From Nitrososphaerota archaeon (GTDB taxonomy: Archaea > Thermoproteota > Nitrososphaeria > Nitrososphaerales > JACPRH01): a stretch of 64,000 nt of DNA. Every line of letters starts with the position of its first letter. Position 1 is the first letter of the stretch. This document shows, in pieces, positions 1-64,000 of this stretch. A model generated the notes under the pieces. It was given only the letters and a program-made list of their open reading frames with translations. It was not told the origin of the DNA and did not search any database. The translations under genes and the position numbers were made by a program. The stretch covers positions 83,977-147,976 of the forward strand of contig JAMCPI010000017.1 in assembly GCA_023379805.1 (NCBI GenBank). The letters are read 5' to 3'.

Positions 1-2
1 TA

Positions 3-185
3 AATTCAGAGGCTGCAGTTGCTCACAATAACGGCGTTGCCTCACAAACAATACTTCCAAAGATCTTCAAAGTCTCTAAGATAAGCAGGCTTGACGTTTA
101 CGGGAACCCTAACAAAGAGTTACAAAAGGCGCTAACAGGCTCTAATGCACAGATTTACAACTTATCCGCTGGATTCAGCCGGTGA
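3..185 (+). CDS. C-terminal fragment (60 codons) of a gene that starts upstream of the window; product unknown
   Basis: Frame 3 is open from the window edge to TGA at 183-185. It is absent from the ORF track because it has no start in the window. No recognisable motif. Confidence 0.3.
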   Translation, partial: NSEAAVAHNNGVASQTILPKIFKVSKISRLDVYGNPNKELQKALTGSNAQIYNLSAGFSR

Positions 186-283
186 GGTCCGGGCGCTAGC
201 TTCCAGAGCTGGCCACCTACGTGAATTGATTAAGGCTTAAAGGGGTTAGATTCGTACCTTTTACTGTGTGAGGTTGCCGGTTA

Positions 284-1069
284 ATGGTGAGTTGCGCAAA
301 GTGCGGGCTCGAAGAGCCTTTTCCCTTCGTCTGCTCGTACTGCGGCAAACCCTTCTGCGGGGATCATCGTCTTCCTGAGAATCATGACTGTGAAAAACTT
401 TGGATGGCGCGGCCACCAGCCACTGCTCCTCCACCGTCTTCACGTCAAGCGAGGCGAAACCCCTTCCAGCTATCCGGCTGGCTCACGGGGCGGCCTAACC
501 GGTACTGGTTTTCCCTCACCGAGCTTAAACATCTCGGGTTAGGTACTTTGCTGGTTGCGCTTGTTGCTCTCAACTTCTCAGGTTTCTTCACGTTGACTCG
601 TGTAACAATACTTCTAGCGCTGCTGTTCTCAGCCTCCTTCCTTCTACATGAGATGGCGCACAAGTTCGTGGCGCAGCGCGCTGGGTTGTGGTCTGAGTTC
701 CGACTCACCGTCTTCGGTGCTCTTCTCACAGCTGTAAGCATCATCTCTCCGTTGAAGCTGATTGCGCCGGGAGCAGTAATGATGTCGGGTCAAGCAGATA
801 CCTCTACAGTCGGCAAGGTCACGTTCGCAGGACCTTTGACTAACATCGTGCTGGGCTTCGGCTTCTGGATATCCTCGTTCATAGTCGCGGCTCCAGAAAT
901 TAGGTTTATTCTCTCATGGGGTGCTGAGGTCAACGCTATTTTGGCGGTCTTCAACATGATACCGTTCGGGGTTCTTGACGGCCAAAAGGTGATGGCTTGG
1001 AGTTTCAGAATGTGGGCTCTTGGAATCGGGTTCGCAGTTGTGCTGCTCCTGCTTAACCGATCTCTCTAA
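284..1069 (+). CDS. AN1-type zinc finger fused to an M50 (site-2 protease family) intramembrane metalloprotease
   Basis: The N-terminus CAKCG..x..CSYCGKPFCGDHRLPENHDC matches the AN1 Zn-finger pattern. HEMAH (HExxH) lies in a TM segment, followed by the NMIPFGVLDG (NxxPxxxLDG) M50 motif and multiple hydrophobic helices. Confidence 0.8.
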   Translation: MVSCAKCGLEEPFPFVCSYCGKPFCGDHRLPENHDCEKLWMARPPATAPPPSSRQARRNPFQLSGWLTGRPNRYWFSLTELKHLGLGTLLVALVALNFSGFFTLTRVTILLALLFSASFLLHEMAHKFVAQRAGLWSEFRLTVFGALLTAVSIISPLKLIAPGAVMMSGQADTSTVGKVTFAGPLTNIVLGFGFWISSFIVAAPEIRFILSWGAEVNAILAVFNMIPFGVLDGQKVMAWSFRMWALGIGFAVVLLLLNRSL

Positions 1070-1120
1070 CCGTGTCTTAAACGGTAATATTTGGCAACCG
1101 CCTTCTAAAGCATAATAATC

Positions 1121-1819
1121 ATGATCGAGATACGCAGGTCGGAGCAGCGAGCACATTTTGACTACGGCTGGTTGCTCACCTATCACACCTTCTCGTTCGG
1201 CGACTACTACGACGCTAGCAACCTAGGGTTCCGCTCGCTACGTGTAATAAACGAGGATCGGATTAAGCCGGGTCAAGGGTTTCCACTGCATTTTCACTCA
1301 AGCATGGAGATTTTCACCTACGTTCTAGAGGGCACCTTAACGCATCACGACACCTTAGGAAACGGATCGGTGATTCGAGCCGGCGACGTGCAGCGGATGA
1401 GCGCTGGAACAGGAGTTATGCACAGCGAATACAACAACTCCAAGACCGATCTTCTGCATCTCCTCCAAATCTGGATCCTGACCGCGGATCCAGCTGGACC
1501 ACCTAGCTACGAGCAAATGGTCTTTCCCGCCAAGGAAAAGCGCAACAAACTACGGCTCATCATCTCCAGAGACGGTCGAGAAGGCTCGGTCACTATTCAT
1601 CAAGACGTCAACATCTACACCTCCATCTTAAGCCCTGAGCAGAAGGTAGAGTACTCATCGGAAATCTACCGCTACGCTTGGGTACAGCTAATCCGCGGCT
1701 CAATACTCCTGAACTCAGAGCAGATGAATCAAGGCGACGGAGCCGCGGTCACTAAAGAGGAGTCACTTACCTTCGCAGCACGCGACGAATCTGAACTCCT
1801 ACTCCTCGACCTAGCTTAG
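1121..1819 (+). CDS. Pirin family protein (cupin)
   Basis: Pirin N-terminal signature: RAHFDYGWLLTYHTFSFGDYYD, LRVINEDRIKPGQGFPLHFHSSMEIFTYVLEG..HHD..GN. Confidence 0.85.
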   Translation: MIEIRRSEQRAHFDYGWLLTYHTFSFGDYYDASNLGFRSLRVINEDRIKPGQGFPLHFHSSMEIFTYVLEGTLTHHDTLGNGSVIRAGDVQRMSAGTGVMHSEYNNSKTDLLHLLQIWILTADPAGPPSYEQMVFPAKEKRNKLRLIISRDGREGSVTIHQDVNIYTSILSPEQKVEYSSEIYRYAWVQLIRGSILLNSEQMNQGDGAAVTKEESLTFAARDESELLLLDLA

Positions 1820-2012
1820 ACGAAGCGGATTCACGGTCGAATCGGTGGTGTTGCTTGAACTGCCGTTGCTCCTTTAGTTATTCGAAACGGTGACATGCAG
1901 TAAAAGGCTTGAGGCGTTTGAGATCAGGTAATTAATCATCCGCGGTTGCATAACGACTTTAAATATCTATGCGGCGGTCATAGGCGCAGCTGATTGGTTG
2001 GTGCATAGTTAG

Positions 2013-3515
2013 TTGGAGATTATTGTTGATACCGGTCTGATACTTGAGAAGAAGTACGATCTCGTGGTTCTCGGGCTCTTTGAAGGCGAGAAGATAGAGG
2101 GTGCCGCGGTTGAAATTGACGACGCGTTGAACGGGGGCATCTTCCGTTTACTGAAGAACAAGGAGTTTGAAGGCAAGCTCAAGCAGATCGCGCTCCTACA
2201 CTCCCATAAAAAAATCGGTATCGAAAGGATTCTGTTAATTGGTCTCGGTAAACGTGAACAGTTCAGTCAAGAGATTGTGCGAGTCGCATCCGGAAGAGCC
2301 GCGCAGCAAGTTCGAGACCTCGGGCTGAAGAGCTACGCCACCACAATTTACGGTCACACCGAGAGGCTTACCCTTAGCCAGATTGTTGAGAGCCTCGTAG
2401 AGGGCGCTGAACTATCCCTCTACCGATACGATCGCTACAAGACTGACAGTGAAACTCCTGCTAAGAAGATCGAGCGTCTAGACATCTTCACAGGCGTACC
2501 CGAGGTCGTGGAAGAAATCCAGCAAGCGGTCAACACTGCTCAGACGATCAACCGAGGCGTCGCAGTGGCACGAGATATCGCCAACTCCCCCAGCAGCGAC
2601 GCTACACCTCAGCAGATAGCTGAGCAGGCTAAGCAGATCGCGGAAAGCTACAGCATCAAAATCACAATTCTGAAGCCTGAGGATATGGCGAAGCTAGGCA
2701 TGGGCGGAATCCTCGGCGTCGCACGGGGAAGCCAGCAGCCCCCGCGACTCATCATCATGGAGTATCACGGTGGCCGCAGCAAAGATCAGCCTATCGCGAT
2801 AATCGGAAAGGGAATTACCTTCGACACCGGCGGAATCTCAATCAAACCCTCTGACAAAATGGAGGATATGAAGTTCGACAAATCCGGCGCCGCTGCTACC
2901 ATCGGAGTATTGCAGGTCGCTGCTGAGCTTAAGCTCCCAGTCAACCTAGTGGGAATCACTCCGTTAACTGAGAACATGCCGAGCGGAACCGCTTACAAGC
3001 CGGGTGACGTTCTGAAGTTCGCTAACGGAAAGACTGCGGAAGTTATCTCCACCGACGCTGAGGGACGGCTGATAATGGCTGACGCGCTCAGCTACACCTC
3101 GAAGTTCAAACCTCAAGCCGCGATCGATTTGGCTACGTTAACAGGCGCCTGCGTCATAGCTTTAGGCGGCGTCGCATCAGGACTTCTTGGCAACGACGAA
3201 GGATTGAAGCGCCGAGTTAAAGTGGCAGGCGAAGCTACAGGGGAACGGGTCTGGGAGCTGCCTCTCTGGGACGAGTACAAGGAGCAGATCAGAAGCGAAG
3301 TAGCGGATATGAAGAACGTCGGAGGCCGACCGGGAGGAACCATCACCGCCGCATCATTTCTCAGCAACTTCGTAGACTACCCGTGGGTACACTTGGACAT
3401 AGCGGGTACAGCGTGGACTCAAGATGGCACCCCTGATAAACCGTATCACCCGAAAGGCGCAACCGGCGTAGGTGTACGGCTGATCACCGAGGTTCTGCGG
3501 CGCTGGAACAAGTAG
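2013..3515 (+). CDS. pepA: Leucyl aminopeptidase, peptidase family M17
   Basis: GKGITFDTGGISIKP, MKFDKSGAAA and STDAEGRLIMADAL are M17 metal-binding/active-site motifs. The start is TTG according to the ORF track. Confidence 0.9.
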   Translation: MEIIVDTGLILEKKYDLVVLGLFEGEKIEGAAVEIDDALNGGIFRLLKNKEFEGKLKQIALLHSHKKIGIERILLIGLGKREQFSQEIVRVASGRAAQQVRDLGLKSYATTIYGHTERLTLSQIVESLVEGAELSLYRYDRYKTDSETPAKKIERLDIFTGVPEVVEEIQQAVNTAQTINRGVAVARDIANSPSSDATPQQIAEQAKQIAESYSIKITILKPEDMAKLGMGGILGVARGSQQPPRLIIMEYHGGRSKDQPIAIIGKGITFDTGGISIKPSDKMEDMKFDKSGAAATIGVLQVAAELKLPVNLVGITPLTENMPSGTAYKPGDVLKFANGKTAEVISTDAEGRLIMADALSYTSKFKPQAAIDLATLTGACVIALGGVASGLLGNDEGLKRRVKVAGEATGERVWELPLWDEYKEQIRSEVADMKNVGGRPGGTITAASFLSNFVDYPWVHLDIAGTAWTQDGTPDKPYHPKGATGVGVRLITEVLRRWNK

Positions 3516-3526
3516 CGTGGACTCGC

Positions 3527-4231
3527 CTACTCGGTAGTCTTCGGAGCAACCACTACTACTCGCCGATCGGTGCGGAAGTTTCTCTGAAGATCAAGTGATT
3601 TTTCGAAATCAGCTTTAGGGACGGTCGTAGGCCCGATGTCAGGATCGTTAATCTTGATGCTGTTGGAGTCGAAGCCTGTCACGACCACCCAGTGCAGAAC
3701 ACCGTCCTTCCAATTGTCATCCGGCGCGTACCCTATCTGATCAACCATGACGATTGGCGGTCTCCCCATGCGGATCAGCTCTTCTATTGTGCCGATGTCA
3801 ATCTTGATGCATCGCTCCTCTACTCCTAGCTTCAACGCCTTCTTACGTATCCGGTTGTAGTTGAACCGCAGTAAAGGAATCGTGATCCCGTTAAAGAACC
3901 ATCCCAAGGGACCGTATTCGAAACTGAGATTGAACCTCTGCTCCTCCTTCAGGACAATGGCGTTTAATCCCCTTTTTACTGCGTAACCAGCTAAACCGTG
4001 AGCATCAGTCATACCAAACGGGAAGAGGCTCGCGTAGCTCCATGCACGTATCTCAAGGAGGCGGCTGAGCTTCAAGTCGGGCTGATGATACTTCAGAACC
4101 ATCAGCAAGGAGGCGGGGCCGCAGCTACCTATAACCACCTGTTTGAAGTAGGGAACATTCAGCTCGACCAATCTACCGCCTGGGGTGGCGGGTAACGGGT
4201 TTAAGGTATAGGTGTTTTGATTGCGATACAT
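3527..4231 (-). CDS. C39-like (papain-fold) cysteine peptidase domain protein
   Basis: SCGPASLLMVLKY (Cys nucleophile context), HWVVVTGFD (His) and INDPD. I moved the start to the ATG at 4231 (MYRNQ..) because the longer track ORF overlaps the divergent CDF gene. Confidence 0.55.
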   Translation of the reverse strand: MYRNQNTYTLNPLPATPGGRLVELNVPYFKQVVIGSCGPASLLMVLKYHQPDLKLSRLLEIRAWSYASLFPFGMTDAHGLAGYAVKRGLNAIVLKEEQRFNLSFEYGPLGWFFNGITIPLLRFNYNRIRKKALKLGVEERCIKIDIGTIEELIRMGRPPIVMVDQIGYAPDDNWKDGVLHWVVVTGFDSNSIKINDPDIGPTTVPKADFEKSLDLQRNFRTDRRVVVVAPKTTE

Positions 4232-4294
4232 TTGTGCTGTGTCTGTAAACACATATACTACTTCCAATCCGCAAGGGGCGCTGAGGTTCTCTAG

Positions 4295-5251
4295 TTGGCT
4301 GGAGATTCTAAGAAAGCAGTTTACGCTGCTTTGTTTGGTAATCTTGGGATTGCAGTGACCAAGTTCGTGGCTGCTTTCATGACGGGAAGCGCCTCGATGT
4401 GGGCTGAAGCATATCACTCAGTTTCGGACACCTTTAACCAGATTCTTCTCTTGGTCGGTATAAGGAGCAGCGGCAAAGAGGCGAGCGACCGTCATCAGTT
4501 CGGTTATGGGAAGGAGGTGTTTTTCTGGTCGTTCATCGTCGCTGTTATGCTGTTCGGTGTATCAGGTATCCTGTCTGTGGAGCAGGGCTTCTCATCGCTT
4601 TTTGCTGCGCATACTATTGGAAACGTTAACATAAGCTATGTGGTTCTGGCTATTTCTTTCGTGTTTGAAGCGAACGCGTTAAGGGCTGCGCATAAGCTGT
4701 TCAAGGAGACGATTGAAGAGCGTGGAGAGAAGGTGAGTTTCCGTGCGCTCATAAATGAGTTTCGTGAAAGTAATGATCCTACGATTCTCACATGCATGGT
4801 AGAGGATTCAGCTGCGCTGCTCGGTATCATTGTAGCGGCCTCTGGAATCTTTCTGTCAGAGATTACTGGAAACAGCATATTCGATGCAATCAGCTCGCTC
4901 GTTATCGGTTTCATCCTGATGGGCTTCGCGTTATTCTTAGCGAGAGAAAATAAGGGGTTGCTTGTAGGCGAATCCCTGAAGAAAGCCGAGTACGAGAAGA
5001 TCACTAAGTTAATCAAGGCTATTCCTGAGGTGAAAAGTCTTGCTGCGATGCGAACCATGCATATAGGTTCACAAGACGTCATCGTCGGCATAGAAATAAA
5101 CCTGATTGACCACCTCGATACCGACAAGATAGAGTTAGTAGTAGACAACGTGGAACAGCGGGTAAAGCAGGTTATCCCATACGCTAAGGATAATCATATC
5201 TTTGTCGAAATCCAGCAAGATGGCAACAATAAACAGGTTGCCAACAAGTAA
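4295..5251 (+). CDS. Cation diffusion facilitator (CDF) family metal efflux transporter
   Basis: N-terminal AALFGNLGIAVTKFVAAFMTGSASMWAEAYHSVSDTFNQ, six TM segments and a C-terminal cytoplasmic domain. TTG start. Confidence 0.85.
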   Translation: MAGDSKKAVYAALFGNLGIAVTKFVAAFMTGSASMWAEAYHSVSDTFNQILLLVGIRSSGKEASDRHQFGYGKEVFFWSFIVAVMLFGVSGILSVEQGFSSLFAAHTIGNVNISYVVLAISFVFEANALRAAHKLFKETIEERGEKVSFRALINEFRESNDPTILTCMVEDSAALLGIIVAASGIFLSEITGNSIFDAISSLVIGFILMGFALFLARENKGLLVGESLKKAEYEKITKLIKAIPEVKSLAAMRTMHIGSQDVIVGIEINLIDHLDTDKIELVVDNVEQRVKQVIPYAKDNHIFVEIQQDGNNKQVANK

Positions 5252-5395
5252 TCAAGATACTGTGCAGCCTGCAAAACGGTGCTAAACCCTTGTCGGCTAA
5301 CTAATTTACGGAAGATATTCTCTTGAGTTTGTAGTTAACGGCTCAACGGCAAAAACACTTTTATACATCGCTAGCGATAATATCGCTGGTGATAT

Positions 5396-5941
5396 ATGGG
5401 AATGAGTGACGATTGGTTCGAACGAGTCCGCAGCTCGATCCCGCGAGGCTTCTCCAGGATCTATATTCTTCAGCTCCTCAAAGAAAAACCAATGACGGGT
5501 GGCGAAATCATCCGCACAGCTAAAGAGCAGAGCGGCGGCAAATGGGTGCCTTCCCCAGGCTTAGTGTACCCGCTTCTGGGTCGTCTCCTCTCACACGGCA
5601 TGATCACGGAAACAACAGACGGACGATACACCATCACAGCGAAGGGTGAGCGTGAACTGGAGAATCTTGAGCAGGTAAAAAAGGGGATGTCAGATCAATA
5701 CGACACATTCATGAGCCTCGGCGCCGCAGGCAAATTCCTTCTACAAGACGCTGTTGACCGAGTCAGCGCCTTCACCACAATGGTTCTAGAAGACGTTGAC
5801 CGACTAGGCGAAAAGCAACGCGTCCGCTACAAAACCTTTCTAAGAAACGAGCTCCGCAGACTACAAGAAGCCGAAGAGACCGAGAGAAAAACACGGAAGC
5901 AGACTGAGACAGCTGCAGAAGACAAAGCGGCGACATCTTAG
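5396..5941 (+). CDS. PadR family transcriptional regulator
   Basis: Winged-helix ILQLLKEKPMTGGEIIRTAKEQSGGKWVPSPGLVYPLLGRLLSHGMI..YTITAKGEREL. Confidence 0.8.
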   Translation: MGMSDDWFERVRSSIPRGFSRIYILQLLKEKPMTGGEIIRTAKEQSGGKWVPSPGLVYPLLGRLLSHGMITETTDGRYTITAKGERELENLEQVKKGMSDQYDTFMSLGAAGKFLLQDAVDRVSAFTTMVLEDVDRLGEKQRVRYKTFLRNELRRLQEAEETERKTRKQTETAAEDKAATS

Positions 5942-5947
5942 CTTAGA

Positions 5948-6250
5948 TTAGCCGCTGTGGGCGGCAAGCACCGCCCTCACCTGCTCTGGAGTAGACCCGG
6001 TGATTAACACTCGTTTAACTCGGCTTTTGCCTCCGCTGATGAGAGCCACCTCTGATCCGAAGATCTTGGTGAGCTGCTTAATGATCTCAAGGTTCGCCTT
6101 CCCTCCTTCCGGAGGAGATCGGCAGAACACTGTAATTTCGTCTCCCGAAACCTCGATGTGAAATGAGCCTGAACCGGGCTTAACGTACAGGTCGACAATT
6201 GCGCCGCGTCCTCCGGCTTCTCTACCCATATCTTCACCTTTCAACATCAA
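5948..6250 (-). CDS. DUF167 (YggU/UPF0235) family protein
   Basis: LYVKPGSGSF...EGGKANLEIIKQLTKIFGSEVALISGGKSRVKRVLI is the typical DUF167 pattern. Confidence 0.75.
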   Translation of the reverse strand: MMLKGEDMGREAGGRGAIVDLYVKPGSGSFHIEVSGDEITVFCRSPPEGGKANLEIIKQLTKIFGSEVALISGGKSRVKRVLITGSTPEQVRAVLAAHSG

Positions 6251-6414
6251 CCCGATAAGAGCTTCGTCTTTCTCTGCCGCTTATGTCCATAAACAGGTAA
6301 AATGAAGTAGGAAAGCTTAAAAGAGAAGGTAAATGCCCTACGTATAGGTTAAACGATCTTCGTAAAGGTGCGATAACATTTCAGGGTTTGAATAAGACGA
6401 GGTTGATGTGATTT

Positions 6415-6615
6415 TTGAAATGCGAAATCTGTGGCGCAAGCCGCGCTATGAAGTGCAGTAAATGCGGTATGATGGTGTGCCGCCACCACTACTCCCAGAC
6501 CTTTGACGAGACAACAAGAAAGCTAACTCTACTCTGCCATAACTGTAGCCGTGATGAAATGAGTTTCACCTACTCTCCACGCCGCCGCTGGCGTCGACGT
6601 CGATCATACTACTAG
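6415..6615 (+). CDS. Small zinc-ribbon protein with an Arg-rich tail
   Basis: Cys pairs CEIC, CSKCG..C and CHNC, with C-terminal RRRWRRRR. TTG start, so the call is uncertain. Confidence 0.4.
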   Translation: MKCEICGASRAMKCSKCGMMVCRHHYSQTFDETTRKLTLLCHNCSRDEMSFTYSPRRRWRRRRSYY

Positions 6616-6741
6616 CATCACTTTCTGATTTATCATCCATTAATTCGTTAGATTGCTCGTTGCTTGCCTTGTTGTTGTAGTGCTGCGGAGCTAATCCTAA
6701 AGTACAAGCTCTTTCAGAGCTTATGCTAGGTCGCGAAAGTT

Positions 6742-7521
6742 ATGGGTGAGGATATCCCTGAAAGAGGCGAGCTTGTTCTAGTCACTGTGAAGCAGATTAG
6801 CTCGCACGGTGTCTACGTCTCTTTAGATGAGTATGATGGGATGAGGGGTTTCCTGCACCGCTCAGAGGTTGCTACTGGCCGTGTCAGGCATATTGAGCGT
6901 TTCATCCGAATGGGTCAGAAGGAGGTTCTCAAGGTTGTTAGGGTTAACAAGGCGAGAGCCGAGGTTGATTTGTCGCTTAAACAGGTCTCTAAGCAGGAGA
7001 AGAAGGATAAGCTCATCGAGGTTAAGCAGAACGATAAAGCGAAAAACATTCTTGACGCCGTGAAAGGTAAGCTCAGCCTAAACGCTGAGACGAGCCGCAA
7101 GTACGAGTCAACCTTGGAGGACAAGTTCGACACCGCCTACTTGGCTCTTGAAGCAGTGGCTCGAGAAGGCGGCCAGGTTCTAGAGGATACCGGTCTTCCC
7201 GAGAGCTATGTTCACACACTTGAAGAGGTGGCGAAGGAGAAGATTACTCTACCTCGAGTCGAGATATCCGGCGTCCTTGAAATAACTTCGCATTTACCTA
7301 ACGGGATTGACGTCATAAAAGGGGCGCTTGCCTCCGCTGAGCAGATAGAGGCGCCTAGAGCACAGGTGATGATAAGATACATCAGCGCACCAAAGTACCG
7401 GGTCGCAGTTGAAGCTGACGACTACAAGACTGCTGAGAAAATATTGAAGACAGCTGTAGAAATCGTTCAAGATAAGATGCAGAAGAAAGGGACTGTGAAC
7501 TTCATCAGAAAGAAGAGCTAG
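6742..7521 (+). CDS. eif2a: Translation initiation factor aIF2 alpha subunit
   Basis: N-terminal S1 domain GELVLVTVKQISSHGVYVSLDEYDGMRGFLHRSEVATGRVRHI...VVRVNKARAEVDLSLKQV. Length and C-terminal domain are typical. Confidence 0.9.
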   Translation: MGEDIPERGELVLVTVKQISSHGVYVSLDEYDGMRGFLHRSEVATGRVRHIERFIRMGQKEVLKVVRVNKARAEVDLSLKQVSKQEKKDKLIEVKQNDKAKNILDAVKGKLSLNAETSRKYESTLEDKFDTAYLALEAVAREGGQVLEDTGLPESYVHTLEEVAKEKITLPRVEISGVLEITSHLPNGIDVIKGALASAEQIEAPRAQVMIRYISAPKYRVAVEADDYKTAEKILKTAVEIVQDKMQKKGTVNFIRKKS

Positions 7522-7533
7522 CTGGCTAGTTAG

Positions 7534-7959
7534 CTAAATTGAAGTGTCGCCGGTGCTAGCTGCAGATGTAGTTGCAGCGGCTTTAATCTGCTGTTTTTCC
7601 TTCTGCGCACTTCTGTCGTATTCGGAGATCTTGTTAAGTATCTCTATATATCTTAGCAGGAGCTCAGCGAGTCGAACCTGCTTCTCGGGATCTGTTTCAC
7701 TCTCCAGCAGCTTAGCGGTCTCCTCAATCTTGGATGAAGCTAGGTTCCTGAGGCGTGCAGAAATGTCTGTGGGGGCTGGCGCTATCCGCGTCTTCTCGAT
7801 TAGGCTTAAGTCGTCACAGTTAGCGCAGATGGTTCTTCCCTGATACTGCACTAGGACGCCGCCGCATTTAGGGCAAGGTTCTCCGAGGAGTTTTCCTCCT
7901 TTCCTGACTAGGTCGCTAACGCTTCTGAGCTTTTGTCTATCAATATCCGCCAAGGACAC
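7534..7959 (-). CDS. UPF0148 / autoantigen-p27-like zinc-ribbon protein
   Basis: GGKLLGEPCPKCGGVLVQYQGRTICANCD followed by a coiled-coil tail. Confidence 0.65.
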   Translation of the reverse strand: MSLADIDRQKLRSVSDLVRKGGKLLGEPCPKCGGVLVQYQGRTICANCDDLSLIEKTRIAPAPTDISARLRNLASSKIEETAKLLESETDPEKQVRLAELLLRYIEILNKISEYDRSAQKEKQQIKAAATTSAASTGDTSI

Positions 7960-8122
7960 TCGGCTCTAACGATGTGGCTCCTGAATTTAAGGTATCTGTG
8001 CGTGCGCGCGACGAGTTGAAAAGTCGTTGAAACGATTCCGATCCTGCTACTGCTATCAAATGGATTTGTGATAAGTAACTTTTATACGGGTAGGGGTGCG
8101 ACTATGGATTCGTCGCGAGTTG

Positions 8123-8416
8123 ATGACTTTGAGCGGTAAAGCGCAGAAAAATAAGGATAATGAGGAGAAAATTGTCCGTGCAGTCGCTGTTCTTCAATCC
8201 GTCGCGGACAGCAACATCACTCCTCGAAACATACGTAAGATTGTTAAGGATGCGGTGATGATGCTTCAGAACCAGTCGCTTACCCCTGGTGTGCGGGCTG
8301 CCAACGCGATCAGCCTTTTAGATGAGGTTTCTCAGGATCCGAATATGCCTAGTTTTGCCCGTGTAACGATTTGGAACGCCGTCTCTACACTTGAGAGTGT
8401 TAGGGAAACTGTATGA
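8123..8416 (+). CDS. UPF0147 family protein
   Basis: VLQSVADSNITPRNIRKIVKDAV..LQN..LTPGVRAANAISLLDEVSQDPNMP...RVTIWNAVSTLE. I moved the start to the ATG at 8123. The stop overlaps the next gene's start (ATGA). Confidence 0.7.
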   Translation: MTLSGKAQKNKDNEEKIVRAVAVLQSVADSNITPRNIRKIVKDAVMMLQNQSLTPGVRAANAISLLDEVSQDPNMPSFARVTIWNAVSTLESVRETV

Positions 8417-8943
8417 GAGGTGCCTCCGACCGGAGCGCTCAAGGTAACGGCGCCGAGTCGGAAACACCTGTGACAAGCGGTGAAGGGAACCGCTCTAACT
8501 GCTGGATACTAGCTGTAGTGGATCATCGTCTAACTCAAGATCGTAAAGTTTCAGCGATAGATGTTTTGAAGGAGCGTTTGAAGCAGAACATCTGGCTTGT
8601 CAACTCCAAAAATGTTAATGTGAGGCATCTTAGTGAAGGCGATGAGGTTGTCTTTTACCTCGGCAACCGCGCAGGTGAGAAGGGTTTCGTCGGCGTCGGG
8701 ATCTTGGCTTCAGAGCCACGTCCATTAACCGCCTCGGAGACCAGTAAGTACGGTTCACCTTCGTCACAGTTCGACAAGGCTGTTAGCTTAAGGGACACTA
8801 AGATATGGCTGCAGGTGAAGCCTGCGGCTGCACTTATCCCTCGACTGAGTTTCATCAAGAATAAGCAGAGATGGGGCGTCTATTTCGAAGGCGGAATCAT
8901 CAATCTCCCGAAGCCGGACTTCGAGCTAATAATCAGCGCCTAA
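8413..8943 (+). CDS. EVE/PUA-like domain protein (tentative)
   Basis: CWILAV...NIWLVNSKN..VRHLSEGDEVVFYLG...KGFVGVGIL fits the EVE-domain pattern. Appears translationally coupled to UPF0147. Confidence 0.45.
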   Translation: MRGASDRSAQGNGAESETPVTSGEGNRSNCWILAVVDHRLTQDRKVSAIDVLKERLKQNIWLVNSKNVNVRHLSEGDEVVFYLGNRAGEKGFVGVGILASEPRPLTASETSKYGSPSSQFDKAVSLRDTKIWLQVKPAAALIPRLSFIKNKQRWGVYFEGGIINLPKPDFELIISA

Positions 8944-9032
8944 CACAACTCCGTCTACAATAGCCAAGTCTACTCTAATCGCACTGTAGGTTTAGTCTAG
9001 TCTAGTTCGGTTTGGTTTGTTTAGTTGATTAG

Positions 9033-9410
9033 TTAGTCGTATTGTATGTTTTCGCCTAGCATTTCTCTGATTGCGGCTACTTTTTCGAGGCCGAATGTTG
9101 GTTCTGCGGTGATGAATATTAGCTGCTTCTTTCCTTGGAAGACCATTAGAATCACGTTTTCTCGTCTGACGATTGTGTAGATGGTTTTGCCGAAGTATCT
9201 ATCCCAGGTTTCACGTGTGCTGCTCTCGCTGACTATGTGCGCCATTAGTCTGAGTTCCTCCTCCTTCGGCTCGAGCGATTTAACGCCCTTCCTCATTCCA
9301 CCGGATACTACTCGTCCGTTTCTATCAAGCACAGCTGCGTACCTTAGTTCACGGCTAAATTTGAAAAGCTTAGTTCGAAGATCATCGAACGATTCTCCTC
9401 TTTTCATCAT
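9033..9410 (-). CDS. Hypothetical protein (possibly a Roadblock/LC7-like fold)
   Basis: ORF with coding-like composition, divergent from grpE. No diagnostic motif. Confidence 0.4.
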   Translation of the reverse strand: MMKRGESFDDLRTKLFKFSRELRYAAVLDRNGRVVSGGMRKGVKSLEPKEEELRLMAHIVSESSTRETWDRYFGKTIYTIVRRENVILMVFQGKKQLIFITAEPTFGLEKVAAIREMLGENIQYD

Positions 9411-9531
9411 AACGATAACTCGACTTCCTTCCTTTTCATATGGTAACAGTTGCTTCGCTATTAATACTTTAAGCGGCTCTTGAAGAAATCTTTATAGGAT
9501 GAAAAATGCTGATTGCTGTACTGTCGGAGTA

Positions 9532-9550
9532 AGAGATCGTCGGGATCTCT
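9532..9550 (+). promoter_or_regulatory. 7-bp inverted repeat AGAGATC-N5-GATCTCT upstream of grpE; candidate operator
   Basis: Perfect palindrome about 60 nt upstream of the grpE ATG, immediately 5' of an AT-rich TATA-like stretch (atattgatattaa). Confidence 0.3.
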
Positions 9551-9609
9551 CAAGATATTGATATTAAGCGTTCATATTGAAGATAGATAGGTAAAGGGGA
9601 GGAGGCTGG

Positions 9610-10185
9610 ATGTCGGAGGAACCTGAAGAGAACCCAAAGCGAAAGACGCCTGATCTGAGGCGAGAGGTCGAGGAGCTGAGCCGTAGCTTAGAGGCTGAGC
9701 GGAAGCGTGCAGATGAGTATCTTACACGGTTAAAGTATCTTCAGGCTGACTTCGAGAATTACGAGAAGCGGGTCAAGCGAGAACGTGAAGATTTTGTGAA
9801 GATGAGTAGCGAGCGGATCGTTGCGAAGATGCTTCCTCTGCTGGATGAGCTGCAGATAGCTGTCGTCGAGAGCGGGAAGCTGAAGGACGCGGGTGCATTC
9901 GTTAAAGGCATGGAGATAATACTGGCTAACCTGCTTGATCTTCTTCGTCAAGAGGGAGTCGAAGAGATTGAGGCGCTTGGCCGCAAGTTCGACCCGTTGA
10001 AGCATGAGGTTGTCTCCTTCATCGAAACCGACTCTGTGGAGGAGAATACCGTCGTCAAAGAGCTCAGGAGAGGCTATCAATTGAACGGTCGCGTCATCAG
10101 GCCGAGCGTAGTAGAGGTTGCTAAGAAACCCCTAAAAGCAGGCGACCAAAACCCTGCGAATAACGTGGAGGTAACTACAGTATGA
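9610..10185 (+). CDS. grpE: Nucleotide exchange factor GrpE
   Basis: [21 protein letters not shown] coiled coil and a C-terminal beta domain ([21 protein letters not shown]). A GGGGAGGAGG SD sits upstream. First gene of grpE-dnaK-dnaJ. Confidence 0.9.
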
Positions 10186-12083
10186 GTAAAATAATTGGAA
10201 TAGATATGGGAACAAGTAACTCAGCTGCTGCAGTAATGATGGGCGGCAGACCTACGATAATCCCCAGCGCAGAGGGAACAACCTTAGGCGGCAAAGCCTT
10301 CCCATCCTACGTCGCCTTCACCAAGGATGATCAGCTGCTCGTCGGCGAACCGGCGCGGCGGCAAGCTGTCTCCAACCCTGAAGGAACAATTTACGCGATA
10401 AAGCGGAAGATGGGAACCAACTACAAGGTTGCCATCCACGGGAAGGAGTTTACTCCCCAGCAGATATCCGCCTTCATCCTTCAGAAGATTAAGCGTGACG
10501 CCGAAGCATTCATAGGCGAGAAGGTTGAAAAGGCCGTTATCACAGTACCAGCGTACTTCAACGATAACCAGAGGCAGGCAACCAAAGACGCGGGTACAAT
10601 CGCAGGCTTAGAGGTTGTTCGCATCATCAACGAGCCTACTGCTGCATCGCTCGCCTACGGTCTCGACAAGTCGGATAAGGAGCTAAAGATTCTCGTCTTC
10701 GACTTCGGAGGCGGCACCCTTGATGTCACAATCATGGATTTCGGAGGCGGCGTCTTCGAAGTGAAGTCGACCAGCGGTGATACGCAGCTCGGCGGCACCG
10801 ACATGGACAACACTCTCACAAGCTACGTAGCAAGCGAGTTCAAGAAGGACACAGGCATCGACTTAACCAACGACCGGACTGCAACGCAGCGTATCAGGGA
10901 AGCGGTTGAGAAGGCCAAGATTGAGCTGTCCACCACGCTCACCAGCGACATCAACCTCCCCTTCATCTCAGCCGACGCATCAGGGCCTAAACATCTGACC
11001 ATGACTCTAACCAGAGCGAAGCTAGAGGATCTAGTCCGGCCAATTGTGGATCGCTGCCGCCACCCGATGGAGCAGGCGCTTAGCGACGCCAAGATGACGC
11101 CTAAGGATGTTGACCGGATTATCTTGGTCGGCGGACCCACACGTATGCCGATTGTACGCAAGTTCGTTGAAGAGTTTGTTGGAAAGGAGGCTGAACACGG
11201 TGTCGACCCTATGGAGTGTGTGGCTGTTGGCGCCGCAATACAGGGCGGGATCTTGGCGGGTGAAGTCAAGGATATATTGCTCCTCGACGTTACACCACTC
11301 TCACTCGGTGTGGAGACGCTCGGCGGAGTCATGACGAAGCTAATTGAACGTAACACCACGATACCGACTAAGAAGACCCAGATATTCTCAACAGCCGCGG
11401 ACTTCCAGACCGCCGTAACCATCCATGTGCTGCAGGGCGAACGGGCTATGGCCGGTGACAATATTTCGCTAGGCATGTTCAACCTTGAAGGAATACCTCC
11501 GGCGCCGCGAGGAGTTCCTCAGATCGAGATCACCTACGATATTGACGCTAACGGCATCTTAAGCGTCGCAGCTAAGGATTTGGCGACGAAGAAAGAGCAG
11601 AAAATCACAATCACCGCTTCAACCAAGCTCTCAAGCGACGATAAGGAGCGTATGGTGAAAGATGCTGAGAAGTACGCTGAGGAAGACAAGAAGCGGCGTG
11701 AAACAGTCGAGATACGGAACAACGCTGAATCGATGATTTACACCGCTGAGAAAACAAAATCGGATCTGCAGGACAAAATCTCGAAGGAGCAGGTAGATCG
11801 GCTAGACAAGGCCGTGTCTGAGCTGAAGGAGAGCTTGAAAGGTGAAGACACCGCTAAAATCAAGGCTTCGAGCGAAAACCTCGGAAAAGTACTGCAGGAG
11901 ATAGGTACACAAGTCTACCAACAGGCAGCTGCCGCTCAGCAAGCAGCATCTCAAGCACAGACTCAACAGCAGCAGCCGGGAGCAGCAGGAGCCGAAGGAG
12001 GCGCCGGCCCGAAGACAGATGAAAAGGTCGTTGACGCCGATTACAAGGTAGTCGACGAAGATAAGGAGAAGAAGCAACAATAA
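10182..12083 (+). CDS. dnaK: Molecular chaperone DnaK (Hsp70)
   Basis: [27 protein letters not shown] and other Hsp70 signatures. ATGA overlap with grpE. Confidence 0.97.
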
Positions 12084-12126
12084 CAGTAGCATCAGCGGGT
12101 AAGGCTGGGCTGGTTGACGATGAATA

Positions 12127-13260
12127 ATGAGCGGCAAACGTGATTATTATGATGTTCTCGGAGTATCGAAGAACGCCTCGAAGGACGAGGTAAAACGCGC
12201 CTACAGGAAACTCGCTCTACAATACCATCCTGACCGGAACAAGTCACCTGACGCGGAGGAGAAGTTCAAGGAAATCTCCGAAGCCTACGCCGTCCTGTCT
12301 GACGAAACTAAGCGGCAGCAGTACGATCAGTTCGGTCACGCTGGCATTAACCGCCAGTACACTACCGAGGATATCTTCCGAAACGCCGACTTTGAAACCA
12401 TCTTCAGAGACATGGGGTTCGGCGGCGGCTTCAACGACATCTTCGAACAGATGTTCAGAGGCTTCGGCGGTTTCGGTCAGTACCAGCGGGGCCCGCCGAA
12501 AGGCGCAGATCTACGGTACGACTTGGAGATGTCACTGGAGGAGGCTGCTAAAGGCATCAACAAAACGATACAGCTCTACCGAACCGATCGGTGCGATGTC
12601 TGCAAAGGTTCGGGAGCAAAACCCGGCACCAAAGTAACGAAATGCTCAAGCTGCAACGGTACAGGTCAAGTACAGCACGTCCAGTCAACCGGCTTCGCCC
12701 GGCTAATCCGGGTTGAGCCTTGCAGAAACTGCAGCGGGCGCGGCGAAGTAATCCAGACCCCTTGCAGCGAGTGCAGAGGCTCCGGTGTAAAGAAGCGCAT
12801 ACGAACGATCGATGTCAGCATCCCCCCTGGGGTCGACAGCGGATCAACTCTACGGCTGTCCGGTGAAGGTGAAGCAGGTCCCGGAGGCGGGTCTTCAGGC
12901 GATCTTTACGTGGTCGTCTACGTGAAGCCTCACCCTGAGTTCACCCGAAGCGGTGATGACATTGTTTATGAGCAGAGAATCAACTTTGCGCAGGCCGCCT
13001 TAGGAGTCGAGGTTGAGGTTCCTGCGCTGGACGGTAGCTTAAGCTTGAACATACCCGCTGGCACCCAGAGTGGAACAGTTCTCCGCCTCAAGGGGAAAGG
13101 GATGCCGCATCTACAGCATTACGGGCGAGGTGACGAGCTGATCCGGGTTATCGTTGAGATTCCGACTAGCCTCAGCAAAGAGCAGCGGCAGCTCATAGAG
13201 GATCTCGGTAAAACACTCGGCACAGATTCGTCAAAGAAGAAGAAAAGCATCTTCCGGTAG
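12127..13260 (+). CDS. dnaJ: Molecular chaperone DnaJ (type I)
   Basis: J domain with HPD (YHPDRN), a G/F-rich region and four CxxCxGxG zinc motifs. Confidence 0.95.
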
Positions 13261-13333
13261 CAGGTTTCGTTTCACCGAGAAGTTCGTAAATATCACCTGT
13301 ATCGTCTCGAAGACGCGGGGCCGGTGAAGCCAT

Positions 13334-14467
13334 GTGCATCTGTTCGTGACTCTAACGCATGAATGTAACCTGAAGTGTAGCTACTGCTACGGCAAATGCT
13401 GCGACGACTTCGGCTCAAGTGAAGACGACGGTGATAGCGGTTTCGGCGAAGTGGATTACGATTTGCCGGACAATATCTCCTATGATGTTTCCGATTTGAG
13501 GATGTTTGCTGAGAAGGAGCCCGTTGAGAATCTCATCTTCTACGGCGGTGAGCCGCTTCTCCGTCTCGACACTCTCTACGAGATGATGGATGAGGTGCCT
13601 GCGAAACGTTTCATGGTTCAAACGAATGGGCTGCTACTGCATCAGCTGGAGCCGAGTTATCTGCGGAGGCTGCATACGTTGCTGGTCTCGGTTGACGGAG
13701 CTGAGGATGTGACTGATGGCTATAGGGGGCGCGGTGTGTACAGGCGAGTGCTTGAACAGGTTAGGCTGGCTAGGGAACGCGGGTTTACAGGGGAGGTTGT
13801 AGCACGGATGACTGTCGGTCGTCAAACCGATATCGACGCGCAGGTTCTGCATCTTCTGCTTGAAACCGGTGGGCTGTTCGACTCTGTTCACTGGCAGCTC
13901 GATGCGCAGTTCTGGCGAAGCGACTATGATCCGAAGGGCTTCTCCCAATGGGTGCGGAGTAACTACAAGCCAAGGCTTCTCAATCTCATCGAGGAGTGGG
14001 TTAAACGGATGGAGACGAAGCGTCAGGTGCTGCGCATCTATCCGTTCTTGGGTGTCACTGAAACTCTGCTAACCGGTTTGCCGCCGGGTCTTCGATGCGG
14101 TTCAGGGTGGGCTCAGCTTACAGTGCAGACCAACGGTGCGCTGGCGGCCTGCCCCGCGATGCTGGGTATGAAACGTTACTACTTCGGCAGCATCCGCTGC
14201 GGAGTTCAGATAGGTAATGCTTCTGCTCTGGGCTCTCCTTGCAGCAGTTGTCGGACGCTCAAGCTCTGCGGAGGAAGATGTCTCTATGCGAATATTACGA
14301 AGCTTTGGAATGAGACCGGGTTCAGGCTGGTCTGCAGCACAGTCAAGACATTGACAGATGGGCTTCAAGCTGCGTTGCCAAGAATCCAAGGCCTCCTCAA
14401 AAACGGTGACCTCTCCCAGTCAGACTTCGAGTACACCAAGTTCAACAGCTGCGAAATCATACCTTAA
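13334..14467 (+). CDS. Radical SAM enzyme with a C-terminal Cys-rich (SPASM/twitch-like) domain
   Basis: CNLKCSYC (CX3CX2C) at the N-terminus and an acidic insert. C-terminal cysteines: CGSGW, ACPAM, CSSC..LCGGRC. GTG start. Confidence 0.8.
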   Translation: MHLFVTLTHECNLKCSYCYGKCCDDFGSSEDDGDSGFGEVDYDLPDNISYDVSDLRMFAEKEPVENLIFYGGEPLLRLDTLYEMMDEVPAKRFMVQTNGLLLHQLEPSYLRRLHTLLVSVDGAEDVTDGYRGRGVYRRVLEQVRLARERGFTGEVVARMTVGRQTDIDAQVLHLLLETGGLFDSVHWQLDAQFWRSDYDPKGFSQWVRSNYKPRLLNLIEEWVKRMETKRQVLRIYPFLGVTETLLTGLPPGLRCGSGWAQLTVQTNGALAACPAMLGMKRYYFGSIRCGVQIGNASALGSPCSSCRTLKLCGGRCLYANITKLWNETGFRLVCSTVKTLTDGLQAALPRIQGLLKNGDLSQSDFEYTKFNSCEIIP

Positions 14468-14546
14468 ATTAACAGCTTGCTGTTTAGAGGTTCACGCCTA
14501 AATCACAGGAGTCTTCACTATCAGCCGGGAGGGGCAGTTACTACAG

Positions 14547-15842
14547 ATGGCTACGCTGAAACGCGGGCTAGGGCTTTTCGATGTAACAACTTATGGTGTA
14601 GGCTTGATTCTCGGTGCAGGCATCTATGTTCTGATCGGTAAAGCAGCTGAGACTGCGGGGAACATGCTGTGGTTGTCCTTCGTCATAGTTGCTGTGATCG
14701 CGACCTTCACAGGTCTCAGCTACGCTGAGCTCTCCTCGATGTATCCGAAGGCTGCTGCTGAGTACGTATTCATCAAGAAGGCGTTCAACAGTGACTTTCT
14801 CGCGTTCATAGTGGGTTGGCTGATAGTTTTCACAACCACTATCTCAGCCTCAACTATATCGCTGGGCTTCGCAGGCTACCTGTCAGGTCTCTCAGGTCTA
14901 CCTATCCCGTTAACCGCTTCACTTCTAATAATCGCGTTGTCGCTGGTCAACTTTTACGGGATACAGGAATCGTCTTGGATGAATATCCTTTTTACACTCG
15001 TAGAGGTTTTGGGTCTCACAATAATCATCTACCTAGGCTTCGTCTTCGGGGCACATAACCCTGCGATCTATCTGGAGAACCCGTTCGGCTTCAGCGGTAT
15101 ATTGGCAGCTATTCCGTTAATCTTCTTCGCCTACATAGGTTTTGAGCATATAGCTAACGTGGCGGAGGAGACGAAGAATCCTAGATGGGTGTTGCCTAGG
15201 GCTGTTGTGCTGTCTATATTGATTTCCGCTGTACTCTATGTGCTTGTTTCGCTTGCCGCTGTCAGCATCATGGATTGGAGGGCGCTAGGCTCTTCGCTTT
15301 CGCCGTTGGCGGATGTCGCTGGAATCGTGATAGGTTCCCGTGGATATCTTCTTCTCTCCGTAATAGCTCTTTTCGCAACCACTAACACGGTGCTGATATC
15401 GTTGATAGCTGGCTCCCGCATACTTTACGGTATGGCGGAACAGCACTCTCTGCCACTGTTTCTGTCAAAAGTTCACTCTAAGAGAAGAACACCTTGGTTA
15501 TCAATAATCGCGGTGATGATTATCGCTGTGGGCTTGGCGCTTATCGAGAACATGGTGACAATCGCCGAAATTACCGTGTTCACAATAGTGGTAACCTTCA
15601 CCTTCGTCAACCTATCATTAATCTGGTTAAGGTTCAAGGAGCCGAACACGGAGCGGCCGTTCAAAGTACCGGTGAATATTGGGAAGTTTCCGGTTCTACC
15701 CTTCTTAGGAGTCGTTACCTCTATAGCTGGTATAGCTCAGTTCGACATCTACGTTGTCTCAGTAGGGCTGAGTGTAATCGGTCTAGCTGCAATATTCTTT
15801 CTGGTTTACTCAAGAAAACGTGTCTCACCTAAACATGAGTAA
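14547..15842 (+). CDS. APC superfamily amino acid/polyamine permease
   Basis: About 12 TM helices; the N-terminal GLFDVTTYGVGLILGAGIYVLIG is typical of APC transporters. Confidence 0.85.
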   Translation: MATLKRGLGLFDVTTYGVGLILGAGIYVLIGKAAETAGNMLWLSFVIVAVIATFTGLSYAELSSMYPKAAAEYVFIKKAFNSDFLAFIVGWLIVFTTTISASTISLGFAGYLSGLSGLPIPLTASLLIIALSLVNFYGIQESSWMNILFTLVEVLGLTIIIYLGFVFGAHNPAIYLENPFGFSGILAAIPLIFFAYIGFEHIANVAEETKNPRWVLPRAVVLSILISAVLYVLVSLAAVSIMDWRALGSSLSPLADVAGIVIGSRGYLLLSVIALFATTNTVLISLIAGSRILYGMAEQHSLPLFLSKVHSKRRTPWLSIIAVMIIAVGLALIENMVTIAEITVFTIVVTFTFVNLSLIWLRFKEPNTERPFKVPVNIGKFPVLPFLGVVTSIAGIAQFDIYVVSVGLSVIGLAAIFFLVYSRKRVSPKHE

Positions 15843-15899
15843 CTGCTGCTGGCTCAGTTAGAGAACGAATTATATCGGTCGTTACTGTGGTGTTGGACG

Positions 15900-18866
15900 A
15901 TGTCTCTTGAGCCTCGCAGCTTTGTACTAGGTTACTTAGCCGCCGCTGTGGAGATGCTTGAGTCACGTGTATGGTTTAGGATGGGTAACGAGCTTAACAG
16001 GCTCGGGGGCTACATCGAGTTTGATCAGCACGCGAGGTTGATATCAGCTGTTTTCCCCGGTAAACTCGACCAGTCCGTTATTCTGGCCACCTTTGACGGC
16101 TTGATTAGACAGGGAGCAGTCGAGATTGAGTACAGGTCGAATAAGAGTACCTACTATGGGCAGGAGCTTGTAGTAGGTTCACGATGCATTTTAGAGGCAA
16201 GCCAAGCTAAACCAGCTGTTACGAAGGCGGTTGAGACGTGGCTTCAGGAACTCTTCTCCAACGCCAAGTTCGCAGCGCTCTATAGCTTAGCTGTAAAAGA
16301 TACTTATCCTGACAATCTGCTTCAAACTGTTGCGCCGGAGGAGTTTGCTCGCCTACGCTCCTCAGGACTTATTGGAAGATGGTGTGTAGAGGAGCCCTCT
16401 GGCATCGCGCGCAGAAAGGTCTTAGCGTTCAGATCAGGTACGCCGCTGGCAAAAATCGTGGGTCAGGCGGTGACCGGGGAGGCCGCTGTTAAAGCGGCGG
16501 GTGAAATGAAGGAGAAGGTTTCTCAGCTACCTACGAATCAGAAGCGTCTTCTATCCGTTATCAGCCGCTTCGGGCATCTGACCGTCGGTAAAGGTATAGG
16601 TCAGCAGTACTCAAGTCAACCCGGCAGCAACCAGCAAGCATTAGCTGCGCTCTTCTCAGATATTGAGGTGACGAAGGACTCTATACTGGCTATCGCTGGG
16701 TGGGATACCGGTTTAACTCATCAGGAGATAGATGAGGCTTACGAGCAGCTTCTCCAGAAAGGCTATCTTGTAAAGGTGCGGCACATTGTTTACGGCGGCA
16801 TCTACCGAGACGATGTTGTCCCGATTCTGAAGGAGCCTGACACTGGAACATCAACTGTAGATGTGAAACCTTATGTGGATTACTGGTTAAAGGAGGACAT
16901 AACGCAGATACAGCTTCTGGATGAGGTGTTAAGCCGCCAGAAGCCGAACCGGTTAAGCGTCAAGGAGAGCGAGGTAGTCTCCTTCTCAAGACTCACCGAG
17001 AACACGCCTCCGAAAGAGGTGCCCGGAATCTACATATGCACAAGTGAAGGAGTAACCATCAACCCTAGTGTAAGAGGCAGGCTTCGAGAAGAGATTGATA
17101 AAGTAAAACTGGAGATGGCGAAGAGTCTCTACTCTAGACTGCCTTCGCTTAAAAAACGCTACGAAGAGGATCCGTTGTACGCGGTGCAGGAAGAACCTAG
17201 CAAGCAGCGAGTCAGAATCTACGCGCCTAAAGCCTCCTACCTCATAATGACTGAAGCTTGGCTTAACTCTAAACAAATAGAAGAGGTAAGAGCCTTGTCT
17301 TCACAGGTTGATCACACGCTTCTCTTCATAGTGCATCAGAAGCAGATATGGGTAAAGGAGGTTCTGAAGCCTCAACCCCCCATTCCTAACCTAGGCATCG
17401 CCTACGTCAGCCAGCAAAACATTCTGTTAGACTCAACCGACAAAAGCGTCTTCGAAGACATCATAAACGACATACGGCTCGACCGTAAAGCATCTTTGGA
17501 CCAGAAGACGTTGCTCCCACCGGAGAAAACGGTTACAGTAGAAAACGCTGCACCTGAAGTAACGCCGACGCAGATGTCAACAACTTCGCTTGAAACGCCC
17601 TCAGCAACCCCGGCAACAATAGCGACACCAGATCCAATCTCTGTTGCAGCGCCAGTCGCAGCGTCGAAACCTGTTTCTCGTCCACCCAGCATCTCTTCAA
17701 CCTCATCAGCTGGGAAGATGATCCTCGGCCAACTTGTTGAGATAGAGGATCTTCAGTACGTGGTTGCTGATTCCGGTCTTGATAGAGGCCAGAAACGTGA
17801 CAGTCTCAAACCTGTAGGTGATTTTCTCCTTCCAATCGAGGTGATGGCTACTCACACCGCGATATTCGGCGCGAACCAAGGCGGTAAAACCACCACAACA
17901 AAGAGGCTGATAGCTGAGCTCTCCCGGCTCAAAATACCTGTGTTGATAATTGATTGGCACAGCGAGTACACTGATCTTACTAGGCGGCTGGGCGGATCCA
18001 TACTTGTTCCTCCTACTGCACTGGTGAAGCCGCAGGATGATGAGATTCCTCTAACATGGAATATTCTTGATCCACGTTTCTACGCGATGCAGCTCAACGA
18101 AGAGGTTCTCGAGGACTACATCGGTCTAGTAGTTAACATGCTGTCGATGAAGCAGATCATGAACCTCACCGAGCCGATGAAGAGCGCGATGACGAATGCG
18201 CTTCGCAACGCTTACAGCCTCACAGATATTTCCAACGGTAAGTTCCCTACTTTCGACGATATCCGCAAAGCCCTTGAGGGGCTGCCGCTGCAAACAGGGA
18301 CACTGGATGCGTTGATACGTAGATTGAACATTATGACCGCTGGCACCTTAGGCTCAATATTCTGCGACCAGACCAGCTTCAACCCTTCAGTGCTATTCAA
18401 CAAGAATGTCTGCATAAAGATGAACCATCTCACCGAGGACTTTGATTATGCAGTGGGGCTTCTAACCTTCTTCATACTGAGGCAGGCTGCCAGCTACTTC
18501 AAAACACTCGGCGAAGCTCCTCACGACCATCCTCTACGACATGTGGTGGTTATTGACGAGGCTCCAGCTGTACTAAGATCCTACAGCGATGTGCAGAAGC
18601 TTCTCGGAAGAATGTTGGAGGAGCTCAGGAAGTTCGGGGAAGGCGTAATCATAGTCGCCCGCAACACAGACATCCCGAAGATAGTGCTCAGAGAAACAAA
18701 CCAGAAGATCGTGCATAAACTCCAGCTCCCACAGGACATAGACGGCGCCGCAGAGATGCTTGGGATAAAGCCGCAGAAGGACATAATCGCGGATCTGCCA
18801 CCGGGCGTCTGCTTCCTCAAATCCGCAGGCGACAAACCGAAACTAGTCAGAATCTCCAAACCATAA
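15900..18866 (+). CDS. Large HerA/FtsK-like (DUF87-type) P-loop ATPase with an uncharacterised ~600-aa N-terminal region
   Basis: Walker A GANQGGKTT (17868-17894), Walker B VVVIDEA (18543-18563) and a C-terminal VIIVARNT..IVHKLQLPQD block as in HerA-like ATPases. A Pro/Ser/Thr/Ala-rich linker lies at about 17520-17720. The N-terminal part has no motif I recognise. Confidence 0.7.
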   Translation: MSLEPRSFVLGYLAAAVEMLESRVWFRMGNELNRLGGYIEFDQHARLISAVFPGKLDQSVILATFDGLIRQGAVEIEYRSNKSTYYGQELVVGSRCILEASQAKPAVTKAVETWLQELFSNAKFAALYSLAVKDTYPDNLLQTVAPEEFARLRSSGLIGRWCVEEPSGIARRKVLAFRSGTPLAKIVGQAVTGEAAVKAAGEMKEKVSQLPTNQKRLLSVISRFGHLTVGKGIGQQYSSQPGSNQQALAALFSDIEVTKDSILAIAGWDTGLTHQEIDEAYEQLLQKGYLVKVRHIVYGGIYRDDVVPILKEPDTGTSTVDVKPYVDYWLKEDITQIQLLDEVLSRQKPNRLSVKESEVVSFSRLTENTPPKEVPGIYICTSEGVTINPSVRGRLREEIDKVKLEMAKSLYSRLPSLKKRYEEDPLYAVQEEPSKQRVRIYAPKASYLIMTEAWLNSKQIEEVRALSSQVDHTLLFIVHQKQIWVKEVLKPQPPIPNLGIAYVSQQNILLDSTDKSVFEDIINDIRLDRKASLDQKTLLPPEKTVTVENAAPEVTPTQMSTTSLETPSATPATIATPDPISVAAPVAASKPVSRPPSISSTSSAGKMILGQLVEIEDLQYVVADSGLDRGQKRDSLKPVGDFLLPIEVMATHTAIFGANQGGKTTTTKRLIAELSRLKIPVLIIDWHSEYTDLTRRLGGSILVPPTALVKPQDDEIPLTWNILDPRFYAMQLNEEVLEDYIGLVVNMLSMKQIMNLTEPMKSAMTNALRNAYSLTDISNGKFPTFDDIRKALEGLPLQTGTLDALIRRLNIMTAGTLGSIFCDQTSFNPSVLFNKNVCIKMNHLTEDFDYAVGLLTFFILRQAASYFKTLGEAPHDHPLRHVVVIDEAPAVLRSYSDVQKLLGRMLEELRKFGEGVIIVARNTDIPKIVLRETNQKIVHKLQLPQDIDGAAEMLGIKPQKDIIADLPPGVCFLKSAGDKPKLVRISKP

Positions 18867-18901
18867 AAGATCTAACCGGGCTCCTACCCATGTTTTACCC
18901 G

Positions 18902-20602
18902 TTAGCTCTTCCGCTCTTCGTCTTCTGTTCGAGCCTCCGAACCGTGGACGTATATTCGGCCTCTCATTACTGAGAATAGTGCTGCGGTAATCGACAGGGC
19001 GGCTGCTAGGTAGAATGTCTGCTTTAACGCGGACATGAAGGCGGGTGCAATTATGTTCGGGAAGAAGGTGAAGCCTGTCAGGTGGTTGATTAATGATTGA
19101 GCGATGGTTTTGACGAGTGAATCCGGTAGCTGGTTTATGACTGTCTGCATAGGATTGTAGCCTAGGAAGGCGGCGAACAGTGCGCCGGTGGGCGGGATTT
19201 GGCTGAATACGGGTGCGAGCTGCGGAACCCCGATCTTCGTCATAGCTGAGGTGAAGGCTGCAGGCAGGTTGTTAGCTAACGAGGTGATGACTATGGTGAA
19301 GAAGAGCGCTAGGCTGCTTGTCTGACCTATGTTTTGAAGCGTAGCCATCATCCCTGAAGCTACACCTCGATGTTCAGGCGGAACAGAGTTCATGATGGAA
19401 GCGGTGTTAGGCGCCGCGAACATGCCGCCTCCCACACCCATGAAGAAGATGATGACAGCGAACTGCAAGTAATCGAAGTTGTAGGGTAGAAGCGTCAACG
19501 CGAGGAAGGAGACCGCAGTTATGATCATCGCTACTGTAGCGAAACCCCGCGCACCATACTTGTCGGAAAGCCAGCCGCTAATAGGCCCCATTAAAATGAA
19601 GCCTACAAGCATCGGTATCATGAATACTCCTGCCCAAAACGGGGTATCTTCGTAGCTGAAGCCGTGAAGCGGCAGCCATATTCCCTGTAGCAGAATCGTA
19701 AGCATAATCATGACTCCGCCGCGGCTTATCGAGCTCAGGAGCCCCGCGAAGTTAGCTGCGCTAAACATTCGAATCTTGAAGAGCTCAAGCCTAAACATCG
19801 GTTCCTGAACACGTCTCTCAATGAAGGGGAACACTGCGAGAAGAGCCGCTCCTGCGGTGAAAGAAGCTATGACCCACGGGTTGCTCCAACCCATCGCCGA
19901 GCTTTCATACGGGAGTAGGCCGTAAGTCACCCCTATCAGAATGAGGGTTAAACCTGCTCCGAAGACCACGTTTCCAACCACGTCGATCTTCTGGTTTCCT
20001 CGGATTGAGCCTATTTCTTTGAGCTTCCAGTAGGACCAGGCAGTTCCGATTAACCCTATAGGCACGCTGACTAGGAAGACGTAACGCCAGTTGAACGCCG
20101 ATAAGACACCTCCTAGGATTAACCCTATTAGTGAACCGGTTAGCGCGGAGACCTGATTGATGCCGAGAGCTTTTCCCCGCTCCTTAGCTGGGAATGCGTC
20201 GGTGATTATGGCTGCGCTGTTGGAGAAGAGGAAGGCCGCTCCTACTCCTTGAATGACTCTGAAGCCTATTATCTCAAGGGCTCCGAGATCGCCGTTATTC
20301 GGCGTTAGAAAGAGCGCTATTGATCCTGCTGTGAAGATTGCGAAGCCGAGGTTGTACAGCCTTACTCTGCCGAAAATATCTGATATGCGGCCGAAAGTTA
20401 CCAGCAGAGTAGCTGTAACTATGCTGTAGCCGAAGAGGATCCACAGCAGATACTGAAATGATGTTAAAGGATCGATGTTAATCCCGCGGAATATCGCGGG
20501 CAGCGAGATCAGTACAATGTTCGTGTTGATTGTGGCCATCAGCACCCCTATCGTGGTGTTAGAGAGAGCCACCCACTTGTACTGAACCATAACGCAGTCC
20601 AA
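18902..20602 (-). CDS. MFS transporter (14-TM, DHA2/EmrB-like)
   Basis: About 14 hydrophobic helices and the motif [13 protein letters not shown] (MFS motif A-like). Confidence 0.85.
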
Positions 20603-20725
20603 CTATAAATTGCATAAATGGTTAACTGCTAAACAATTTAACGTCCACCCGATATACATAAACAATCAGTACTCTGTAGTCTCCTAGAGCCGCTACTTTA
20701 GCTGGCTCTGCTAGTCTTCTACTGT

Positions 20726-21100
20726 TTATTCTTGGAGTATTCTGTTGGCTAAAGATGTGACCGCTTTGCGTTCCGACGTCAGCCCTTTAGCTGATGTAAT
20801 GGTGATTTCGCAGAGGATGTTGCCGTCTTGGCAGTTGAATGAGTATCCTCTGGTCTGCAGTTCCTTCGCGAACATTACTCTTCTCTCCAACCCTTGTAGC
20901 TCAGTGTTAGGCGGTGCGCTGCATAGGTAAATCAGGACCTCGATGAAGAAGGAGGGTTGGCCTGAAGCGGCGTCAAGTCTGGCTCCAGCACCTACACGAT
21001 AGTTGTTGTTCTTCTCAAGAACAGTGTAAGACTCGTTGTGTTCAGAACTCTTAGCCTCCTTAAGCATGTCCTTTGTCGTTACCCGGTTTTTTCCTGTCAC
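20726..21100 (-). CDS. Hypothetical protein, last gene of the ABC-2 operon
   Basis: Same strand as the permease and 20 nt downstream of it. No recognisable motif. Confidence 0.4.
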   Translation of the reverse strand: MTGKNRVTTKDMLKEAKSSEHNESYTVLEKNNNYRVGAGARLDAASGQPSFFIEVLIYLCSAPPNTELQGLERRVMFAKELQTRGYSFNCQDGNILCEITITSAKGLTSERKAVTSLANRILQE

Positions 21101-21119
21101 CTTTGATCACCGGCTGGGA

Positions 21120-22286
21120 TTAGCTCTTCCCGTATTTTTTGAACAGCAGCACACCTGCGATTAGCACGAGCACGCTTACTATGGATACGATTGCTAAGTC
21201 TGTCAGTATTGCAGGGCTTGTTACGGGTGCGCCGCGGAGGAATAGGGACGTTAACGCGTCAGTTACGTAGCGGCTGGGAACGAATTTGCTTACGTCCTGC
21301 ATGCTTCCTGATACAGGCATGAAGCTTCCCAGCATCATCTGCGGCATTATGAAGAGGAATGCTATGCCTGTTGCGGCGCCGGAGGACTTCGATACCGTGG
21401 CCGTGATTAAACCGAAGCCTACGCAGCAGAGCGAGAACACCAAGACAATTACAAAGGCTAACGCGAAGCTGAGAGTATTCACCAGCGGCCTGTAACCTAC
21501 TGCGTAAGCTATCGAGAACACCAGCGCAACCTGCAGCAGAGCCAGAAGCATATTCGAGAATATGTGGCTGGCCATAAACTCTGACGCCGATGTAGGTGTC
21601 GTATTGATTCTCCTCAGCAGTCCTCTTTCACGGGCCACCGTGAATGCTTGAGCAACAATCATTGTAAGGAAGATTGCCGCGTAAGCGAATAGTCCCGGAG
21701 CCATATAGTCGAAGGTTGTGAATTTAGCTGCCTGAACCATTGAAGGGCTTCCGAGCTGGATTGGTCTCGCGGGGTTTGCTGTGGCCGCCGAGCTTCTGTA
21801 AACGGAGGCTGCTAACGCCTGCTGAATGACTGGCGGAACAGCCTGAGTGACAATCATTGAGCCGCTGTCCAGATATAGGGGCACAGTGGTTGTTTTCCAA
21901 GCGTTCGGATCTGCAGGTGACCTGTTGTATAGTTCCGAGCTGTATCCGAAGCCTTCTGGGATGATGAGTACAGCTAGGATTTTTCCTTGGACTAGATCAG
22001 CTTGAGCTGTTTCGTTGCTGCTGTAGGTTTGCATCTTCAGAATCTTGGTGGCGTTAAGGTTGGATGTGAAGGCTTGAAGCCATTGTCCGCTGTCTGTTGA
22101 CTCATCCAGGTTCACTACTCCGATCTGGAAGGTTGACTGCTGGTCTCCGCCGATGGCTCCGAAGGATATTCCGAAGAGGAGGGTGAGCATTACAGGAAAC
22201 AGTATTACTATGAAGAGTGTCGCAGGTTCTCTTAGAATTATTTTCGTGTTGACTTTGAGTAGAGCCGCTACTCTTTGGAGATTCAT
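21120..22286 (-). CDS. ABC-2 type transporter permease
   Basis: N-terminal TM, a large extracytoplasmic loop and a C-terminal 5-TM bundle. Adjacent to the ATPase. Confidence 0.8.
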   Translation of the reverse strand: MNLQRVAALLKVNTKIILREPATLFIVILFPVMLTLLFGISFGAIGGDQQSTFQIGVVNLDESTDSGQWLQAFTSNLNATKILKMQTYSSNETAQADLVQGKILAVLIIPEGFGYSSELYNRSPADPNAWKTTTVPLYLDSGSMIVTQAVPPVIQQALAASVYRSSAATANPARPIQLGSPSMVQAAKFTTFDYMAPGLFAYAAIFLTMIVAQAFTVARERGLLRRINTTPTSASEFMASHIFSNMLLALLQVALVFSIAYAVGYRPLVNTLSFALAFVIVLVFSLCCVGFGLITATVSKSSGAATGIAFLFIMPQMMLGSFMPVSGSMQDVSKFVPSRYVTDALTSLFLRGAPVTSPAILTDLAIVSIVSVLVLIAGVLLFKKYGKS

Positions 22287-22290
22287 CTGT

Positions 22291-23046
22291 CTAGGCTCCC
22301 TCCCTGATTTTTCTGCCTGTTAGCTGAATGAAGACCTCTTCCAGATCTTTGGCTGCGAACTTCTCTTTGAGCTCAGAGGGCGTGCCTAACGCGATGAGCT
22401 TGCCGTGGTCGATTATGCCGACGGTGTCGCACAGCATCTCAGCCTCCTCCATATAGTGGGTTGTCAGGATCACAGTCTTCTGCTGCTTCTTCAACTCGGT
22501 TATGAAGTCCCATACAGCGTGTCGGGATTGAGGATCCATCGCCACCGTAGGCTCGTCGAGAAAGGCTATCTGGGGGTTGTGAACAACCGCCATAGCTAGG
22601 CTGATTCGGCGCTTCATACCTTCACTGTACTTGCCTACCCGTCTCTTCGCATCAGCCTCTAACCCCATAATTCCAAGCAGATGATCAGTGCTCTTCCTCA
22701 ACTCCTCTTTTGATAAACCGTGAAGGTTGCCGAAGAGCTCCACATTCTCTCTACCGGTTAAACTTGGGTATATCGCAGGCTCTTGGGGACAAACACCGAT
22801 AAGCTCCTTCACTTTCCCACTGCTCTTCCAAACATCGTGGCCGCCTACACTGGCGGAGCCGGCTGTCGGCTCCAGCAGACCGCATAGAATATTGATCGTG
22901 GTGGTCTTCCCGGATCCGTTGGGGCCAAGTAGACCGAAGAGCTGGCCCTCCTTCACTTGGAGGCTCATCTCGTCAACTGCTGTGACATCGCCGAACTTCT
23001 TAACGAGCCGGTCGATCACTATCGAATTCTTCAATCTCGCACCCAA
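22291..23046 (-). CDS. ABC transporter ATP-binding protein
   Basis: Walker A GPNGSGKTT, signature YSEGMKRR, Walker B IAFLDEPT. Confidence 0.9.
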   Translation of the reverse strand: MGARLKNSIVIDRLVKKFGDVTAVDEMSLQVKEGQLFGLLGPNGSGKTTTINILCGLLEPTAGSASVGGHDVWKSSGKVKELIGVCPQEPAIYPSLTGRENVELFGNLHGLSKEELRKSTDHLLGIMGLEADAKRRVGKYSEGMKRRISLAMAVVHNPQIAFLDEPTVAMDPQSRHAVWDFITELKKQQKTVILTTHYMEEAEMLCDTVGIIDHGKLIALGTPSELKEKFAAKDLEEVFIQLTGRKIREGA

Positions 23047-23189
23047 TATTATGTGCTGGGCAGGGTAGTTATTTCTATGTCAACCAGCTAGGAGATACAG
23101 CGGCAATTGCGCCGCGGCTTTCTGACCCCCTTTACCACGGTTGGTTGAGAAAATGTACATTCGTCTACTTGTTGAGGAACCGCTTCGGT

Positions 23190-24107
23190 TTACTTGGTGC
23201 TTCTTCCATGGGTCTGTTTGCCTTTCTCTATGAGGAGTTTGTCGCGCCAAGTGTCGTAAATGTAGCCTGTGAACGGGACGTTGAACATGTATGACGCGAC
23301 CGATTCTTCGCTGTGAATGTTTTGTAGTACCGCTTTTAAGTCCTTGAATGTGTTCGCCCAGACGAAGCCTAGTAGTAGGTTTGGAAGGTTGCTGAAGGAG
23401 AAGTAGAATAGGAAGTTTGGCCCATACTTCTGCATAAGTGATGCTCCTACCGAGTCCTTGTTAGCTGAGGGTTTGACTTTGAGGTGGGTCATTGCGAAGA
23501 TATCGTTGGAGGCGTCTGGGTACCACTCTATGGACAGCTCAATCAAGCCTTGATGCCGCATTTTCTCTAGTCGTCGATGAACGGTTTTGGCGGAGACGCC
23601 GAGTTCTTCAGCAACATCTGATGCAGCCTTCCTTGAATCCTTTCGCAGAGAACAGACTATCTGATAGTCCAACGGATGCAGAGCCTCATCTGCTTGAATA
23701 GGCGGCGCGTTGAATATCGCCACCACGGGATCCTCGATCTTCGCCTCATTTTTTACAAATGAGACGTGTTGATCAAGCTGCGAGATCTCCTTGATGCACG
23801 CGCCGATGTAAAGATAGTTTCCGCCCCCAAGTAACACCCAGTAGATTGAATCGTTTCTCCGTAGCTTCTCCTGAACACCGTCGATAGCTTCTAGGTTCGA
23901 CTTCCCGAAGACAAGCACCCTAACTCCGCCAAAAACAGCAGGGTTAATCTCGGCGGTGAACGCACGGATGATGCCGGCCTCAATCATCGCCTTAATCCGT
24001 TTGTGAACCGCGTTAATGGAAAGATCAAGCTTCTCAGCCAGCTCCCTGTAAGAGAGTCTTGAATTCATCATTAGAAGCTGGCAAAGCATGATGTCCTTTC
24101 TATCCAA
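23190..24107 (-). CDS. Tandem-domain Lrp/AsnC family transcriptional regulator
   Basis: Two HTH_AsnC-like modules: SYRELAEKLDLSINAVHKRIKAMIEAGII and ASDVAEELGVSAKTVHRRLEKMRHQGLI. Confidence 0.8.
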   Translation of the reverse strand: MDRKDIMLCQLLMMNSRLSYRELAEKLDLSINAVHKRIKAMIEAGIIRAFTAEINPAVFGGVRVLVFGKSNLEAIDGVQEKLRRNDSIYWVLLGGGNYLYIGACIKEISQLDQHVSFVKNEAKIEDPVVAIFNAPPIQADEALHPLDYQIVCSLRKDSRKAASDVAEELGVSAKTVHRRLEKMRHQGLIELSIEWYPDASNDIFAMTHLKVKPSANKDSVGASLMQKYGPNFLFYFSFSNLPNLLLGFVWANTFKDLKAVLQNIHSEESVASYMFNVPFTGYIYDTWRDKLLIEKGKQTHGRSTK

Positions 24108-24439
24108 CCTGCTTCACGAAACCCATCTACATAGTACAACATAAAGATGTTTGAAATATATTGAACTGCCAGTTATGTGTTGTTCATCCACTATTTCCAA
24201 ACCTTACAACGCGTCGAGATTACGCGTATAACCCACGTAGTGGCTACTATTCTTAGCCTGTACTTTAATCAGTTCCATGTGTTATTAGAAGTCATCTCAT
24301 AAATGGTATGATGGCTACTATGCAAACAACTTCCTTGCTGGGTTTCGTCGAGCTCGGATGCGTCATCTTATTGCTCGAGAGGTATTTATGAGATAACTTC
24401 TAGTTGGCTGAATTACGCCTCACTTTTGCATCATTATTT

Positions 24440-24527
24440 TGGTGCGGGGGGTGGGATTTGAACCCACGAACCCCTAAGGGACAGGGTCCTAAGCCCTGCG
24501 CCTTTGGCCAGGCTTGGCAACCCCCGC
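24440..24527 (-). tRNA. tRNA-Leu (anticodon TAG), long variable arm, genomically encoded CCA
   Basis: The reverse complement reads GCGGGGG-TT-GCC..GGC-..CAGGG-CTTAGGA-CCCTG-variable arm(CCCTTAGGG)-GTGGG-TTCAAAT-CCCAC-CCCCCGC-A-CCA. Confidence 0.9.
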
Positions 24528-24672
24528 GCACGCCGTTGATGCTCTGCCCTTCTTCGTTATGATATGAAGCTTTCTTCGATTTTCTCTGCTGATGGTTTCG
24601 GCTAGAATCGTTGAATGGTTCATTGGTATCTTTGGCAAAAGAGTTTTATGTTTAGAATTCGCTAAACTGTTT

Positions 24673-25281
24673 ATGTCAACTCAAACTAGGGTGGTGTCCT
24701 ATCAGGCTAGGAGCTTTGATTATCTTTTAGGGGCTCCGGGCTTCAGTGATGAGATGTTGAAGAATCATTTCACTTTGTATCAGGGTTATGTTAAGAACAC
24801 TAACTCTCTCTCTGAGACTCTCATGAATATGGTGAAGGCGGGTAACATGGGTACGCCTGAGTTCTCTGAGCTGAAGAGGCGTTTCGGCTGGGAGTGGGAC
24901 GGGATGCGTCTTCACGAGTATTACTTCGAGGGGATGAGTCGTAGCGGCGCTGAGCTTGAGGATGATTCGTCTCTAGGCAACAAGATTGCTGAGGACTTTG
25001 GAAGCTATGAAAACTGGGAGAAGGACTTCAAGGCCACAGGTAAGATTCGAGGCGTCGGCTGGGTTGCTCTCTACTTCGATCCACGTACTGATCGACTCAT
25101 TAACGCTTGGATCAATGAGCATGACACCGGCCATTTAGCTGGCTGCAACCTCCTTCTCATCATGGATGTCTTCGAGCACGCCTTCATGCATGATTACGGG
25201 CTCAACCGCGCGAACTACATTGATGCCTTCTTCAAAACAATAGATTGGAACGTAGTTTTAGAACGCTTCCCCCGCGAGTAG
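24673..25281 (+). CDS. Fe/Mn superoxide dismutase family protein (divergent)
   Basis: C-terminal DVFEHAFMHDY (compare D-x-W-E-H-A-Y-Y) and LHEYYF mid-motif. I moved the start to the ATG at 24673 (MSTQTR..). Confidence 0.7.
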   Translation: MSTQTRVVSYQARSFDYLLGAPGFSDEMLKNHFTLYQGYVKNTNSLSETLMNMVKAGNMGTPEFSELKRRFGWEWDGMRLHEYYFEGMSRSGAELEDDSSLGNKIAEDFGSYENWEKDFKATGKIRGVGWVALYFDPRTDRLINAWINEHDTGHLAGCNLLLIMDVFEHAFMHDYGLNRANYIDAFFKTIDWNVVLERFPRE

Positions 25282-25365
25282 GATGCAAACTACTATTACT
25301 CTATCTGGCGGCAACACACATAATTAGTCCAGCCGTCTAAGCTGCCATCTGAAGTGACTGATTAG

Positions 25366-26295
25366 ATGGCGAAAGGAAAGATAAGCCTAGGCCTCCTTCT
25401 ACCCACATCCGCCCATAAAGGCACCCCTAGATTCAGCAAGATCCTTGAGATGGCTGAAACAGCGGAGCACGCTGGTTTCGGCTCCCTCTGGGTTGGCGAC
25501 AGCCTTCTTCGACCAAGAATAGATGCGCTCATAACTCTGGCGGCAGCAGCTGCTCGAACTGAGAAGGTTAAGCTCGGAACCGCCACCCTCCTTCTACCGC
25601 TACGCAGCCCCGTTCTAGCCGCGCAAACAATCTCCTCACTGGATCATGTTTCCAACGGCCGAGTAATACTTGGAGTTGCTCCCGGCGGTGAGGACTCGAA
25701 GGACGAGTTCGACGCCTGCGGAGTACCGTTCGAAAACCGGGGCAGCAGGATGGATGAGCAGGTCAAGATTCTGCGGAAGCTCTGGACTGAGAACAACGTT
25801 AACTTCAACGGCAAATTCTACAACCTACCCAGTATTACGCTGGATCCTAAACCGGTTCAGAAGCCTTCGCCACCAGTTTGGATAGGCGGTGCCTCTGAAC
25901 GCACCTTCAAACGAGTAGCGGAGACCGGTGACGGATGGCTGCCCTTCGACCTCTCTCCGGAAGAGTATGAGAAGAACTGGAATCAGATCACCACCTTGGC
26001 GAAAGCAGCTGGGCGGAACCCCTCAGAAATCCACCCGTCAGTATACCTCTACACCAATCTAAAACCGCAGGGCAGCAAACCCGGTGCAGCCGACGACTTT
26101 TACATCGGCGGAATGCACGCGTCTACGCTTTCAACCCACGGCCGAGAACAGACCTACACCTCTCCAGATGAACTCATCAAAAAGATCAGCGTCTTCGCCG
26201 ACATCGGCGTGAGAACCGTCATACTCAGATTCGCCGCCCAAGACCCGATGGGGCAACTCAACGCCTGCGTAAAACAGGTAGTTCCATCGCTGTAA
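25366..26295 (+). CDS. LLM-class (luciferase-like) F420-dependent oxidoreductase
   Basis: FGSLWVGDSLL, TEKVKLGTATLLLPLRSPVLAAQ and RVILGVAPGG are typical of the LLM family. Confidence 0.8.
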   Translation: MAKGKISLGLLLPTSAHKGTPRFSKILEMAETAEHAGFGSLWVGDSLLRPRIDALITLAAAAARTEKVKLGTATLLLPLRSPVLAAQTISSLDHVSNGRVILGVAPGGEDSKDEFDACGVPFENRGSRMDEQVKILRKLWTENNVNFNGKFYNLPSITLDPKPVQKPSPPVWIGGASERTFKRVAETGDGWLPFDLSPEEYEKNWNQITTLAKAAGRNPSEIHPSVYLYTNLKPQGSKPGAADDFYIGGMHASTLSTHGREQTYTSPDELIKKISVFADIGVRTVILRFAAQDPMGQLNACVKQVVPSL

Positions 26296-26326
26296 GCCAA
26301 ACCACATATCAAAAAACATAGGAAAA

Positions 26327-26366
26327 GGTAGTGGCACCTGGGTTGAGTCTGAAGGTGCCAACTACC
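26327..26366. terminator. Hairpin between convergent genes
   Basis: GGTAGTGGCACC ... GGTGCCAACTACC (12-bp stem with one bulge) lies between the LLM stop and the stop of the 26395-26955 gene. Confidence 0.35.
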
Positions 26367-26394
26367 TGTGTCTCTGTTCGTTGCTTGTTTCCTT

Positions 26395-26955
26395 CTATTT
26401 CTCTGGTTGAGGTGTTATTGGGTGTCCGAGTTTTACTATCGAGATGTAGATGAGGTTCTGAGTTGAGTTGATATTGTTGTTGTCGTCGGTCATTTGGCCC
26501 TTCACCAGCATCATGATGTGTCCTTTTGCATGTTTGACTGTCGCGCCTTTCAGGTGAACGTCGTAATTGTTTCCATCAGCGTCCTGAACTTTTCCTTGGG
26601 CGTTGAAGCCGCGTTGGCTGACTGAACCGGTCCATGTGCCGTTTACTACCTTGTAGATTATTTTGGTGCCGTTATCCAAGATTACGATGCCTCCTTTTAC
26701 CGCCTCGATTCTGTGGGTACCGTTGGTCTTCGCTCCTTCTGCGTCAGTATCTTCTTCTCCTACCAGTCTTAGGTTGCTTCTGTGAGTCTCATTAGTGGCT
26801 TTGTCAGTCGCTATGCCTAATCCTAAGATGTTCAGACGGCGCTTTAGATCCGGGTTCTCAGACGCAGATGCTGAAAGCATTGGTGTCAGAGAAAGCGACA
26901 CTAACAGGACTGCTACTGCGGAGTAAGTGATTTTGCGTGTTATGGTCATACTCAT
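26395..26955 (-). CDS. Secreted hypothetical protein
   Basis: N-terminal signal-like helix (AVAVLLVSLSLTPMLSASA). No family motif. Confidence 0.45.
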   Translation of the reverse strand: MSMTITRKITYSAVAVLLVSLSLTPMLSASASENPDLKRRLNILGLGIATDKATNETHRSNLRLVGEEDTDAEGAKTNGTHRIEAVKGGIVILDNGTKIIYKVVNGTWTGSVSQRGFNAQGKVQDADGNNYDVHLKGATVKHAKGHIMMLVKGQMTDDNNNINSTQNLIYISIVKLGHPITPQPEK

Positions 26956-27167
26956 TTTTCCATCGTTATTCGGATATTGGTGAGGATAAGTAAGGAACTC
27001 GCCGGAACACCCTTACCATATATGTGGGAACGGTCGTTTCAAACTAGATATTTCAAGATTAATTGGTGGTGCGGGTGTCTGGTATTATTATCTGTGGATT
27101 GAGCTATATACGTTAATTATGTAGGTTGCTGATGAATACCTATATACTAAAGTTAGGTCATTAGGAA

Positions 27168-28358
27168 ATGGAGTATATGCAGAAGGGTAGCCGACAGGCA
27201 CTGCTGGCTGATGTTGCTGTCCGGCGGTGGTATGATCATATGGCTAAGAGTTCAGTGGTTACTACAGATGTATATCTTCGTAGGCTGGGGCATTTCTGCG
27301 AGCTCAACCGGACTACTCCTGGAAAGCTGGTTGCGATGCGCAGCAAGGATTTGGGTGACCTGCTTCTCAGTAATGTGGCTGAGCTTGAGGCGAAGCGTTA
27401 TGCTGGCAGCTATATTGAATCTACTTTGAAGGCGGTGAGGTCTTGGCTCGCATTCAACGGTGTCAAGGTTAAGACCAAGATTAAGGTGAAGGGGGCTCAG
27501 GCTACACCTTCTCTCAAGAATGAGCGGGTTCCGAGTAGAGACGAGCTTAGACGCATATTTCTTTCCGATAACAGAAAGTCGAGGGCTGCGGTTGCGCTTG
27601 TTGCACAGGCCGGGTTAAGGCTTGAGACGCTGGGCAACTACAAGGGTGATGATGGGCTAAAGATAGGTGATTTACCTGAGATGCGTATCGAGCGTGGAGT
27701 GGTTAGCTTCGCGAGGACTCCGACGCTGGTTGTTGTCCGGGATGAGCTCAGCAAGGGTCGGCATCAATACTTTACATTCCTTGCTGAAGAAGGCTGTGAA
27801 TACCTGAAGGATTACTTGGAGGAGCGGCTCAGAGGTGGGGAGATTCTCACAAAGGATTCTGCTATAATCACCCCCAAAGTTGCCAATAAGGAGTTTATTC
27901 GAACAATAAACATCGGCGATATGATTCGAGTCGCGGTTAGAAGCGCTGGTTTCCCTTGGAGACCGTATGTGCTGCGAGTATTCTTCGATACTCAGTTGAC
28001 AGCTGCTGAGAACAAGGGTCTGATGCCGCGTGAATACCACCGCTTCTTCATGGGTCATAAGGGTGAGATGGTGATCAAGTACTCGGCAAAAAAGCGCAGG
28101 CTTCCACGTGACACTGTTGAGGATATGCGGGGTGCTCTCGCTAAGGCTCAGAAGTATCTACAGACACGTAAACCTGAGGAGGAGATGGAGCAGGAGGTCA
28201 CCGTCAACATGAAGAGGCAGCTGTTGCTTGTTGGCGGGTACAGTAAGGAGGAGATTGAAGGGTTTAATCTGGAGCAGATGTCTGCTGAAGAGGTTCAGAC
28301 CAAAGTACGCGAAAAACTCTTAGCGATAATGCTGGCTGCAAAAACTGTCGTAAAATGA
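27168..28358 (+). mobile_element. Tyrosine recombinase / phage-type integrase
   Basis: N-terminal SAM-like domain. Catalytic-residue pattern: R in AQAGLRLETL, YVLRVFF (H/Y-x-x-R), FMGHKG (H) and MVIKYS (Y). Lies between two tRNA genes. Confidence 0.65.
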
Positions 28359-28424
28359 AGAGCCAAAGATAGACCTGACTGATCTATCTTCGACCCTGTA
28401 GATGTTTTAGCCGGGTGCAGCCGG

Positions 28425-28718
28425 TTACATTGTGCTGCTGGTTGCGAATTCGGACTCACGAGAAGTCGTGCGTGTACCTTGGCTCTTTATTCTGCCGAAT
28501 TCCTTCTCTACGTCTGCGGGGCTAGTGTATTGTTTGTCAGCGAGTTGTCTGAGGATGTCCATTACCTGATCGGGTGCTCCGTTCTCTTCTGCGTGGTCGA
28601 TTAGCTCATTCTTGTCTGCTGGATAATCGATGCCCTTGAGGTAGACCTGTATCTTGGCTGCGCTCACCTTTTCGCTCTCCATTGAAGCTCTTCCACCTTT
28701 TTGCTGGGGGGTTGCCAT
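28425..28718 (-). CDS. DUF2795 family protein (paralog A)
   Basis: IQVYLKGIDYPADKNELIDHAEENGAPDQVMDILRQL is the DUF2795 pattern. GGAGGTGA SD upstream. Confidence 0.8.
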   Translation of the reverse strand: MATPQQKGGRASMESEKVSAAKIQVYLKGIDYPADKNELIDHAEENGAPDQVMDILRQLADKQYTSPADVEKEFGRIKSQGTRTTSRESEFATSSTM

Positions 28719-28766
28719 TTACTTTGTCACCTCCTCTTCCTTTTAGGTTGAAGAGCGGAACCGAGA

Positions 28767-28817
28767 CTAATAAGAGTTTTGAACCCAAAAACAGGTGGAA
28801 CGTAATAGACTTGAACC
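28767..28817 (-). promoter_or_regulatory. Conserved 51-nt upstream element, copy A (promoter-like TTATTAG plus two GGTTCAA boxes)
   Basis: 41/51 nt identical, without gaps, to 33341-33391. Sits 48 nt upstream of the DUF2795-A start. Confidence 0.5.
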
Positions 28818-28923
28818 AGAAACAGTCCATACAACATAGATATAACGAAAATTCCCCTATTGTAGTATAATTATCTAGATGCGAAATTGAGCTCAACAGA
28901 CTCCTGTCTGTTACTAAGGTTGC

Positions 28924-30963
28924 TTACGTGGAGGTTTTCACCCAAGCCCGCAGGAACTCCGCAACGCTCCAGGCTTGAGATATGCAGCCGCGAGGTGTGA
29001 AAGGCGGATCAGCGTCGCCGATCTCGCTTATGGAGCCTATGCAGGCTTGGCTTAGATGCGTTTCTATTTCGCCTAGTATCTTCCGTGCACCCGCTTTATC
29101 TTCAGGATACACTTTGAGGTAGGCGTCGATGAAGGGACCTAGTAGCCAGGGCCACACCGTGCCTTGATGGTAGGCTGCGTCGCGCGCTCTTATGTCGCCA
29201 TAATATCTTGGTTTGTAATCCGGATTATCCGGGGATAGGGTTCGCAGCCCTACTGGTGTAAGGAGCTTTTCTGAAACCTCTTCGATAACCGGGCGCCACC
29301 TGTTTTCGTTGAGAACCGGGTAGGGAAGCGAAATAGCCAGCAGCTGGTTTGGACGACAAGCGGCATCATCGCCGCCCCGGTCTCCGTCAACGACATCATA
29401 CAGGTATCCGCCAGCTTCGTACCAGAACCTTCTGTTGAACGACTCCTTAGATCTCTCCGCATGTATAGCCATTGCCTCCGCGTCCTTCCCCCTTCCCACT
29501 TTACTGCACCACTGCTCTAACAGGCGGAGCGCGTTGTACCAGAGCGCGTTAATCTCAACCGCCTTACCTCTCCGAGGCGTTACAACCCAGTCTCCAACCT
29601 TGGCATCCATCCATGTAAGCGGAAGATCCTGTTCTCCCTGAGTGAGAAGCCCATCCGCCGGATCGACCCTGATGTTGAAGCGTGTACCTCGGAGATGGTA
29701 ATCCACGATCTCGAGGAGCTTCGGCAGAAGATGCGTAAGCGTCGCTTTATCTTTAGTGTACTCCAGATAGCGGCCAAGAGCGTGGAAGAACCAAAGCGTA
29801 GCGTCCGCAGTATTGTAACGAGCCTCCTCCTGTCCCTCAGGGAACATGTTCGGGATTAAGCCGTCGCGAATGTAGCTGCCGAAGGTTCGCAGGATCCACC
29901 CCGCCTCAGCGTATCTACCTGTCAGCAGAGTTAATCCTTCAAGGCTTATCATGGTGTCTCTTCCCCAGTCTGCGAACCAGTGGTAACCCGCGATTACTGT
30001 GCGGATTTCGTCGCCGCGGGCGTTGATGCGAGCAGTATCTTGCTGCCTAGTCACCGGTATCACAATGAACTGATCAGCAGCAAGCGCAAGCTCAGCCGGC
30101 AAACCCTCCCTAGCTTCAGGGTGCACAGCGCCAAGCATGAATTCGCGGCGAGTTGACTCTGCAGTAAACGCCTGATTGGATGTGAGCGCCTGAATTATAT
30201 CTGGTGATTCGGTGGATGCTATTAGCACAGCCTTTTCTCCCGGGGACAGGTTGATGCTGAAGAAACCTGGGCTCCAGAGATTCTCTTTGCTTTCGTAACC
30301 CAGGCTTGCCTCCACCCTGTAAATGAGCTCTTCAACAGTGATTCGATCCAGTGTAAAAGGCGCATCATGACCTTCTACAAGCATCCTTAGTGTTGGGAGC
30401 CCAGGGCCAGCGGACACCTCGCAGATGTCGTCAACGAACCTAACTGAGTAAGAGAAACCTGGTGAAGTTGTCACCAGTTGACTTTGAGGACGGAAATGCA
30501 GACAGGGCCGTAAATCCAGTTTAACGGGGGCGTTTCCTGAAAGAGTGTAGCTTAACTGAACTGTGTTCTGCCTGTAGCGAAGCAGCACTCTTCTTTCGAT
30601 GGCGACACCGTTAGCTTCATAACGCCACACCGGCAGGCCCATCTCAAGCCTGAAGCTGGTCAGAAAACAGGCGCCGTGCATCTGCAGCGAGCAGCTCAAC
30701 CGCTCCTCTCCGCTTAGCTGCGTCTTTGCACCGTCAGGGAAGGTAATGGACTCCAAGACATTGTTCAGCAAAACTGTTCTGCCAAGCGGCGAGGGGAGAG
30801 CGGCTATCAGGAAACCGTGGTAGCGGCGCGTCGTCACTCCAGAGATTGTTCCAGAAGCGTAGCCGCCAAGCCCGTTAGTTACAATCCACTCACGGGTGAG
30901 AAGCGGCTCAGGGTTAAGCAGCTCCCTATCAGACCACGGTATCTCTCGTTTAATCGAGGCCAT
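28924..30963 (-). CDS. Glycogen debranching enzyme, archaeal type (amylo-alpha-1,6-glucosidase family)
   Basis: N-terminal REWIVTNGLGGYASGTISGVTTRRYHG, and a C-terminal GDE_C-like (alpha/alpha)6 region with WFADWGRDT. Confidence 0.88.
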   Translation of the reverse strand: MASIKREIPWSDRELLNPEPLLTREWIVTNGLGGYASGTISGVTTRRYHGFLIAALPSPLGRTVLLNNVLESITFPDGAKTQLSGEERLSCSLQMHGACFLTSFRLEMGLPVWRYEANGVAIERRVLLRYRQNTVQLSYTLSGNAPVKLDLRPCLHFRPQSQLVTTSPGFSYSVRFVDDICEVSAGPGLPTLRMLVEGHDAPFTLDRITVEELIYRVEASLGYESKENLWSPGFFSINLSPGEKAVLIASTESPDIIQALTSNQAFTAESTRREFMLGAVHPEAREGLPAELALAADQFIVIPVTRQQDTARINARGDEIRTVIAGYHWFADWGRDTMISLEGLTLLTGRYAEAGWILRTFGSYIRDGLIPNMFPEGQEEARYNTADATLWFFHALGRYLEYTKDKATLTHLLPKLLEIVDYHLRGTRFNIRVDPADGLLTQGEQDLPLTWMDAKVGDWVVTPRRGKAVEINALWYNALRLLEQWCSKVGRGKDAEAMAIHAERSKESFNRRFWYEAGGYLYDVVDGDRGGDDAACRPNQLLAISLPYPVLNENRWRPVIEEVSEKLLTPVGLRTLSPDNPDYKPRYYGDIRARDAAYHQGTVWPWLLGPFIDAYLKVYPEDKAGARKILGEIETHLSQACIGSISEIGDADPPFTPRGCISQAWSVAEFLRAWVKTST

Positions 30964-30973
30964 CGCAGCTCAC

Positions 30974-32890
30974 CTACTTCTCTACCAAGATGTTCTCTTT
31001 GACCGCTTTGAGCACCACTGCGGCTTCACCTAGAACCCGCCAGGCTCCGTCCTCGTCTTCAGGCGGAGGAGTTCCTGCGCCACCGTAAGCCGAGTCCTCA
31101 CTCGACCATATCACTTTCCAGTATCTGTCTTGAGGCGGTGCGAGAAGCGGCTCAGGCGAAGGCTCCAGATCAGCGTCTTTACCGAAGTTGAATAGGATTA
31201 ATCGGTCGTCACCTTCCTCGCCGAAGAAGCGGATGAGAAACGTTTCAGGTGCGAGTATTGCTCCATCTACGCCGCCGAGACGTTGGCTTCGGAAGACAGG
31301 GTCTTCCCGCCTAATTTTAATCAGGTCGCAGAAGAGATTGTAATGCTTGATGTGTTTCTGCCGCTCAGAATGATCTAGTTTGCAGCGTTGAAAGGTCTCC
31401 GGATCACTGGGGTTTGGAAGGGAACGGCGCATCTCAGGTTGAGCCAGACTTCTGAACTGGCTGAGAAACTCCCATCGGCCTTCTCTTACTTGATCAGAGG
31501 TCGGAGCAGGCATGTCGCTGAAGTAGAGAAATGGGGTTGAAGCGGCAAACTCCTGTCCCTGAAACAGCAGCGGGGTCTCTGGGGCGAGCAGGAGAAGCGC
31601 GGTCATCGTCCTGTACCGCCCGGGGCTGGTTAAGTACTGGTAGCGGAGTCCATGTGCGGAGTTTGCGACCTGATCATGGTTTTGCAGGTAATGAACGAAC
31701 TTAGCCGGTTCAATGTTTAGAGCGGGGGTTCCGCGGCGCTTCTCCTGCCAACTGTAATGCTGGCCTTGGTATAGGTAGCCTCTTTTGACGCTGGAGATTA
31801 GCTCTTGGGGGCTGCCGAGATAGTCTATGTAGTATGCTTCTCTGCGACCGGTTAACGTGACCATGGCGGTGTGGTGGAAGTCGTCGTTCCACAGAGCGTC
31901 ACAGCCGTATCCGCCGTTCTCTCTAAGCTTCACAATATGGGCGAGCTGAGGCTCGTTTTCTGCAACAACAATTATCTGTCGTCCTTTACCCGCCTTTTTT
32001 GCTTGCTCGGTGACTGCGGCGACGATGTGCTCGGGTGATGTGTCGTAGATGTTCTGGGTGGCGTCTAGTCTTAAGCCGTCTAGGTGAAACTCGTCTATCC
32101 AGTAGGCTGCGTTGCTGGTGAAGAATTCGCGTACCTGGGTGCTGCCTTCCTCATCATAGTTGATAGCCTCCCCCCAGTCAGTATTCCTGCCGGTGCTGAA
32201 GTAGGTCTTTGAGAATCTTCTGAAAAAGTTGCCTACGTTGCCTACGTGGTTATACACCACGTCAAGTATTACGCCGAGGCCCAGTGCGTGAGCCTTATCT
32301 ACGAAGCTGCGCATATCGTCAGGTGAACCGTACAGATGAGTAGGTGCGAACAGGTTGACCGCATCATATCCCCATCCGAACTGGCCTGGGAAATCAGCCA
32401 CCGGCATAACTTCTAGGAGCGTTATCCCAGTTTTAGCAAGCGCATCTAGTTGCTGCTCGGCGCTCTCCCAGACTCCTTCGGCTGTAAAGGTGCCGATGTG
32501 CATCTCGTACATAACTTGCCCTTGAATCTGTACTCCCGGCCATTTCGCATCAGTCCAAGAGAATCTGTTGGGGTTGACTACCTGCGATGATCCAAAAGGT
32601 CCTTCGGGTTGAAACCTCGAAGCTGGATCTGGAACGAAATCCTCCTTGTCGTTAAGCTGGAAACGATATAGCGTGCCTTCTCCGATGCCGTCAACGGTTC
32701 CGGAGAAGTATCCTCCGCTTTCCCTGTCGAGATCAACCCTGAAGACACCATATACACCTGGGCCTCCTTCTAAAACAACTCTTACTCTTCTGCGATCCGG
32801 TGCCCACACGCGAAAGTTAACTCCGCCCTCCTCCAAGATCTCTGCACCCATAGGTAGGCGGCGTGAAACACCTCCTTCCACTTGATTCAT
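30974..32890 (-). CDS. treZ: Malto-oligosyltrehalose trehalohydrolase (GH13)
   Basis: FRVWAP, YEMHIGTFT, GVILDVVYNH, GLRLDA, VAENE and NHD are GH13 conserved regions with a TreZ-type N-terminus. Confidence 0.88.
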   Translation of the reverse strand: MNQVEGGVSRRLPMGAEILEEGGVNFRVWAPDRRRVRVVLEGGPGVYGVFRVDLDRESGGYFSGTVDGIGEGTLYRFQLNDKEDFVPDPASRFQPEGPFGSSQVVNPNRFSWTDAKWPGVQIQGQVMYEMHIGTFTAEGVWESAEQQLDALAKTGITLLEVMPVADFPGQFGWGYDAVNLFAPTHLYGSPDDMRSFVDKAHALGLGVILDVVYNHVGNVGNFFRRFSKTYFSTGRNTDWGEAINYDEEGSTQVREFFTSNAAYWIDEFHLDGLRLDATQNIYDTSPEHIVAAVTEQAKKAGKGRQIIVVAENEPQLAHIVKLRENGGYGCDALWNDDFHHTAMVTLTGRREAYYIDYLGSPQELISSVKRGYLYQGQHYSWQEKRRGTPALNIEPAKFVHYLQNHDQVANSAHGLRYQYLTSPGRYRTMTALLLLAPETPLLFQGQEFAASTPFLYFSDMPAPTSDQVREGRWEFLSQFRSLAQPEMRRSLPNPSDPETFQRCKLDHSERQKHIKHYNLFCDLIKIRREDPVFRSQRLGGVDGAILAPETFLIRFFGEEGDDRLILFNFGKDADLEPSPEPLLAPPQDRYWKVIWSSEDSAYGGAGTPPPEDEDGAWRVLGEAAVVLKAVKENILVEK

Positions 32891-33052
32891 CTAATCTTTT
32901 CTTGTCTCCATCCACCAAACACTGTGGATTTGATTCAGATCGCTGTTGAGACTATTAAGAGGATTCTCTATGCCTGATTAAGCATAACGTTACCGTCATA
33001 GAAAAAAGGGATATGAGAGTCGAAGATTCTCGGCTCTCGGCTTTCGCCTGGC

Positions 33053-33307
33053 TTACCTTTGACTGCTTGTTGCCTTGATTTGACCGAACTGTTTCTCTAC
33101 GTCGGTTACGTTGTTGTATTCAATGTCTGGAAGCCTGTCGAGCCAATCAATGACGTTATCGGGAGCGTTGTTGTTCCGAGCTGTGTCCACGATGTCTTTT
33201 TTGCCGCATGGGAAGCTGATGCCTCTGAGGTAATTCGCTAATTCAGATGCGCTCACACTTGGGGCGCGAAGCGAAGCTTCTCCACCTTTTTGTCCGCGGG
33301 TTTGCAT
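33053..33307 (-). CDS. DUF2795 family protein (paralog B)
   Basis: LANYLRGISFPCGKKDIVDTARNNNAPDNVIDWLDRL. I moved the start to the ATG at 33307 (MQTRGQKGG), which parallels paralog A (MATPQQKGG). Confidence 0.8.
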   Translation of the reverse strand: MQTRGQKGGEASLRAPSVSASELANYLRGISFPCGKKDIVDTARNNNAPDNVIDWLDRLPDIEYNNVTDVEKQFGQIKATSSQR

Positions 33308-33340
33308 TTTCCTACTCAGGAGCATTAAGGCTATTTGAAT

Positions 33341-33391
33341 CTAATAAGGGTTTTGAACCCTAAAACCGGTGGGTCTAGAAGGACTTGAACC
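33341..33391 (-). promoter_or_regulatory. Conserved 51-nt upstream element, copy B
   Basis: 41/51 nt identical to 28767-28817. Sits 33 nt upstream of the DUF2795-B start and overlaps a 6-bp hairpin (AGAAGG-N14-CCTTCT). Confidence 0.5.
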
Positions 33392-33436
33392 GTATACCTT
33401 CTTTGTCAGAGGCTCAAAACAAATTGGGCGACTTTC

Positions 33437-34042
33437 TCAGCTACCCAAAGGCAGTTTCCTGTTTAGCGAAGCATCAGGGTTAGTGTTCTTGACCATCGAT
33501 AGTACGAGATGGAGTCTCTTGCGGATAGTTGAATTAGGTGTATGGCTTCCTGTTATGAAGTATGATACGAGAATGATTACGCCTCCAATAATGGCGACGT
33601 AGGCGCCATGCCCGACATTGATGACCGAGGAGGCTTCTGCGGTTATCATCCCCCCAAGGCTGATTGTCTTTAATCCTTCTTTTGCAGCCGCTGACTTGAG
33701 CGAGTCAACGCCTAACATCCAGAAAGCTCCGCTAAAAATGCCTACTATACCTGCGAAGGGCGTTATCTTTCGCTTCACAATAGCAGCGACGCCTAGTATC
33801 AACGAGACCGGGTAGGTTATCAACGTCAAAGAAAGGCCGATTCCAGCCGTACCTTCTGTGAGGCTATTCGGAGTGATGCCGGCGGGTGGTTGTGTTCGAC
33901 CCGTTGAAGAGAGAATAAGCCGATATAGGTCTGCTAGAGAAATATTGAACTGATCTAGGAACGTTACAGTGAACCAAGGCATCATCGCTGCAAGGATAAG
34001 GATTGTAAGGCCAACTCCCGCAACAATCCGAAAGTAATCCAT
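33437..34042 (-). CDS. Hypothetical integral membrane protein
   Basis: About 5 hydrophobic helices. No family motif. Confidence 0.5.
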   Translation of the reverse strand: MDYFRIVAGVGLTILILAAMMPWFTVTFLDQFNISLADLYRLILSSTGRTQPPAGITPNSLTEGTAGIGLSLTLITYPVSLILGVAAIVKRKITPFAGIVGIFSGAFWMLGVDSLKSAAAKEGLKTISLGGMITAEASSVINVGHGAYVAIIGGVIILVSYFITGSHTPNSTIRKRLHLVLSMVKNTNPDASLNRKLPLGS

Positions 34043-34290
34043 CGCGTTCGTAACTCAAGGCGATATAATTTAAACATTCAGAGAATTTTACTTAATGACT
34101 CGGAATCGGTGACTGAAAACATGAGGACAACCGTTAAAATTATGGAGGAATTGAGAATAATATTACTTAATATATGATAATTATCAATAAGTGCTTCAAC
34201 ATAAGGACGTCGGCAGCGCGGATGGGCGGAGTTTAATCACAAACTAAACACCGATCAATCAAAATAGCGAAGCATCCCATCACGCCACGA

Positions 34291-34425
34291 TGGTGGGCCG
34301 GGGCGGATTTGAACCGTCGACCTTCGCTGTGTCAGAGCGATGTCCTAACCAGGCTGTCCGCATAGAGGCAGGACCTAAGGATAGGTGCCTTCCTTCTTTC
34401 TTTCTATGCTCTAGACGACCGGCCC
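34291..34425 (-). tRNA. tRNA-Val (anticodon GAC) interrupted by a ~57-nt intron in the D-loop; encoded CCA
   Basis: Reverse complement: GGGCCGG-TC-GTCTAG[57 nt]CCTGGTTAGGAC-A-TCGCT-CTGACAC-AGCGA-AGGTC-GACGG-TTCAAAT-CCGCC-CCGGCCC-A-CCA. The intron maps to about 34354-34410 and carries an internal GCATAGA/TCTATGC stem. Confidence 0.85.
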
Positions 34426-34493
34426 TCGGTTCAGAGTTCCCTCCGTGAAGGATTAAAAAGCTTTAGTGGCAGTGAGAAACTTCTTTGCTACGC

Positions 34494-34898
34494 TTAGATT
34501 CCTAGGAGCGCATCAAGCGAGAACTCTCCGCCGCCTAAGAACGCAAGTGTTAGTGCACCAACTAAGTAGGCTAGGTCGAGCTCGTAGCCCCTTAGATACT
34601 TTAGATGCAGTCGCTGCTTTGACACCACCGTGGTAACAATCATCATGACCGCCATCACCATCCCCACCAGCTGTGTCAGAAACCCAGCTATGAGAGCAGC
34701 TCCCCCGACAACCTGTACTACCCCTGTCAATACTGTAGCCGTCGGAGGCATGCCGATATCCTTCAACGTCTTCATCTTGCTCTCAGCCGTTTCTCCGAAC
34801 ACCTTCAGGCGACCATGTGCGATGAACGCGACTCCCAGCGCGATGCGAAGCATTAACGGCGCCCAAGGTGCGAGGCTGCCGAGGATGTTGGAGAGCAT
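34494..34898 (-). CDS. DoxX family membrane protein
   Basis: Four TM helices and LRIALGVAFIAHG..K, as in DoxX. Confidence 0.75.
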   Translation of the reverse strand: MLSNILGSLAPWAPLMLRIALGVAFIAHGRLKVFGETAESKMKTLKDIGMPPTATVLTGVVQVVGGAALIAGFLTQLVGMVMAVMMIVTTVVSKQRLHLKYLRGYELDLAYLVGALTLAFLGGGEFSLDALLGI

Positions 34899-35074
34899 CT
34901 TCTTGTTCCTGCAGCGATTCGCATCATTATTATCTCTAGCTAGCTAACTAACTAACCTTTCCAAGCTTGATTTGATTCGGCATTTGTTGTTTAGCGTATT
35001 GACGTGGGTTCAGTTTAAATAAACAACCGTTTCACCGCTGGAAAGGAAGGAAGAAAGGGCGGTTTAGATCTGGT

Positions 35075-36349
35075 ATGAGTAGTAAGAGTTCAGAGGTTTC
35101 TGGTTTCTATAAGTTGAGTCCTGCTGAGCGGCTTAAGGTTGTGAAGGAGATTTCCGGTATCTCGGACGAGGATGCTGCGCTGATCGGTAGCGGTGCAGGT
35201 TTGAAGCTGGAGGCTGCTGATCACATGATTGAGAATGTTATCGGCATTATGCCTGTCTCTCTAGGGGTTGCGGTTAACTTTCAAATTAACGGCCGGGATT
35301 ATTTGGTTCCGATGGCGATTGAGGAGCCTTCGGTTGTCGCGGCTGCTAGTAACGCTGCGAGAATGGCTCGATCCGGAGGCGGCTTCCATACCAGCAACAC
35401 TGGGCCGGTTATGATAGGTCAGATTCAAGCTGTTGGAGTTGTTGATCCATTCGGCGCCAAAATGCGGATACTTGAGGCGGCTGGAGAGATACTGGGTAAG
35501 GCGAATGAGCAGGATCCGATTTTGGTGAAGGTCGGAGGTGGCGCCAAGGCTCTTGACGTGAAGGTGCTTGACTCGATCGTTGGGCCGATGGTGGTGACGG
35601 AGCTTCAAGTGGACTGCCGCGACGCTATGGGTGCGAACGCTGTGAACACGATGTCCGAGGCGGTGGCGCCGATAATTGAGCGCGTCACAGGCGGCCACGT
35701 GGTCCTCAGAATTATCACGAACCTCGCGACGAAGAGGCTCGTACGCTCCCGCGCCGTGTTCAAGAAGGATGCTTTAGGCGGCGAAGAAATCGTTGACGGC
35801 GTAGTAAACGCCTACGCGCTCGCTGCGGCTGATCCCTACCGTTGCGCTACCCACAACAAGGGAATTATGAACGGAGTCTCCGCTGTTGCTCTCGCAACGG
35901 GTCAGGACACCCGTGCCCTTGAGGCTGGAGCCCATGCCTACGCAGCTTACACCGGCAGGTATCTGCCTCTAACCGTCTGGGAGAAGAACGCGGAGGGAGA
36001 TCTCGTTGGAACAATCGAGATGCCGATGGCTGTAGGGTTAATCGGAGGTGCTACTGCTGTTCATCCTGTAGCAAAGGCCTGCACACGGATTCTTGGAGTG
36101 AAATCGGCGCTGGAGCTGGCTGAAGTCATGGCGTCTGTTGGGCTGGCGCAGAACCTAGCTGCGTTAAGAGCGCTCTCAAGCGAAGGTATTCAGAGAGGAC
36201 ACATGAAGCTTCACGCCCGGAACGTCGCCATATCAGCAGGGGCATCCGGCGATCTTGTAGAGAAGGTGGCTGCTCGAATGGTTGAGGAGCGGAGAGTCCG
36301 GTTCGACAGAGCGAAAGAGCTCGTTGAAGAGCTGAAAAACAAGGCGTAG
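35075..36349 (+). CDS. hmgA: Hydroxymethylglutaryl-CoA reductase (class II-like, ~424 aa)
   Basis: EEPSVVAAASNAARMA, DAMGANAVNTM, ATHNKGIMNG and GTVGG-like IGGAT motifs. No membrane domain. Confidence 0.88.
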   Translation: MSSKSSEVSGFYKLSPAERLKVVKEISGISDEDAALIGSGAGLKLEAADHMIENVIGIMPVSLGVAVNFQINGRDYLVPMAIEEPSVVAAASNAARMARSGGGFHTSNTGPVMIGQIQAVGVVDPFGAKMRILEAAGEILGKANEQDPILVKVGGGAKALDVKVLDSIVGPMVVTELQVDCRDAMGANAVNTMSEAVAPIIERVTGGHVVLRIITNLATKRLVRSRAVFKKDALGGEEIVDGVVNAYALAAADPYRCATHNKGIMNGVSAVALATGQDTRALEAGAHAYAAYTGRYLPLTVWEKNAEGDLVGTIEMPMAVGLIGGATAVHPVAKACTRILGVKSALELAEVMASVGLAQNLAALRALSSEGIQRGHMKLHARNVAISAGASGDLVEKVAARMVEERRVRFDRAKELVEELKNKA

Positions 36350-36579
36350 CCGGATCTCTGTTTGTTTAATTTGATTAGGCTTCTAGTAGTGAGACTCAAC
36401 TCTGCTTGGATGATTGTAGGCTAGTTTGACTGTCTCAGTCGTGTTGTTTTTGGCAAGGGCGTAGCGGTGGCGATTGAAATCACACATCTTCAGAATAACA
36501 ATATTATCTATATAACTATATAATTAATATAAACATTACATTAATTACCGAAGCGGTAAGGCTACTCAAGCGATACAGT

Positions 36580-37350
36580 ATGAGTAGTCATTCATCTACA
36601 CCAGTAATACTGTCAATAGTCGCCATACTCATCGGAGCAGCGGCAATCGGAATGACCTTCACTACACCAGGCCCACGAGGCCCAACAGGCCCCACGGGAG
36701 CAGCCGGAGTAGCAGGTCCTCAAGGATTACAAGGCCCCAAAGGTGACCCCGGACCACAGGGACCAAAGGGAGATACCGGAGCGCAGGGACCTCAAGGGCC
36801 GCAGGGACCAGCAGGTCAAGTATCCGTTAACGGCGGTGGTGACATAAGCACTGCTGTTATCCAAAAGATAGCTAACGAGACTGTACAAAAGGTGCTCTCC
36901 AAGGAGCTCGCATTCCCAATAGATGCTTCAATAGCACCTAGGAGAGGTTGCCCAGCATGCCACGACTTAATCAACAAAACAACAGGAAAATACACGTTGG
37001 CATACGAGGCACGTGAACGCGTAGCCGCGAGAGGACGAACACATCCAGCCTTCACTAACCCTACGGATAACCCGAATGTCACAGAGTGCTTAACATGTCA
37101 CGCAGCCGGCACTGGTGACCGCGAAGGAAAGGGTGCTGTCGCTCCACTAAGCCTCAGAGACATCGTGCACCCAGCGCACATGGGTAGCCAGGCATTCAAG
37201 ATACACTATGGTGGAAGCTGCTTCACCTGCCACGACGTAAACTCAAAGGGTGAATTCACACTCCTAACTCAGAAGGTTGATACCAATGAGAAGGGTGTGC
37301 CTAACCCAGACAAGCTACCGATACCTGGCGAGAAACCAATCGGACCATAA
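36580..37350 (+). CDS. Membrane-anchored collagen-like repeat protein with three CXXCH heme-c binding motifs
   Basis: TM helix at aa 8-27. 16 uninterrupted Gly-X-Y triplets (36670-36813). CPACH at 36949-36963, CLTCH at 37087-37101 and CFTCH at 37219-37233. Very AT-rich upstream region and a hairpin plus T-run downstream. Confidence 0.75.
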
Positions 37351-37372
37351 ACCGATGCAGTAACGGACGAAT

Positions 37373-37408
37373 CCCCCAAACGAGATGATTGTTTGGGGGC
37401 TTCTTTTT
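37373..37408 (+). terminator. Stem-loop plus T-run after the cytochrome gene
   Basis: CCCCCAAAC-N9-GTTTGGGGG followed by CTTCTTTTT, 23 nt after the stop codon. Confidence 0.5.
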
Positions 37409-37503
37409 GCCTTGTTTTAGTTTAGTTTAAACCTACGCAGGGATTTCTTATCGTCGTATTTTTTGTTGCTTGCTTCTTTCCGGGTTTATCTTGGGTTCTA
37501 TGG

Positions 37504-38454
37504 TTACTCTACTACTAGGTAGAGTTTCTCTGTTGAAGGGCCTGTTGTAATTGAAAGTATGTGGACTCCCGGTTCTGTATCGTTGCTTATTTCTAGGGTT
37601 AGGGTTACTGTTTCGGATTTAGGTTCTTCGAGTTCGAGGCTTGGTGGGTTGAAGGTGCCTATCACTCCTTTAGGCAGCGAGAGGAGTCTGGGAATGATTG
37701 TTTGGGTCGGTGCGCCTACGGGTTTAAGCGTGACTTTGATGTCTCTGGAAGTTCCTCTTGGAAGGCTGATCCAGTATCCAACTGCCTTCCCCTCCTCCTT
37801 AACTTCACCCATAAACTCCGGATCCACCTCGTAACCAATCTTCACTGCGGGTGTTGGTTGCGCTTCAGCTCCCGCTGCTGCTGTTGCTGTCGTTGTTGCG
37901 GCTAACTGGTTTGCCGAAGCGAGGTTTCTTCTGGTCACCACTATTGCCGCTATGATGATCGCTATCACAGCGACTCCTACTGTAGTGTAGGCGATCTCTG
38001 TAGGTAATGCTACCTTGACCGCTGATGTTAGGGTAGTTGTTTGAGCTGGTTGTGTAGAGGTGACGGTGGTTGCTGATGTAGTTGTGGCTGTGACTGTTTG
38101 AGTGGTTGCGGCAGTTGTTGTTGAAAGGGTTGTTGAGCTTACTGTAGATGTCGCTGTAGTAGTTACGGTTGTCGTACTGACTGTTGACGAAGTTGTTAAG
38201 CTAGTCTGTGACGACGTAGTTATTGTCTTCGTTGCTGTCGTTGATGATGCGGATGATGGTGGGGGCGTGGTGGTTGTGGTTGAAGTGAATGTGGTTGTAG
38301 CGGTTTCGGTTGTTGTGCTGGTTATTGTTGCGATTGGTCCGGCACCGGGCATTCTGGATTCGTATGTCTGTGGAGAGATGTAGGTGAAGACGAGTATCAG
38401 CGCGATGGCTAGGGCGAATCCTCCTAGTGCTGCTGGTACGAGTCTCATCTTCAT
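37504..38454 (-). CDS. Thr/Ser-rich two-TM surface protein with a C-terminal beta-rich domain
   Basis: I moved the start to the ATG at 38454 (MKMRLVPAALGGFALA..). About 100 aa of T/S low complexity is followed by TSTQPAQTTT..LPTEIAY plus a TM and RR, then a 135-aa domain. Confidence 0.6.
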   Translation of the reverse strand: MKMRLVPAALGGFALAIALILVFTYISPQTYESRMPGAGPIATITSTTTETATTTFTSTTTTTPPPSSASSTTATKTITTSSQTSLTTSSTVSTTTVTTTATSTVSSTTLSTTTAATTQTVTATTTSATTVTSTQPAQTTTLTSAVKVALPTEIAYTTVGVAVIAIIIAAIVVTRRNLASANQLAATTTATAAAGAEAQPTPAVKIGYEVDPEFMGEVKEEGKAVGYWISLPRGTSRDIKVTLKPVGAPTQTIIPRLLSLPKGVIGTFNPPSLELEEPKSETVTLTLEISNDTEPGVHILSITTGPSTEKLYLVVE

Positions 38455-38489
38455 TTTGCTACATGCTCGCTTGTTTGTTTGTCTCTTAA

Positions 38490-39641
38490 TTAGGTTACTG
38501 TCTGCTGCTTCGACTCCTTCCTTCCCAGTGAGACCTTCCGGTACGCTACGTATCCTACTCCTAGCAGGATCCATATGGGGAACAGTCCTACTGTGAGGAA
38601 GATTATGCCGGTGGCCTCGAATGTTAATGCTGATGCTGCGAGGATAAGTGAGTCCTGAAGCGCCGCTGTGAAAGGATTCTGCAGAGGCTTCTCTTCCGTT
38701 GTCTCCTCTTTGAACTGTAATGGTTCTTTCAAGCTGAGGGTTATAGTGGCGTAGCTGACCTGCTTCTGCAGGTTTTGGATCTGCGCCTTCAAGACTTCTA
38801 TGCGTTCCTGAGTATTGTCTATCTTCATCTGTATGTTGAGTATATCCTCGATTCTGCTCGCCTTCGTAAGTATATCGTTGTATTGGTTCAAGACGTTCTG
38901 CGCATTCTTCAGCCTTGCTTCGAGGTCAACTGCTTGATCGGTAACGTCTTGGGTGCTAAGTGAGTAGAAGTCTACCTTCCCGAGCTTCATAACCTGTGCC
39001 TGAGCCTCCCCGTAACGGTTAGCTGGGATTAACACGGTGATTGTTGCTGTGAACCCCTGCTCCTTAACTTCCTTCCCCATTATGTAGATGCCTTTGGGGA
39101 TAGGTTGAAGATCAGTTCTACCTATGTAGCCGCCTTGACTTGCCGCTATCTGTTGAATCTGGGGAAGCGTAAGCTGTACACTGGTAACATTTAGTCCAAT
39201 GTTCGCCGTGTATATTACGAGTCTGTCAGGTAGCATCGAAGGACCACTTTGAGCGACATTTAGTCCCTGCGGGCCTGCAGGTTGGTTTATCGATGAAGCC
39301 TGGGTGGTGGTTGACATCGTCATTGTTCTAGTGGCCATGGTGGTGGTCACAGTTGTCGCGGTGGTATATGGTGCGCCGCCGAAATCAGGTCTGCTGCTTG
39401 TGACGGTCGCGGTCATCGTTTGTGCAGGGGGGCCAACAGCGCTGGGCATCTGTTTGGCTTCGACATATTGTGTGCCTCCTTCTCGGCTGCTGGACAGTAG
39501 ACTCGAGCTTTTCTGCGACTCTATTGCTGCTCCTGTTACGCCTGCTGCTACCAGTATTATTAACGGGATGAGGATTTTCGCCCTTCGTCTCAAGGCTTGT
39601 CCATTTACCCGGATATTTCTTCTAATCATATCCATCCACAT
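38490..39641 (-). CDS. DUF4349 domain membrane protein
   Basis: N-terminal TM, a Thr-rich stretch, a coiled-coil block (LEARLKNAQNVLNQYNDILTKA..IEDILNIQMKIDNTQERIEVLKAQIQNLQKQVSYATITLSL) and C-terminal TMs, as in DUF4349. Confidence 0.65.
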   Translation of the reverse strand: MWMDMIRRNIRVNGQALRRRAKILIPLIILVAAGVTGAAIESQKSSSLLSSSREGGTQYVEAKQMPSAVGPPAQTMTATVTSSRPDFGGAPYTTATTVTTTMATRTMTMSTTTQASSINQPAGPQGLNVAQSGPSMLPDRLVIYTANIGLNVTSVQLTLPQIQQIAASQGGYIGRTDLQPIPKGIYIMGKEVKEQGFTATITVLIPANRYGEAQAQVMKLGKVDFYSLSTQDVTDQAVDLEARLKNAQNVLNQYNDILTKASRIEDILNIQMKIDNTQERIEVLKAQIQNLQKQVSYATITLSLKEPLQFKEETTEEKPLQNPFTAALQDSLILAASALTFEATGIIFLTVGLFPIWILLGVGYVAYRKVSLGRKESKQQTVT

Positions 39642-39755
39642 GTAGATGTGGAGGTGCTGTTCTTAGCTCTACGCTTTAGAACAACAGGCGGGGATCTGTT
39701 CCAATTTCCGGACAGTTGCTGACTTACCTGTTCAGTCTTTCGACTGACTAACTGA

Positions 39756-40181
39756 CTAGCTTCTGAGCCTGTAGGTTTCGTACCATAGGAAGAGCATGCC
39801 TGTTGAGCCGAGTGTGAGGAGGAGCAGTTTCTCTAAGCCTGTGTTTTGGAAGAAGAGGAGATAGGTTAAGAAGAGAGTGGTGTAAAATACTGAGTAGAAG
39901 AGGTATCTTGGAAGTCTGAGTCGTCTAATCTTGACGGAGGCTCCTATCAGATCTGTCTTGACTTCTTGAACAGCCACGTAGTCGCCGTATTCGTTCTGGG
40001 TCACCAAGCCGAGCTTCATGAGCTTCTCTAGATGGTAGCTCGCAAGCCCTGCGCTGGAGAGATTCAGGTCTCTCTGCAGCTCCCTTACACCCACAGGCTC
40101 TTTATGGTTAAGCATGTAGACGAGCACCTTGTAGGTGGTTCCTCTTAGTAGAGCGTCAAAATCCTCGGGGCCAACAGGCAA
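39756..40181 (-). CDS. Membrane-tethered winged-helix (ArsR-like) transcriptional regulator
   Basis: wHTH VGVRELQRDLNLSSAGLASYHLEKLMKLGLV followed by two TM helices. First gene of a same-strand trio. Confidence 0.6.
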   Translation of the reverse strand: MPVGPEDFDALLRGTTYKVLVYMLNHKEPVGVRELQRDLNLSSAGLASYHLEKLMKLGLVTQNEYGDYVAVQEVKTDLIGASVKIRRLRLPRYLFYSVFYTTLFLTYLLFFQNTGLEKLLLLTLGSTGMLFLWYETYRLRS

Positions 40182-40359
40182 CTTTAGCTCTCAATCCTTC
40201 CTTTTCGCAGCTCGTCCTGCTTAGAAGCGTTTCACGGTGCGATGATAATAAAGTTTGCAGAGCTGTACCGTGATATGGAAAGGTATTTAATTTAACGTAG
40301 AGCAGATTTAGGGGTTGCGTTAGCGATAACAGACAATGCCTGCAATGTGTGGTTAAAAC

Positions 40360-41538
40360 ATGAGTTCAAGTCGAAAAGCCAATGTTCCCCGTAATCTAAT
40401 ATGCGCCTTGCTATTCTCAACCCTGATTTACACGCTTGTAGTCTCAAGCGTAGGAGTAGCTTTAGCTCAAGAAACAGGCAGTGTTGATGTATCTGTACGC
40501 GGTTATGATGGAACCTCTGTTCTAACCGCTGCGTTAGTTGACGCTAACCATAGTGTTCTTGAGAATAAGACTGTTAACGCCCCAACATTTAGTTTCAGCA
40601 ATCTTGCTGTCGGTAAACAGTATACTGTCGTAGTGAGGTACAAGGGGATAGATTACTCTGCGCCAGTAGTTGTTTCTAACCAGACTTCGCGGAAAGTAGC
40701 AATCACGGTCTCTAATGTATCAGACTCTGACGACAATATCGTAGCGTCGCTGTACCAGATGTCTATCGAGCGCGGAAACAATTACCTGAATGTGACCGAG
40801 TTCATCAGGTTCAGGAACAACGGAAGCAGCGTGATCAACAATACAAGCATTAAGGTGGCTTTGCCCACAGGCTACAAGAACTTCGTTTGGGATCAAGACT
40901 GCTGTTACCAAGCAGCTGACTTCGGCTTCTTCTTTAAACCAACCGCGCCTTTACTGCCTAACGCGACAAAGACGATAAACTTCGCTTACCGACTCGAACC
41001 CACCACCGACGAATACACGTTTTCAAAGAAGTTCTACTATGGAACCGGAGATGTTTTCGTCACCGTGAATCCGAATGGCGGCTTAAAGGTAACGAACCAC
41101 AAGAATCTTTGGGAACAGGGTCAAGTTCCTGACAACGGTGTAACTCTCGACGTCTGGGGTGCTTCCAGCTTTTTACAGGGTGAAGATGTCTCAATCACCT
41201 TAGTCGGCTATAAAGGCGGCGGCGAGCTGAACCTAGTTTGGATCGGGACAGGCGTCTTAGCTGCAGTGATAGTAGGGGTGGTTGTATACAATTTCAGAGG
41301 TAACCGTGGATCAATAGAGAAGCTAAGATCCGAGGAGGAGGCGCTAACTTCAGTATTAAAGCAGGTGGACAAAGATTATGCCGCCAAAAAAATGGAAGAG
41401 GTAGAGTACTACAAACTGAGGTTAAAGTACAAAGAACGTTTGGACAAAATCCGGAAAAGAATCCAAGAACAACCCAAGAAGATAGAACCGAGCAAACGTA
41501 AAAAACCAGCTCGAAAAACCTCTAAAGGAACCGACTAA
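40360..41538 (+). CDS. Secreted, membrane-anchored protein with an N-terminal beta-sandwich (CarboxypepD_reg-like?) domain and a Lys-rich cytoplasmic coiled coil
   Basis: Signal peptide ..VGVALAQE, a TM near aa 295-315 and a charged tail. Confidence 0.5.
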   Translation: MSSSRKANVPRNLICALLFSTLIYTLVVSSVGVALAQETGSVDVSVRGYDGTSVLTAALVDANHSVLENKTVNAPTFSFSNLAVGKQYTVVVRYKGIDYSAPVVVSNQTSRKVAITVSNVSDSDDNIVASLYQMSIERGNNYLNVTEFIRFRNNGSSVINNTSIKVALPTGYKNFVWDQDCCYQAADFGFFFKPTAPLLPNATKTINFAYRLEPTTDEYTFSKKFYYGTGDVFVTVNPNGGLKVTNHKNLWEQGQVPDNGVTLDVWGASSFLQGEDVSITLVGYKGGGELNLVWIGTGVLAAVIVGVVVYNFRGNRGSIEKLRSEEEALTSVLKQVDKDYAAKKMEEVEYYKLRLKYKERLDKIRKRIQEQPKKIEPSKRKKPARKTSKGTD

Positions 41539-41637
41539 CTAACTAGCTGTCCAGCTGTTAACCTTCAATCATATGTTTTCAGCTTCTCAACGGCCGTATC
41601 GAAAGAGTTACTATCCCCTACTGTCAGGGTGGCTGTT

Positions 41638-42201
41638 ATGAGCCTATGGCATGATGTTAAGGTCGGTAGCAACGCGCCTGAAACTGTAAACGTGATCGTG
41701 GAGATACCGCAAGGCTCCCAGAACAAGTATGAATACGATAAAGAAAACAATCTGATTAAGCTCGACCGGGTTCTTTTCTCCCCGCTGCATTACCCTGGAG
41801 ATTACGGGTTGATTCCCCAAACCTTCGCGGAGGATGACGATCCTTTAGATGCTTTGGTGCTGGTTACCAACTCAACGTACCCCGGTGTCTTGATCGAAGC
41901 ACGGCCCATCGGTATGTTAAAGATGGTCGACGCGGGTAAAGTTGACAACAAGATTCTCTGCGTTGCAAAGAACGATCCAAGATACTCTGAATACGAAGAT
42001 GTCACGGACATTCGAGAACATGTTCTGAAAGAGATAGCTCACTTCTTCCAAGTCTACAAGGATCTAGAAGGAAAGAAGGTGGAGATCATCGGCTGGTTCC
42101 CTGTCGAAGACGCTAAACGCGTCATCATGAAGGCGGCGGACGCCTACAAACAAAAGTTTCACGGCGCAGAAAAGAAGAAGACAGGCAAGCGCCGTGGATG
42201 A
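41638..42201 (+). CDS. ppa: Inorganic pyrophosphatase (family I)
   Basis: VIVEIPQGSQNKYEYD, YPGDYGLIPQT and DDDPLDALVL are family I PPase motifs. I chose the ATG at 41638 (MSLWHDV) as the start. Confidence 0.9.
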   Translation: MSLWHDVKVGSNAPETVNVIVEIPQGSQNKYEYDKENNLIKLDRVLFSPLHYPGDYGLIPQTFAEDDDPLDALVLVTNSTYPGVLIEARPIGMLKMVDAGKVDNKILCVAKNDPRYSEYEDVTDIREHVLKEIAHFFQVYKDLEGKKVEIIGWFPVEDAKRVIMKAADAYKQKFHGAEKKKTGKRRG

Positions 42202-42483
42202 AGCGGCTTGCGGATCAAGTTTCTGTTTCTTCGACAAAACCATGAGTTAACAGGAGTAAAGGTAAAAGTCTAACCAATCACCTATTCTTTCAGAGCCAAC
42301 CTTCTATGTTCTGGGTAGAAGGATTATTATGATATCCTCGACAGCCAGGTTATTATCTAGATATCCACTTCTGTTTCTACAACATTTATTCCATTACAAT
42401 AAAGACAAACAATGTCAAATGTGTTAGGTAGTACACGTAGAGCAATAATACTGATTCATTGAATTTTAATTCAGGTAAACAAC

Positions 42484-43665
42484 ATGGTAATCAGATTTAA
42501 TCATCTAAAGAGACGTTTTAGTAGCGTCTCTAAGAGAGAGCTTCTGCTTGTATTGGGTTTGATTTGTCTGCTTCTAGTCGCTGCCTTCTCTAATAGCAGC
42601 GGTGCTCCTGTTGCGGCTGGCTCCTTTTTTTCTGCGTATGGTTTGCAGACGTATACCTTGACTTTTCAGGGTTACGACTACAACAATAAGGGGGAGGTGT
42701 CTGTGCTGGTCAACAACCAGGTTGTAGATACGCTGCCCACAAGCTATGCTTCACAGAACGCCAAGACCTTCGTCAGCTTCACACTCGACATCTCAAACTA
42801 CATAGTATCATCAGGAAGCAACACCATCACATTCCGCCAGAACCAGTACTCCTCAGGAGTACAAAACGTAAAAGTCACAGGACCAAACGGAGTACTATTG
42901 AGCGACATCTCGTACCATTCCATATGGATTGGAGGTACAAGCTCGGTAAGCTACAAGTTTAGTACTTCCTCTACAACGTCTACCACAACCACCAAAAGTT
43001 TTCCCACCGGAACATCATGGAATTCTAGGGTAGCCTGTACACCTATCAAGGTCAAGATTTCGGACATAACTGCACGAGCTACAGGGTCTACATCTTACGC
43101 AAACAGTATGTTTAGTCCTGGGATAACTGTGCCCTCGTATGCGCCAGCAGGTTCCGTGGCTAAGCGTTGGTTGACTAGTGGTCCAACTCCTTCAGGGTGG
43201 GTTTCTCCAGGGCCTCCTTGTTCCATTAGGAACAGTAAAGGACAGGTTGTAGGTGTCTTTGTAGAGATTGATGGTGTGAAGCGGGCAAAAGTGGTGGATG
43301 AGGACTACCACAGCACTTACGACCCGATTAACGGTGGGCGTTCAATGCCCAACGGTAAAATCTGGCCAGACAGCACCTTCAACATTTACGATCCAACAGT
43401 CTCTTCAGGCAGCTGCTCTTCACCCACCGACTCTAACTGTTATGCACGTATTCACCTAGAAATTGACAGTAACTGGAAGGCTGCTGGTTACTGCGGCTCA
43501 GGAACAGCATGCGATAATGCGGCTTTAGCCTCGAAAACAAGCTCCTATTCAACACTCATAGATGTGCAGGGATTCATATTCTGGGATCCAGGTCACGAGT
43601 TAGATCAGTGGCATAGCTTCAGCGGGTGGGAGCTTCACCCACTAACAGCATGGCGGGTGCACTAA
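42484..43665 (+). CDS. Secreted hypothetical protein with a short Ser/Thr linker and a Cys-containing C-terminal domain
   Basis: Signal anchor LLLVLGLICLLLVAAFS. No family motif recognised. Confidence 0.5.
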   Translation: MVIRFNHLKRRFSSVSKRELLLVLGLICLLLVAAFSNSSGAPVAAGSFFSAYGLQTYTLTFQGYDYNNKGEVSVLVNNQVVDTLPTSYASQNAKTFVSFTLDISNYIVSSGSNTITFRQNQYSSGVQNVKVTGPNGVLLSDISYHSIWIGGTSSVSYKFSTSSTTSTTTTKSFPTGTSWNSRVACTPIKVKISDITARATGSTSYANSMFSPGITVPSYAPAGSVAKRWLTSGPTPSGWVSPGPPCSIRNSKGQVVGVFVEIDGVKRAKVVDEDYHSTYDPINGGRSMPNGKIWPDSTFNIYDPTVSSGSCSSPTDSNCYARIHLEIDSNWKAAGYCGSGTACDNAALASKTSSYSTLIDVQGFIFWDPGHELDQWHSFSGWELHPLTAWRVH

Positions 43666-43687
43666 CTGAGTAGAGTAACTTAACCAG

Positions 43688-44005
43688 TTAGTCGCCCGAG
43701 ACTTTTTTCTCAGACTTCTTCGATCGTTTTCTAGAAGCTGGTGTTATCTTCTCCTTTAATGCAGGCGTCGTCCCAAGAAGCTGATCAAGAGTAAATTTCC
43801 TATCTGTTAATGAGATTATGTAGTTTCCTGTGCCTTCCACTACCACTAAAGCTACGGGGGAGATCCATACTCCAAAAACGGTTTTCTCTGCTCCTCCGCT
43901 CAATGTCGAGGTTTGAATCACCGGGTAGATTGTTTTGTCGTTAACGATGAGGGTTTTTCCGATCGAGGTCTTGGTCTCAACCTGTCCGATAGAGCTTATC
44001 TTCAA
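43688..44005 (-). CDS. Short GerW/YtfJ-like protein (tentative)
   Basis: KTLIVNDKTIYPVIQTSTLSGGAEK..FGVWISPVALVVV resembles the GerW core. 4-nt overlap with the upstream gene. Confidence 0.45.
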   Translation of the reverse strand: MKISSIGQVETKTSIGKTLIVNDKTIYPVIQTSTLSGGAEKTVFGVWISPVALVVVEGTGNYIISLTDRKFTLDQLLGTTPALKEKITPASRKRSKKSEKKVSGD

Positions 44006-44601
44006 TCGCTTTGGATCCTCCTCATGCTTGTGAAGAGCTGTCTCACCGGTTTCTTGGTCAACGCCTTCACTAGGGCTGCAGCAACCCAGAGTAGCCTAAT
44101 TTTCAGGTCGGTTATCAATGATCCTTCAAGCTGCTCTTCCTGAAAGTTCGGCCTTACAGAGAGGCCAGATTTGGGTAAACTGTTGACTAGTGATGCCAAA
44201 GACCACAGATAACCGCTCATAACAGCTGTCTCAACTGGGCCGCCTAAACCTAGCTTAACATCAACCGATAACCTCTCAATGGTAATCGACCTCAGGAATG
44301 TTCTTGTGATATCTGGGAGATATGGTAGAGACTCTAAGAGACGGTTACCGGTATCAGGCAAACGGCTCAAATCAGGTCGCCTCTTCTTCTCCTTCTTCTC
44401 TTTCTCCCTCTTTTTCTCTCCTGACGGTATCTTTCTACGGTATGTTAACACTAACCATTTTACACGTAGGTTTCCGCTGGTAGTGGAGCCCTGTCTCAGC
44501 AGCTGTAGCGATACGTGGAGCGGGATGAGCAGAACAGCCGCTAAAGCTGTTAGGATGATTATACCGATCGCGGCGAGAAAATAGATGAGGAAGTAGATCA
44601 A
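44002..44601 (-). CDS. DUF2953 (YtfI-like) membrane protein
   Basis: N-terminal TM, a Lys/Glu-rich insert and LGLGGPVETAVMSGYLWSL, similar to the DUF2953 core. Sits between two YtfJ-like genes, as ytfI-ytfJ does in Bacillus. Confidence 0.5.
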   Translation of the reverse strand: MIYFLIYFLAAIGIIILTALAAVLLIPLHVSLQLLRQGSTTSGNLRVKWLVLTYRRKIPSGEKKREKEKKEKKRRPDLSRLPDTGNRLLESLPYLPDITRTFLRSITIERLSVDVKLGLGGPVETAVMSGYLWSLASLVNSLPKSGLSVRPNFQEEQLEGSLITDLKIRLLWVAAALVKALTKKPVRQLFTSMRRIQSD

Positions 44602-44636
44602 CGACGCCCTTCACTCAACAGGACGTTATCGTCTAC

Positions 44637-45146
44637 TTACTTCTCTCCTTTTTTCTTTTCCGCCGCTGCTCCTCTCTCTTCTTCTCCTTCTTCCTCTCTT
44701 CCCTTCTTTTCTCTAAGCTTCTCTACAACTGCTGAGGTGAGCTCGCCTACAGTTTTTGCCAGCGGACCCGGTACAGATAACGGTAGAACTTTGACGCCAT
44801 CTGGCCCGCGCACTCCTTTGAAGACAACTATGAGACCCACAGGCTCTACGCCTGCTCCTCCACCTGCTCCTCCGCCTTTACCTCCCTCACCTTTCGTGCC
44901 TGTGCCTTCACCAGTACCGGCGCCGAAGCCCATGCCGATCCTCGTAACCGGGATTAGCGTCTTATCCTCCAGCTCGATACGTTCACCAATAACGTTATTG
45001 GTGGATAACACCTTTAGAAGCTCCTCAACTGTCGTCCTAATCTGCTCCTCTCCACTCACAACTACGACCTCAAATAGAGATGGTACTCCAAACATATCAA
45101 TCTTCGCAAAAAGCCCAACAAGCAGTACCAGATTGTTAAAACGCAT
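44637..45146 (-). CDS. GerW/YtfJ family protein
   Basis: GERIELEDKTLIPVTRIGMGFGAGTGEG..GGGAGGGAGVEPVGLIVV is the characteristic Spore_YtfJ pattern. The true start may be the internal ATG at 45095. Confidence 0.65.
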   Translation of the reverse strand: MRFNNLVLLVGLFAKIDMFGVPSLFEVVVVSGEEQIRTTVEELLKVLSTNNVIGERIELEDKTLIPVTRIGMGFGAGTGEGTGTKGEGGKGGGAGGGAGVEPVGLIVVFKGVRGPDGVKVLPLSVPGPLAKTVGELTSAVVEKLREKKGREEEGEEERGAAAEKKKGEK

Positions 45147-45260
45147 CGGGCTGTTAGAGCCTCCGCTAACTGGAGATGACTAAGTGATTCATTTACAAAA
45201 ATTAACGGTTACAAAAATAGGGAGTAGACGATCCCTAGTAAGGATCGTCTAGTGTATCTT

Positions 45261-47510
45261 CTATTTCTTTCTCATTACTAGTACTGCTGCGCCTACGATA
45301 GCTATTACTGCTATACCGACTGCCGCATAGGTGACTTCTGATGGTAGACCTGTTGTCTGTGTTACTTGTGAGGTTACTGTTGTGGTCTGGGTTTTAGCTG
45401 GTTGTGTTGATGTAACTGTTGTTGCTGTTGTTGCGGTTGTGGTTGCGGTTGCAGTGGTGGTGGATACACTTGTAGTGGCGGATGTGGTGGTAGCTGTTGT
45501 GGTTGTGGTAGTTGTTGCTGTGGTTGTAGCAGTAGTTGTAGCTGTGGTTGTTGTTATTGCTGTTGTAGTTATCGTGGTGGCTTTAGCCGCCTTGCCGGAC
45601 AGTCCTAGTGCGACTACGCTTCCAGGTGTGTTGCTGAGGCGAGTTCCTACCATTGTGAAGATCTTCATGTTTCCGTCGGAGTCTGCACCGATTGTTGGTC
45701 CGACTGTGATTGCTGAGCCGAGGTTCTTCTCGAACAGTGCTTTACCTGTGTCTGAGTCTAGTGCTCTGAAGTAGCCGTCTGTGAAGCCTGACATGACTAG
45801 TCCTGGAGTTACTATCATGTGTGCGCGTTGCTGTCCTATGCTGTAGAAGTAGGTCCATTTGGTGTTGCCGGTTGTTGCGTCTCTGGCCACGATGGTGGTG
45901 TTGAAGACTGGGTATGCCTTTGTCATGAAGAGGTTTCCTCCTTGTACGTATGGGAGCTCTCGTGTTAGAGTGAACTGCAGTGCTACTGCGTAGTGGAACA
46001 ATGTGTTTGTCTGTGGGTCATAACTCATATCCGTGCCGAAGATGCCGTTACCGAAGTACGGGTATACAATGCATGGAATAGTGCAGTATTTGCCTGGTTC
46101 ACCTGGAGCTTTTGCGGGGTAGCTGATCCAACCCCACTCCCTCATGTCGTATTGGCTGAATGGATCTGGTCGGAAGTACTTGATACCATCTGGAATAACC
46201 TTTAGTACCGAGGCACCGATTTGTCCAGTCTTTACTTGATCCTCCACGGTATCTTTAGTCCACAAGGGCTTACCTGTCTTAGCATCCATTGCATACAGAA
46301 TGCCTTCCTTGCATCCCTTCATGTAGACTTTACCTAGACCCTTGACATCAGCTAATACTCCGCTCCAGTTGCAGTCGTAGTCGTAGGGGTCATGCGGGAA
46401 GGGTTGTAGCCACCAGACTCTCTTTCCAGCATTCATGTCTATCGCCATGATTGTGGAGCCGTAGAGTCTTGGTCCGGGTGTCTGTGATAGGTTTGAGTAC
46501 GGTCCTTGGTTACCTGTTTGTGTGTAGACTATTCCTGTGTCTTCATCTACGACCATCTGTCCCCAGTTAGCTGTGACACCAGCCCATTTAGTGGGTGCCT
46601 GTCCTGGTTGAGCCCAGTCCCATTCAAGTCCTGCGAGGTTCTTGGCTTTTACTTCACTGCATGGGAAGGTTTGGAAGAAACCTATGTCGCACTCCTGTAG
46701 AGCCCAGTCTTTGGTGTGTTGATCTTGTGGTGGGAAGCTGTATACTCTCCATATGATGTTATATGGTGCATCCATGTTGATGCCCATTGTAACGTGTCTT
46801 GAGTCTGGTCCCACTAGGGTGCTGTGCATGCTACCGGGTAGAACATAGATGAACATGTGTCCTTTCTCGTAGGTTCCAATTTGGTTCATTGCGGGTAGGT
46901 TGTAGTTTGATCCGTACTTGTAGAGATTGCCTGGTACGTTCTTGCATAGGTCTTGTATTTGGAACTTGTCTTTACCTGTCTTGGCGTCTACTGCGTACAT
47001 ATCGCAGGCTGAGCCGAAGTCAAGTATTGCATCTCCACCCTCCCAGTATCGGATGCCGTGGTAGTGGCTTATGCTAGATATCACTACAGGCAGTCTATCT
47101 CTGGCTGCTGTGATATTGATTACGTAGTCATGTGTCCATTTCTGGGCGCCGGTCTTAGCGTCAATGGCGTAAAGGCGCTTGTAGTTGGTCATGATGTAGA
47201 CAACGCCGTTTCTCACGATTGGAGGAGTGCTGGAGCCTTCACCTAGGGTAACTGCTTGTAGCGCAGTTGGCGCTAGGGATTTGCTTCCAATTGGGAAGAT
47301 CCACTTTACCTCCAGATCGCCTACGTTATCCTTGTTGATCTGGGTCTGCGGGCTATAGTTTTGTGCCCACGAGTTGCCGTTTGTGTTCTGCCAATCCTTA
47401 CCGTTATCTGCTAGGGGTGCTGCGTACGCGAATGTTGTTGCGAATGTGCTGAACGCGAGAACGGCTAGTACAGTTAGTACAGTAACTCTGTGAGAGTTTA
47501 GATACTTCAT
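45261..47510 (-). CDS. PQQ-dependent dehydrogenase (methanol/ethanol family) with signal peptide, Thr-rich stalk and C-terminal TM anchor
   Basis: DWQNTNGNSWAQNYSPQTQINKDNVGDLEVKW..STPPIVRNGVVYIMT..LYAIDAKTGAQKW, repeated AxDxxTGK propeller motifs and PHDPYDYD. I moved the start to the ATG at 47510 (MKYLNSHR.., signal ..AYAAP). Confidence 0.85.
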   Translation of the reverse strand: MKYLNSHRVTVLTVLAVLAFSTFATTFAYAAPLADNGKDWQNTNGNSWAQNYSPQTQINKDNVGDLEVKWIFPIGSKSLAPTALQAVTLGEGSSTPPIVRNGVVYIMTNYKRLYAIDAKTGAQKWTHDYVINITAARDRLPVVISSISHYHGIRYWEGGDAILDFGSACDMYAVDAKTGKDKFQIQDLCKNVPGNLYKYGSNYNLPAMNQIGTYEKGHMFIYVLPGSMHSTLVGPDSRHVTMGINMDAPYNIIWRVYSFPPQDQHTKDWALQECDIGFFQTFPCSEVKAKNLAGLEWDWAQPGQAPTKWAGVTANWGQMVVDEDTGIVYTQTGNQGPYSNLSQTPGPRLYGSTIMAIDMNAGKRVWWLQPFPHDPYDYDCNWSGVLADVKGLGKVYMKGCKEGILYAMDAKTGKPLWTKDTVEDQVKTGQIGASVLKVIPDGIKYFRPDPFSQYDMREWGWISYPAKAPGEPGKYCTIPCIVYPYFGNGIFGTDMSYDPQTNTLFHYAVALQFTLTRELPYVQGGNLFMTKAYPVFNTTIVARDATTGNTKWTYFYSIGQQRAHMIVTPGLVMSGFTDGYFRALDSDTGKALFEKNLGSAITVGPTIGADSDGNMKIFTMVGTRLSNTPGSVVALGLSGKAAKATTITTTAITTTTATTTATTTATTTTTTTATTTSATTSVSTTTATATTTATTATTVTSTQPAKTQTTTVTSQVTQTTGLPSEVTYAAVGIAVIAIVGAAVLVMRKK

Positions 47511-47844
47511 ATACTTCAAGAGAGCCGCGTAGCTGCATGAGATATAAGCCTTACGCAAAAAAACGTAAATAAAATATATGCTTTGAGCCGAATCTATAAT
47601 CTTAGTATAAACTACGGTCAAAATAATATACTTGTATAAACCTAAATTTAATAAAAACGATACTGTAAAACCAGAGATCTGGACGAAAAAAGTAACTGAG
47701 CAATGAGAAAAAAAGAAAGTTGGATATGTCTGATCAGTTAGGCTGTTTTCATCACTATTACTGCTGTTTCACGCGGCGTTTCGAGGCGGATAGCATAAAT
47801 GCGCCTGAGTCAGGAGGTTAGCCATTCTTGGATCTGGTGTTTAG

Positions 47845-48120
47845 ATGACTGTTGCCTCTTCTTACTATGTGTATATTTTGAGGTGTAGGACGGGGCATCT
47901 TTACACCGGCTATACGAATAATGTGAAGAGGCGTTTATCGGAGCATCGTAAGGGAACCGCTTCGAAGTTCACGCGGAGCAGGCTTCCAGTCACCCTTGTG
48001 TATCAGGAGCGGCTTCGAAGTCGTGTAGAAGCAATGAGGCGAGAAGTGGCTGTCAAGAAGATGTCTCGAGCTGCTAAGCTCAAGATGTGTGGCCGCGCCT
48101 ATAAACGTGTCAAGAATTAG
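47845..48120 (+). CDS. GIY-YIG nuclease superfamily protein (UPF0213-like)
   Basis: YYVYILRCRTGHLYTGYTNNVKRRLSEHRKG. Confidence 0.8.
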   Translation: MTVASSYYVYILRCRTGHLYTGYTNNVKRRLSEHRKGTASKFTRSRLPVTLVYQERLRSRVEAMRREVAVKKMSRAAKLKMCGRAYKRVKN

Positions 48121-48272
48121 ATTATTTGTTCCAGCGGCTAAGATTGCTCTTTGTGATTTGTGGCAAGTGATCCTCGTAGTCTTAGTTACTTGAAGCGGAA
48201 TGTAACTATACTCTTACGTTGAAATAGAAAGATATATATGTAATCATTTGATTACATTGTCGGCTGAAGTGT

Positions 48273-48578
48273 ATGTCCACACTAGAAGAGCTGTCTGAAC
48301 AGATGAAGGCGCTAGGGCATCCATTGAGGCTGAGGATAGTGATCCTCCTAGGTAAGGAGCACGGTGACATGTACTTGAATGAAATCGCAAATGGCTTGAA
48401 GATTAGCCGTGCACTAGCGAAGATACATTTGAAGAAGCTGGAGCGCGCAGGCATAGTGAAGAGTCGCGTAGTCTTGGTTGAGGAGGAGACGCGAGCACTC
48501 CGATACTACCGGCTGCAAGAGTTCGACATACACGTGTCACCCGAGCTTCTCAAGAAGAAGGACCGAGGAGGTGAATGA
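48273..48578 (+). CDS. ArsR family transcriptional regulator
   Basis: ALGHPLRLRIVILLGKE..MYLNEIANGLKISRALAKIHLKKLERAGIV. Confidence 0.8.
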   Translation: MSTLEELSEQMKALGHPLRLRIVILLGKEHGDMYLNEIANGLKISRALAKIHLKKLERAGIVKSRVVLVEEETRALRYYRLQEFDIHVSPELLKKKDRGGE

Positions 48579-48844
48579 TAATGGAGACAAGAAACATAAT
48601 CATCATCGGCGTTTGGTCATTTTCAATAGTTTGGCTGGCTGGAATGCTTGTAGCTAGAGGTGACCTCACAATTGCAATGGTGCTGTTCTTCATAGCTATA
48701 GTGGTAAGCATAGTTGCGTCCGGACTGCCTAGCATGCAAACGCCACCTCAGCCGGAGCTTCTAACCGAGCTACAGAACATCAGGACAAGAATGGATACTC
48801 TGAGCAAAGAGGTCGAGGATATCAAGAAGACAATCGAGGAGTAG
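48575..48844 (+). CDS. Small two-TM membrane protein coupled to ArsR
   Basis: ATGA overlap with the ArsR gene, two hydrophobic helices and a coiled-coil tail. Confidence 0.5.
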   Translation: MIMETRNIIIIGVWSFSIVWLAGMLVARGDLTIAMVLFFIAIVVSIVASGLPSMQTPPQPELLTELQNIRTRMDTLSKEVEDIKKTIEE

Positions 48845-48952
48845 CGAAGCGTTGCGTTAGGTGGTGGCTGGACTCACAGAGAAGTGAAGGCCTCCACCTG
48901 CTCCCTACTTTCCTTTTGCTCGCCACAACAAATTTTTCTCTTCTGTCTCCTA

Positions 48953-49810
48953 TTATATGTTGGAGAAGTATCCTAGTACTACAGGTACATCTGTTCCTGC
49001 ATGGAACAGGATTGATCCAAGTAGGCTGTTGGTTTTCTGTGCAACTGCTCCGAATGCTAAGCCGAGGAGGAACGTTATGGCGAGAAAGATGAGGAGAGCA
49101 GGCGTGTAGTGTGATCCGAGGTGAGATAGTGAGAAGATTACGGCTTGCAGGAGATTAGCGGTACCGGCTCCAAGCACAGTTTCATATCTTTTCAGGAAAA
49201 GCCCCCTATACCATAGTTCCTCCCTTAGGCCGTTGGCGAAAACGAACGCCAGTATCCAAGGTGACCATGAGACTACGCGTTCAACGGTCAGGTCTCGGCC
49301 GCCGAACAGCATCGTGGAGGAGGGTATAGCGGTGGCGAGGAAGAACAGGAAGGTTGCAGCGCCTATGATGAGCCCTATTCGAAGCCTTCCCTTCTTCAGG
49401 TAAATCGAGTCCATACTGTTACCTGAAAACTTGGTCAACAGAACTATCGAGGCGACTATCGATACGGTGCTCAGTATCTTCTGGAAAACTATGCCGTCAA
49501 TTGATGACGGTAGGATTCCTTCTCTATATATTGGCCAAACTGCGCCAACAACGACTTGTTCTAGCGCGAATGCGAGAGCGGCGGTGAAGAAGGCGAGCAG
49601 GACCTGAAAGTGTTTTTCCAGACGATTGCTCCTACGCAGCAGCACTATAGCTACTAGAAACGGAGCGGTAATAATGATGCGATATACAGTTTTGGTGTCC
49701 CCGGTCATGAAGATTGGGGCGACAAAAACCGTTAAACCGCATGCTAGAAAAAACATGAATAGCATAGCGCGGTGCAGCACGTCTTTGCTGTCGTTGAACT
49801 TGTTCTCCAT
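48953..49810 (-). CDS. CPBP (CAAX/Abi) family intramembrane glutamic endopeptidase
   Basis: EELWYRG, FSLSH and FHAGTD motifs in TM helices. I moved the start to the ATG at 49810 (MENKF..). Confidence 0.8.
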   Translation of the reverse strand: MENKFNDSKDVLHRAMLFMFFLACGLTVFVAPIFMTGDTKTVYRIIITAPFLVAIVLLRRSNRLEKHFQVLLAFFTAALAFALEQVVVGAVWPIYREGILPSSIDGIVFQKILSTVSIVASIVLLTKFSGNSMDSIYLKKGRLRIGLIIGAATFLFFLATAIPSSTMLFGGRDLTVERVVSWSPWILAFVFANGLREELWYRGLFLKRYETVLGAGTANLLQAVIFSLSHLGSHYTPALLIFLAITFLLGLAFGAVAQKTNSLLGSILFHAGTDVPVVLGYFSNI

Positions 49811-49974
49811 AAGACAATCGTGTGCGCCAGCGCAGTCTCTAAAAAATCTTTCACAATAGTACGGAAATAGTAAAATTAGGTTTAATTCGGAGAAAGGCTT
49901 CGTTAAAAGTTGAGGTTTGGTGGCGGTGCCCCACCCCGTATGGGTGGGGTACACGTTCTTCTTAGGTTGTTAAG

Positions 49975-50595
49975 TTACCTGTGGAAGTTCCTTGCTGTAG
50001 CTTGGTGTAGTTCTCCTGGAACGGCTAGATTGCCGTTGAATGTAGCGTAGAAGCTTTCGCCGTGGTTTGTGGGTGAGCTGGCTGCGTAGCCGGCTGGTCC
50101 TACTCCTGTAGTTTCAGTTGTTGTGATTACTACCGCGGCTCTGGGTTTTGTGCAGAAGCTGAATGTTCCAGTTTGTCCGGGGAGGATGCCGTTAACGTAG
50201 TCAGCGAATGTTATCCAGTTGCCGTCGACCGATGACGATATACCCGGTCCCTTTACGTTATGTACTTCACCGACCGCTAGATTTGTGGCCGCTTGGACTC
50301 CGAACCATGCGACTCCTCCGAAAGATGTTCCTAATGTGGTTGGCGGCTTGAAGTTGATGTTATGCACTATATACTGCCAAGTTTGGTCGTGAGGACGACT
50401 ATCGGTGCAGCCGTTGAGATGTTTGACTGTGATTTGGATTTGCCCTAGAATAGTGGGTTCTGTCCAGGTGAAAGAGTACTGGTCTATCAGCTTAGGCTTA
50501 GCCGCTGCGAATGTACTCAAATTCAACACCAGTAGAGACAAGATGATAAAAATACTTGATATGACTACTAATGGTTTAGGCTTCATAGATATCAA
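49975..50595 (-). CDS. Secreted hypothetical protein
   Basis: Signal peptide ..LNLSTFAAAKP. No family motif. Confidence 0.5.
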   Translation of the reverse strand: MISMKPKPLVVISSIFIILSLLVLNLSTFAAAKPKLIDQYSFTWTEPTILGQIQITVKHLNGCTDSRPHDQTWQYIVHNINFKPPTTLGTSFGGVAWFGVQAATNLAVGEVHNVKGPGISSSVDGNWITFADYVNGILPGQTGTFSFCTKPRAAVVITTTETTGVGPAGYAASSPTNHGESFYATFNGNLAVPGELHQATARNFHR

Positions 50596-50696
50596 AGATA
50601 TGTAATAGGGCTCTCAAATATTTATTCGAGTTGATTACAAATTAAGAGATAGTAATCCAAGTGAGTGTTTGAAGCGCCCCGCGATGGTTAAGACGA

Positions 50697-51263
50697 TTAT
50701 TTTTTCCCTGTTTTACTTTGTCTTTCCAGCTTGTCTAGTCTCTTTTCTATCTGTTTAATCACGGTTTGCAGGTGGGTTCGTCCATGTTTGAGTGTGCGTA
50801 TTTGTTCGTCAACAGGTTTGTCTTCTAGGCTTTTTCCGAATGGGAGAAGTGCAAACGGTTTAGGTGATGGGGGGAGTTTAGTCTCCAGCATGTCGTGGGC
50901 GAATTCGCGGAACAAGTTACTGATAGCCTCTGCCATCTGCTGCTGCTTTTTCAGCGCGACCTCTAAGAGCTGCTTGCCCTCATCAGTTATTTCGTAGTTC
51001 TTCTTTTTGCGTTTGCCTTCGCTTCTCCACTTGCCTTTGATGTACCTGTTCTCTTCCAGTTCTTTGAGTATGGGGTAGACTCCTCCGGCTGTTAATGTCC
51101 AGACGCCTAGGGTTTCTTCCTTGATCTTTTTCATGATATCGTAGCCTGTTAAAGGCTTCTTGCTGAGAAGTGTAAGTATCACAAGCTTGGTGTAGCCTTT
51201 ACGCATAGCCGTCTCCCACATCTCAGCTATCTGCTCTGCTCTACCACCACCGCTACTACTCAT
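50697..51263 (-). CDS. PadR family transcriptional regulator
   Basis: LVILTLLSKKPLTGYDIMKKIKEETLGVWTLTAGGVYPILKELEENRYI..Y.ITDEGKQ. Divergent from the ABC operon. Confidence 0.8.
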   Translation of the reverse strand: MSSSGGGRAEQIAEMWETAMRKGYTKLVILTLLSKKPLTGYDIMKKIKEETLGVWTLTAGGVYPILKELEENRYIKGKWRSEGKRKKKNYEITDEGKQLLEVALKKQQQMAEAISNLFREFAHDMLETKLPPSPKPFALLPFGKSLEDKPVDEQIRTLKHGRTHLQTVIKQIEKRLDKLERQSKTGKK

Positions 51264-51414
51264 CCGTTCAAAGCACCTCCGAGTAGTCTGTGCTGGAAGA
51301 AGGCGGGAAGCCGGCGTTCATTGAGTCCCGCTCAGGGGAGCGGTATATTTAAATGCTATATATTTCGCCGCTACATATGGCGGAGAAGAAGCGTTGACCG
51401 CTGAAAGTAACGCG

Positions 51415-52422
51415 ATGATTGAGGTCAGAAATCTCACAAAGAAGTTTAACGATTTCACCGCTGTCAACGACGTCTCTTTTGATGTTAAGCACGGTGAGAT
51501 ATTCGGTTTACTCGGCCCCAACGGGGCGGGGAAATCCACGACAATTAGGATGCTCGCCACATTGACGAGACCTACTGCAGGCACCATCAAAATCGGCGGT
51601 CACGACATCGTAAAGGATGACGACCGGGTAAGGAACCTAGTGGGCTTAGTCTCCGAAAAGATGATTCTTTACGAGCGGTTAACCGCTAAAGAGAATCTCT
51701 GGTTCTTCGGAAAACTCTACAATATTCCAAGAGACACCCTAAACAAAAGGATTGATGAGCTGCTGGAGATGGTTCAGCTCAGCCAGTGGAAAAACGCTAA
51801 GGCCGGCACCTTCTCAACAGGTATGCGGCAGCGGATGAATGTTATACGGGCGCTGCTTAACATGCCGCAGGTACTTTTCCTTGATGAGCCTACGTTAGGC
51901 CTAGATCCTCAGTCATCAGTCGAGATAAGGGAGTTCGTGAGAAAGATTAGTAAGGAGAGCAAGACCACGATAATTCTAACCACACATATGATGGTTGACG
52001 CCGATATGCTCTGTGACCGAATAGGCATAATGGATCACGGAAAGATCGTTGCGCTTGACACATCGAAGAATTTGAAGAAGATTGTTTCAGGAACAGATCA
52101 TAACATCTTGAATCTGGATGTCGCAAACCTAAACACTAGGGCTGTTGCATCGATTCGGTCTCTCAAATGCGTCACACAGGTTTCTCAGGAGAGCTCTACT
52201 CGCCTCAAACTCCACATTACCGGGGAGGAAGCGTTTGATACGATAATAGATACTTTGAGGGCTCAGAAATGCAGGATAAACTCGGTGGAGCATCTCGAAC
52301 CTACGCTTGAAGATGTGTTTCTTCACATAACCGGTCGCGATGTTAGAGATAAGGCGGATCAGAAGCCTTCTATGGAGTCTGGTCACCGTCACTTCATGAT
52401 GCCGAGGAGCAGAGTTAGGTAA
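51415..52422 (+). CDS. ABC transporter ATP-binding protein (ABC-2/DrrA-like)
   Basis: Walker A GPNGAGKST, signature FSTGMRQR, Walker B VLFLDEPT. I chose the ATG at 51415 (MIEVRNL); the track offers TTG at 51394. Confidence 0.9.
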   Translation: MIEVRNLTKKFNDFTAVNDVSFDVKHGEIFGLLGPNGAGKSTTIRMLATLTRPTAGTIKIGGHDIVKDDDRVRNLVGLVSEKMILYERLTAKENLWFFGKLYNIPRDTLNKRIDELLEMVQLSQWKNAKAGTFSTGMRQRMNVIRALLNMPQVLFLDEPTLGLDPQSSVEIREFVRKISKESKTTIILTTHMMVDADMLCDRIGIMDHGKIVALDTSKNLKKIVSGTDHNILNLDVANLNTRAVASIRSLKCVTQVSQESSTRLKLHITGEEAFDTIIDTLRAQKCRINSVEHLEPTLEDVFLHITGRDVRDKADQKPSMESGHRHFMMPRSRVR

Positions 52423-52433
52423 GTGAGTAATTG

Positions 52434-53630
52434 ATGAGTGTTAAGAGTTTACTGACACACAGCTTCATGGTTGCTTGGAAGGATCTGATGGAGCTTTTCA
52501 GGAACAAGATGGGGTTAGCTGTGCTTGTGGTGATGCCGATATTCATGATGGGCATGGTCGGATTCATATTTCCTTCCAGCAGCTCCATGGGTCACGTCAA
52601 CATCGGCTTAGCGAATGAGGATCAAGGATACGGCGGCTACCTGAACGCTGGTTCAGCGCTCGCCACCGGTTTGGAGGAGATAAACAACAGCACAGGCAAG
52701 ATGACCATCACTCATGCTTCAAGCCTCAGCGAGGTGCAGGACATGATTCAGCGAGGCACGATTGACGGCGGCGTAGTTATTCCGCGCAACTTCAGTTCAA
52801 GCATTGCAAGCGGGAAGCAGGGAACAATCATAGTTGTAACTGATGAAACTAATCCTCAGATGTCATCTGTTATGCGAACCTCTATGACGACCCTGTTCCA
52901 GCAGATAGGTACGCAGGTGGCGCGGCAGAACGTTGAGTGGCTGAGTCCATCGGTTAACGCCAGCAACTCTCTTGCAGTGGTCGCGCCTTACAATGTTCAG
53001 GCGGAGGGGGCTGTTGCGGGGAGTTTCAACTACTTCGATTTCATGGCGCCGGGGTTAATGGCCATGACAGTGATGATGAGCGTTATGACCGGGCTCCCAG
53101 CAGCCATTTCGCATGAACGGGAGGTCGGGACACTAGACGGAATGATGGTAGCCCCGATCAATAGGCTCGCAGTAGTACTTGGAAAAACGCTAGCTCAAAC
53201 AGCTAGAGGGCTGCTTCAAGGAACACTGATACTCGCATTGTCAATAGCTCTTTTCGGCGTAACCATACACGGGAGTCTACTGCTAATCTTTGCGTTGCTG
53301 CTGCTCGGCGTATTCAGCTTCGTAGGCATAGGCATCGTGTTAACCTCCTTCACAAAGGATCAGGAAACAGCCACGATGGTGATGACGACAATTATGTTCC
53401 CAATGATGTTCCTAAGCGGCGTATTCTTCCCAATACAGCAAATGCCTTGGTACATGCAGAACATATCCCGTATGCTTCCATTAACCTACGCAGCCACCGC
53501 TCTAAGAAAAGTAATGGTGTTCGGAGCCGGAGTCCCAACGATAACCACCGAGCTAACCATACTAATTGGGCTCGGCGTCATCATGACAATAATCGCAGTA
53601 CCCGTCTTCAAAAGAGCTATGACGCGGTAA
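52434..53630 (+). CDS. ABC-2 type transporter permease
   Basis: Same architecture as 21120-22286: TM, large loop, 5 TM. Confidence 0.85.
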   Translation: MSVKSLLTHSFMVAWKDLMELFRNKMGLAVLVVMPIFMMGMVGFIFPSSSSMGHVNIGLANEDQGYGGYLNAGSALATGLEEINNSTGKMTITHASSLSEVQDMIQRGTIDGGVVIPRNFSSSIASGKQGTIIVVTDETNPQMSSVMRTSMTTLFQQIGTQVARQNVEWLSPSVNASNSLAVVAPYNVQAEGAVAGSFNYFDFMAPGLMAMTVMMSVMTGLPAAISHEREVGTLDGMMVAPINRLAVVLGKTLAQTARGLLQGTLILALSIALFGVTIHGSLLLIFALLLLGVFSFVGIGIVLTSFTKDQETATMVMTTIMFPMMFLSGVFFPIQQMPWYMQNISRMLPLTYAATALRKVMVFGAGVPTITTELTILIGLGVIMTIIAVPVFKRAMTR

Positions 53631-53776
53631 AGCAAGAAACCATCTGAATCTTGCGGCACCACAGACCTACAAGAATCAAGATCAAACGTTAACTGATATT
53701 GACAAGCTAGTTTTCGCTGGTTAACTCAACTTTCTAATCCTTCCAGTCAGCCGATAGGTGCCGGCTAACAAAGCAC

Positions 53777-54694
53777 CTACACTCTTTTTCTTAGAATGAC
53801 AATTGCAAGGACTGCAGCAACTGCAGTGGCACCTATTGCCCAAGCGTAAACTAGAGGTTCTGTAACTCGCTCAGTGGATATCTCTGTAACTGTGCTTGTG
53901 AATGTGGTTAACGCATTCCCTGTTGCCGACGTGCTTGTAATGGTCGGTAGGTTGGGTGTTGCGGCCGTGGACATAGTAGTGGTTGAGTTACCAGTAGATG
54001 TTACAGTAACAGTTCTAGTCGAAGTTACTGTTGATGTAATTGTTCTGTTAATGGACGAGCTTGTGCATGAGGTATTTGTTGTTATGCTGGTGGTGATTGT
54101 TGAAGTGTTGCCATTGACTATCGTTAGAATGGTAGGGTAACTTGTCTCTTCGATGTTAATTCCGGTCACATAGAGACTCAGAGACAGATTATAGCTTCTT
54201 ACAGTTGTATCTGGCGCAGCTGTTATTTGCATTGTTACTGTTCCGTGGGAACTCGGTGCAAGTGTTAAGTTAGACGGAGTAAAATTGTATGTGATGCCGT
54301 TAGGTGTCCGGAAAGAGGGACCACCGGTAAACCACCCATTAGTCCAAGGAGGAATCCCGCCGTACTTCCACGCTCCGATATAGACAGTTAGCTGCTTCTC
54401 ATAGGACGTGAATATTATGTTAAACGTTCCTGTAGTGCCTTGTTTTAAAACAAATACCGGCACATTGGAATATTTTACGTCAGGATTCATCATAACCTTA
54501 TCGAAACCCTTAGCATTATCAAGATCAAGATAGTAGTCGATATCACTGTGTGTAGGTTGCTCCAAAGCGTAAGATGAGTAAATGGCACCACAGGAAACCA
54601 GTAACAGTTGAGCCGCTAGTATTAGTGTAGCTACATGCAACAAGATATTCAATCTAATCAGACGATTTAATGGGGGGAAGTTAGAATTAAGCAT
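53777..54694 (-). CDS. Secreted protein with a Thr-rich stalk and C-terminal TM anchor plus basic tail
   Basis: Signal anchor, a ~190-aa domain, T/S-rich low complexity, then ..VYAWAIGATAVAAVLAIVILRKRV at the C-terminus. Confidence 0.55.
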   Translation of the reverse strand: MLNSNFPPLNRLIRLNILLHVATLILAAQLLLVSCGAIYSSYALEQPTHSDIDYYLDLDNAKGFDKVMMNPDVKYSNVPVFVLKQGTTGTFNIIFTSYEKQLTVYIGAWKYGGIPPWTNGWFTGGPSFRTPNGITYNFTPSNLTLAPSSHGTVTMQITAAPDTTVRSYNLSLSLYVTGINIEETSYPTILTIVNGNTSTITTSITTNTSCTSSSINRTITSTVTSTRTVTVTSTGNSTTTMSTAATPNLPTITSTSATGNALTTFTSTVTEISTERVTEPLVYAWAIGATAVAAVLAIVILRKRV

Positions 54695-55256
54695 TACTGG
54701 ACAAGACGCTGCAATTATCTAGACACAGTTGGGCTTTCAGTATTATTATTGTGGAAAAGTAGGTCCAGTGATTATCTTTTCAGCACAATTCTCCGTTGAG
54801 TGGGCGTTAGATCCCTTTTGACTTTATTATATCAAAAGCTGATAAGCGTTACTCTACCCTTGGAGTTTGCATTCCGCCTGAACGATACGATGGAGGAAAA
54901 GATACAACGCCTCACCTCATCTTCGGATATGAAGGGTTGAGAATATATCCCCTCTGACGCCGGAAGAATCACTATTTACCTTCTCTAGACCCGAAAGCAT
55001 GTCCACCTCGTAAACATTTTTCAGACCAAAGATCTTTTTGCTCAATTATCACTTGAACATCCAATACGAAACCACCTGCATACTACTGTTAATATCATCC
55101 ACAACGTGTCCTACTTACGTGACAAATTGCCCCGTACGATCATCGTTGCCTTTACCCACAGTTAGAGTAATAAGAAAAACAAAAATGAAGGGGGCGAACC
55201 GACTTCAGGTTGGTCTAGAGTAAGTTGAGTCGGTTCAGCCTATTCTTTGCTCTGCT

Positions 55257-55976
55257 TTAGATATGTGGTATTGATTCTGCTATCTTCACTAGCTCTTGCA
55301 ATGGGAGGTTGGCGATTACTTCGTAATGTATTCCTTCTCTGCTCCACCATTGGATATCGCCTTTGTCCTGTATCGGTGTGTAGATGGGGTCATACCCGTA
55401 ACCTGGGACACTTCCCACCATTATGGGTTGAGCGCGGTTTGGAACTACTGTGGTTACTGGAAGATTTTCAGTATGTTGATTTCCGTCTTTGTCAATTATG
55501 GTTATTGTCTGTGTCTGCTGATTCTCTATTGCAAGAATCTTTTGGAAGCTTTCTAACGAGGTGCCGTCTCTCTGCGCTATAATTACTATCTGAACATCTT
55601 GGGTGTAGAAACCGATCCTCTCTAGTTTGGGATTAGTATATGTCAGTACTGCGAGACTACCATCGTCAACCATCTTAACCTTGGACAGTGAGGTCCCTTC
55701 AGGCAGATACGTAGGTTGACCGAGCCTTGACGATGCCATTACCTCGGACGGAGTAGCGTCCCTACCCGCATAATCCAAATTATAAGTCGGTCTTAGCGTT
55801 CCACTTTGGTATTCTATCTCACCATTGCTTACAGGCCGAGCCACTACTGGAGATGAGTGAATTGTTGCAGAGAAGCCTGTTGACGATAAGGCGAGAGCGA
55901 CTACAGCGATTATTATCGCTCCGACTGTAATGACTGATCCGATAACTTTCAGACTTGGTTTCATCATTATGGGCAC
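55257..55976 (-). CDS. Membrane-anchored DUF4367-like protein
   Basis: N-terminal TM. The C-terminal GDIQWWSREGIHYEVIANLPLQELVKIAESI resembles the DUF4367 terminus. 10-nt overlap with the upstream gene. Confidence 0.45.
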   Translation of the reverse strand: MPIMMKPSLKVIGSVITVGAIIIAVVALALSSTGFSATIHSSPVVARPVSNGEIEYQSGTLRPTYNLDYAGRDATPSEVMASSRLGQPTYLPEGTSLSKVKMVDDGSLAVLTYTNPKLERIGFYTQDVQIVIIAQRDGTSLESFQKILAIENQQTQTITIIDKDGNQHTENLPVTTVVPNRAQPIMVGSVPGYGYDPIYTPIQDKGDIQWWSREGIHYEVIANLPLQELVKIAESIPHI

Positions 55977-58180
55977 GCCACCTGTGGATCCGTATACATG
56001 CAGTACTCGTTAACGGACATCTTATAAGACTCCAGGGGATCATAACTTGGTGCATAGCCGGAAATTTCTTTGAAACTGTAACTTTTCCCCCAGTTGATCC
56101 AATTTAGGGTGCTACCGACTTTCTGAGCATTCTGTAGATCTTTGAAGTGCGCGGTGCCTGAACTCCTAGTGTTGTGCATTTCTTGCATTACCTTCGTTAG
56201 GGTGCTGCTGCTGTTCGTCAGCGATGCTCCAGTGAGGACGATTGTGGAGTGGTCGTTACTTTCAATTGTTGAGTTCCAAGTATAGTAGCTTGGATTAGGA
56301 TCTCCGTTCACTGTAAAGGTTGCCCAATGGTCCACGGTCGGAAATATGTTTGGACTAGCCCAAGTGGAAATGTCTGTGTATACAAGTCCGCCGCCAGTTT
56401 GTTGATAGCCCCTGAAGTAGTGCGGTGTTGACATGGCTGTCATGCCGTAAGTGGTGTAGTTTCCTTTGAACCAGCCTAATTCTATCCATAGCCCGTTTAT
56501 TTCTGTTGCGACTATCATTGCTCCGCCTACGCTGGCATCAGTTTGATAGGTCCCACATATGTACGGATTTGTAATCAATGACTTACCCTTAAGACCATAC
56601 TTTAGGTAATTGTCATAAGTTTTGTTATCTATTCCATATGCGTAGATATATCCCCCACTGGTCAGTTCTATGCCGCAGTTTTGTGATCCTGCTACGCCAA
56701 CTCTTGAGTCGCTGACTGTGATGCCGTCAACCCAGACGCTCCAGGCGGTATAACTTTGAGCTGAAGAGGGTACTCCCACCCTTATGCTGCCAGGTTGAGC
56801 AGAACTTGTGTCCAGACCTGTAATTGTGATTATTTCTGAGCCATTTAGATATACGCGGTATTCACCGGCTGTTGAATCTCTGACGTACTTGAATTCAATG
56901 TTCTGCCAAGTGCTGTTCTGGATATTCAAGGGTGTAGAGTAGTTGAACTTGGTGGCTGGGACAAATCTCTTGAGTTCAATCATCTCTTTGCCGTTGCTAC
57001 CTCTGTAGAGTCGTAACGCGGCTATGTCGCTATCGGTGCTGCTCTTGAGCTCGAAGAACTCGGTCAAGTTACCAGAATCATGTGGAAACCTGTCTGTTCT
57101 CACATACATCTGCATCCAGAAGGTGTTGCCTAGGTTTGTGAAGTTCTCGCTGCCAGAGTAGTAGCCCCAACCGGTTTTAGATGTTGCAGCGAACTTTAAC
57201 GACTGTGAGCCTTCGACCTTCGTACCCGTATCGTTGGAGAATGTGCCGCTGCTGGTGGAGCTCCAATCCCAGTTCTCATAGAGACCTTTCTCGAAGCCAT
57301 CCCTGAACACTACACCTGTGTAGGGGGTGCCGATTCTGGTTGTGTTGCTCACCTGCACATCGTCCACCCATGCAGACCAGCTCTGCTGTGAGGAGGGGTA
57401 AGCTGAGTAGGGTGCTCCGACACGCATCGACTTAGGTTTGGTTTCCGTGCCAGACCGAATAGTGTCAATGTTTTTCATCGTTATTACATCCATGCCGTTA
57501 ATGTAAACTCTGAACTCGCCCTGTGTTGAGTGGCGGTACATCTTGAACTCAAGCGTATACCATGTATTTGCTTGCAGGGCCAGGTTACCGGAGTAGTTGA
57601 ACAGTGCAGGAGATGGAAGATAATACTTTAATTCGAGCATCTCCTTGTCGTTTTGACCTTTGTAAAGCCGTACCCCTACAATAGGATTGGCAGCGCTGTT
57701 ATAGATCTGTAGGACCTCGACCTTCTTCTCAGCTTGGCTTGGATACGGGCTGACCTTAACATACATCTGCACCCACATTGTATCGGTTATCTTGTCAAGG
57801 GGTGCTTCACCTACCCGAGCATAGCCGTAGCTGCTGTTCGTATTGCCGGCGAACTTGAGGGATCGAGAGCCAACGATACCTACATCATTAGAGAGTGTGC
57901 CGCTCACCTGATTCGTCCAGTTCCAGTTGCCCGTGGAGTTGGTACCAGCTTCAAAACCGTTCCTAAATACGACGTTAGGAGCCGCTGCCGCTTTCGGGAG
58001 TGTTGAAGGAGCTACAGTGAATAAGGTTAGTGGAAAGATTGACGCGATTAGCAGTGTGATTACTGCTGTGCTTGCAAGTTTGGGTGCTGCTCTTCTTACA
58101 GTTTTGATCGCTTGCCGACCTACCCGCCGGAGCATTCGTTTGGCTCCGAAAAGGGCTGGTGGGCCGGTGTCGATCCGCAT
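55967..58180 (-). CDS. Large exoprotein with two tandem ~210-aa ConA/LamG-like repeats and a distinct C-terminal domain
   Basis: The repeats (57329-57973 and 56696-57313) share VVFR(N/D)GFE..W(N/D)W..SGT(L/F)SND..S(R/Q)SLKFA...W(V/M)QMYV...LRLY(K/R)G..KEM(L/I)ELK...E(F/Y)RVY(I/L)NG...RVG.P...W(V)D. The start is uncertain (M at 58180 or 58135). Confidence 0.6.
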   Translation of the reverse strand: MRIDTGPPALFGAKRMLRRVGRQAIKTVRRAAPKLASTAVITLLIASIFPLTLFTVAPSTLPKAAAAPNVVFRNGFEAGTNSTGNWNWTNQVSGTLSNDVGIVGSRSLKFAGNTNSSYGYARVGEAPLDKITDTMWVQMYVKVSPYPSQAEKKVEVLQIYNSAANPIVGVRLYKGQNDKEMLELKYYLPSPALFNYSGNLALQANTWYTLEFKMYRHSTQGEFRVYINGMDVITMKNIDTIRSGTETKPKSMRVGAPYSAYPSSQQSWSAWVDDVQVSNTTRIGTPYTGVVFRDGFEKGLYENWDWSSTSSGTFSNDTGTKVEGSQSLKFAATSKTGWGYYSGSENFTNLGNTFWMQMYVRTDRFPHDSGNLTEFFELKSSTDSDIAALRLYRGSNGKEMIELKRFVPATKFNYSTPLNIQNSTWQNIEFKYVRDSTAGEYRVYLNGSEIITITGLDTSSAQPGSIRVGVPSSAQSYTAWSVWVDGITVSDSRVGVAGSQNCGIELTSGGYIYAYGIDNKTYDNYLKYGLKGKSLITNPYICGTYQTDASVGGAMIVATEINGLWIELGWFKGNYTTYGMTAMSTPHYFRGYQQTGGGLVYTDISTWASPNIFPTVDHWATFTVNGDPNPSYYTWNSTIESNDHSTIVLTGASLTNSSSTLTKVMQEMHNTRSSGTAHFKDLQNAQKVGSTLNWINWGKSYSFKEISGYAPSYDPLESYKMSVNEYCMYTDPQVACP

Positions 58181-58346
58181 TTTTACGACACCTTTTGTGG
58201 TGTCACTTGTGTACATGCGGTTGCACATGTACCATAGAACGGTAAAAATGTTACTTCTATGGTACATATAGATTACTTAGAGAAACCTTAATAGGCAGGC
58301 TTAACAGTATCTAAGACGCCCAAACCGTAAAGAGCGTTGAGCGACA

Positions 58347-58562
58347 GTGCCAAAGACTAAAGGGGAGCAAACCACAGTTAGAATCACAGCTGGATTGAAG
58401 GACGCGGTAAACGAGTACCTGCAAACAGAGGAAGCAAAGCAGCTAGGACTCGATTCCCAGTCAGATGTTGTAGCCCAAGCATTAAGAGAGTTCCTCAATG
58501 ATCAGGGGTATTACCGCCGCCGTTTTGGCTCCGCTTCTGGTGCCGAAAAAGATACCAGGTAA
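58347..58562 (+). CDS. Ribbon-helix-helix (CopG-like) protein (tentative)
   Basis: TTVRITAGLKDAVNEYL...SQSDVVAQALREFL fits the RHH pattern. The 3' end overlaps the convergent ORF by 68 nt. Confidence 0.45.
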   Translation: MPKTKGEQTTVRITAGLKDAVNEYLQTEEAKQLGLDSQSDVVAQALREFLNDQGYYRRRFGSASGAEKDTR

Positions 58563-58857
58563 GGATAAGATACATCAGCTTACCGTCGTCGGTGTTAATC
58601 TGCTTCTTCACCTCTTTTAGCATCGAGTGAATGTCAAGGTTGCGCGCAAAGTAGTTCTTGAACTCCAGCAACGCGGAGTCATCCTCCTCCCGCGCCTCTA
58701 TCAGCGATTTCAAAGACAGCTCAAGATCCTCAACATCAGCGTCCAGATCATCAAAGTGCTGCTGAGTCATCTCAATATGCTCGTCCAGGGCGCGCTGCAT
58801 CTTCTCAAGGCTACTCTTCACATATTTTTCCAGAGACTCGGTATCTTGAGGAGACAT
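58495..58857 (-). CDS. Acidic coiled-coil hypothetical protein
   Basis: ORF only. Heptad-like acidic sequence. The C-terminal 20 aa look non-native and overlap the RHH gene. Confidence 0.4.
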   Translation of the reverse strand: MSPQDTESLEKYVKSSLEKMQRALDEHIEMTQQHFDDLDADVEDLELSLKSLIEAREEDDSALLEFKNYFARNLDIHSMLKEVKKQINTDDGKLMYLILTWYLFRHQKRSQNGGGNTPDH

Positions 58858-59099
58858 TATCCGAACAAAGACAACAGTTTCTTAAAAGGATGATGTTCTC
58901 GCGGTTTTCTCCAAATATCAAGTATAATTAACACATACATAAAATGAATAAGAATATTTATTCTAAGGTTTATCTTATTTTTAGGTATCGGCACCTCTCC
59001 CCTTTGAGTGATAATAACATTGAAGAGTTTCGTCAGTTCGTGAGTGTGCTGCCGAGTCATCTGATAATCTCTATATTGTAGGATGCTGTTACATCGCTT

Positions 59100-59273
59100 A
59101 TGAGTACCAAATCTAAGAGAAGAGAAGAAGCCAAAGGCAAAGCGGAGCAAGTTGAAGGCAAAGTCCGTGAAGAAGTAGGTAAAATAACGGGCAGCGAGAA
59201 AGAAAAGCTCAAAGGTAAATTTAAGCAGGTTAAGGGAAAAGCCCGAGAAGAAATCGCTGAACACACAGATTAA
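59100..59273 (+). CDS. CsbD-like general stress protein (57 aa, below the ORF-track cutoff)
   Basis: My own translation: MSTKSKRREEAKGKAEQVEGKVREEVGKITGSEKEKLKGKFKQVKGKAREEIAEHTD. This shows the CsbD repeat pattern (GK.....GK..E..GK.TG....(K/E).GK.....GK). It explains away the antisense track ORFs 58857-59264 and 59057-59266. Confidence 0.7.
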   Translation: MSTKSKRREEAKGKAEQVEGKVREEVGKITGSEKEKLKGKFKQVKGKAREEIAEHTD

Positions 59274-59713
59274 AACAAGCGGCTCAGAAGAACTGCTGAG
59301 TGGCTTCGAGGTAGCACGGGCACAACTGCTTATAGTAGTGCTCTACTACTTGCTGTAGTTTTGGGTGCAGGCATGTGGCTCCTGCACCCGTGGGGAAAAT
59401 ATGACCAGCCTGTCACCTGAGCCGCCACAACCCCACCTGTCGATGGATATCACTGCGTTTGTGGAGCAAGCGAGATGAGCAATCGTTTCTGTCAGAACAA
59501 AGATAGTTATCCCACGCTTGACAGATAACATCTTCACGATACACGTGAATCGGATTCATATAAAGTGGGGTAAGACTGCCTCTATACGACCAAGGGTTCG
59601 CTAATCACCGAGATGCGGTTCTAACGGTGATTACGCTCGGTCAATAAGTAAGTATCTAGATCGAAGGGGGTTTTCATTCGAGGTATGGAGTAGGGATGGT
59701 TCTAGATTGATTA

Positions 59714-61090
59714 TTATGTGGCAGTATCCATAGACGCGTCTTCTTCAATCACTTCGGTTTCTAGTTGGCAGACGAAGTGTAGGTGGTTGTCGTAAAGAAA
59801 TAACGGGTTGTTTGTTTCGCGTGGTTGCAGTTCTAGCAGTAATGTTTCGTAAGGCGCGATTACGGTTTTATCAGTCAGTACTGCGAGAAGTTTTCCGTAT
59901 TCGAGGATTTTCCATCCTGATAAGTTGAGGTTGGTTTTGCCGAGGTTCTTTACCTTAACTGTGCTTATGGTGGTTCCGTTGCTGTGCGCATAGTCATACT
60001 CGTAGTTCTGGTCTTCATAGGTGAAGGTGTTCACGCTAGCTTTGACTCTTTCGGCTCTTCTTCTGTAGTTGATCATGCTTGTTAGGAGGAACTGCACGTG
60101 GGGGTCGTTGAGGATCACGTCGTCACCGAAACCGCCGAAGTGGAAGACGCGTCCTTTACCGTAGCGTTTTGTGTAGCTTGCAAATATGCCGCCCGGCGCC
60201 TCATCATAGACGTGGCCGTTGAATCTAGCTATTATCTCGACTTTTTCAGGGTTAGTGATAACTGTATCTTCCCTCCGGGTGTAGTAGCTGCCGAAGACCT
60301 TGTCTCCGAAGTTGTGGGCTAAGGCAGCTCCGATCGGATGAGATTTCTCAGGTTTAGCGCCGCCGGGGGCTATGTTGTATGAACCGCCGAAGTAGTCGCT
60401 GCCAATCCACTCCAAGTTCTCTTTTCGCCACCGGCTGTTAACGCTCTTCACGGCTCTGCCGTCGTCAAGAACCTCCCAGCCGTGTCCCTTCCTCAACCTG
60501 ACTCTCTTAGTACCTTGAGCGTCAACGTAATAATCAACCTCCGCGTAAAGAGCGTTGCCGTCCAGAAAAACTAGGGTGCCGCCACTAGACACAAACTCCC
60601 TGAGTTGATTATACTCGTTGCTCGTCACATATTCAGAATGACCTATAACCAAGTAAGAGTACTTTCTCCTTCCATCCTCAAACAGCCTTCCTCCATGGAT
60701 ATCTAAATCGGTGACAACAAAAGGATCTACATCCACCTTGTTAAGCAGAGCAGTGGAGTTAACAAGTTCGCCCAGAGAGCGGCTGAAACCCCAATCCATC
60801 GTAACAGGCAGATCTAAACCATTCAGATCAGTCACATTATCCTGACCCGCGTACCTCCTAAACCAATCATAGAACCCTCCTGACGAATACGCAGTATTGG
60901 TAAATACCGGTTGAATTACGGCGACCTTACGACGATCCTCGGAAGCTTTTCCATTTGGAGTGTTGTTTTCCGCATAAGCCGACGAAACACCAGCAACCCC
61001 CGGTAGACTGGGGCCTGCAATGAATCCGGCAACAGACAAGAGAGAAAAAGATATGAACTCCCGTCTGCCGACCAAAGTATTGCAAGTCAC
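59714..61090 (-). CDS. Tat-exported hypothetical protein with a C-terminal lamin-tail-like domain
   Basis: Twin-arginine motif GRREFISF plus a hydrophobic region and AYA cleavage context. The C-terminal VKVKNLGKTNLNLSGWKIL resembles LTD domains. Confidence 0.55.
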   Translation of the reverse strand: MTCNTLVGRREFISFSLLSVAGFIAGPSLPGVAGVSSAYAENNTPNGKASEDRRKVAVIQPVFTNTAYSSGGFYDWFRRYAGQDNVTDLNGLDLPVTMDWGFSRSLGELVNSTALLNKVDVDPFVVTDLDIHGGRLFEDGRRKYSYLVIGHSEYVTSNEYNQLREFVSSGGTLVFLDGNALYAEVDYYVDAQGTKRVRLRKGHGWEVLDDGRAVKSVNSRWRKENLEWIGSDYFGGSYNIAPGGAKPEKSHPIGAALAHNFGDKVFGSYYTRREDTVITNPEKVEIIARFNGHVYDEAPGGIFASYTKRYGKGRVFHFGGFGDDVILNDPHVQFLLTSMINYRRRAERVKASVNTFTYEDQNYEYDYAHSNGTTISTVKVKNLGKTNLNLSGWKILEYGKLLAVLTDKTVIAPYETLLLELQPRETNNPLFLYDNHLHFVCQLETEVIEEDASMDTAT

Positions 61091-61256
61091 CGCGCTTCAA
61101 CATATATGCCTTCTACGCAACTCAATATGGTGTTTTTCCATTATCGGATAACTATGAGAGACAGGTAAGCAGGGGACAACTGAAGATGAACAATCTTTAG
61201 GTGTCAATGATTGCGAATAAAATAATGGTTGGCGCGGGGAAGCAGTATTTTACCTG

Positions 61257-61700
61257 TTAGATTGTAGGTAGTAGTTGGATTCCGAAGTACAATCCGACAG
61301 TTTCAATCAAGCCGTATACAACTAAGCTGGTGATCTGTAGAAGGAAGGATCGCAGCTTGCCGAACCTCAGAAGCTTCGACGCCACAGAGGTAGCGTAGAC
61401 CCCGATGAGCGGCGTGATCAGAAGCATGATCGCCGATCCGTATCTTCCCTCAAGCCTTTTCCGAAACCTTCCGCCTTCTCCTGCAAAGTAGTTGAAGAGC
61501 CTTGGAAACCTTCTTTCAAACCGATTCATCAAGAGAAGCAGGATGATAATGGGGACGAGGTTTGCTGAGAAGGCGACTACAAATGCTGTGAAAGGCTCTA
61601 CTCCCAAGGCGACGCCAGCCGGGATCGCAACCAGTATCTCACCTACAGGTGAAGCTGATAACAACATTACAGCAACCAGCGTCTCTACGTTTAGGGCCAA
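61257..61700 (-). CDS. Small multidrug export protein family (COG2426-like) membrane protein
   Basis: SPVGEILVAIPAGVALGVEPF..AFSANLVPIIILLLL and four TM helices. Confidence 0.65.
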   Translation of the reverse strand: MALNVETLVAVMLLSASPVGEILVAIPAGVALGVEPFTAFVVAFSANLVPIIILLLLMNRFERRFPRLFNYFAGEGGRFRKRLEGRYGSAIMLLITPLIGVYATSVASKLLRFGKLRSFLLQITSLVVYGLIETVGLYFGIQLLPTI

Positions 61701-61871
61701 ATCGCTTCTTTCCCTCTAAACCCACATGAAATGTTCGCACTTAATATACCAATCACCCTGCTTCAAAAATAACTGCGACTCACCAGATCGTTTTCAGGGA
61801 TTGAAAGAACACCTCATCTCTCGTTTCCTTTGCGATTTTGAGAGTGGAGTCGAATACGCCAATACTTATAT

Positions 61872-64000
61872 ATGATCAGCAGAGTTTTCCAGCAGTTGGA
61901 CTCTGGTTATATCAAGCGGCTTTCGGATATAAGTGCAGAGGATATTCTCGAAGTAGGTACTAAATCATACAATCTTCATAAGGCTCTGAAGCTTGGTTTT
62001 AATGTTCCTGAAGCGTTTGTGCTTACCTCTTCTGCGTATAACCGGATGTCATCCAATTTGCGGCTATCCGAGAAGCATAATCGACTTTCACTTGATGAGA
62101 TACAGCAAGCTATTCTTGGTTACGATCTTCCTGAAGAGGTTGCGCATGAGTTCCGACTAGCTTATGATTCGCTTGGTGCAGACTCTGTGTCTGTTAGATC
62201 CTCAGCGGTTCAAGAGGACTTGTCAAATGCTAGTTACGCAGGAATCTATGAGTCCTACCTTGCTGTAACAACATTAGAATCTGTTGTAGAGTTCGTCAAG
62301 AAAGTATGGGCTTCAAGTTGGAGCCGGCGAGCATTCGCGTATAGAGAACGGCTGGGGGTGGTGAACACAGATTTTTCAGTCGCTGTAATTGTTCAGAGAA
62401 TGGTTAATGCTGACGTATCGGGAATCGTATTCACTCGAAACCCTGTTGACGGCGATACGAATAGAATAGTGATAACTGCGAACTATGGCCTTTGCGAAAC
62501 TGTCGCGTCAGGCGTCGCTGAACCTGATACCATAATAATTGAGAGAGCAAACCTGCAGCTGCTCCAACAACGGATCGGTGGGAAGGAGCTTATGGAAACT
62601 TTAACAGATGCAGGTAAATTAATCCGCAAGGCGCCGCCAATCCGCCTCAGAGCAAAGCCTTGTTTAGATGAGGTTCAAGCAAAGAGCATCGCTTCCGAGG
62701 CGTTGAAATTAGAGAAATGCTTCGGGCAGCCGCAGGATATTGAATGGTCCATCGCCGGCGAGAAGATATTCTTGCTTCAAACAAGACCGATAAGCGGGCT
62801 GTTCACTCGTCAAGACTACTGGTTGAATCGATCTGCTGCTCAGATTTCGCTTGAGCTGCCGATAGTAAGCAAGAAGCTAAAGGTGAAACAAGATCAATTA
62901 AGCAAAAACGATCCTAAGACATACAAGTGGGATCCAAGGATAGATACTCTTGGAGATGACTGGGCTAAAAGAATCTTACCGTCGATGCTTGACGAGATTC
63001 AGCTGGTTGAGGCAGTTAAACCGGAGGCTCTGTCCAACGGCGATCTCGCAGAAGAATTCGTCAAAGTAGTAGCCATGGTTAGAAAGCACTTCGAACTACG
63101 GATCGAATTAGGGGTGTTACTGGATACTGCGATGGAGCGGTTGAGGCGTTCTCTTACGAAGAGCAGCAGCTTCTCGTCAGACGATTTTCCAAGGCTCTTG
63201 GTCTCCCTTCGAACTAAAGATGTAGAGTCGGATGAGATGCTCCAGCAGTTAGCGGATTTGGCTGTAAAATATCCGGCGGTGCAGGAAATCTTCCTGAAAG
63301 ATAAGATAAGCAATCTACTCGCTGCGTTAAGGCGCAACCAAGAAAACAGTCATTGGTTGCAGGCTTTCTCTGGTTACCTCGCGGAATTTGGGCATTTGAG
63401 TCCAGCTAGGTTTGATGTGATGTCGCCGACGTACAGCGAATCCCCTGATGTGGTACTGAATACGATTAGCAAGTATGTGCATGTGGGTGCGAGGAGACGA
63501 AAGGGGCTTAATAGAAGGCTTGCTGAAGAGCGGGATGAACTCGTGCGGAGCATCTTAACCGGACTAAACGAGGATGACAAGGAAGAGTTTCAGAGGGCTT
63601 TGGCAGTAGCGCTAAGCTGCTACCATATAAAGAACGACAGAGACTTTTACTTTCTCAGATCACTCGCTCAACTCAGGAGATTCTATCTCGAAGGTGGAAG
63701 AAGATTCATGCGATGCGGCTGGATACCTAAACCTGAAGACGCTTTCTTCTTCACAGTTGAGGACTTTGAAAGGCTGCTCTTAGATAAATCGGGTGAAACG
63801 GGCGCCATCTTGCAACGAGGTAAAAGTGAGAAAGCTAGGCTGCACGGACTGATCGAGACAAGGGCGCCGCCAACATTGTCCAACGTATCAAATCAAAACA
63901 CTACTACTGTGATCAGAGGCATAGGCAGTAGTCCCGGGGTTGTGAAGGGTAAAGCCAACGTGTTCACCTCCTTGCATACGTTTCCACTTGTTCAACCCGG
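61872..64000 (+). CDS. PEP synthase / pyruvate phosphate dikinase family protein (PEP/pyruvate-binding N-domain plus mobile His domain), 3'-truncated by the window end
   Basis: Absent from the ORF track because it has no stop in the window. I verified that the frame from the ATG at 61872 encodes ..VSVRSSAVQEDLSNASYAGIYESY.., ..QDIEWSIAGEKIFLLQTRPI.. and ..IRGIGSSPGVVKGKANVF.. near the end. Confidence 0.85.
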   Translation, partial: MISRVFQQLDSGYIKRLSDISAEDILEVGTKSYNLHKALKLGFNVPEAFVLTSSAYNRMSSNLRLSEKHNRLSLDEIQQAILGYDLPEEVAHEFRLAYDSLGADSVSVRSSAVQEDLSNASYAGIYESYLAVTTLESVVEFVKKVWASSWSRRAFAYRERLGVVNTDFSVAVIVQRMVNADVSGIVFTRNPVDGDTNRIVITANYGLCETVASGVAEPDTIIIERANLQLLQQRIGGKELMETLTDAGKLIRKAPPIRLRAKPCLDEVQAKSIASEALKLEKCFGQPQDIEWSIAGEKIFLLQTRPISGLFTRQDYWLNRSAAQISLELPIVSKKLKVKQDQLSKNDPKTYKWDPRIDTLGDDWAKRILPSMLDEIQLVEAVKPEALSNGDLAEEFVKVVAMVRKHFELRIELGVLLDTAMERLRRSLTKSSSFSSDDFPRLLVSLRTKDVESDEMLQQLADLAVKYPAVQEIFLKDKISNLLAALRRNQENSHWLQAFSGYLAEFGHLSPARFDVMSPTYSESPDVVLNTISKYVHVGARRRKGLNRRLAEERDELVRSILTGLNEDDKEEFQRALAVALSCYHIKNDRDFYFLRSLAQLRRFYLEGGRRFMRCGWIPKPEDAFFFTVEDFERLLLDKSGETGAILQRGKSEKARLHGLIETRAPPTLSNVSNQNTTTVIRGIGSSPGVVKGKANVFTSLHTFPLVQP

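Follow-up and report, generated by a model that had tools for sequence, protein, structure and literature searches.

A predicted membrane-anchored triheme cytochrome c with a collagen-like stalk in Thaumarchaeota and its relatives in Chloroflexota

Introduction

What is a gene for a three-heme c-type cytochrome doing in an archaeal phylum that has been reported to have no c-type cytochromes (PMC4429474; PMC7300363)? The question is raised by a coding sequence at 36580..37350 on the plus strand (256 aa plus stop) of the stretch of Nitrososphaerota DNA analysed here, which is 64,000 nucleotides long and is called the window below. The initial annotation had read this gene as a membrane anchor, a Gly-X-Y (GXY) stalk and a triheme c-type module, and this anatomy was found to be correct from the open reading frame, hydrophobicity, Pfam and a motif scan. 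It had also known of no described example of the architecture; likewise, no description of a collagen-like sequence combined with a cytochrome c was found when the literature was searched. Tethered c-type cytochromes and bacterial collagen-like stalks are each known, and their combination is new as far as that search reached.

The gene, its membrane anchor and its flanks

The ORF at 36580..37350 begins at the first start codon after the in-frame upstream stop. Hydrophobicity and comparison of homologues placed an N-terminal transmembrane anchor at aa 9-27 (36604..36660, plus strand), the sole strongly hydrophobic stretch of the protein, with a Kyte-Doolittle 19-residue mean of 2.53 against at most 0.6 for the rest. 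This helix is the counterpart, in the archaeal protein, of the lipobox in bacterial homologues, which carry lipoprotein signal peptides. Because no charged residue is present ahead of the helix, the outward orientation of the window protein was inferred from these relatives.

The gene had been credited with an AT-rich promoter region of its own and with a hairpin/T-run terminator, and candidates for both were located. Upstream, the region 36480..36560 (plus strand) has an A+T content of 76.5% against 50.7% for the window and contains several TATA-like runs; its base composition makes it a candidate for an archaeal promoter. The scan for promoters relied on a bacterial sigma-70 model that is not valid for archaea. 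Downstream, a terminator-like site at 37373..37409 (plus strand) was picked up by the hairpin scan, in which a hairpin at 37373-37399 (11-bp stem with six G-C pairs, 5-nt loop) is followed by the T-rich tail CTTCTTTTTG. The next gene on the 3′ side is convergent and the gene on the 5′ side ends 230 nt before the cytochrome ORF, an arrangement that makes a monocistronic unit plausible. The identical protein (P0001) is encoded on two other public contigs, and an ortholog with 86% identity was found at the syntenic position in a Thaumarchaeota MAG. The dN/dS ratio was 0.21 overall, 0.18 for the heme domain and 0.26 for the GXY tract, showing that the gene is under purifying selection.

The triheme domain

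Motifs and alignment delimited a triheme domain of about 135 aa at aa 121-256 (36940..37347, plus strand), which includes a conserved C-terminal motif. Three heme-attachment motifs were assigned within it on the same strand: CPACH (aa 124-128, 36949..36963), which follows an invariant R122-G123, and, by motif scan and alignment, CLTCH (aa 170-174, 37087..37101) and CFTCH (aa 214-218, 37219..37233). Across all six frames of the window (ORFs of at least 60 aa), CXXCH was found in this ORF alone. Spare His residues suited to bis-His ligation had been proposed, and the alignment of 96 homologues agreed with this: the Cys and His of the heme motifs are all invariant, and so are His155 (37042..37044, plus strand), a candidate distal heme ligand, and His197 and His200 in the motif DIVHPAHM (37168..37179, plus strand), candidate distal ligands of two hemes. 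The three CXXCH motifs are kept in all 120 homologues inspected, and in 119 of them the number of motifs is exactly three.

No curated cytochrome family of Pfam scored above its gathering cut-off for the window protein; the scores were 22.0 against 30 bits for PF22113 (MtrC/MtrF II-IV), 20.8 against 24.8 for PF14522 (Cytochrome_C7), 19.1 against 20.6 for PF09699 (Paired_CXXCH_1) and 16.1 against 22.9 for PF02085 (class III). Neither Cytochrom_C nor Cytochrome_CBB3 gave a match at E <= 0.01, the best being Cytochrome_CBB3 at E = 2.6, and the heme domain has no family of its own in Pfam or NCBIfam. When PDB chains were searched by sequence and by profile, the only results were collagen matches and marginal motif matches to NapB, cytochrome c3 and MtrC (best profile E 0.014; MtrC at E >= 0.02 in the profile search of PDB sequences). 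The mean confidence of the AlphaFold2 models, a pLDDT of 68 for the full protein and 55 for the heme domain alone, was too poor to use, and with the low-confidence full-protein model Foldseek gave nothing under E=3.7 against the PDB. The heme domain is thus without a solved or curated relative.

The collagen-like tract

The tract begins 3 residues past the transmembrane helix and covers aa 31-81 (36670..36822, plus strand). Its aa 31-78 (36670-36813) are 16 unbroken Gly-X-Y triplets, exactly as had been counted before, and a 17th in-register triplet, GQV, follows. The Pfam Collagen model PF01391 matched with 34.9 bits (cut-off 27.2, E=1.3e-8). The DNA of the tract is not a simple tandem repeat, as TRF returned only three short 9-bp arrays with scores of 35-42. 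Pro occurs ten times in X and once in Y, and the Lys/Asp pairs noted earlier are present as two KGD motifs. When the window protein was compared with its 86%-identical ortholog, all 17 Gly were kept and only 16 of the 32 X/Y residues were identical, with tract length unchanged; the uninterrupted register is therefore conserved.

The same preferences were observed across the tracts of the family. Pro occupies X in 68% of triplets, and a Lys/Arg in Y preceded an Asp/Glu in the next X 13 times against 1.1 expected, the reverse order being found 0 times. With the residue preferences of a triple helix (Pro in X, K-G-D/E pairs) and the conservation of Gly both present, the tract, judged by its sequence, behaves like collagen and not like a loose linker. 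The GXY tract and the CXXCH set of this ORF are not explained by chance. A collagen triple helix rises 0.286 nm per residue, and the tract at aa 31-81 would as a triple helix form a rod of about 14 nm. Counting against a triple helix, a free peptide of 16 triplets that lacks hydroxyproline would be marginal; in the single-chain AlphaFold2 model the tract was extended, with a pLDDT of 56-74.

Between the tract and the heme domain, the alignment revealed a Gly-rich hinge, SVNGGGD (aa 82-88, 36823..36843, plus strand), which is specific to the thaumarchaeal clade and longer in some relatives. It is followed by a conserved amphipathic segment predicted to be helical (aa 89-110, 36844..36909, plus strand), a possible trimerising neck. 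In NCBIfam and the PDB, the tract was matched best by Scl1, Lcl, Scl2, BclA and animal collagens. Since the match is confined to the GXY tract and the NCBIfam whole-protein scores lie far under the cut-offs (Scl1/SclA 42.1 against 400 bits, Scl2/SclB 33.0 against 325, Lcl 34.5 against 500), the protein is not a member of the Scl1, Scl2 or Lcl families. A reading as phage tail-fibre collagen was also discarded, since the protein ends in a conserved cytochrome domain and phage genes are absent nearby.

Family and distribution

The pairing of a GXY tract with three CXXCH motifs was found by profile search to recur in archaea of the Thaumarchaeota and Bathyarchaeia types and, most of all, in Chloroflexota. 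At least 228 homologues were obtained, and the family profile (A2, E<=1e-3) gave 119 clusters at 50% identity among 1.84 billion representatives. The window protein, the first row of alignment A2, matches the domain over its full length and has all four family motifs including LPIPG. The members are mostly Chloroflexota lipoproteins, with which the archaeal proteins share 55-68% identity, and the collagen-cytochrome architecture is neither archaeal in origin nor unique to archaea. Between anchor and heme domain, 5-19 uninterrupted GXY triplets were present in 78 of the 105 full-length members. Such a tract was seen in 64 of 70 lipobox forms, and it started 1 residue past the lipidated Cys in 46 of 61 proteins.

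Tract length ranges from 0 to 19 triplets across the family; since GXY is absent from some members and limited to 5-7 triplets in others, the heme domain cannot depend on trimerisation. In divergent members the tract is replaced by an SLH cell-wall anchor (45-56 bits) or by a marginal Ig-like match (Big_7, 20-21 bits, under the cut-off of 24.1); others have Pro/Ala-rich or Pro/Ala/Glu-rich linkers instead, and some are fused to a C-terminal class-I diheme cytochrome domain. Two divergent members, P0125 and P0146, pass the PF22113 cut-off with 33-34 bits. A metagenome scan with the full-length query was swamped by generic collagen-like genes, so that family members made up 7 of 80 loci, and none of the 80 was a thaumarchaeal family locus. 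Taken as a whole, this small conserved family is a real, undescribed variant of tethered cytochromes.

Bacterial gene context and the proposed relay

The firmest contextual evidence came from the bacterial genes, which tie the family to Alternative Complex III and Rieske/cytochrome b. An operon of one of these two kinds lies beside the gene in 11 of the 18 bacterial loci that have at least 3 kb on both sides, and a kinase/regulator pair was found in 12 of these 18, usually with a sensor kinase bearing c-heme motifs upstream of the gene. In 12 loci the gene precedes ActA by 16-562 nt (69-85 nt in seven of them), in one more it is the last gene of an Alternative Complex III operon, and in others it adjoins Rieske/cytochrome b. 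From the operon position in Chloroflexota and the upstream c-heme kinase of its homologues, we infer that the protein is a dedicated redox partner of quinol-oxidising membrane complexes.

Two other multiheme families, with 8 and 6 hemes, were found in the same loci with the same lipobox and 12-13 GXY triplets, and hhalign detected no homology of either to the triheme domain. Together with the SLH anchors and other linkers, they show that the use of stalks and anchors recurs. We do not favour a heterotrimer made up of the three cytochrome families with GXY stalks, because their tract lengths differ (9-10 against 13 triplets).

Given the adjacency of the Chloroflexota genes to quinol-oxidising respiratory complexes, the probable role of the protein is to relay electrons within the cell envelope while tethered there. 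In the mechanism that we propose, the GXY tracts of three chains would wind into a collagen triple helix, giving a rod of about 14 nm in the window protein and about 8 nm in most bacteria, and this rod would carry a trimeric head with three bis-His hemes per chain, which would make up the nine hemes supposed in the initial annotation. The head would be kept at a set height between the membrane and the S-layer or cell wall, with the hinge allowing it to move, and it would relay electrons between the complexes in the membrane and more distant partners, which could be a terminal acceptor or else further redox proteins on stalks or in the wall. On a rigid 14-nm rod the hemes would be too distant from the membrane complexes for direct electron tunnelling, and the model therefore needs tilting or intermediate carriers. 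On balance we favour, with moderate confidence, an extracytoplasmic c-type cytochrome that is tethered to the cell membrane and works by this relay.

The trimeric rod is the first element open to dispute, since the GXY tract might instead be an extended, Pro-rich flexible leash without any triple helix, like the Ala/Pro linker of cytochrome c_y, on which one triheme domain moves to and fro, from a quinol-oxidising complex to a terminal oxidase of the same membrane. Such a monomeric shuttle would suit the wide range of tract lengths and the Pro/Ala/Glu-rich linkers that replace the tract elsewhere, and is in line with the complex-III-type operons, the class-I cytochrome c fusions typical of aerobic chains and the Fe/Mn superoxide dismutase of the window. 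A plain leash, however, needs neither the strict Gly period, kept at 17 of 17 positions while half of X/Y changed, nor the K-G-D/E enrichment (13 against 1.1) and the Pfam Collagen score that was passed, and the SLH-anchored wall variants cannot shuttle in the plane of the membrane. We regard the shuttle as possible, if rather unlikely.

Much the same standing is given to a second alternative, the one put forward in the initial annotation, in which the stalked trimer would serve as the outer part of a conduit across the envelope of cells without an outer membrane, delivering electrons to insoluble or extracellular acceptors or taking them from such donors. In four loci (L026, L027, L052 and L067) the gene is accompanied by NapC/NirT-type cytochromes and by others with 6, 7 and 8 hemes, two of them likewise on GXY stalks, and the SLH-anchored variants position the domain within the cell wall. 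Among the Pfam cytochrome families MtrC/MtrF domain II/IV matches best, if weakly, and the two divergent members pass its cut-off. Against this, the window protein itself stays under that cut-off (22 against 30 bits), the window holds no mineral-respiration marker, the archaeal gene stands alone, and class-I cytochrome c fusions and Alternative Complex III are equally typical of ordinary aerobic chains; moreover, none of the hosts is cultured. The tethered relay between membrane complexes and outer partners was kept as the preferred reading.

The gene in its archaeal setting

In Thaumarchaeota the gene stands alone among housekeeping genes, its neighbours being HMG-CoA reductase, DUF4349, a Vps4/CdvC-like ATPase, tRNA synthetases, PhoU and geranylgeranyl reductase, which offer no hint of its function, and it occurs in several independent assemblies. 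Neither in the 64-kb window nor in any thaumarchaeal locus examined was a respiratory partner, a second cytochrome or a maturation gene found, and the gene does not adjoin Alternative Complex III or Rieske/cytochrome b there. A Pfam scan of about 50 window ORFs gave no Ccm/Ccs genes, and no WWD motif was seen in the window or in any bacterial or archaeal locus examined. Because c-type cytochromes are reported to be absent from Thaumarchaeota, heme attachment in this host is putative only.

A PQQ dehydrogenase is encoded on the minus strand at 45261-47621, with a likely start at 47510 (PF01011, E=5e-41); besides a signal peptide, the protein has about 90 aa of Thr-rich sequence and is anchored by a TM segment at its C-terminus, and it lacks CXXCH. 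The initial annotation had brought this enzyme, 8 kb away, into connection with the cytochrome. The dehydrogenase is indeed real and anchored, but no support was obtained for a functional link, as adjacency is not conserved in any locus and the two genes are separated by five ORFs, on both strands. The cytochrome could still be imagined as the dedicated acceptor of the stalked PQQ dehydrogenases of heterotrophic Thaumarchaeota, in the manner of cytochrome cL or c550 for bacterial quinoproteins, and it would then fill a published gap, as the acceptor was noted there as unknown and no cytochrome c was found (PMC7300363). We consider this quite improbable: an operon link is missing, no PQQ dehydrogenase recurs near family members in more than 50 loci, and the family is centred in Chloroflexota, where its context is another.

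It is very improbable that the gene was acquired horizontally and is not matured to a holo-cytochrome in its host, being inactive or put to some other use; the identity to Chloroflexota proteins is high for a comparison across domains of life, cytochrome c and Ccm are reported to be absent from Thaumarchaeota (PMC4429474) and maturation genes are missing from every locus examined, but the heme domain is under purifying selection (dN/dS 0.18), its ligands are all invariant in the whole thaumarchaeal clade including two retained paralogs, and the gene occurs in those several assemblies.

Comparison with known systems

Membrane-anchored cytochromes c such as Rhodobacter c_y, Paracoccus c552 and the Bacillus lipoprotein c551/CccB consist of an N-terminal TM or lipid anchor, a linker and an extracytoplasmic c-type domain. 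They are partners of complex-III-type enzymes, their tether replacing a soluble carrier, and they have monoheme class-I domains on flexible, non-periodic linkers. The triheme family shares the anchor-linker-cytochrome layout, and its operon link to Alternative Complex III and Rieske/cytochrome b fits; the window protein differs in its three predicted bis-His hemes, its unrelated domain and its strictly periodic GXY tract. BclA of Bacillus anthracis, Scl1/Scl2 of Streptococcus pyogenes and Lcl of Legionella likewise combine an anchored GXY stalk with a globular head, and in the cytochrome family the number of triplets varies among relatives as it does in BclA. Their heads, however, are adhesin or C1q-like domains whereas that of the window protein is a heme protein, and its tract has 16 triplets against about 50-80 in Scl.

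The decaheme cytochromes MtrC, MtrF and OmcA of the outer cell surface (PF22113), the best Pfam cytochrome match for the family, are also surface-exposed multiheme proteins, but MtrC/MtrF have five hemes per domain against three here, and the window protein has no outer-membrane porin partner. The pentaheme ActA and the monoheme lipoprotein ActE share Chloroflexota operons with the triheme gene, and ActE is also lipid-anchored; the triheme protein is not homologous to either (separate clusters at E<1e-10) and is, to our knowledge, absent from the described Alternative Complex III structures, and the window contains no Alternative Complex III genes. ANME-2 and Methanoperedens have very large many-heme cytochromes fused to S-layer domains. 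As far as descriptions can be compared, these likewise place hemes away from the membrane, in or through the S-layer, whereas the window protein is a small triheme module on a collagen-like rod. PgcA of Geobacter sulfurreducens, again compared by description, is a lipoprotein-type extracytoplasmic triheme cytochrome with long Pro-rich repeats and takes part in electron transfer beyond the membrane, but its repeats are (Pro-Thr)n and not GXY, lie between the heme motifs and not between anchor and domain, and gave no collagen-like CD signal (bioRxiv 10.1101/172775).

Implications

The contigs that carry this conserved c-type cytochrome gene, which is under selection, have clear archaeal markers, and its presence in a phylum described as cytochrome c-free reopens the question of electron carriers outside the membrane in non-ammonia-oxidising Thaumarchaeota, including the electrons of PQQ dehydrogenases. 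In Anaerolineales, the family draws attention to an accessory gene of Alternative Complex III and Rieske/cytochrome b operons that has gone unannotated. The union of cytochrome and collagen-like stalk would be a new design principle, in which a stiff protein rod, adjustable in length, sets the position of hemes in the envelope of cells that lack a periplasm. With about 26 kDa, the protein is a small, defined target for expression and testing.

A wider proposal, which we think unlikely to hold in full, would make collagen triple helices redox spacers: Chloroflexota, Thaumarchaeota and Bathyarchaeia, which have no outer membrane, would place trimers of multiheme cytochromes, drawn from at least three unrelated families, on GXY rods of set length. 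Combined with SLH-anchored and unstalked paralogs, these would form a stepwise route for electrons that leads from quinol-oxidising complexes across the envelope. In that case the window protein would be the first c-type cytochrome to be functional in Thaumarchaeota, and it would supply the acceptor that is missing for this archaeon's stalked PQQ dehydrogenases.

Two minor observations were made elsewhere in the window. It encodes, as already mentioned, an Fe/Mn superoxide dismutase, and the ORF at 23190-24107, considered as a siroheme decarboxylase (AhbA/B), was rejected as such with NCBIfam scores of 24-27 bits against cut-offs of 125-140; with scores so far under the cut-offs, it was assigned as an Lrp/AsnC-type regulator.

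Gene anatomy and archaeal host

The ORF at 36580-37350 (+) proved to be real, with the anatomy described in the initial annotation: a membrane anchor (a single hydrophobic helix at aa 9-27), a Gly-X-Y (GXY) tract and a triheme C-terminal domain. The 16 unbroken triplets read earlier at 36670-36813 were recovered, and a 17th, GQV, continues in register. The tract scored 34.9 bits against Pfam Collagen (gathering score, 27.2), its nearest solved sequences were animal collagens and BclA, and at the DNA level it is no simple tandem repeat, TRF detecting just three 9-bp arrays, all short. The three heme motifs, CPACH, CLTCH and CFTCH, were likewise found, all within the C-terminal 135 aa, while CXXCH was absent from every other ORF of at least 60 aa in all frames of the 64-kb window. 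The AT-rich upstream region (76.5% A+T) and the terminator-like hairpin 3′ of the gene, with an 11-bp stem and a T-rich tail, were also confirmed. Since the upstream gene is 230 nt away and the downstream one is convergent, a monocistronic unit is plausible.

The window is syntenic over 13 kb, at ~80% nucleotide identity, with contig JACPRH010000034 of a related groundwater MAG (GCA_016190055.1) labelled Thaumarchaeota. Archaeal markers were present in the window itself (eIF-2 alpha, HMG-CoA reductase) and in related loci (Alba, a Vps4/CdvC-like ATPase); because they lie on the same DNA, the gene is not a binning artefact. An identical protein was found on two further public contigs, and the 86%-identical ortholog of the related MAG on four. 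Surveys report Thaumarchaeota to be without c-type cytochromes and their PQQ dehydrogenases, hence, to be without a known cytochrome acceptor (PMC4429474; PMC7300363), which makes the gene notable. In its anchor-coding 5′ part (36580-36666), dS against the ortholog was 0.14 (3 changes over 23 sites) versus 0.43-1.25 elsewhere in the gene, which may be noise or 5′ mRNA constraint. Compared with window 33420-34291, the related MAG (locus L001:2979-7701) carries an extra ~4.7 kb with CHRD, SGL-like beta-propeller and AbiEi_2 genes; elsewhere the two genomes are collinear, and here they differ by an indel.

A small triheme family in archaea and bacteria

A homologue search with aa 80-256 returned at least 228 proteins of 140-270 aa. 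That the GXY tract and three CXXCH motifs would recur together, with the motifs conserved, was borne out: the three motifs were kept in 120/120 inspected homologues (exactly three in 119), and 5-19 unbroken triplets were present in 78 of the 105 full-length proteins. Across 96 aligned sequences no variation was seen at the Cys and His of the motifs or at H155, H197 and H200, the last three being sufficient to complete three bis-His hemes. When 1.84 billion representatives were searched exhaustively with the profile, only 119 clusters at 50% identity emerged (78 with E<=1e-10): the family is small and compact. The triheme domain matched no curated family and, by sequence, no solved relative; both AlphaFold2 models were of too low certainty for use, and a Foldseek search found nothing. 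The most consistent weak match was Pfam MtrC/MtrF domain II/IV, whose cut-off was passed by two divergent members, the window protein staying below it.

A taxonomic scan with one genome per species yielded 46 loci, all from metagenome-assembled genomes and none from isolates. Anaerolineales and other Chloroflexota formed the majority, the minority being two Thaumarchaeota loci (both in the related MAG), three Bathyarchaeia, one Bacteroidota and one Acidobacteriota. The bacterial proteins start with a lipoprotein signal, the archaeal ones with a TM helix. Identity across the domains of life was 55-68%, which implies that the gene would have been horizontally transferred between them. In a rough neighbour-joining tree the thaumarchaeal sequences formed one clade, and GXY-less paralogs were nested among its stalked members, which suggests that the stalk was lost after duplication. 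Both kinds are present in the related MAG. The GXY-less paralog (of the 'MNRQLT...' type, 67% identical) was seen at L011:9869-10504 (contig JACPRH010000028) and in loci L009 and L059, always between phoU and a geranylgeranyl-reductase-like gene.

Collagen-like character of the tract and its substitutes

The median number of triplets was 9 in lipoproteins and 14.5 in TM forms. Among 776 triplets, the X position was Pro in 68%, and the Y position was Ala (41%), Gln (22%) or Pro (12.5%). A basic residue (Lys/Arg) in Y preceding an acidic one (Asp/Glu) in the following X was observed 13 times versus 1.1 expected, and the reverse order never. Such a K-G-D/E arrangement stabilises triple helices via interchain salt bridges, as established by peptide work; the window protein has two of these motifs, in agreement with the earlier reading of its Lys/Asp pairs as collagen-stabilising. 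The tract started one residue past the lipidated Cys in 46 of 61 lipoproteins, and a median of 31 residues separated its end from the first heme motif. Between the window protein and the ortholog, tract length and all 17 Gly were kept and 16 of 32 X/Y residues were identical; were Gly as changeable as X/Y, such retention would have a probability of ~8e-6. The dN/dS was 0.26 for the tract, 0.18 for the heme domain and 0.21 overall. Pro in X, the K-G-D/E excess, the prevalent start position, the Gly retention and the dN/dS argue for a collagen-type structural constraint. At the textbook triple-helix rise of 0.286 nm per residue, a putative rod would be ~14 nm long in the window protein and ~8 nm long in the typical bacterial protein.

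The same Chloroflexota loci encode two additional cytochrome families, with 8 hemes (~420 aa; L026:429-1691) and 6 hemes (~363 aa; L026:18598-19689), which likewise start with a lipobox followed by 12-13 GXY triplets (Pfam Collagen, 26.6 and 28.8 bits) and occur in L027, L052, L020 and L067 as well; hhalign detected no homology of either to the triheme domain. Across all family loci retrieved, the genuine ORFs with five or more triplets were all cytochromes. Many Anaerolineales copies are five-heme fusions of ~445 aa (L015:9764-11107, L012:9818-11131, L026:9764-11110 and others) in the order lipobox, GXY, triheme domain and C-terminal class-I diheme domain, the last with WRCKECHGWDY and CSACHGEDGR (Cytochrome_CBB3, 39 bits). 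In L012 and L025 a fused copy lies beside an unfused one. In some distant members the GXY tract is replaced by an SLH cell-wall anchor (PF00395, 45-56 bits; N-terminal in proteins P0071, P0150, P0165 and P0184), which places the triheme domain in the wall of cells that lack an outer membrane (all bacterial); in others it is replaced by a ~100-aa region with a weak, below-cut-off match to the Ig-like Big_7, or by Pro/Ala/Glu-rich linkers.

Bacterial operon context

ORFs were called in all loci and clustered, and representatives were annotated, including with Pfam. Downstream of the family gene in 12 Chloroflexota loci, after 16-562 nt (69-85 nt in seven) and in the same orientation, comes an Alternative Complex III operon encoding pentaheme ActA, molybdopterin-type ActB with its Fe-S part, NrfD-type ActC, ActD and c-type cytochromes; one further locus has the family gene as the last of this operon. 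In other loci a Rieske/cytochrome b/multiheme operon follows or faces it. Of the 18 bacterial loci flanked by 3 kb or more on each side, 11 had Alternative Complex III or Rieske/cytochrome b, and 12 had, immediately upstream, genes for a HisKA_3 kinase, a GerE-type regulator and a small protein resembling a receiver domain. The sensor domain of the kinase has two CXXCH motifs; as a c-heme redox sensor, the kinase may control these operons. Its gene (L026:6970-8484) has equivalents in 24 loci; the CXXCH pair falls in the extracytoplasmic sensor part, which has weak Tll0287-like and Mcp40H-20 sensor matches, and the GerE-type regulator and a receiver-like ORF of ~113 aa follow. The common theme is an extracytoplasmic triheme module held away from, or fixed above, the membrane and genetically coupled to quinol-oxidising complexes.

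A proposed electron relay and its alternatives

We somewhat favour a tethered electron relay of the cell envelope. What was observed is the anatomy, the conservation, the selection and the bacterial operon context; that the protein binds heme and trimerises, which partners it has and which way electrons flow are inferences. The anchor would hold three chains in the membrane, their GXY tracts would build the rod, and a Gly hinge (SVNGGGD) would lend some freedom to a head carrying three bis-His hemes per chain. The head would mediate electron exchange between the extracytoplasmic heme domains of quinol-oxidising complexes and more distal partners. One weakness of the relay model is that electrons could not tunnel between the membrane and hemes set on a rigid 14-nm rod; the rod would have to tilt, or intermediates such as the unstalked paralog would have to bridge the gap. 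We regard a monomeric leash-type shuttle as possible but clearly less probable. A true extracellular electron transfer conduit, which overlaps with the relay model, is held to be about as doubtful as the shuttle.

The archaeal neighbourhood offers no direct functional clue: no Alternative Complex III, Rieske/cytochrome b, oxidase, second cytochrome or maturation gene was found in the 64-kb window, and the other thaumarchaeal loci have housekeeping neighbours only. The PQQ dehydrogenase 8 kb away (45261-47621 (-), likely start 47510) is real, with a signal peptide, a Thr/Ala-rich stalk of ~90 aa and a C-terminal TM anchor; the link proposed in the initial annotation found no support, as the two genes share no operon and no such dehydrogenase recurs near any family member. 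A dedicated acceptor of PQQ dehydrogenases is improbable. The gene convergent to the cytochrome (37504-38574 (-)) also encodes a Thr-rich protein with a TM helix; the usual tether in this archaeon appears to be a Thr-rich stalk, unlike the collagen-like one. Purifying selection and the retention of two paralogs argue for a functional protein; heme attachment in the archaeal host is putative. A horizontally acquired gene whose product stays unmatured is very improbable.

As the proposed relay, the protein resembles membrane-anchored cytochromes c (c_y, c552, CccB) in its way of working, PgcA in being a triheme lipoprotein bearing repeats (bioRxiv 10.1101/172775), and the collagen-like proteins BclA and Scl in its stalk-and-head build; by membership tests it belongs to none of the curated cytochrome and adhesin families. 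No description of a collagen-like cytochrome was found in full-text literature searches. The architecture is real, conserved and undescribed, and the proposed mechanism is testable.

Other features of the window

The only tRNA, tRNA-Leu (24440-24527 (-)), lies 2.6 kb from a 396-aa ORF (27168-28358) with a weak XerA-type tyrosine recombinase match (27 bits, far below cut-off); an unannotated 186-aa ORF lies between them (region 26395-28358), and the whole may be what is left of an integrated element. Directly 3′ of grpE-dnaK-dnaJ lies a gene (13334-14467 (+)) for a radical SAM/SPASM protein, which belongs to the TIGR04084 (AF0577) family (302 bits, cut-off 225). The minus-strand ORFs 37504-38574 and 38490-39641 overlap by 85 nt as listed (38490-38574), and the downstream gene probably has its true start at a more internal position. 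An Fe/Mn superoxide dismutase (24592-25281 (+)) and a DoxX-family membrane protein (34494-34898 (-)) fit a lifestyle with exposure to oxygen. Modules of PadR plus ABC-2 transporter occur twice, at 21120-23046 and 50697-53630.

Follow-up and report, generated by a model that had tools for sequence, protein, structure and literature searches.

A putative surface-tethered quinoprotein dehydrogenase with a D-Y-D motif in a thaumarchaeal PQQ-type family

Does the D-Y-D motif of an archaeal PQQ-type propeller protein denote a rare-earth enzyme? The gene that raises this question lies in the window, the whole 64-kb stretch of Nitrososphaerota DNA that was analysed. A reading of the sequence alone had described its product as a surface-tethered dehydrogenase with a lanthanide-type signature. 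The features on which the answer depends are listed below, with coordinates counted from the first letter of the window.

45261..47510 (-): complete coding sequence of a thaumarchaeal PQQ-type 8-bladed propeller protein (ORF list, translation, PF01011, 1959 homologues)
47421..47510 (-): Sec-type signal peptide, aa 1-30 (hydropathy scan and family consensus; presumed cleavage site)
45591..47420 (-): 8-bladed beta-propeller domain, approximately aa 31-640 (AF2 model and Foldseek)
46824..46826 (-): His229 in G226-S-M-H229, at the apparent position of the metal-binding Glu (MDH E177/ExaA E179/XoxF E172; alignment)
46563..46565 (-): Trp316, counterpart of the PQQ-stacking Trp (ExaA W248/MDH W243; alignment of the 'apW' motif, 121/121)
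46509..46511 (-): Asn334 in T-G-N-Q-G-P, counterpart of the metal-ligand Asn (ExaA N266/MDH N261; GNPGPW alignment)
46374..46382 (-): D377-Y378-D379 (translation, conservation, alignments to ExaA, PedH, XoxF5 and mGDH)
46308..46373 (-): Cys380...Cys400-Lys401-Glu402 (covariation, conservation, alignment)
45369..45581 (-): Thr-rich low-complexity stalk, aa 644-714 (composition scan; presumed function)
45264..45335 (-): C-terminal TM anchor, aa 726-746, with the basic tail RKK (hydropathy, family consensus)
45218..45251 (-): terminator-like hairpin and T-run just past the stop codon (terminator scan)

The open reading frame at 45261-47510 on the minus strand starts with ATG (MKYLN...) and encodes 749 aa followed by a stop. 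A longer version with a TTG start extends to 47621; its numbering accounts for the residue previously called D416, which is D379 here (379 + 37). The predicted signal peptide comprises a basic n-region, a hydrophobic core at aa 9-27, and A-Y-A followed by AP. In the hydropathy scan the hydrophobic N-terminal stretch as a whole spans aa 9-30 and ends in A-Y-A, and ...ALAYAAPLA is retained at the N-terminus of the family consensus. The stalk is 71 aa long, with 63% Thr and 70% Ser+Thr, and is presumed to be an O-glycosylated spacer. In the family consensus the TM anchor is preceded by a conserved G-L-P-x-E-V-T-Y motif. The hydropathy and composition scans thus agree with the proposed signal peptide, ~70-aa Thr-rich stalk and C-terminal anchor. 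A PGF-CTERM sorting signal was considered and rejected, since a profile search of the protein gave a sub-threshold score (13.9 bits, E 0.033; cutoff 24.5). The protein resembles PGF-CTERM/archaeosortase substrates in architecture only, through its Thr-rich linker, TM helix and basic tail. Cysteines are found at positions 169, 189, 274, 284, 380, 400, 476 and 480, none of them adjacent, and the canonical Cys-Cys column aligns to non-Cys residues; the vicinal pair is absent, as had been noted.

The propeller has the fold of the quinoprotein dehydrogenases. It matches Pfam PF01011 (PQQ) with 142 bits (E 3.5e-41), and its AF2 model has a pLDDT of 94.3 and a pTM of 0.94. The best 30 Foldseek matches were all PQQ methanol, alcohol or sorbose dehydrogenases (E 1e-32 to 1e-27, TM 0.58-0.75); for MDH, XoxF, ADH and PedH, the values were E ~1e-32 to 1e-29 and TM 0.65-0.75. 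Alignment of the subfamily to the canonical enzymes by hhalign gave a probability of 100% and an E-value of 3e-43. The score for TIGR03075, the methanol/ethanol family, was 160.2 bits and did not reach the curated cutoff of 480, and that for TIGR03074, the membrane glucose/quinate dehydrogenases, was 100.9 bits, where the cutoff is 833. The protein is therefore a relative of the curated TIGR03075 family and not a member of it: of the earlier assignment to the methanol/ethanol PQQ-dehydrogenase family, the 8-bladed propeller fold stands, while curated membership does not.

Scores below both curated PQQ cutoffs could also be expected of a propeller that had kept only the fold, without cofactor ('empty') or without catalytic activity, and that served, for instance, in binding or as a scaffold at the surface. 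A local 114-bit match to TIGR04528 ('acido-empty-quinoprotein', cutoff 650) points in the same direction, as do the name 'BamB' that certain sources give to some homologues and the substitution of several PQQ-contacting residues: in the alignment, MDH E55 is replaced by S/T and R109 by His151, and F-G/A and Q-R stand where blades 7 and 8 have the NW and W motifs. No pqq genes were seen in the window, which fits this alternative too. However, BamB-like propellers come later in the Foldseek list (E 1e-14, TMq 0.4), ~17 orders of magnitude in E-value from the dehydrogenases. Another argument against an empty propeller comes from the active site in the subfamily alignment of 121 sequences. Trp316, which aligns to the 'apW' motif of ExaA, is invariant (121/121), and so are D377, D379 and K401; position 334 is Asn in 120/121, E402 is found in 120/121, and His149/151/229/239 and Arg238/562 are kept in at least 113/121. 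Such conservation across paralogs with only 50-60% identity argues for a selected active site. In the available passages of PMC7300363 and PMC10640624, these lineages are further described as having a PQQ synthase gene and very high expression of the homologues. Taking both sides together, we consider an empty or non-catalytic propeller unlikely.

The gene is, by its sequence, a member of a large PQQ-type family of Thaumarchaeota/Aigarchaeota. This family is expanded in Thaumarchaeota that do not oxidise ammonia and is found in Aigarchaeota as well. We scored 1959 homologues, the best at 74% identity, and the best 120 had 48-74% identity to the window protein. Nearly all of those among the best 120 with an organism name came from Thaumarchaeota/Nitrososphaerota MAGs, and one partial protein was labelled Thorarchaeota; homologue names include Thaumarchaeota, Nitrososphaerales and Caldarchaeum. 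This degree of conservation and number of homologues are far beyond chance. The closest MAG match (NC_groundwater_674) was 78% identical. Many genomes of the family hold several copies; a related groundwater MAG has at least 14 paralogs or loci, including a 7-gene tandem array. A blastp search against all window ORFs found no paralog elsewhere in the 64 kb. In an NJ tree, a rough one with some saturated distances that was used solely for monophyly and separation, the subfamily was monophyletic in 40/40 replicates and apart from the XoxF/ExaA/Halomarina clade. An archaeal PQQ enzyme of this kind had been regarded as unusual, a view that does not survive ~2000 homologues, multi-copy genomes and traits published in 2020 and 2023.

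The motif PHDPYDYDCNW begins at aa 372, and the DYD codons (GACTACGAC) lie at 46374-46382, exactly where they had been placed. The DYD region aligns to WDFS in ExaA, WDFD in PedH, WDYD in XoxF5 and WDMD in mGDH. D377 corresponds to the catalytic/metal Asp (ExaA D316, MDH D303), and D379 to ExaA S318 and to the later of the two Asp residues in PedH WDFDG and XoxF5 WDYDG. The residue singled out in the sequence-only reading thus falls on the lanthanide-coordinating Asp position of PedH/XoxF. K401 aligns to ExaA R344 in 'adRnG' and is the counterpart of MDH R331 and mGDH K493; that is, an invariant Lys replaces the Arg that is adjacent to PQQ C5 in MDH. Positions 380 and 400 covary (CC in 118 sequences, AA in two, TG in one), and the two cysteines probably form a disulfide flanking the active-site Asp pair and Lys401. 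The covarying pair is consistent with an oxidising extracytoplasmic location. D-x-D-C...C-K is a signature of the clade as a whole.

If the second Asp acts as in XoxF (D301) and its PedH equivalent, then Asp379 would coordinate Ln3+ and the protein would be a genuine lanthanide-dependent PQQ dehydrogenase. The precise alignment of an invariant D379 with the lanthanide Asp of PedH and XoxF5 favours this, and the available passages of Aylward & Santoro (PMC7300363) flag DYD in thaumarchaeal enzymes as lanthanide-type. However, DxD is present in 65/76 divergent representatives of the wider archaeal clade; it is an ancestral feature of that whole clade and does not single out the window gene. Nor is DxD alone proof of lanthanide use, because D466-M-D468 occurs in E. 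coli mGDH, an enzyme active with Ca, Mg, Zn or Sr. As a lanthanide-type signature, the DYD is therefore correct in position and lacks diagnostic value, being clade-wide and matched by D-M-D in mGDH.

A second change at the predicted metal site, which the earlier reading had missed, bears on the choice of metal. The position of the metal-binding Glu appears to be occupied by His229, and position 229 is His in 113/121 subfamily members, while 46/76 wider-clade representatives have E or D in this column. In a profile-to-PDB alignment, the offset of the wider-clade G-x-x-E equals that of the canonical GnGgaE. A global hhalign alignment of low confidence paired ExaA E179 with Val233; this pairing was dropped, since bridging sequences and the G-x-x-E offset favour His229. 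A match by loop length to E. coli mGDH pairs D354/N355 with S230/T231, a caveat on the His229 assignment. To our knowledge, this Glu supplies a carboxylate in every solved Ca or Ln enzyme. Compared with the wider clade, the subfamily shows three coupled changes: from E to H at position 229, from N to E at 402, and from E to G/A at 492. The Glu-to-His change, as judged from these alignments, is the sole new detail of the window gene; the available passages of PMC7300363 and PMC10640624 mention neither it nor the Cys380-Cys400 pair.

By general coordination chemistry, hard Ln3+ is poorly bound by an imidazole nitrogen, so the replacement of a carboxylate by His counts against lanthanide use. So does the lack of lanthanide-uptake or lanmodulin-like genes in the window. 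We regard lanthanide dependence as a possible but doubtful reading. It is equally conceivable that Asp379 makes up for the missing carboxylate of Glu at a divalent ion. The protein would then be a divalent-metal PQQ dehydrogenase, using Ca2+/Mg2+ or, given the His, a borderline or transition metal. The count of carboxylates is in keeping with this: the Ca site has two (Glu+Asp), the Ln site three (Glu+Asp+Asp), and the site here two (Asp+Asp+His). Moreover, mGDH, a divalent-metal user, likewise has Lys for Arg, no Cys-Cys and DxD, and the coupled H229/E402/G/A492 changes suggest a site that was remodelled rather than decayed. Against a divalent ion, the wider clade combines Glu/Asp with DxD, the full 'lanthanide' ligand set, and its ancestral state may have been Ln-binding; the argument for the divalent ion is, besides, drawn purely from sequence. 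A divalent metal is a reading that we entertain with some doubt. It is also conceivable, though improbable, that the site lost the otherwise universal Glu, was rebuilt as His229/Asn334/Asp377/Asp379 with the support of a Cys380-Cys400 disulfide, and uses a metal unseen so far in 8-bladed quinoproteins. Such a site might take a transition metal, or a lanthanide with nitrogen among its donors. If true, the archaeal cell surface would display a metal/PQQ chemistry that is new.

The neighbourhood of the gene offers no partner. Downstream lie a GerW/YtfJ gene (PF09579, 54 bits), a DUF2953 gene (PF11167, 33 bits) and a weak second YtfJ-like ORF (21.9 bits; cutoff 25), and their adjacency had been thought noteworthy. 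A functional unit of the PQQ gene with GerW(YtfJ)/DUF2953 would be consistent with their shared strand, the gap of only 114 bp, and the retention of the arrangement in a related MAG contig. However, synteny between that contig and the window extends over window positions ~35 to 53.6 kb and resumes near 58.9-59.5 kb (63-96% aa identity, mostly 72-96%), and the adjacency that they share is therefore just an inherited one. GerW/DUF2953 genes lie beside none of ~30 other paralog copies in 19 loci, and the terminator-like hairpin, from a scan with two terminator-like sites found against 0.2 expected, stands between them and the PQQ gene. The adjacency is thus incidental, confined to the syntenic orthologous locus, and we rejected the functional linkage as very improbable. 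No conserved accessory gene was found around the 19 related loci, where the recurrent clusters consisted of paralogs and antisense shadow ORFs, and an ABC-transporter ATPase family recurred at only 5/19. A scan of 50 of the 58 window ORFs of at least 120 aa (the eight omitted are all <500 aa) found no pqqABCDE, cytochrome c, cupredoxin or lanthanide-uptake genes. A radical-SAM ORF at 13334-14467 was considered as PqqE and rejected, since it belongs to TIGR04084.

The reading that we consider probable is that of a surface-held quinoprotein dehydrogenase of the thaumarchaeal PQQ-type family. The gene would be monocistronic, and its product secreted and tethered as a type-I membrane protein. Held outside the cytoplasmic membrane, it would bind PQQ and oxidise some alcohol, sugar or aldehyde, and the electrons would pass on to the respiratory chain. 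A blue-copper protein or the quinone pool has been proposed as acceptor in the available passages of the literature, because these archaea lack cytochrome c. The residues of the catalytic core are retained: Trp316 at the PQQ-stacking position, Asn334, Asp377 as the catalytic Asp, and Lys401 for MDH Arg331, as in E. coli mGDH. The metal site would be remodelled to His229/Asn334/Asp377/Asp379 in place of Glu/Asn/Asp(/Asp), and the probable Cys380-Cys400 disulfide may stand in for the missing vicinal Cys-Cys near the site. Points against this explanation are the changed PQQ contacts, the TIGR03075 score and the TIGR04528 match, as well as the lack of a pqq gene or redox partner in the window and of an accessory gene conserved beside paralogs.

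In the abundant heterotrophic Thaumarchaeota of the deep ocean, acidic soils and groundwater, enzymes of this kind are believed to be the chief energy-harvesting oxidoreductases. The question of whether they require rare earths bears on lanthanide biogeochemistry and on the reach of the D-x-D rule. The window gene is a further copy in a described family and leaves the energy-harvesting picture unchanged; the rare-earth dependence of its product is unproven. It adds a caution, since in this thaumarchaeal subfamily D-x-D appears to coexist with the loss of the metal-binding Glu. Thus, calls of 'lanthanide-dependent' made from the motif only should be tested biochemically for archaeal quinoproteins.

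Comparison with known systems places the protein among quinoproteins of its own phylum. The acidobacterial 'empty quinoproteins' (TIGR04528) and BamB-type proteins share the PQQ-repeat propeller scaffold; in contrast to them, the window protein has invariant active-site residues, its TIGR04528 match is local and its BamB fold match far weaker. The PQQ-ADH on a plasmid of Halomarina sp. BND7 (WP_254547170.1) is likewise archaeal and has DYD, but it has retained Cys-Cys together with the Glu of GGEYG and the Asn of GNPGP, and it clusters with bacterial XoxF/ExaA, whereas the window protein does not. XoxF, PedH and ExaF (TIGR03075; PDB 4MAE, 6DAM, 6OC5, 6ZCW) share with it the 8-bladed fold (TM 0.65-0.75), an extracytoplasmic location, the stacking Trp, the Asn ligand, the catalytic Asp and the extra Asp of D-Y-D. 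Identity to them is ~18-21%, with a family score of 160 bits against the cutoff of 480, and the window protein differs in having no Cys-Cys disulfide, apparently His for the metal Glu, and Lys for Arg331. They are soluble in the periplasm, while the window protein is tethered by a C-terminal TM helix, and its gene lacks the XoxG/XoxJ-type neighbours of XoxF systems. E. coli mGDH (Gcd, TIGR03074) is, like the window protein, an outward-facing, membrane-bound PQQ propeller with D-x-D (W-D466-M-D468), no Cys-Cys, and a Lys (K493) in place of Arg331. Its metal-ligand loop is also remodelled (D354/N355), although the ligand loops of the two proteins differ, and its five anchoring TM helices are N-terminal, whereas the window protein has a single C-terminal TM helix; mGDH also reduces ubiquinone directly.

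The described families of heterotrophic marine Thaumarchaeota (HMT) and Gagatemarchaeaceae resemble the window protein in more respects. According to the available passages of Aylward & Santoro (2020, PMC7300363), HMT genomes carry 4-19 PQQ-DHs, which are found among their genes with the highest expression. All 21 HMT variants lack Cys-Cys, four have DYD and five DXD; signal peptides and TM domains occur in most of them, and there is a PQQ synthase. The available passages of Sheridan et al. (2023, PMC10640624) report up to eight PQQ-DH copies in Gagatemarchaeum genomes (Gagatemarchaeaceae, Group I.1c) and a gain of pqqC at the mesophilic thaumarchaeal ancestor. As far as these passages go, both families have in common with the window protein the phylum, the 8-bladed propeller, DYD/DxD without Cys-Cys, a signal peptide with TM anchoring, multi-copy and often tandem genes, the lack of a cytochrome c partner, and divergence from all characterised enzymes. 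Unlike the marine HMT copies, the window gene comes from a groundwater or terrestrial relative.

The mechanical ORF on the minus strand opens with a TTG (45261-47621), and an ATG at 47510 (MKYLNSHRV...) agrees with the N-termini of homologues; residues are counted from this ATG. The features discussed are as follows:

45261-47510, minus strand: quinoprotein gene, 749 aa
46374-46382, minus strand: D-Y-D codons, GACTACGAC
46308-46373, minus strand: stretch from Cys400 to Cys380
45218-45251: terminator-like hairpin with T-runs, 3' of the stop codon
43688-45146, minus strand: GerW/YtfJ, DUF2953 and a weak second YtfJ-like ORF

Together, the analyses show a secreted propeller whose PQQ-ADH-like pocket is conserved and which is tethered by a C-terminal TM helix through a stalk rich in Thr. 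Hydropathy placed an N-terminal hydrophobic core at aa 9-30, with A-Y-A at its end followed by A-P, and a C-terminal hydrophobic segment at aa 726-746, followed by RKK; Thr makes up 63% of aa 644-714. The signal peptide, stalk and anchor described in the sequence-only reading were thus borne out. Its position for D-Y-D was exact in the translation (PHDPYDYDCNW from aa 372, D-Y-D at aa 377-379), and the canonical vicinal Cys-Cys, which it had not found, is indeed lacking, as none of the eight cysteines (169, 189, 274, 284, 380, 400, 476, 480) are adjacent. This descriptive part is confirmed.

The protein matched Pfam PF01011 (PQQ) with 142 bits. Among the NCBIfam models, it scored 160 bits with TIGR03075 (methanol/ethanol family; cutoff 480) and 101 bits with TIGR03074 (membrane glucose/quinate family; cutoff 833), and had a local match of 114 bits to the 'acido-empty-quinoprotein' model. 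The sub-cutoff scores make it kin of the curated PQQ families without membership in any. AlphaFold2 modelled aa 30-645 from 121 sequences with a pLDDT of 94.3 and a pTM of 0.94. Without exception, the model's best 30 Foldseek matches in the PDB were 8-bladed PQQ dehydrogenases for methanol, alcohol or sorbose (E 7.5e-32 to 8e-27, TM 0.58-0.75, identity 17-22%), followed by BamB, YxaL and tetrathionate hydrolase at E ~1e-14. The earlier assignment to the methanol/ethanol family therefore held for the fold, but not at the level of the TIGR03075 cutoff.

To map the active site, the protein was aligned to P. aeruginosa ExaA (1FLG) by phmmer, by profile HMM and by hhalign, and all three agreed; ExaA numbers follow the PDB chain, which reproduces the literature N266 and D316. 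Trp316 corresponds to the stacking Trp248, Asn334 (T-G-N-Q-G-P) to Asn266, Asp377 to the catalytic/metal Asp316, and Lys401 to Arg344 (MDH Arg331). Across the family alignment of 121 sequences Trp316, Asp377 and Lys401 are invariant, and Asn334 is present in 120. Asp379, also invariant, falls on ExaA Ser318, the position occupied by Asp in PedH (WDFDG) and XoxF5 (WDYDG), so the proposed placement of the second Asp of D-Y-D on the lanthanide-coordinating Asp holds. A propeller without a cofactor is improbable, since the active-site residues are invariant among paralogs of only 50-60% identity.

Other positions diverge. The counterpart of MDH Glu55 is Ser or Thr, and that of MDH Arg109 is the invariant His151, in a conserved H-x-H motif. 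For the metal-binding Glu, direct alignment was ambiguous and hhalign pointed with low confidence to Val233; the column was resolved by bringing in 79 divergent representatives of full length, together with reference enzymes from annotated plasmids and E. coli K-12. In the wider archaeal clade, whose profile aligns end to end with solved PQQ-ADHs (1KB0, E 7e-79), the His229 column holds Glu in 24/76 and Asp in 22/76. The clade's G-x-G-x-x-E lies at an offset from strand B identical to that of the canonical G-n-G-g-a-E, with the conserved Arg of G-v-R-G after it; the query reads L-P-G226-S-M-H229...R238, with His in 113 of the 121 subfamily members and Ile in 7. Because of this Glu/Asp column, the matching offset and the query motif, the Glu ligand appears to have been replaced by His229 in this subfamily. 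Two further changes are coupled to this one: at position 492, E-S-D of the wider clade becomes G/A-T-D, and at position 402 C-K-N becomes C-K-E (120/121).

Cys380, immediately after Asp379, and Cys400, immediately before Lys401, covary perfectly (CC 118, AA 2, TG 1). The wider clade keeps them in 60/76 and 59/76, respectively, and the D-x-D-C...C-K signature runs through wider Thaumarchaeota/Aigarchaeota. Covariation and conservation together indicate a putative disulfide adjoining the active site. The C169/C189 and C274/C284 pairs show no variation, and C476/C480 form another covarying pair; multiple disulfides would fit an extracytoplasmic location.

D-x-D is necessary in characterised lanthanide enzymes, and the field treats the motif as an indicator. 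The invariant Asp379 on the PedH/XoxF5 position speaks for lanthanide dependence here. However, D-x-D occurs in 65 of the 76 divergent representatives, and so reads as an ancestral trait rather than one peculiar to this gene. The motif is also present in E. coli mGDH (W-D466-M-D468), which functions with Ca, Mg, Zn or Sr, and which Voutsinos et al. could only predict to be 'facultatively' Ln-dependent (PMC11996626). Judged by alignment, the metal site would hold two carboxylates, as in Ca enzymes (Glu + Asp), versus three in Ln enzymes, with an imidazole in place of the Glu. In general coordination chemistry, nitrogen donors make poor Ln3+ ligands. We therefore regard a lanthanide enzyme as possible but doubtful, and a divalent-metal PQQ dehydrogenase, which the carboxylate count favors, as similarly likely; a rebuilt His-containing site with a different metal specificity seems unlikely. 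Overall, the sequence-only interpretation is partly supported: its residue assignment stood, and the motif alone is no proof of the possible rare-earth dependence that it raised.

Among the window's ORFs of at least 120 aa (50 of 58 scanned), no pqq genes, c-type cytochrome, cupredoxin or recognisable lanthanide-uptake gene was found; the sole radical-SAM ORF is TIGR04084, not PqqE. Three minus-strand ORFs lie downstream: GerW/YtfJ (PF09579, 54 bits; TIGR02874, 46.7 bits, under its cutoff), DUF2953 (33 bits) and the second YtfJ-like ORF. This module is named after Bacillus sporulation proteins. The sequence-only reading had counted this neighbourhood among the unusual points. A functional link was rejected: only the orthologous copy, on the syntenic MAG contig where the trio is kept, has GerW/DUF2953 neighbours, and the hairpin intervenes, so we take the adjacency to be incidental. 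Across 19 related loci the only recurrent neighbours were further paralogs and, in just 5 loci, an ABC-transporter ATPase.

The window is syntenic with JACPRH010000034.1, a contig of the groundwater MAG Thaumarchaeota archaeon NC_groundwater_674 (JACPRH01), over ~35-53.6 kb and again near 58.9-59.5 kb, with protein identities of 63-96%, mostly 72-96%; its source is thus a related thaumarchaeon. Two segments of the window have no counterpart on this contig, which is collinear apart from them, and may be strain-specific insertions: 48953-49954, with an Rce1-like CAAX protease, and 53700-58850, with three ORFs (53777-54694, 305 aa, no family match; 55257-55976, DUF4367; 55967-58267, 766 aa, no Pfam/NCBIfam match). 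The ORF at 27168-28358, within a few kb of a tRNA-Leu (24440-24527), weakly resembles a XerA-like tyrosine recombinase (27 bits, cutoff 220), and the region 24440-28358 may be the remnant of an integrated element. ORF 42484-43665 encodes a secreted or anchored 393-aa protein with a Thr/Ser-rich stretch and no family match, whose domain forms three tandem repeats elsewhere in the groundwater MAG (contig L012, ~5404-6498). A glycogen-debranching enzyme (GDE_C/GDE_N) and alpha-amylase/CBM48 pair, with an F420-dependent luciferase-like oxidoreductase (TIGR03619) nearby (28924-32890 and 25366-26295), is in keeping with the F420-using heterotrophy described for Group I.1c Thaumarchaeota.

We propose that the stalk, possibly O-glycosylated, would keep the enzyme in the space beneath or inside the S-layer. 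PQQ and metal would bind at His229/Asn334/Asp377/Asp379 above Trp316, with Asp377 as the likely catalytic base and Lys401 polarising the PQQ C5 carbonyl. The electron acceptor might be a blue-copper protein or the quinone pool, on the model of heterotrophic marine Thaumarchaeota (HMT), which lack cytochrome c and for which these acceptors were proposed (PMC7300363).

An anchored archaeal D-Y-D quinoprotein had been considered unusual, a view that did not survive: a word-indexed search scored 1959 homologues (top identity 74%), and the kind is already described. Listed homologues with an organism name came from Thaumarchaeota/Nitrososphaerota MAGs, except one partial protein labelled Thorarchaeota, and several often share one contig. 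No paralogs were found inside the window. Among GTDB species representatives, JACPRH01 alone has at least 14 loci, and seven or more of its paralogous PQQ-type propeller genes stand in tandem on JACPRH010000020.1 (1659-19166). In an exhaustive profile search of clusters at 50% identity, 154 reached E <= 1e-30 and 3833 reached E <= 1e-10; named divergent representatives were from Candidatus Caldarchaeum and Nitrososphaerales.

According to Aylward & Santoro 2020 (PMC7300363), HMT genomes carry 4-19 PQQ dehydrogenases each, very highly expressed and accompanied by a PQQ synthase gene; among the variants none has Cys-Cys, four have DYD and five DXD, and signal peptides and TM domains occur in 15/21 and 19/21. 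Sheridan et al. 2023 (PMC10640624) report that a Gagatemarchaeum genome (Gagatemarchaeaceae) may contain up to 8 copies, arranged as neighbouring pairs or trios, the same genes in Nitrososphaerales and Nitrosocaldales, and an inferred pqqC gain at the mesophilic thaumarchaeal ancestor. Given these reports, anchored, DYD-bearing archaeal quinoproteins are already described, and this gene therefore adds another member. The Glu-to-His replacement and the DxDC...CK disulfide signature, neither of which figures in the passages of the two papers that a term search brought up, would be modest, purely alignment-based refinements. By comparison, plasmid NZ_CP100456.1 of the haloarchaeon Halomarina sp. 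BND7 (3251-4963) encodes a methanol/ethanol-type PQQ dehydrogenase that is canonical throughout, having Cys-Cys, GGEYG (Glu), GNPGP (Asn) and WDYD. Thus, textbook lanthanide-type quinoproteins exist in cultured archaea.

Follow-up and report, generated by a model that had tools for sequence, protein, structure and literature searches.

The PQQ-dependent dehydrogenase paralog encoded at 45261..47510 of the window (the whole 64,000-nucleotide stretch of DNA analysed here) on the reverse strand, where all other features given below by window coordinates also lie, ends in a tail that is an undescribed lineage-specific tethering cassette, taken with modest confidence to be a portable stalk-plus-anchor unit that stays in the membrane. 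The ATG at 47510 is the likely start codon, and the protein consists of a signal peptide, a beta-propeller, a Thr stalk and the C-terminal tail. It matches Pfam PF01011 (5.4e-41) and, under the cut-off, NCBIfam TIGR03075; used at full length as a query, it retrieves only two related loci, both in Thaumarchaeota/Nitrososphaerota MAGs. The segment 45261-45419 translates to TVTSTQPAKTQTTTVTSQVTQTTGLPSEVTYAAVGIAVIAIVGAAVLVMRKK, closed by the stop codon. A Thr-rich stalk of 77 residues (ATTITTT...VTSQVTQTT, 45351..45581, read off the sequence), presumably O-glycosylated by analogy with the Ser/Thr stalks preceding the C-terminal anchors of Sulfolobus and Aeropyrum proteins (PMC3387779), is followed by the juxtamembrane motif GLPSEVTY (45327..45350), which has conserved positions in the database representatives, by an 18-residue transmembrane helix of Ala, Val and Ile, AAVGIAVIAIVGAAVLVM (45273..45326), conserved on all its faces, and by the basic stop-transfer end RKK (45264..45272), with the stop codon (45261-45263) directly after it. 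The initial annotation had described this module (45264-45419) together with one in a Thr-rich protein (37924-38067), and both translations proved identical to those it gave.

As had been supposed from the window, the tail is a module that recurs on secreted proteins unrelated to one another. In the genome (2.34 Mb, 95% complete), an HMM scan of the ORFs such as the initial annotation had proposed, with a model built from 18 tails, finds it in 35 ORFs at E<0.01 (best 1e-28), and a six-frame search of the whole genome finds 37 copies, of which 36 are strictly C-terminal and only that at 37924-38067 is internal; the stop falls exactly 21 residues past the Tyr of the motif in 23 of the 35 ORFs. 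When the carriers were clustered after removal of the tail, 26 of the 35 proved to be PQQ-dehydrogenase paralogs, to which C13_+_12004 adds a 27th beyond the clustered set, and the remaining nine fell into eight unrelated groups. At least 10 of the 37 copies sit on unrelated secreted proteins other than PQQ dehydrogenases, and the carriers amount to at least nine unrelated groups in total; other genomes of the family have the tail on a PEGA-domain protein and on a different beta-propeller as well. The tripartite grammar that had been pointed out (motif, helix and basic end, mostly behind a Thr-rich linker) is present, with the qualification that the linker is usual but not obligatory, several database members fusing the motif straight to a globular domain. 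A short conserved motif, a hydrophobic helix and a basic cluster at the very C-terminus of many unrelated secreted proteins, which together define a tripartite C-terminal domain in the generic sense, are all found.

The tripartite layout with its preceding Thr-rich linker, the C-terminal position, and the fact that a genome has dozens of copies, on carriers that are unrelated, also favour another explanation, possible although rather doubtful, namely that the tail is a new C-terminal sorting signal (GLPxEVTY-CTERM), which, after export, a membrane enzyme that is neither a sortase nor an exosortase/archaeosortase would cut off while transferring the protein to a lipid or the envelope, in the manner of PGF-CTERM/ArtA, GlyGly-CTERM/rhombosortase or MYXO-CTERM/myxosortase. 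Such an enzyme might, with the same reservation, recognise G-x-P-x-E-x-T-Y and the Ala-rich helix, and so set dozens of surface enzymes free or anchor them anew.

In the consensus of about 30 residues, G-[LIM]-P-x-E-[VI]-T-Y precedes the Ala/Val/Ile helix of 18 residues, which is followed by an Arg/Lys end. Of the database representatives, 46 can be anchored on the Tyr; this residue (position 0) is present in all 46 of them, Gly-7 in 44, Thr-1 in 39, and Pro-5 and Glu-3 in 34 each; the Tyr is likewise invariant in the tail alignment (A1), and Cys is absent from the tail. The initial annotation had allowed that the module might occur only in the proteins where it was first seen, with no conserved positions genome-wide, which is contradicted by the 37 copies with Tyr invariant and Gly and Glu nearly so. 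Conservation across unrelated carriers and four genera extends to all positions of the helix and to five of the motif, which speaks against a plain retained anchor; a purely anchoring helix need not keep its sequence, and it was by such conservation of motif and helix on unrelated carriers that C-terminal sorting domains came to be discovered.

The tail is under purifying selection: over its 29 codons, pN is 0.118 and pS is 0.525 (ratio 0.23), compared with 0.267 and 0.677 (ratio 0.40) in the catalytic domain, and amino-acid identity is 79% in the tail versus 60% in the catalytic domain. The low pN alongside strongly diverged synonymous sites indicates that the likeness of the tails is selected and not the result of recent copying. 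Strong conservation of motif and helix under purifying selection is a further point for a sorting signal, although the tail offers neither an invariant Cys nor another residue that would be an obvious point of attachment. The same figures bear on the improbable explanation that the tail is an ordinary anchor with no partner, serving hydrophobic anchoring only, the copies being alike through paralogy and through gene conversion or recombination via repetitive Thr-coding DNA. Paralogs do make up 27 of the 37 carriers, repeats of Thr codons may serve as substrates for recombination, and the pS of the tail lies somewhat below that of the catalytic domain; but amino acids have been kept while synonymous sites diverged strongly, with a pN/pS of 0.23 versus 0.40, and conservation of the tail extends across genera and to at least eight unrelated carriers. 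The tails of PEGA-type orthologs are, moreover, closer between genera than to other tails of the same genome, a pattern that points to vertical descent and not to homogenisation.

All six genomes of the family contain the tail (the other five being 61-88% complete), and heterotrophic marine Thaumarchaeota have a diverged form of it. A search of 1.84 billion representative proteins gave only 61 clusters with the tail, nearly all of which end a few residues past the basic cluster; this prevailing C-terminal position counts against the retained-anchor reading. The tail fades gradually along with its PQQ-dehydrogenase carrier: genus g2 has lost the P-x-E (GLSSTITY, GFSGTVTY), and in distant PQQ paralogs and marine heterotrophs only [IV]-x-Y and the helix are left. 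A motif that is not discrete, fades with phylogenetic distance and can dispense with P-x-E in genus g2 argues against a sorting signal. According to a de novo census (1.18 Mb) of the marine heterotroph G019, the SPISY-type tail is found there only on proteins of PQQ-dehydrogenase size, which would suit an ordinary anchor, and this genome also has a PEF-type tail of its own, VVPEFPPG. Ancestrally, the tail probably belonged to the PQQ dehydrogenases of Thaumarchaeota, and unrelated surface proteins in this family received copies of it.

The protein that contains the internal copy (37504..38454) has an N-terminal signal or anchor, a Thr-rich region, the module (37924-38067) and, C-terminal to it, an Ig-like domain of 115 residues (37507-37851). 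The module translates to TVTSTQPAQTTTLTSAVKVALPTEIAYTTVGVAVIAIIIAAIVVTRRN, with ALPTEIAY at 37987-38010, the helix at 37936-37986 and TRRN at 37924-37935, and the tail HMM matches it with an E value of 2e-10. That the module is internal here, with a domain behind it, had been remarked upon at the outset, and the same architecture is conserved in three species, namely this one, its sister species and a third (P0044). The sister-species ortholog was located through its C-terminal domain, which is 80% identical; a 473-residue open frame of the same species (G001) was rejected as the ortholog, since it encodes an unrelated propeller whose tail is terminal. Conservation of the internal copy and of the 115-residue domain downstream in three species indicates that the module can act as an ordinary membrane span, and it weighs against a sorting signal.

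A secreted protein encoded at 53777..54694 had been taken to end in a looser copy of the module, a view that has to be revised: the first tail HMM does not match it among the genome ORFs, and its ending (EPLVYAWAIGAT at 53825-53860, a helix extending to 53792, and RKRV at 53780-53791) belongs to a separate recurrent class. An HMM of this second class (AWAIGAT) finds nine copies in this genome, 13 in that of the sister species and four in G004. If the first tail is a sorting signal, the second class could be a parallel one.

None of the curated sorting-domain models reaches its cut-off on the tails, in agreement with the initial remark that the motif fits none of the named CTERM classes. The scores are 13.8-20.1 bits for PGF_CTERM (TIGR04126; cut-off 24.5), which aligns over model positions 10-27 only, 16.2 bits for PEF-CTERM (cut-off 23) and 14.4 bits for LPXTG (TIGR01167; cut-off 15.9); these sub-threshold alignments mostly cover the helix and the basic end, not the signature motifs of the models. 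The PGF-CTERM/archaeosortase A system, to which the S-layer glycoprotein of Haloferax volcanii belongs, resembles the tail in its Thr-rich linker, short motif, helix and basic extreme C-terminus, and its many substrates per genome parallel the many carriers of the tail, but the tail has no PGF motif and the genome has no exosortase-family enzyme. The PEFG-CTERM/thaumarchaeosortase system (TIGR04296/TIGR04297) of ammonia-oxidising Thaumarchaeota has the phylum and the general tripartite grammar in common with the tail, but PEFG tails (..VVPEFGTIAA..S[RK]..) are without the Thr stalk and have a longer end. The tail differs from LPXTG/sortase substrates in reading LPSEV, from GlyGly-CTERM/rhombosortase substrates in having no Gly-Gly motif, and from MYXO-CTERM/myxosortase (CPBP family) substrates in having no invariant Cys.

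No sortase or archaeosortase had been recognised in the window, and this result extends to the whole genome: exosortase/archaeosortase PF09721 has no match at E<=1, HMMs built from the archaeosortases of relatives give only noise (best E 0.06), the L035 and L029 queries yield no archaeosortase match, and sortase PF04203, presenilin/SPP-type and C13/GPI8 enzymes were not found in the genome. Thaumarchaeosortase (TIGR04297) and the PEFG-CTERM domain (TIGR04296) are each found in none of the six family genomes, and both are found in the ammonia-oxidiser families f4, f9 and f13 and in one f16 genome. It is very unlikely that the tail is a signal for an archaeosortase whose gene merely happens to be missing from the assemblies. 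Incompleteness (61-88%) does affect five of the six family genomes, and other parts of the order commonly have thaumarchaeosortase, as do the marine heterotrophs with the diverged tail; but the enzyme was found in none of the six, although this genome is 95% complete, the sensitive lineage HMMs are negative, PEFG-CTERM tails look quite different, and the PEF-type tail of G019 (VVPEFPPG) is the likelier substrate for the sortase of that organism. The canonical PEFG domain was not found in the marine heterotrophs that have thaumarchaeosortase, and the candidacy of the SPISY-type tail as its substrate in them is weakened by the G019 census, with its PQQ-sized carriers and PEF-type tail.

Rhomboid-family and CPBP-family proteases that serve as sorting enzymes are known (PMC3237569, PMC11980579 and the preprint 10.1101/2023.06.07.544157). 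Rhombosortase and myxosortase are precedents for the processing of tripartite tails by such proteases, and both families are present here; the two rhomboids and six CPBP genes of the genome, with rhomboid-1 in all six tail-bearing family genomes, are in favour of a sorting signal. Unlike the dedicated rhombosortase and myxosortase, however, these proteases are general paralogs that are not co-distributed with the tail, and the CPBP genes score only 21-35 bits versus the Mrt model cut-offs of 75-250. The CPBP (Rce1-like) intramembrane protease of the window (48953..49810; PF02517, 1.1e-15) was rejected as a dedicated enzyme, having no counterpart in G002 despite the six tails of that genome, whose single CPBP gene is the order-wide core paralog and different from that of the window. 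The order-wide CPBP gene (G000:C16:39317-40372), present in most genomes with the tail, has a tail ORF as its neighbour on a short G003 contig and lies 8 kb from two tail genes here; it was rejected as a specific partner, being a core gene in 37 of 41 genomes of the order, mostly tail-less. As dedicated enzymes, rhomboid-1 was rejected for having orthologs also in the tail-less families f2, f3, f6, f8 and f14, and rhomboid-2 for being patchy and missing from G002, G004 and G005. When every ORF lying up to 8 kb from a tail gene in five genomes was clustered, no polytopic protein was seen to recur beside the tail genes, the only recurrent neighbours being PQQ paralogs, ABC ATPases and permeases, and other tail carriers.

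The co-occurrence with a sorting enzyme that the initial annotation had proposed to look for failed to appear: archaeosortases, exosortases and sortases of known classes are absent from the genome and CPBP genes are not co-distributed with the tail; the want of any enzyme co-distributed with the tail or adjoining tail genes stands against a sorting signal. The failure of the search is weak evidence, given that genomes are incomplete and that a new class of enzyme would escape recognition, and rhomboid-1 and the core CPBP remain candidates. The candidate enzymes for a sorting signal would be a rhomboid (G000:C12:153444-154049) and the order-wide CPBP. Rhomboids have a loose preference for a hydrophobic P4, a small P1 and a hydrophobic P2', which V-T-Y-A/A-V would fit in our own reading of the tail, the slash marking the putative site.

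With no processing enzyme found, retention of the tail as a membrane anchor is judged most likely. The carrier would be exported via Sec by means of its N-terminal signal peptide, the C-terminal helix would act as a stop-transfer segment that leaves the basic residues in the cytoplasm, and the enzyme or adhesin domain would sit on a probably glycosylated stalk between the membrane and the S-layer, the helix and motif being kept in the mature protein as an anchor of the Sulfolobales type and not as a cleaved signal. The lack of a co-distributed enzyme of known class, the gradual divergence, the decay of P-x-E and the conserved internal copy are no less compatible with a retained anchor than with a cleaved signal. 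Crenarchaeota are without archaeosortases, and the oligopeptide-binding proteins of Sulfolobus and Aeropyrum and the Sulfolobales S-layer have a Ser/Thr stalk plus a C-terminal helix (PMC3387779). Like these proteins, the tail carriers have a Sec signal, a stalk rich in hydroxy amino acids, a single helix at the C-terminus and, behind it, a short basic end, and the function of the crenarchaeal anchors, to hold proteins in the pseudo-periplasm of an archaeosortase-free organism, is the one proposed for the tail; a signal peptide, a hydroxy-rich stretch before a single C-terminal helix, and the lack of archaeosortase are all observed in the sequences. The crenarchaeal Ser/Thr-stalk anchors are not known to share a sequence motif, in contrast to the tail, whose motif and helix form a homologous domain on unrelated proteins (HMM E 1e-28). 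This unusually strict conservation suggests that the motif and helix may contact some shared membrane partner. The history of the haloarchaeal S-layer glycoprotein, which was thought to be helix-anchored until the PGF-CTERM/archaeosortase pathway was proposed (PMC3387779), was counted against the retained-anchor reading.

Soils, groundwater and the dark ocean harbour abundant non-ammonia-oxidising Thaumarchaeota, to which the uncultured archaeon analysed here belongs, and surface-exposed PQQ dehydrogenases account for a notable share of the small genomes of this group (PMC7300363, PMC10640624). The tethering of PQQ dehydrogenases at the surface decides where organic substrates are oxidised and by which route electrons reach the membrane, and the tail HMM provides a sequence handle by which the surface proteome of these uncultured lineages can be listed. 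If the tail is a cleaved signal, it would represent a new sorting pathway in a phylum for which only the thaumarchaeosortase system has been catalogued; as a retained anchor, the tail would be unusually conserved, pointing to a putative membrane partner.

The PQQ-dependent dehydrogenase encoded on the minus strand at 45261-47510 (Pfam PF01011, 5.4e-41) is translated with, in order, a signal peptide, a threonine-rich stalk of 77 residues and a tail, GLPSEVTY-AAVGIAVIAIVGAAVLVM-RKK-stop; translation of a second copy (37924-38067) agrees exactly with the sequence quoted in the initial annotation. The source genome, that of an uncultured member of the Thaumarchaeota/Nitrososphaerota (2.34 Mb, 17 contigs, 95% complete), encodes 19 proteins with LP[ST]E..Y approximately 21 residues before the stop codon, plus the internal copy, according to a pattern search of all six-frame ORFs. 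The recurrence that the initial annotation proposed to check is borne out genome-wide: an HMM built from 18 of the pattern-matched tails recovers 35 ORFs at E<0.01, and a six-frame search with the tail finds 37 copies. Clustering after tail removal identifies 26 of the 35 as PQQ-dehydrogenase paralogs (39-63% identity), beyond which a 27th tail-bearing paralog was found; the other nine belong to eight unrelated groups, all with an N-terminal signal-like segment. All full-length PQQ paralogs possess a C-terminal helix, the four most divergent retaining only [IV]-x-Y and a helix. Carriers elsewhere in the family include a PEGA-domain protein and a different beta-propeller.

Every one of the family's six genomes carries the tail, with 37 and 38 copies in the genus's two large genomes and 4-8 in smaller MAGs; of 35 further genomes in the order, 30 yielded none. 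Two members of family f15 and one member of f19 have a diverged form (..VETISP[IL][ST]YAAIGIG..SRKKKA) behind a (KEVIKEVP)n repeat stalk; when 1.18 Mb of one putative marine heterotroph genome was surveyed de novo, this form was found only on proteins of PQQ-dehydrogenase size. ETIGPITY, in two copies of the source genome, is intermediate between the main and diverged forms. A search of 1.84 billion representative proteins yields just 61 clusters that match the tail at E<=0.001, nearly all at the extreme C-terminus, and several of them lack the threonine stalk. The searchable literature mentions only signal peptides and transmembrane segments for these dehydrogenases (PMC7300363, PMC10640624), and the tail was not found described there as a domain.

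In an alignment of 31 tails the tyrosine of the motif (Tyr0) is invariant, and the glycine and glutamate nearly so. Gly-7, Pro-5, Glu-3, Thr-1, Tyr0 and all helix positions are conserved in the 46 database representatives that can be anchored on the tyrosine, among which no variable helix face was found. For 19 PQQ paralogs, pS is 0.525 and pN 0.118 over the 29 codons of the tail, versus 0.677 and 0.267 over 548 aligned columns of the catalytic domain, and amino-acid identity is 79% versus 60%, indicating that the likeness of the tails is maintained by selection and does not stem from recent copying; tail identity (0.788) lies just below the 95th percentile (0.810) of the enzyme's 29-column windows. 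That the tail is a plain anchor, its copies alike through paralogy and recombination alone, is accordingly improbable.

None of the curated sorting-signal models attains its cut-off against the tail, the best scores being 20.1 bits for PGF-CTERM (cut-off 24.5), 16.2 for PEF-CTERM (23), 14.4 for LPXTG (15.9) and 19.7 for NPXTG (23.5), in keeping with the earlier remark that the motif fits no named CTERM class; these alignments mostly cover the helix and basic end, leaving out the signature motifs of the models. The thaumarchaeal class, PEFG-CTERM, does not occur in the family genomes, and its tails (VVPEFG.., without a stalk) are unlike the one described here.

The initial annotation recognised no sortase or archaeosortase in the window, and this holds for the whole genome: no exosortase or archaeosortase was found with Pfam or with three HMMs from relatives' archaeosortase genes (one source being a thaumarchaeosortase confirmed by NCBIfam), nor any sortase, presenilin/SPP or C13/GPI8. 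The thaumarchaeosortase model TIGR04297 matches in eight other families and in none of the six genomes of this family. We consider a missed archaeosortase very improbable. The intramembrane proteases of this genome are six CPBP proteins and two rhomboids. The CPBP protease in the window cannot be required, because another family genome (G002) bears tails with just one CPBP, itself a core gene (G000:C16:39317-40372 in this genome) that 37 of the 41 genomes of the order keep, ammonia oxidisers included. Every family member has a rhomboid-1 ortholog, but so do five tail-less families, and rhomboid-2 is patchy. When all ORFs lying up to 8 kb from tail genes were clustered across five genomes, no recurrent polytopic neighbour emerged. 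The initial annotation proposed to look for co-occurrence with an enzyme, and no dedicated one was found among known sorting-enzyme classes; its sorting-signal reading is partly supported, by the recurrent modular tail with the appropriate grammar.

Three order-level relatives (G019, G033 and G035), taken to be heterotrophic marine Thaumarchaeota from their PQQ-dehydrogenase arrays, have a (KEVIKEVP)n repeat stalk in place of the threonine-rich stalk before the tail of these enzymes (loci L007-L016; in G019, contigs C1/C2, L097-L156). G019 and G033 encode a thaumarchaeosortase just above the model cut-off (G019:C3:12386-13237), and the canonical PEFG-CTERM domain was not found in them, one variant tail (..IIGTQVVPEFPPG..; G019 ORF C1_-_683926) being seen instead. 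Their diverged tail might be the enzyme's substrate, but a PEF-type tail (VVPEFPPG) in G019 is the simpler candidate. Thaumarchaeosortase is likewise present without PEFG matches in G009, G015 and G023, which suggests uncatalogued signal variants. Within the family, L035 (G003:C41:1000-2967) is a truncated archaeosortase-like protein comprising an N-terminal membrane portion, a zinc ribbon and a C-terminal domain, laid out like the 725-755-residue archaeosortase fusions of G013 and G028 (L029, L030) minus the catalytic half.

The protein at 53777-54694, previously read as carrying a looser version of the same module, instead bears a second recurrent class of tail (53780-53860; ..EP.VYAWA[IV]GAT.. 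or ..EP.VYAWA[IV][GS]AT.., then a helix and R/K), whose copies number nine here, 13 in its sister species and four in G004 and are spread over at least three unrelated ectodomains; further carriers in this genome are C7_+_53251, C17_-_117208, C7_-_46918, C4_+_1690 and C10_-_95192. Smaller groups (L[TM]LPVAAL.., IP[IV]SAGIL..) are also present. A repeated module of ~100 residues (..YTLTFQGYDYNNKGEVSVLVNNQV..) in the secreted protein 42484-43665 recurs in a tail-bearing PEGA-repeat surface protein of 1458 residues and in an ORF of 594 residues stop-to-stop (G000:C12:123978-125759), the C-terminal part of which, read by eye, may be metallophosphoesterase-like.

In the protein 37504-38454 the module is internal and followed by a 115-residue domain (37507-37851); the sister species shares this layout (80% identity, same neighbours), as does a third species. 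This domain, weakly related both to ectodomains anchored by the second class and to the repeats found in a surface protein of 1832 residues, should be cytoplasmic by the positive-inside rule, a puzzle given that kinship.

A new, archaeosortase-independent sorting signal is a possibility that we hold only tentatively: it would account for the degree and all-round character of the conservation, the strictly C-terminal position and the many-substrate pattern, and has a precedent in the haloarchaeal S-layer glycoprotein, formerly read as helix-anchored (PMC3387779). Retention of the tail as an anchor is favoured by the internal module and its following domain, conserved in three species, and by the gradual change of the tail with carrier and phylogeny. 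It is favoured also by genus g2, where P-x-E is replaced (GLSSTITY, GFSGTVTY) and glycine, Thr-Tyr and helix are kept, and by the tail flavour common to PEGA-type orthologs from different genera, which argues for vertical descent. Crenarchaeota, which lack archaeosortases, use exactly such a design of Ser/Thr stalk and C-terminal helix (PMC3387779), again favouring retention. The tail is a real, modular, selected and lineage-specific C-terminal domain with sorting-signal grammar, and we lean slightly towards its being a retained stalk-and-anchor cassette that contacts a putative partner.
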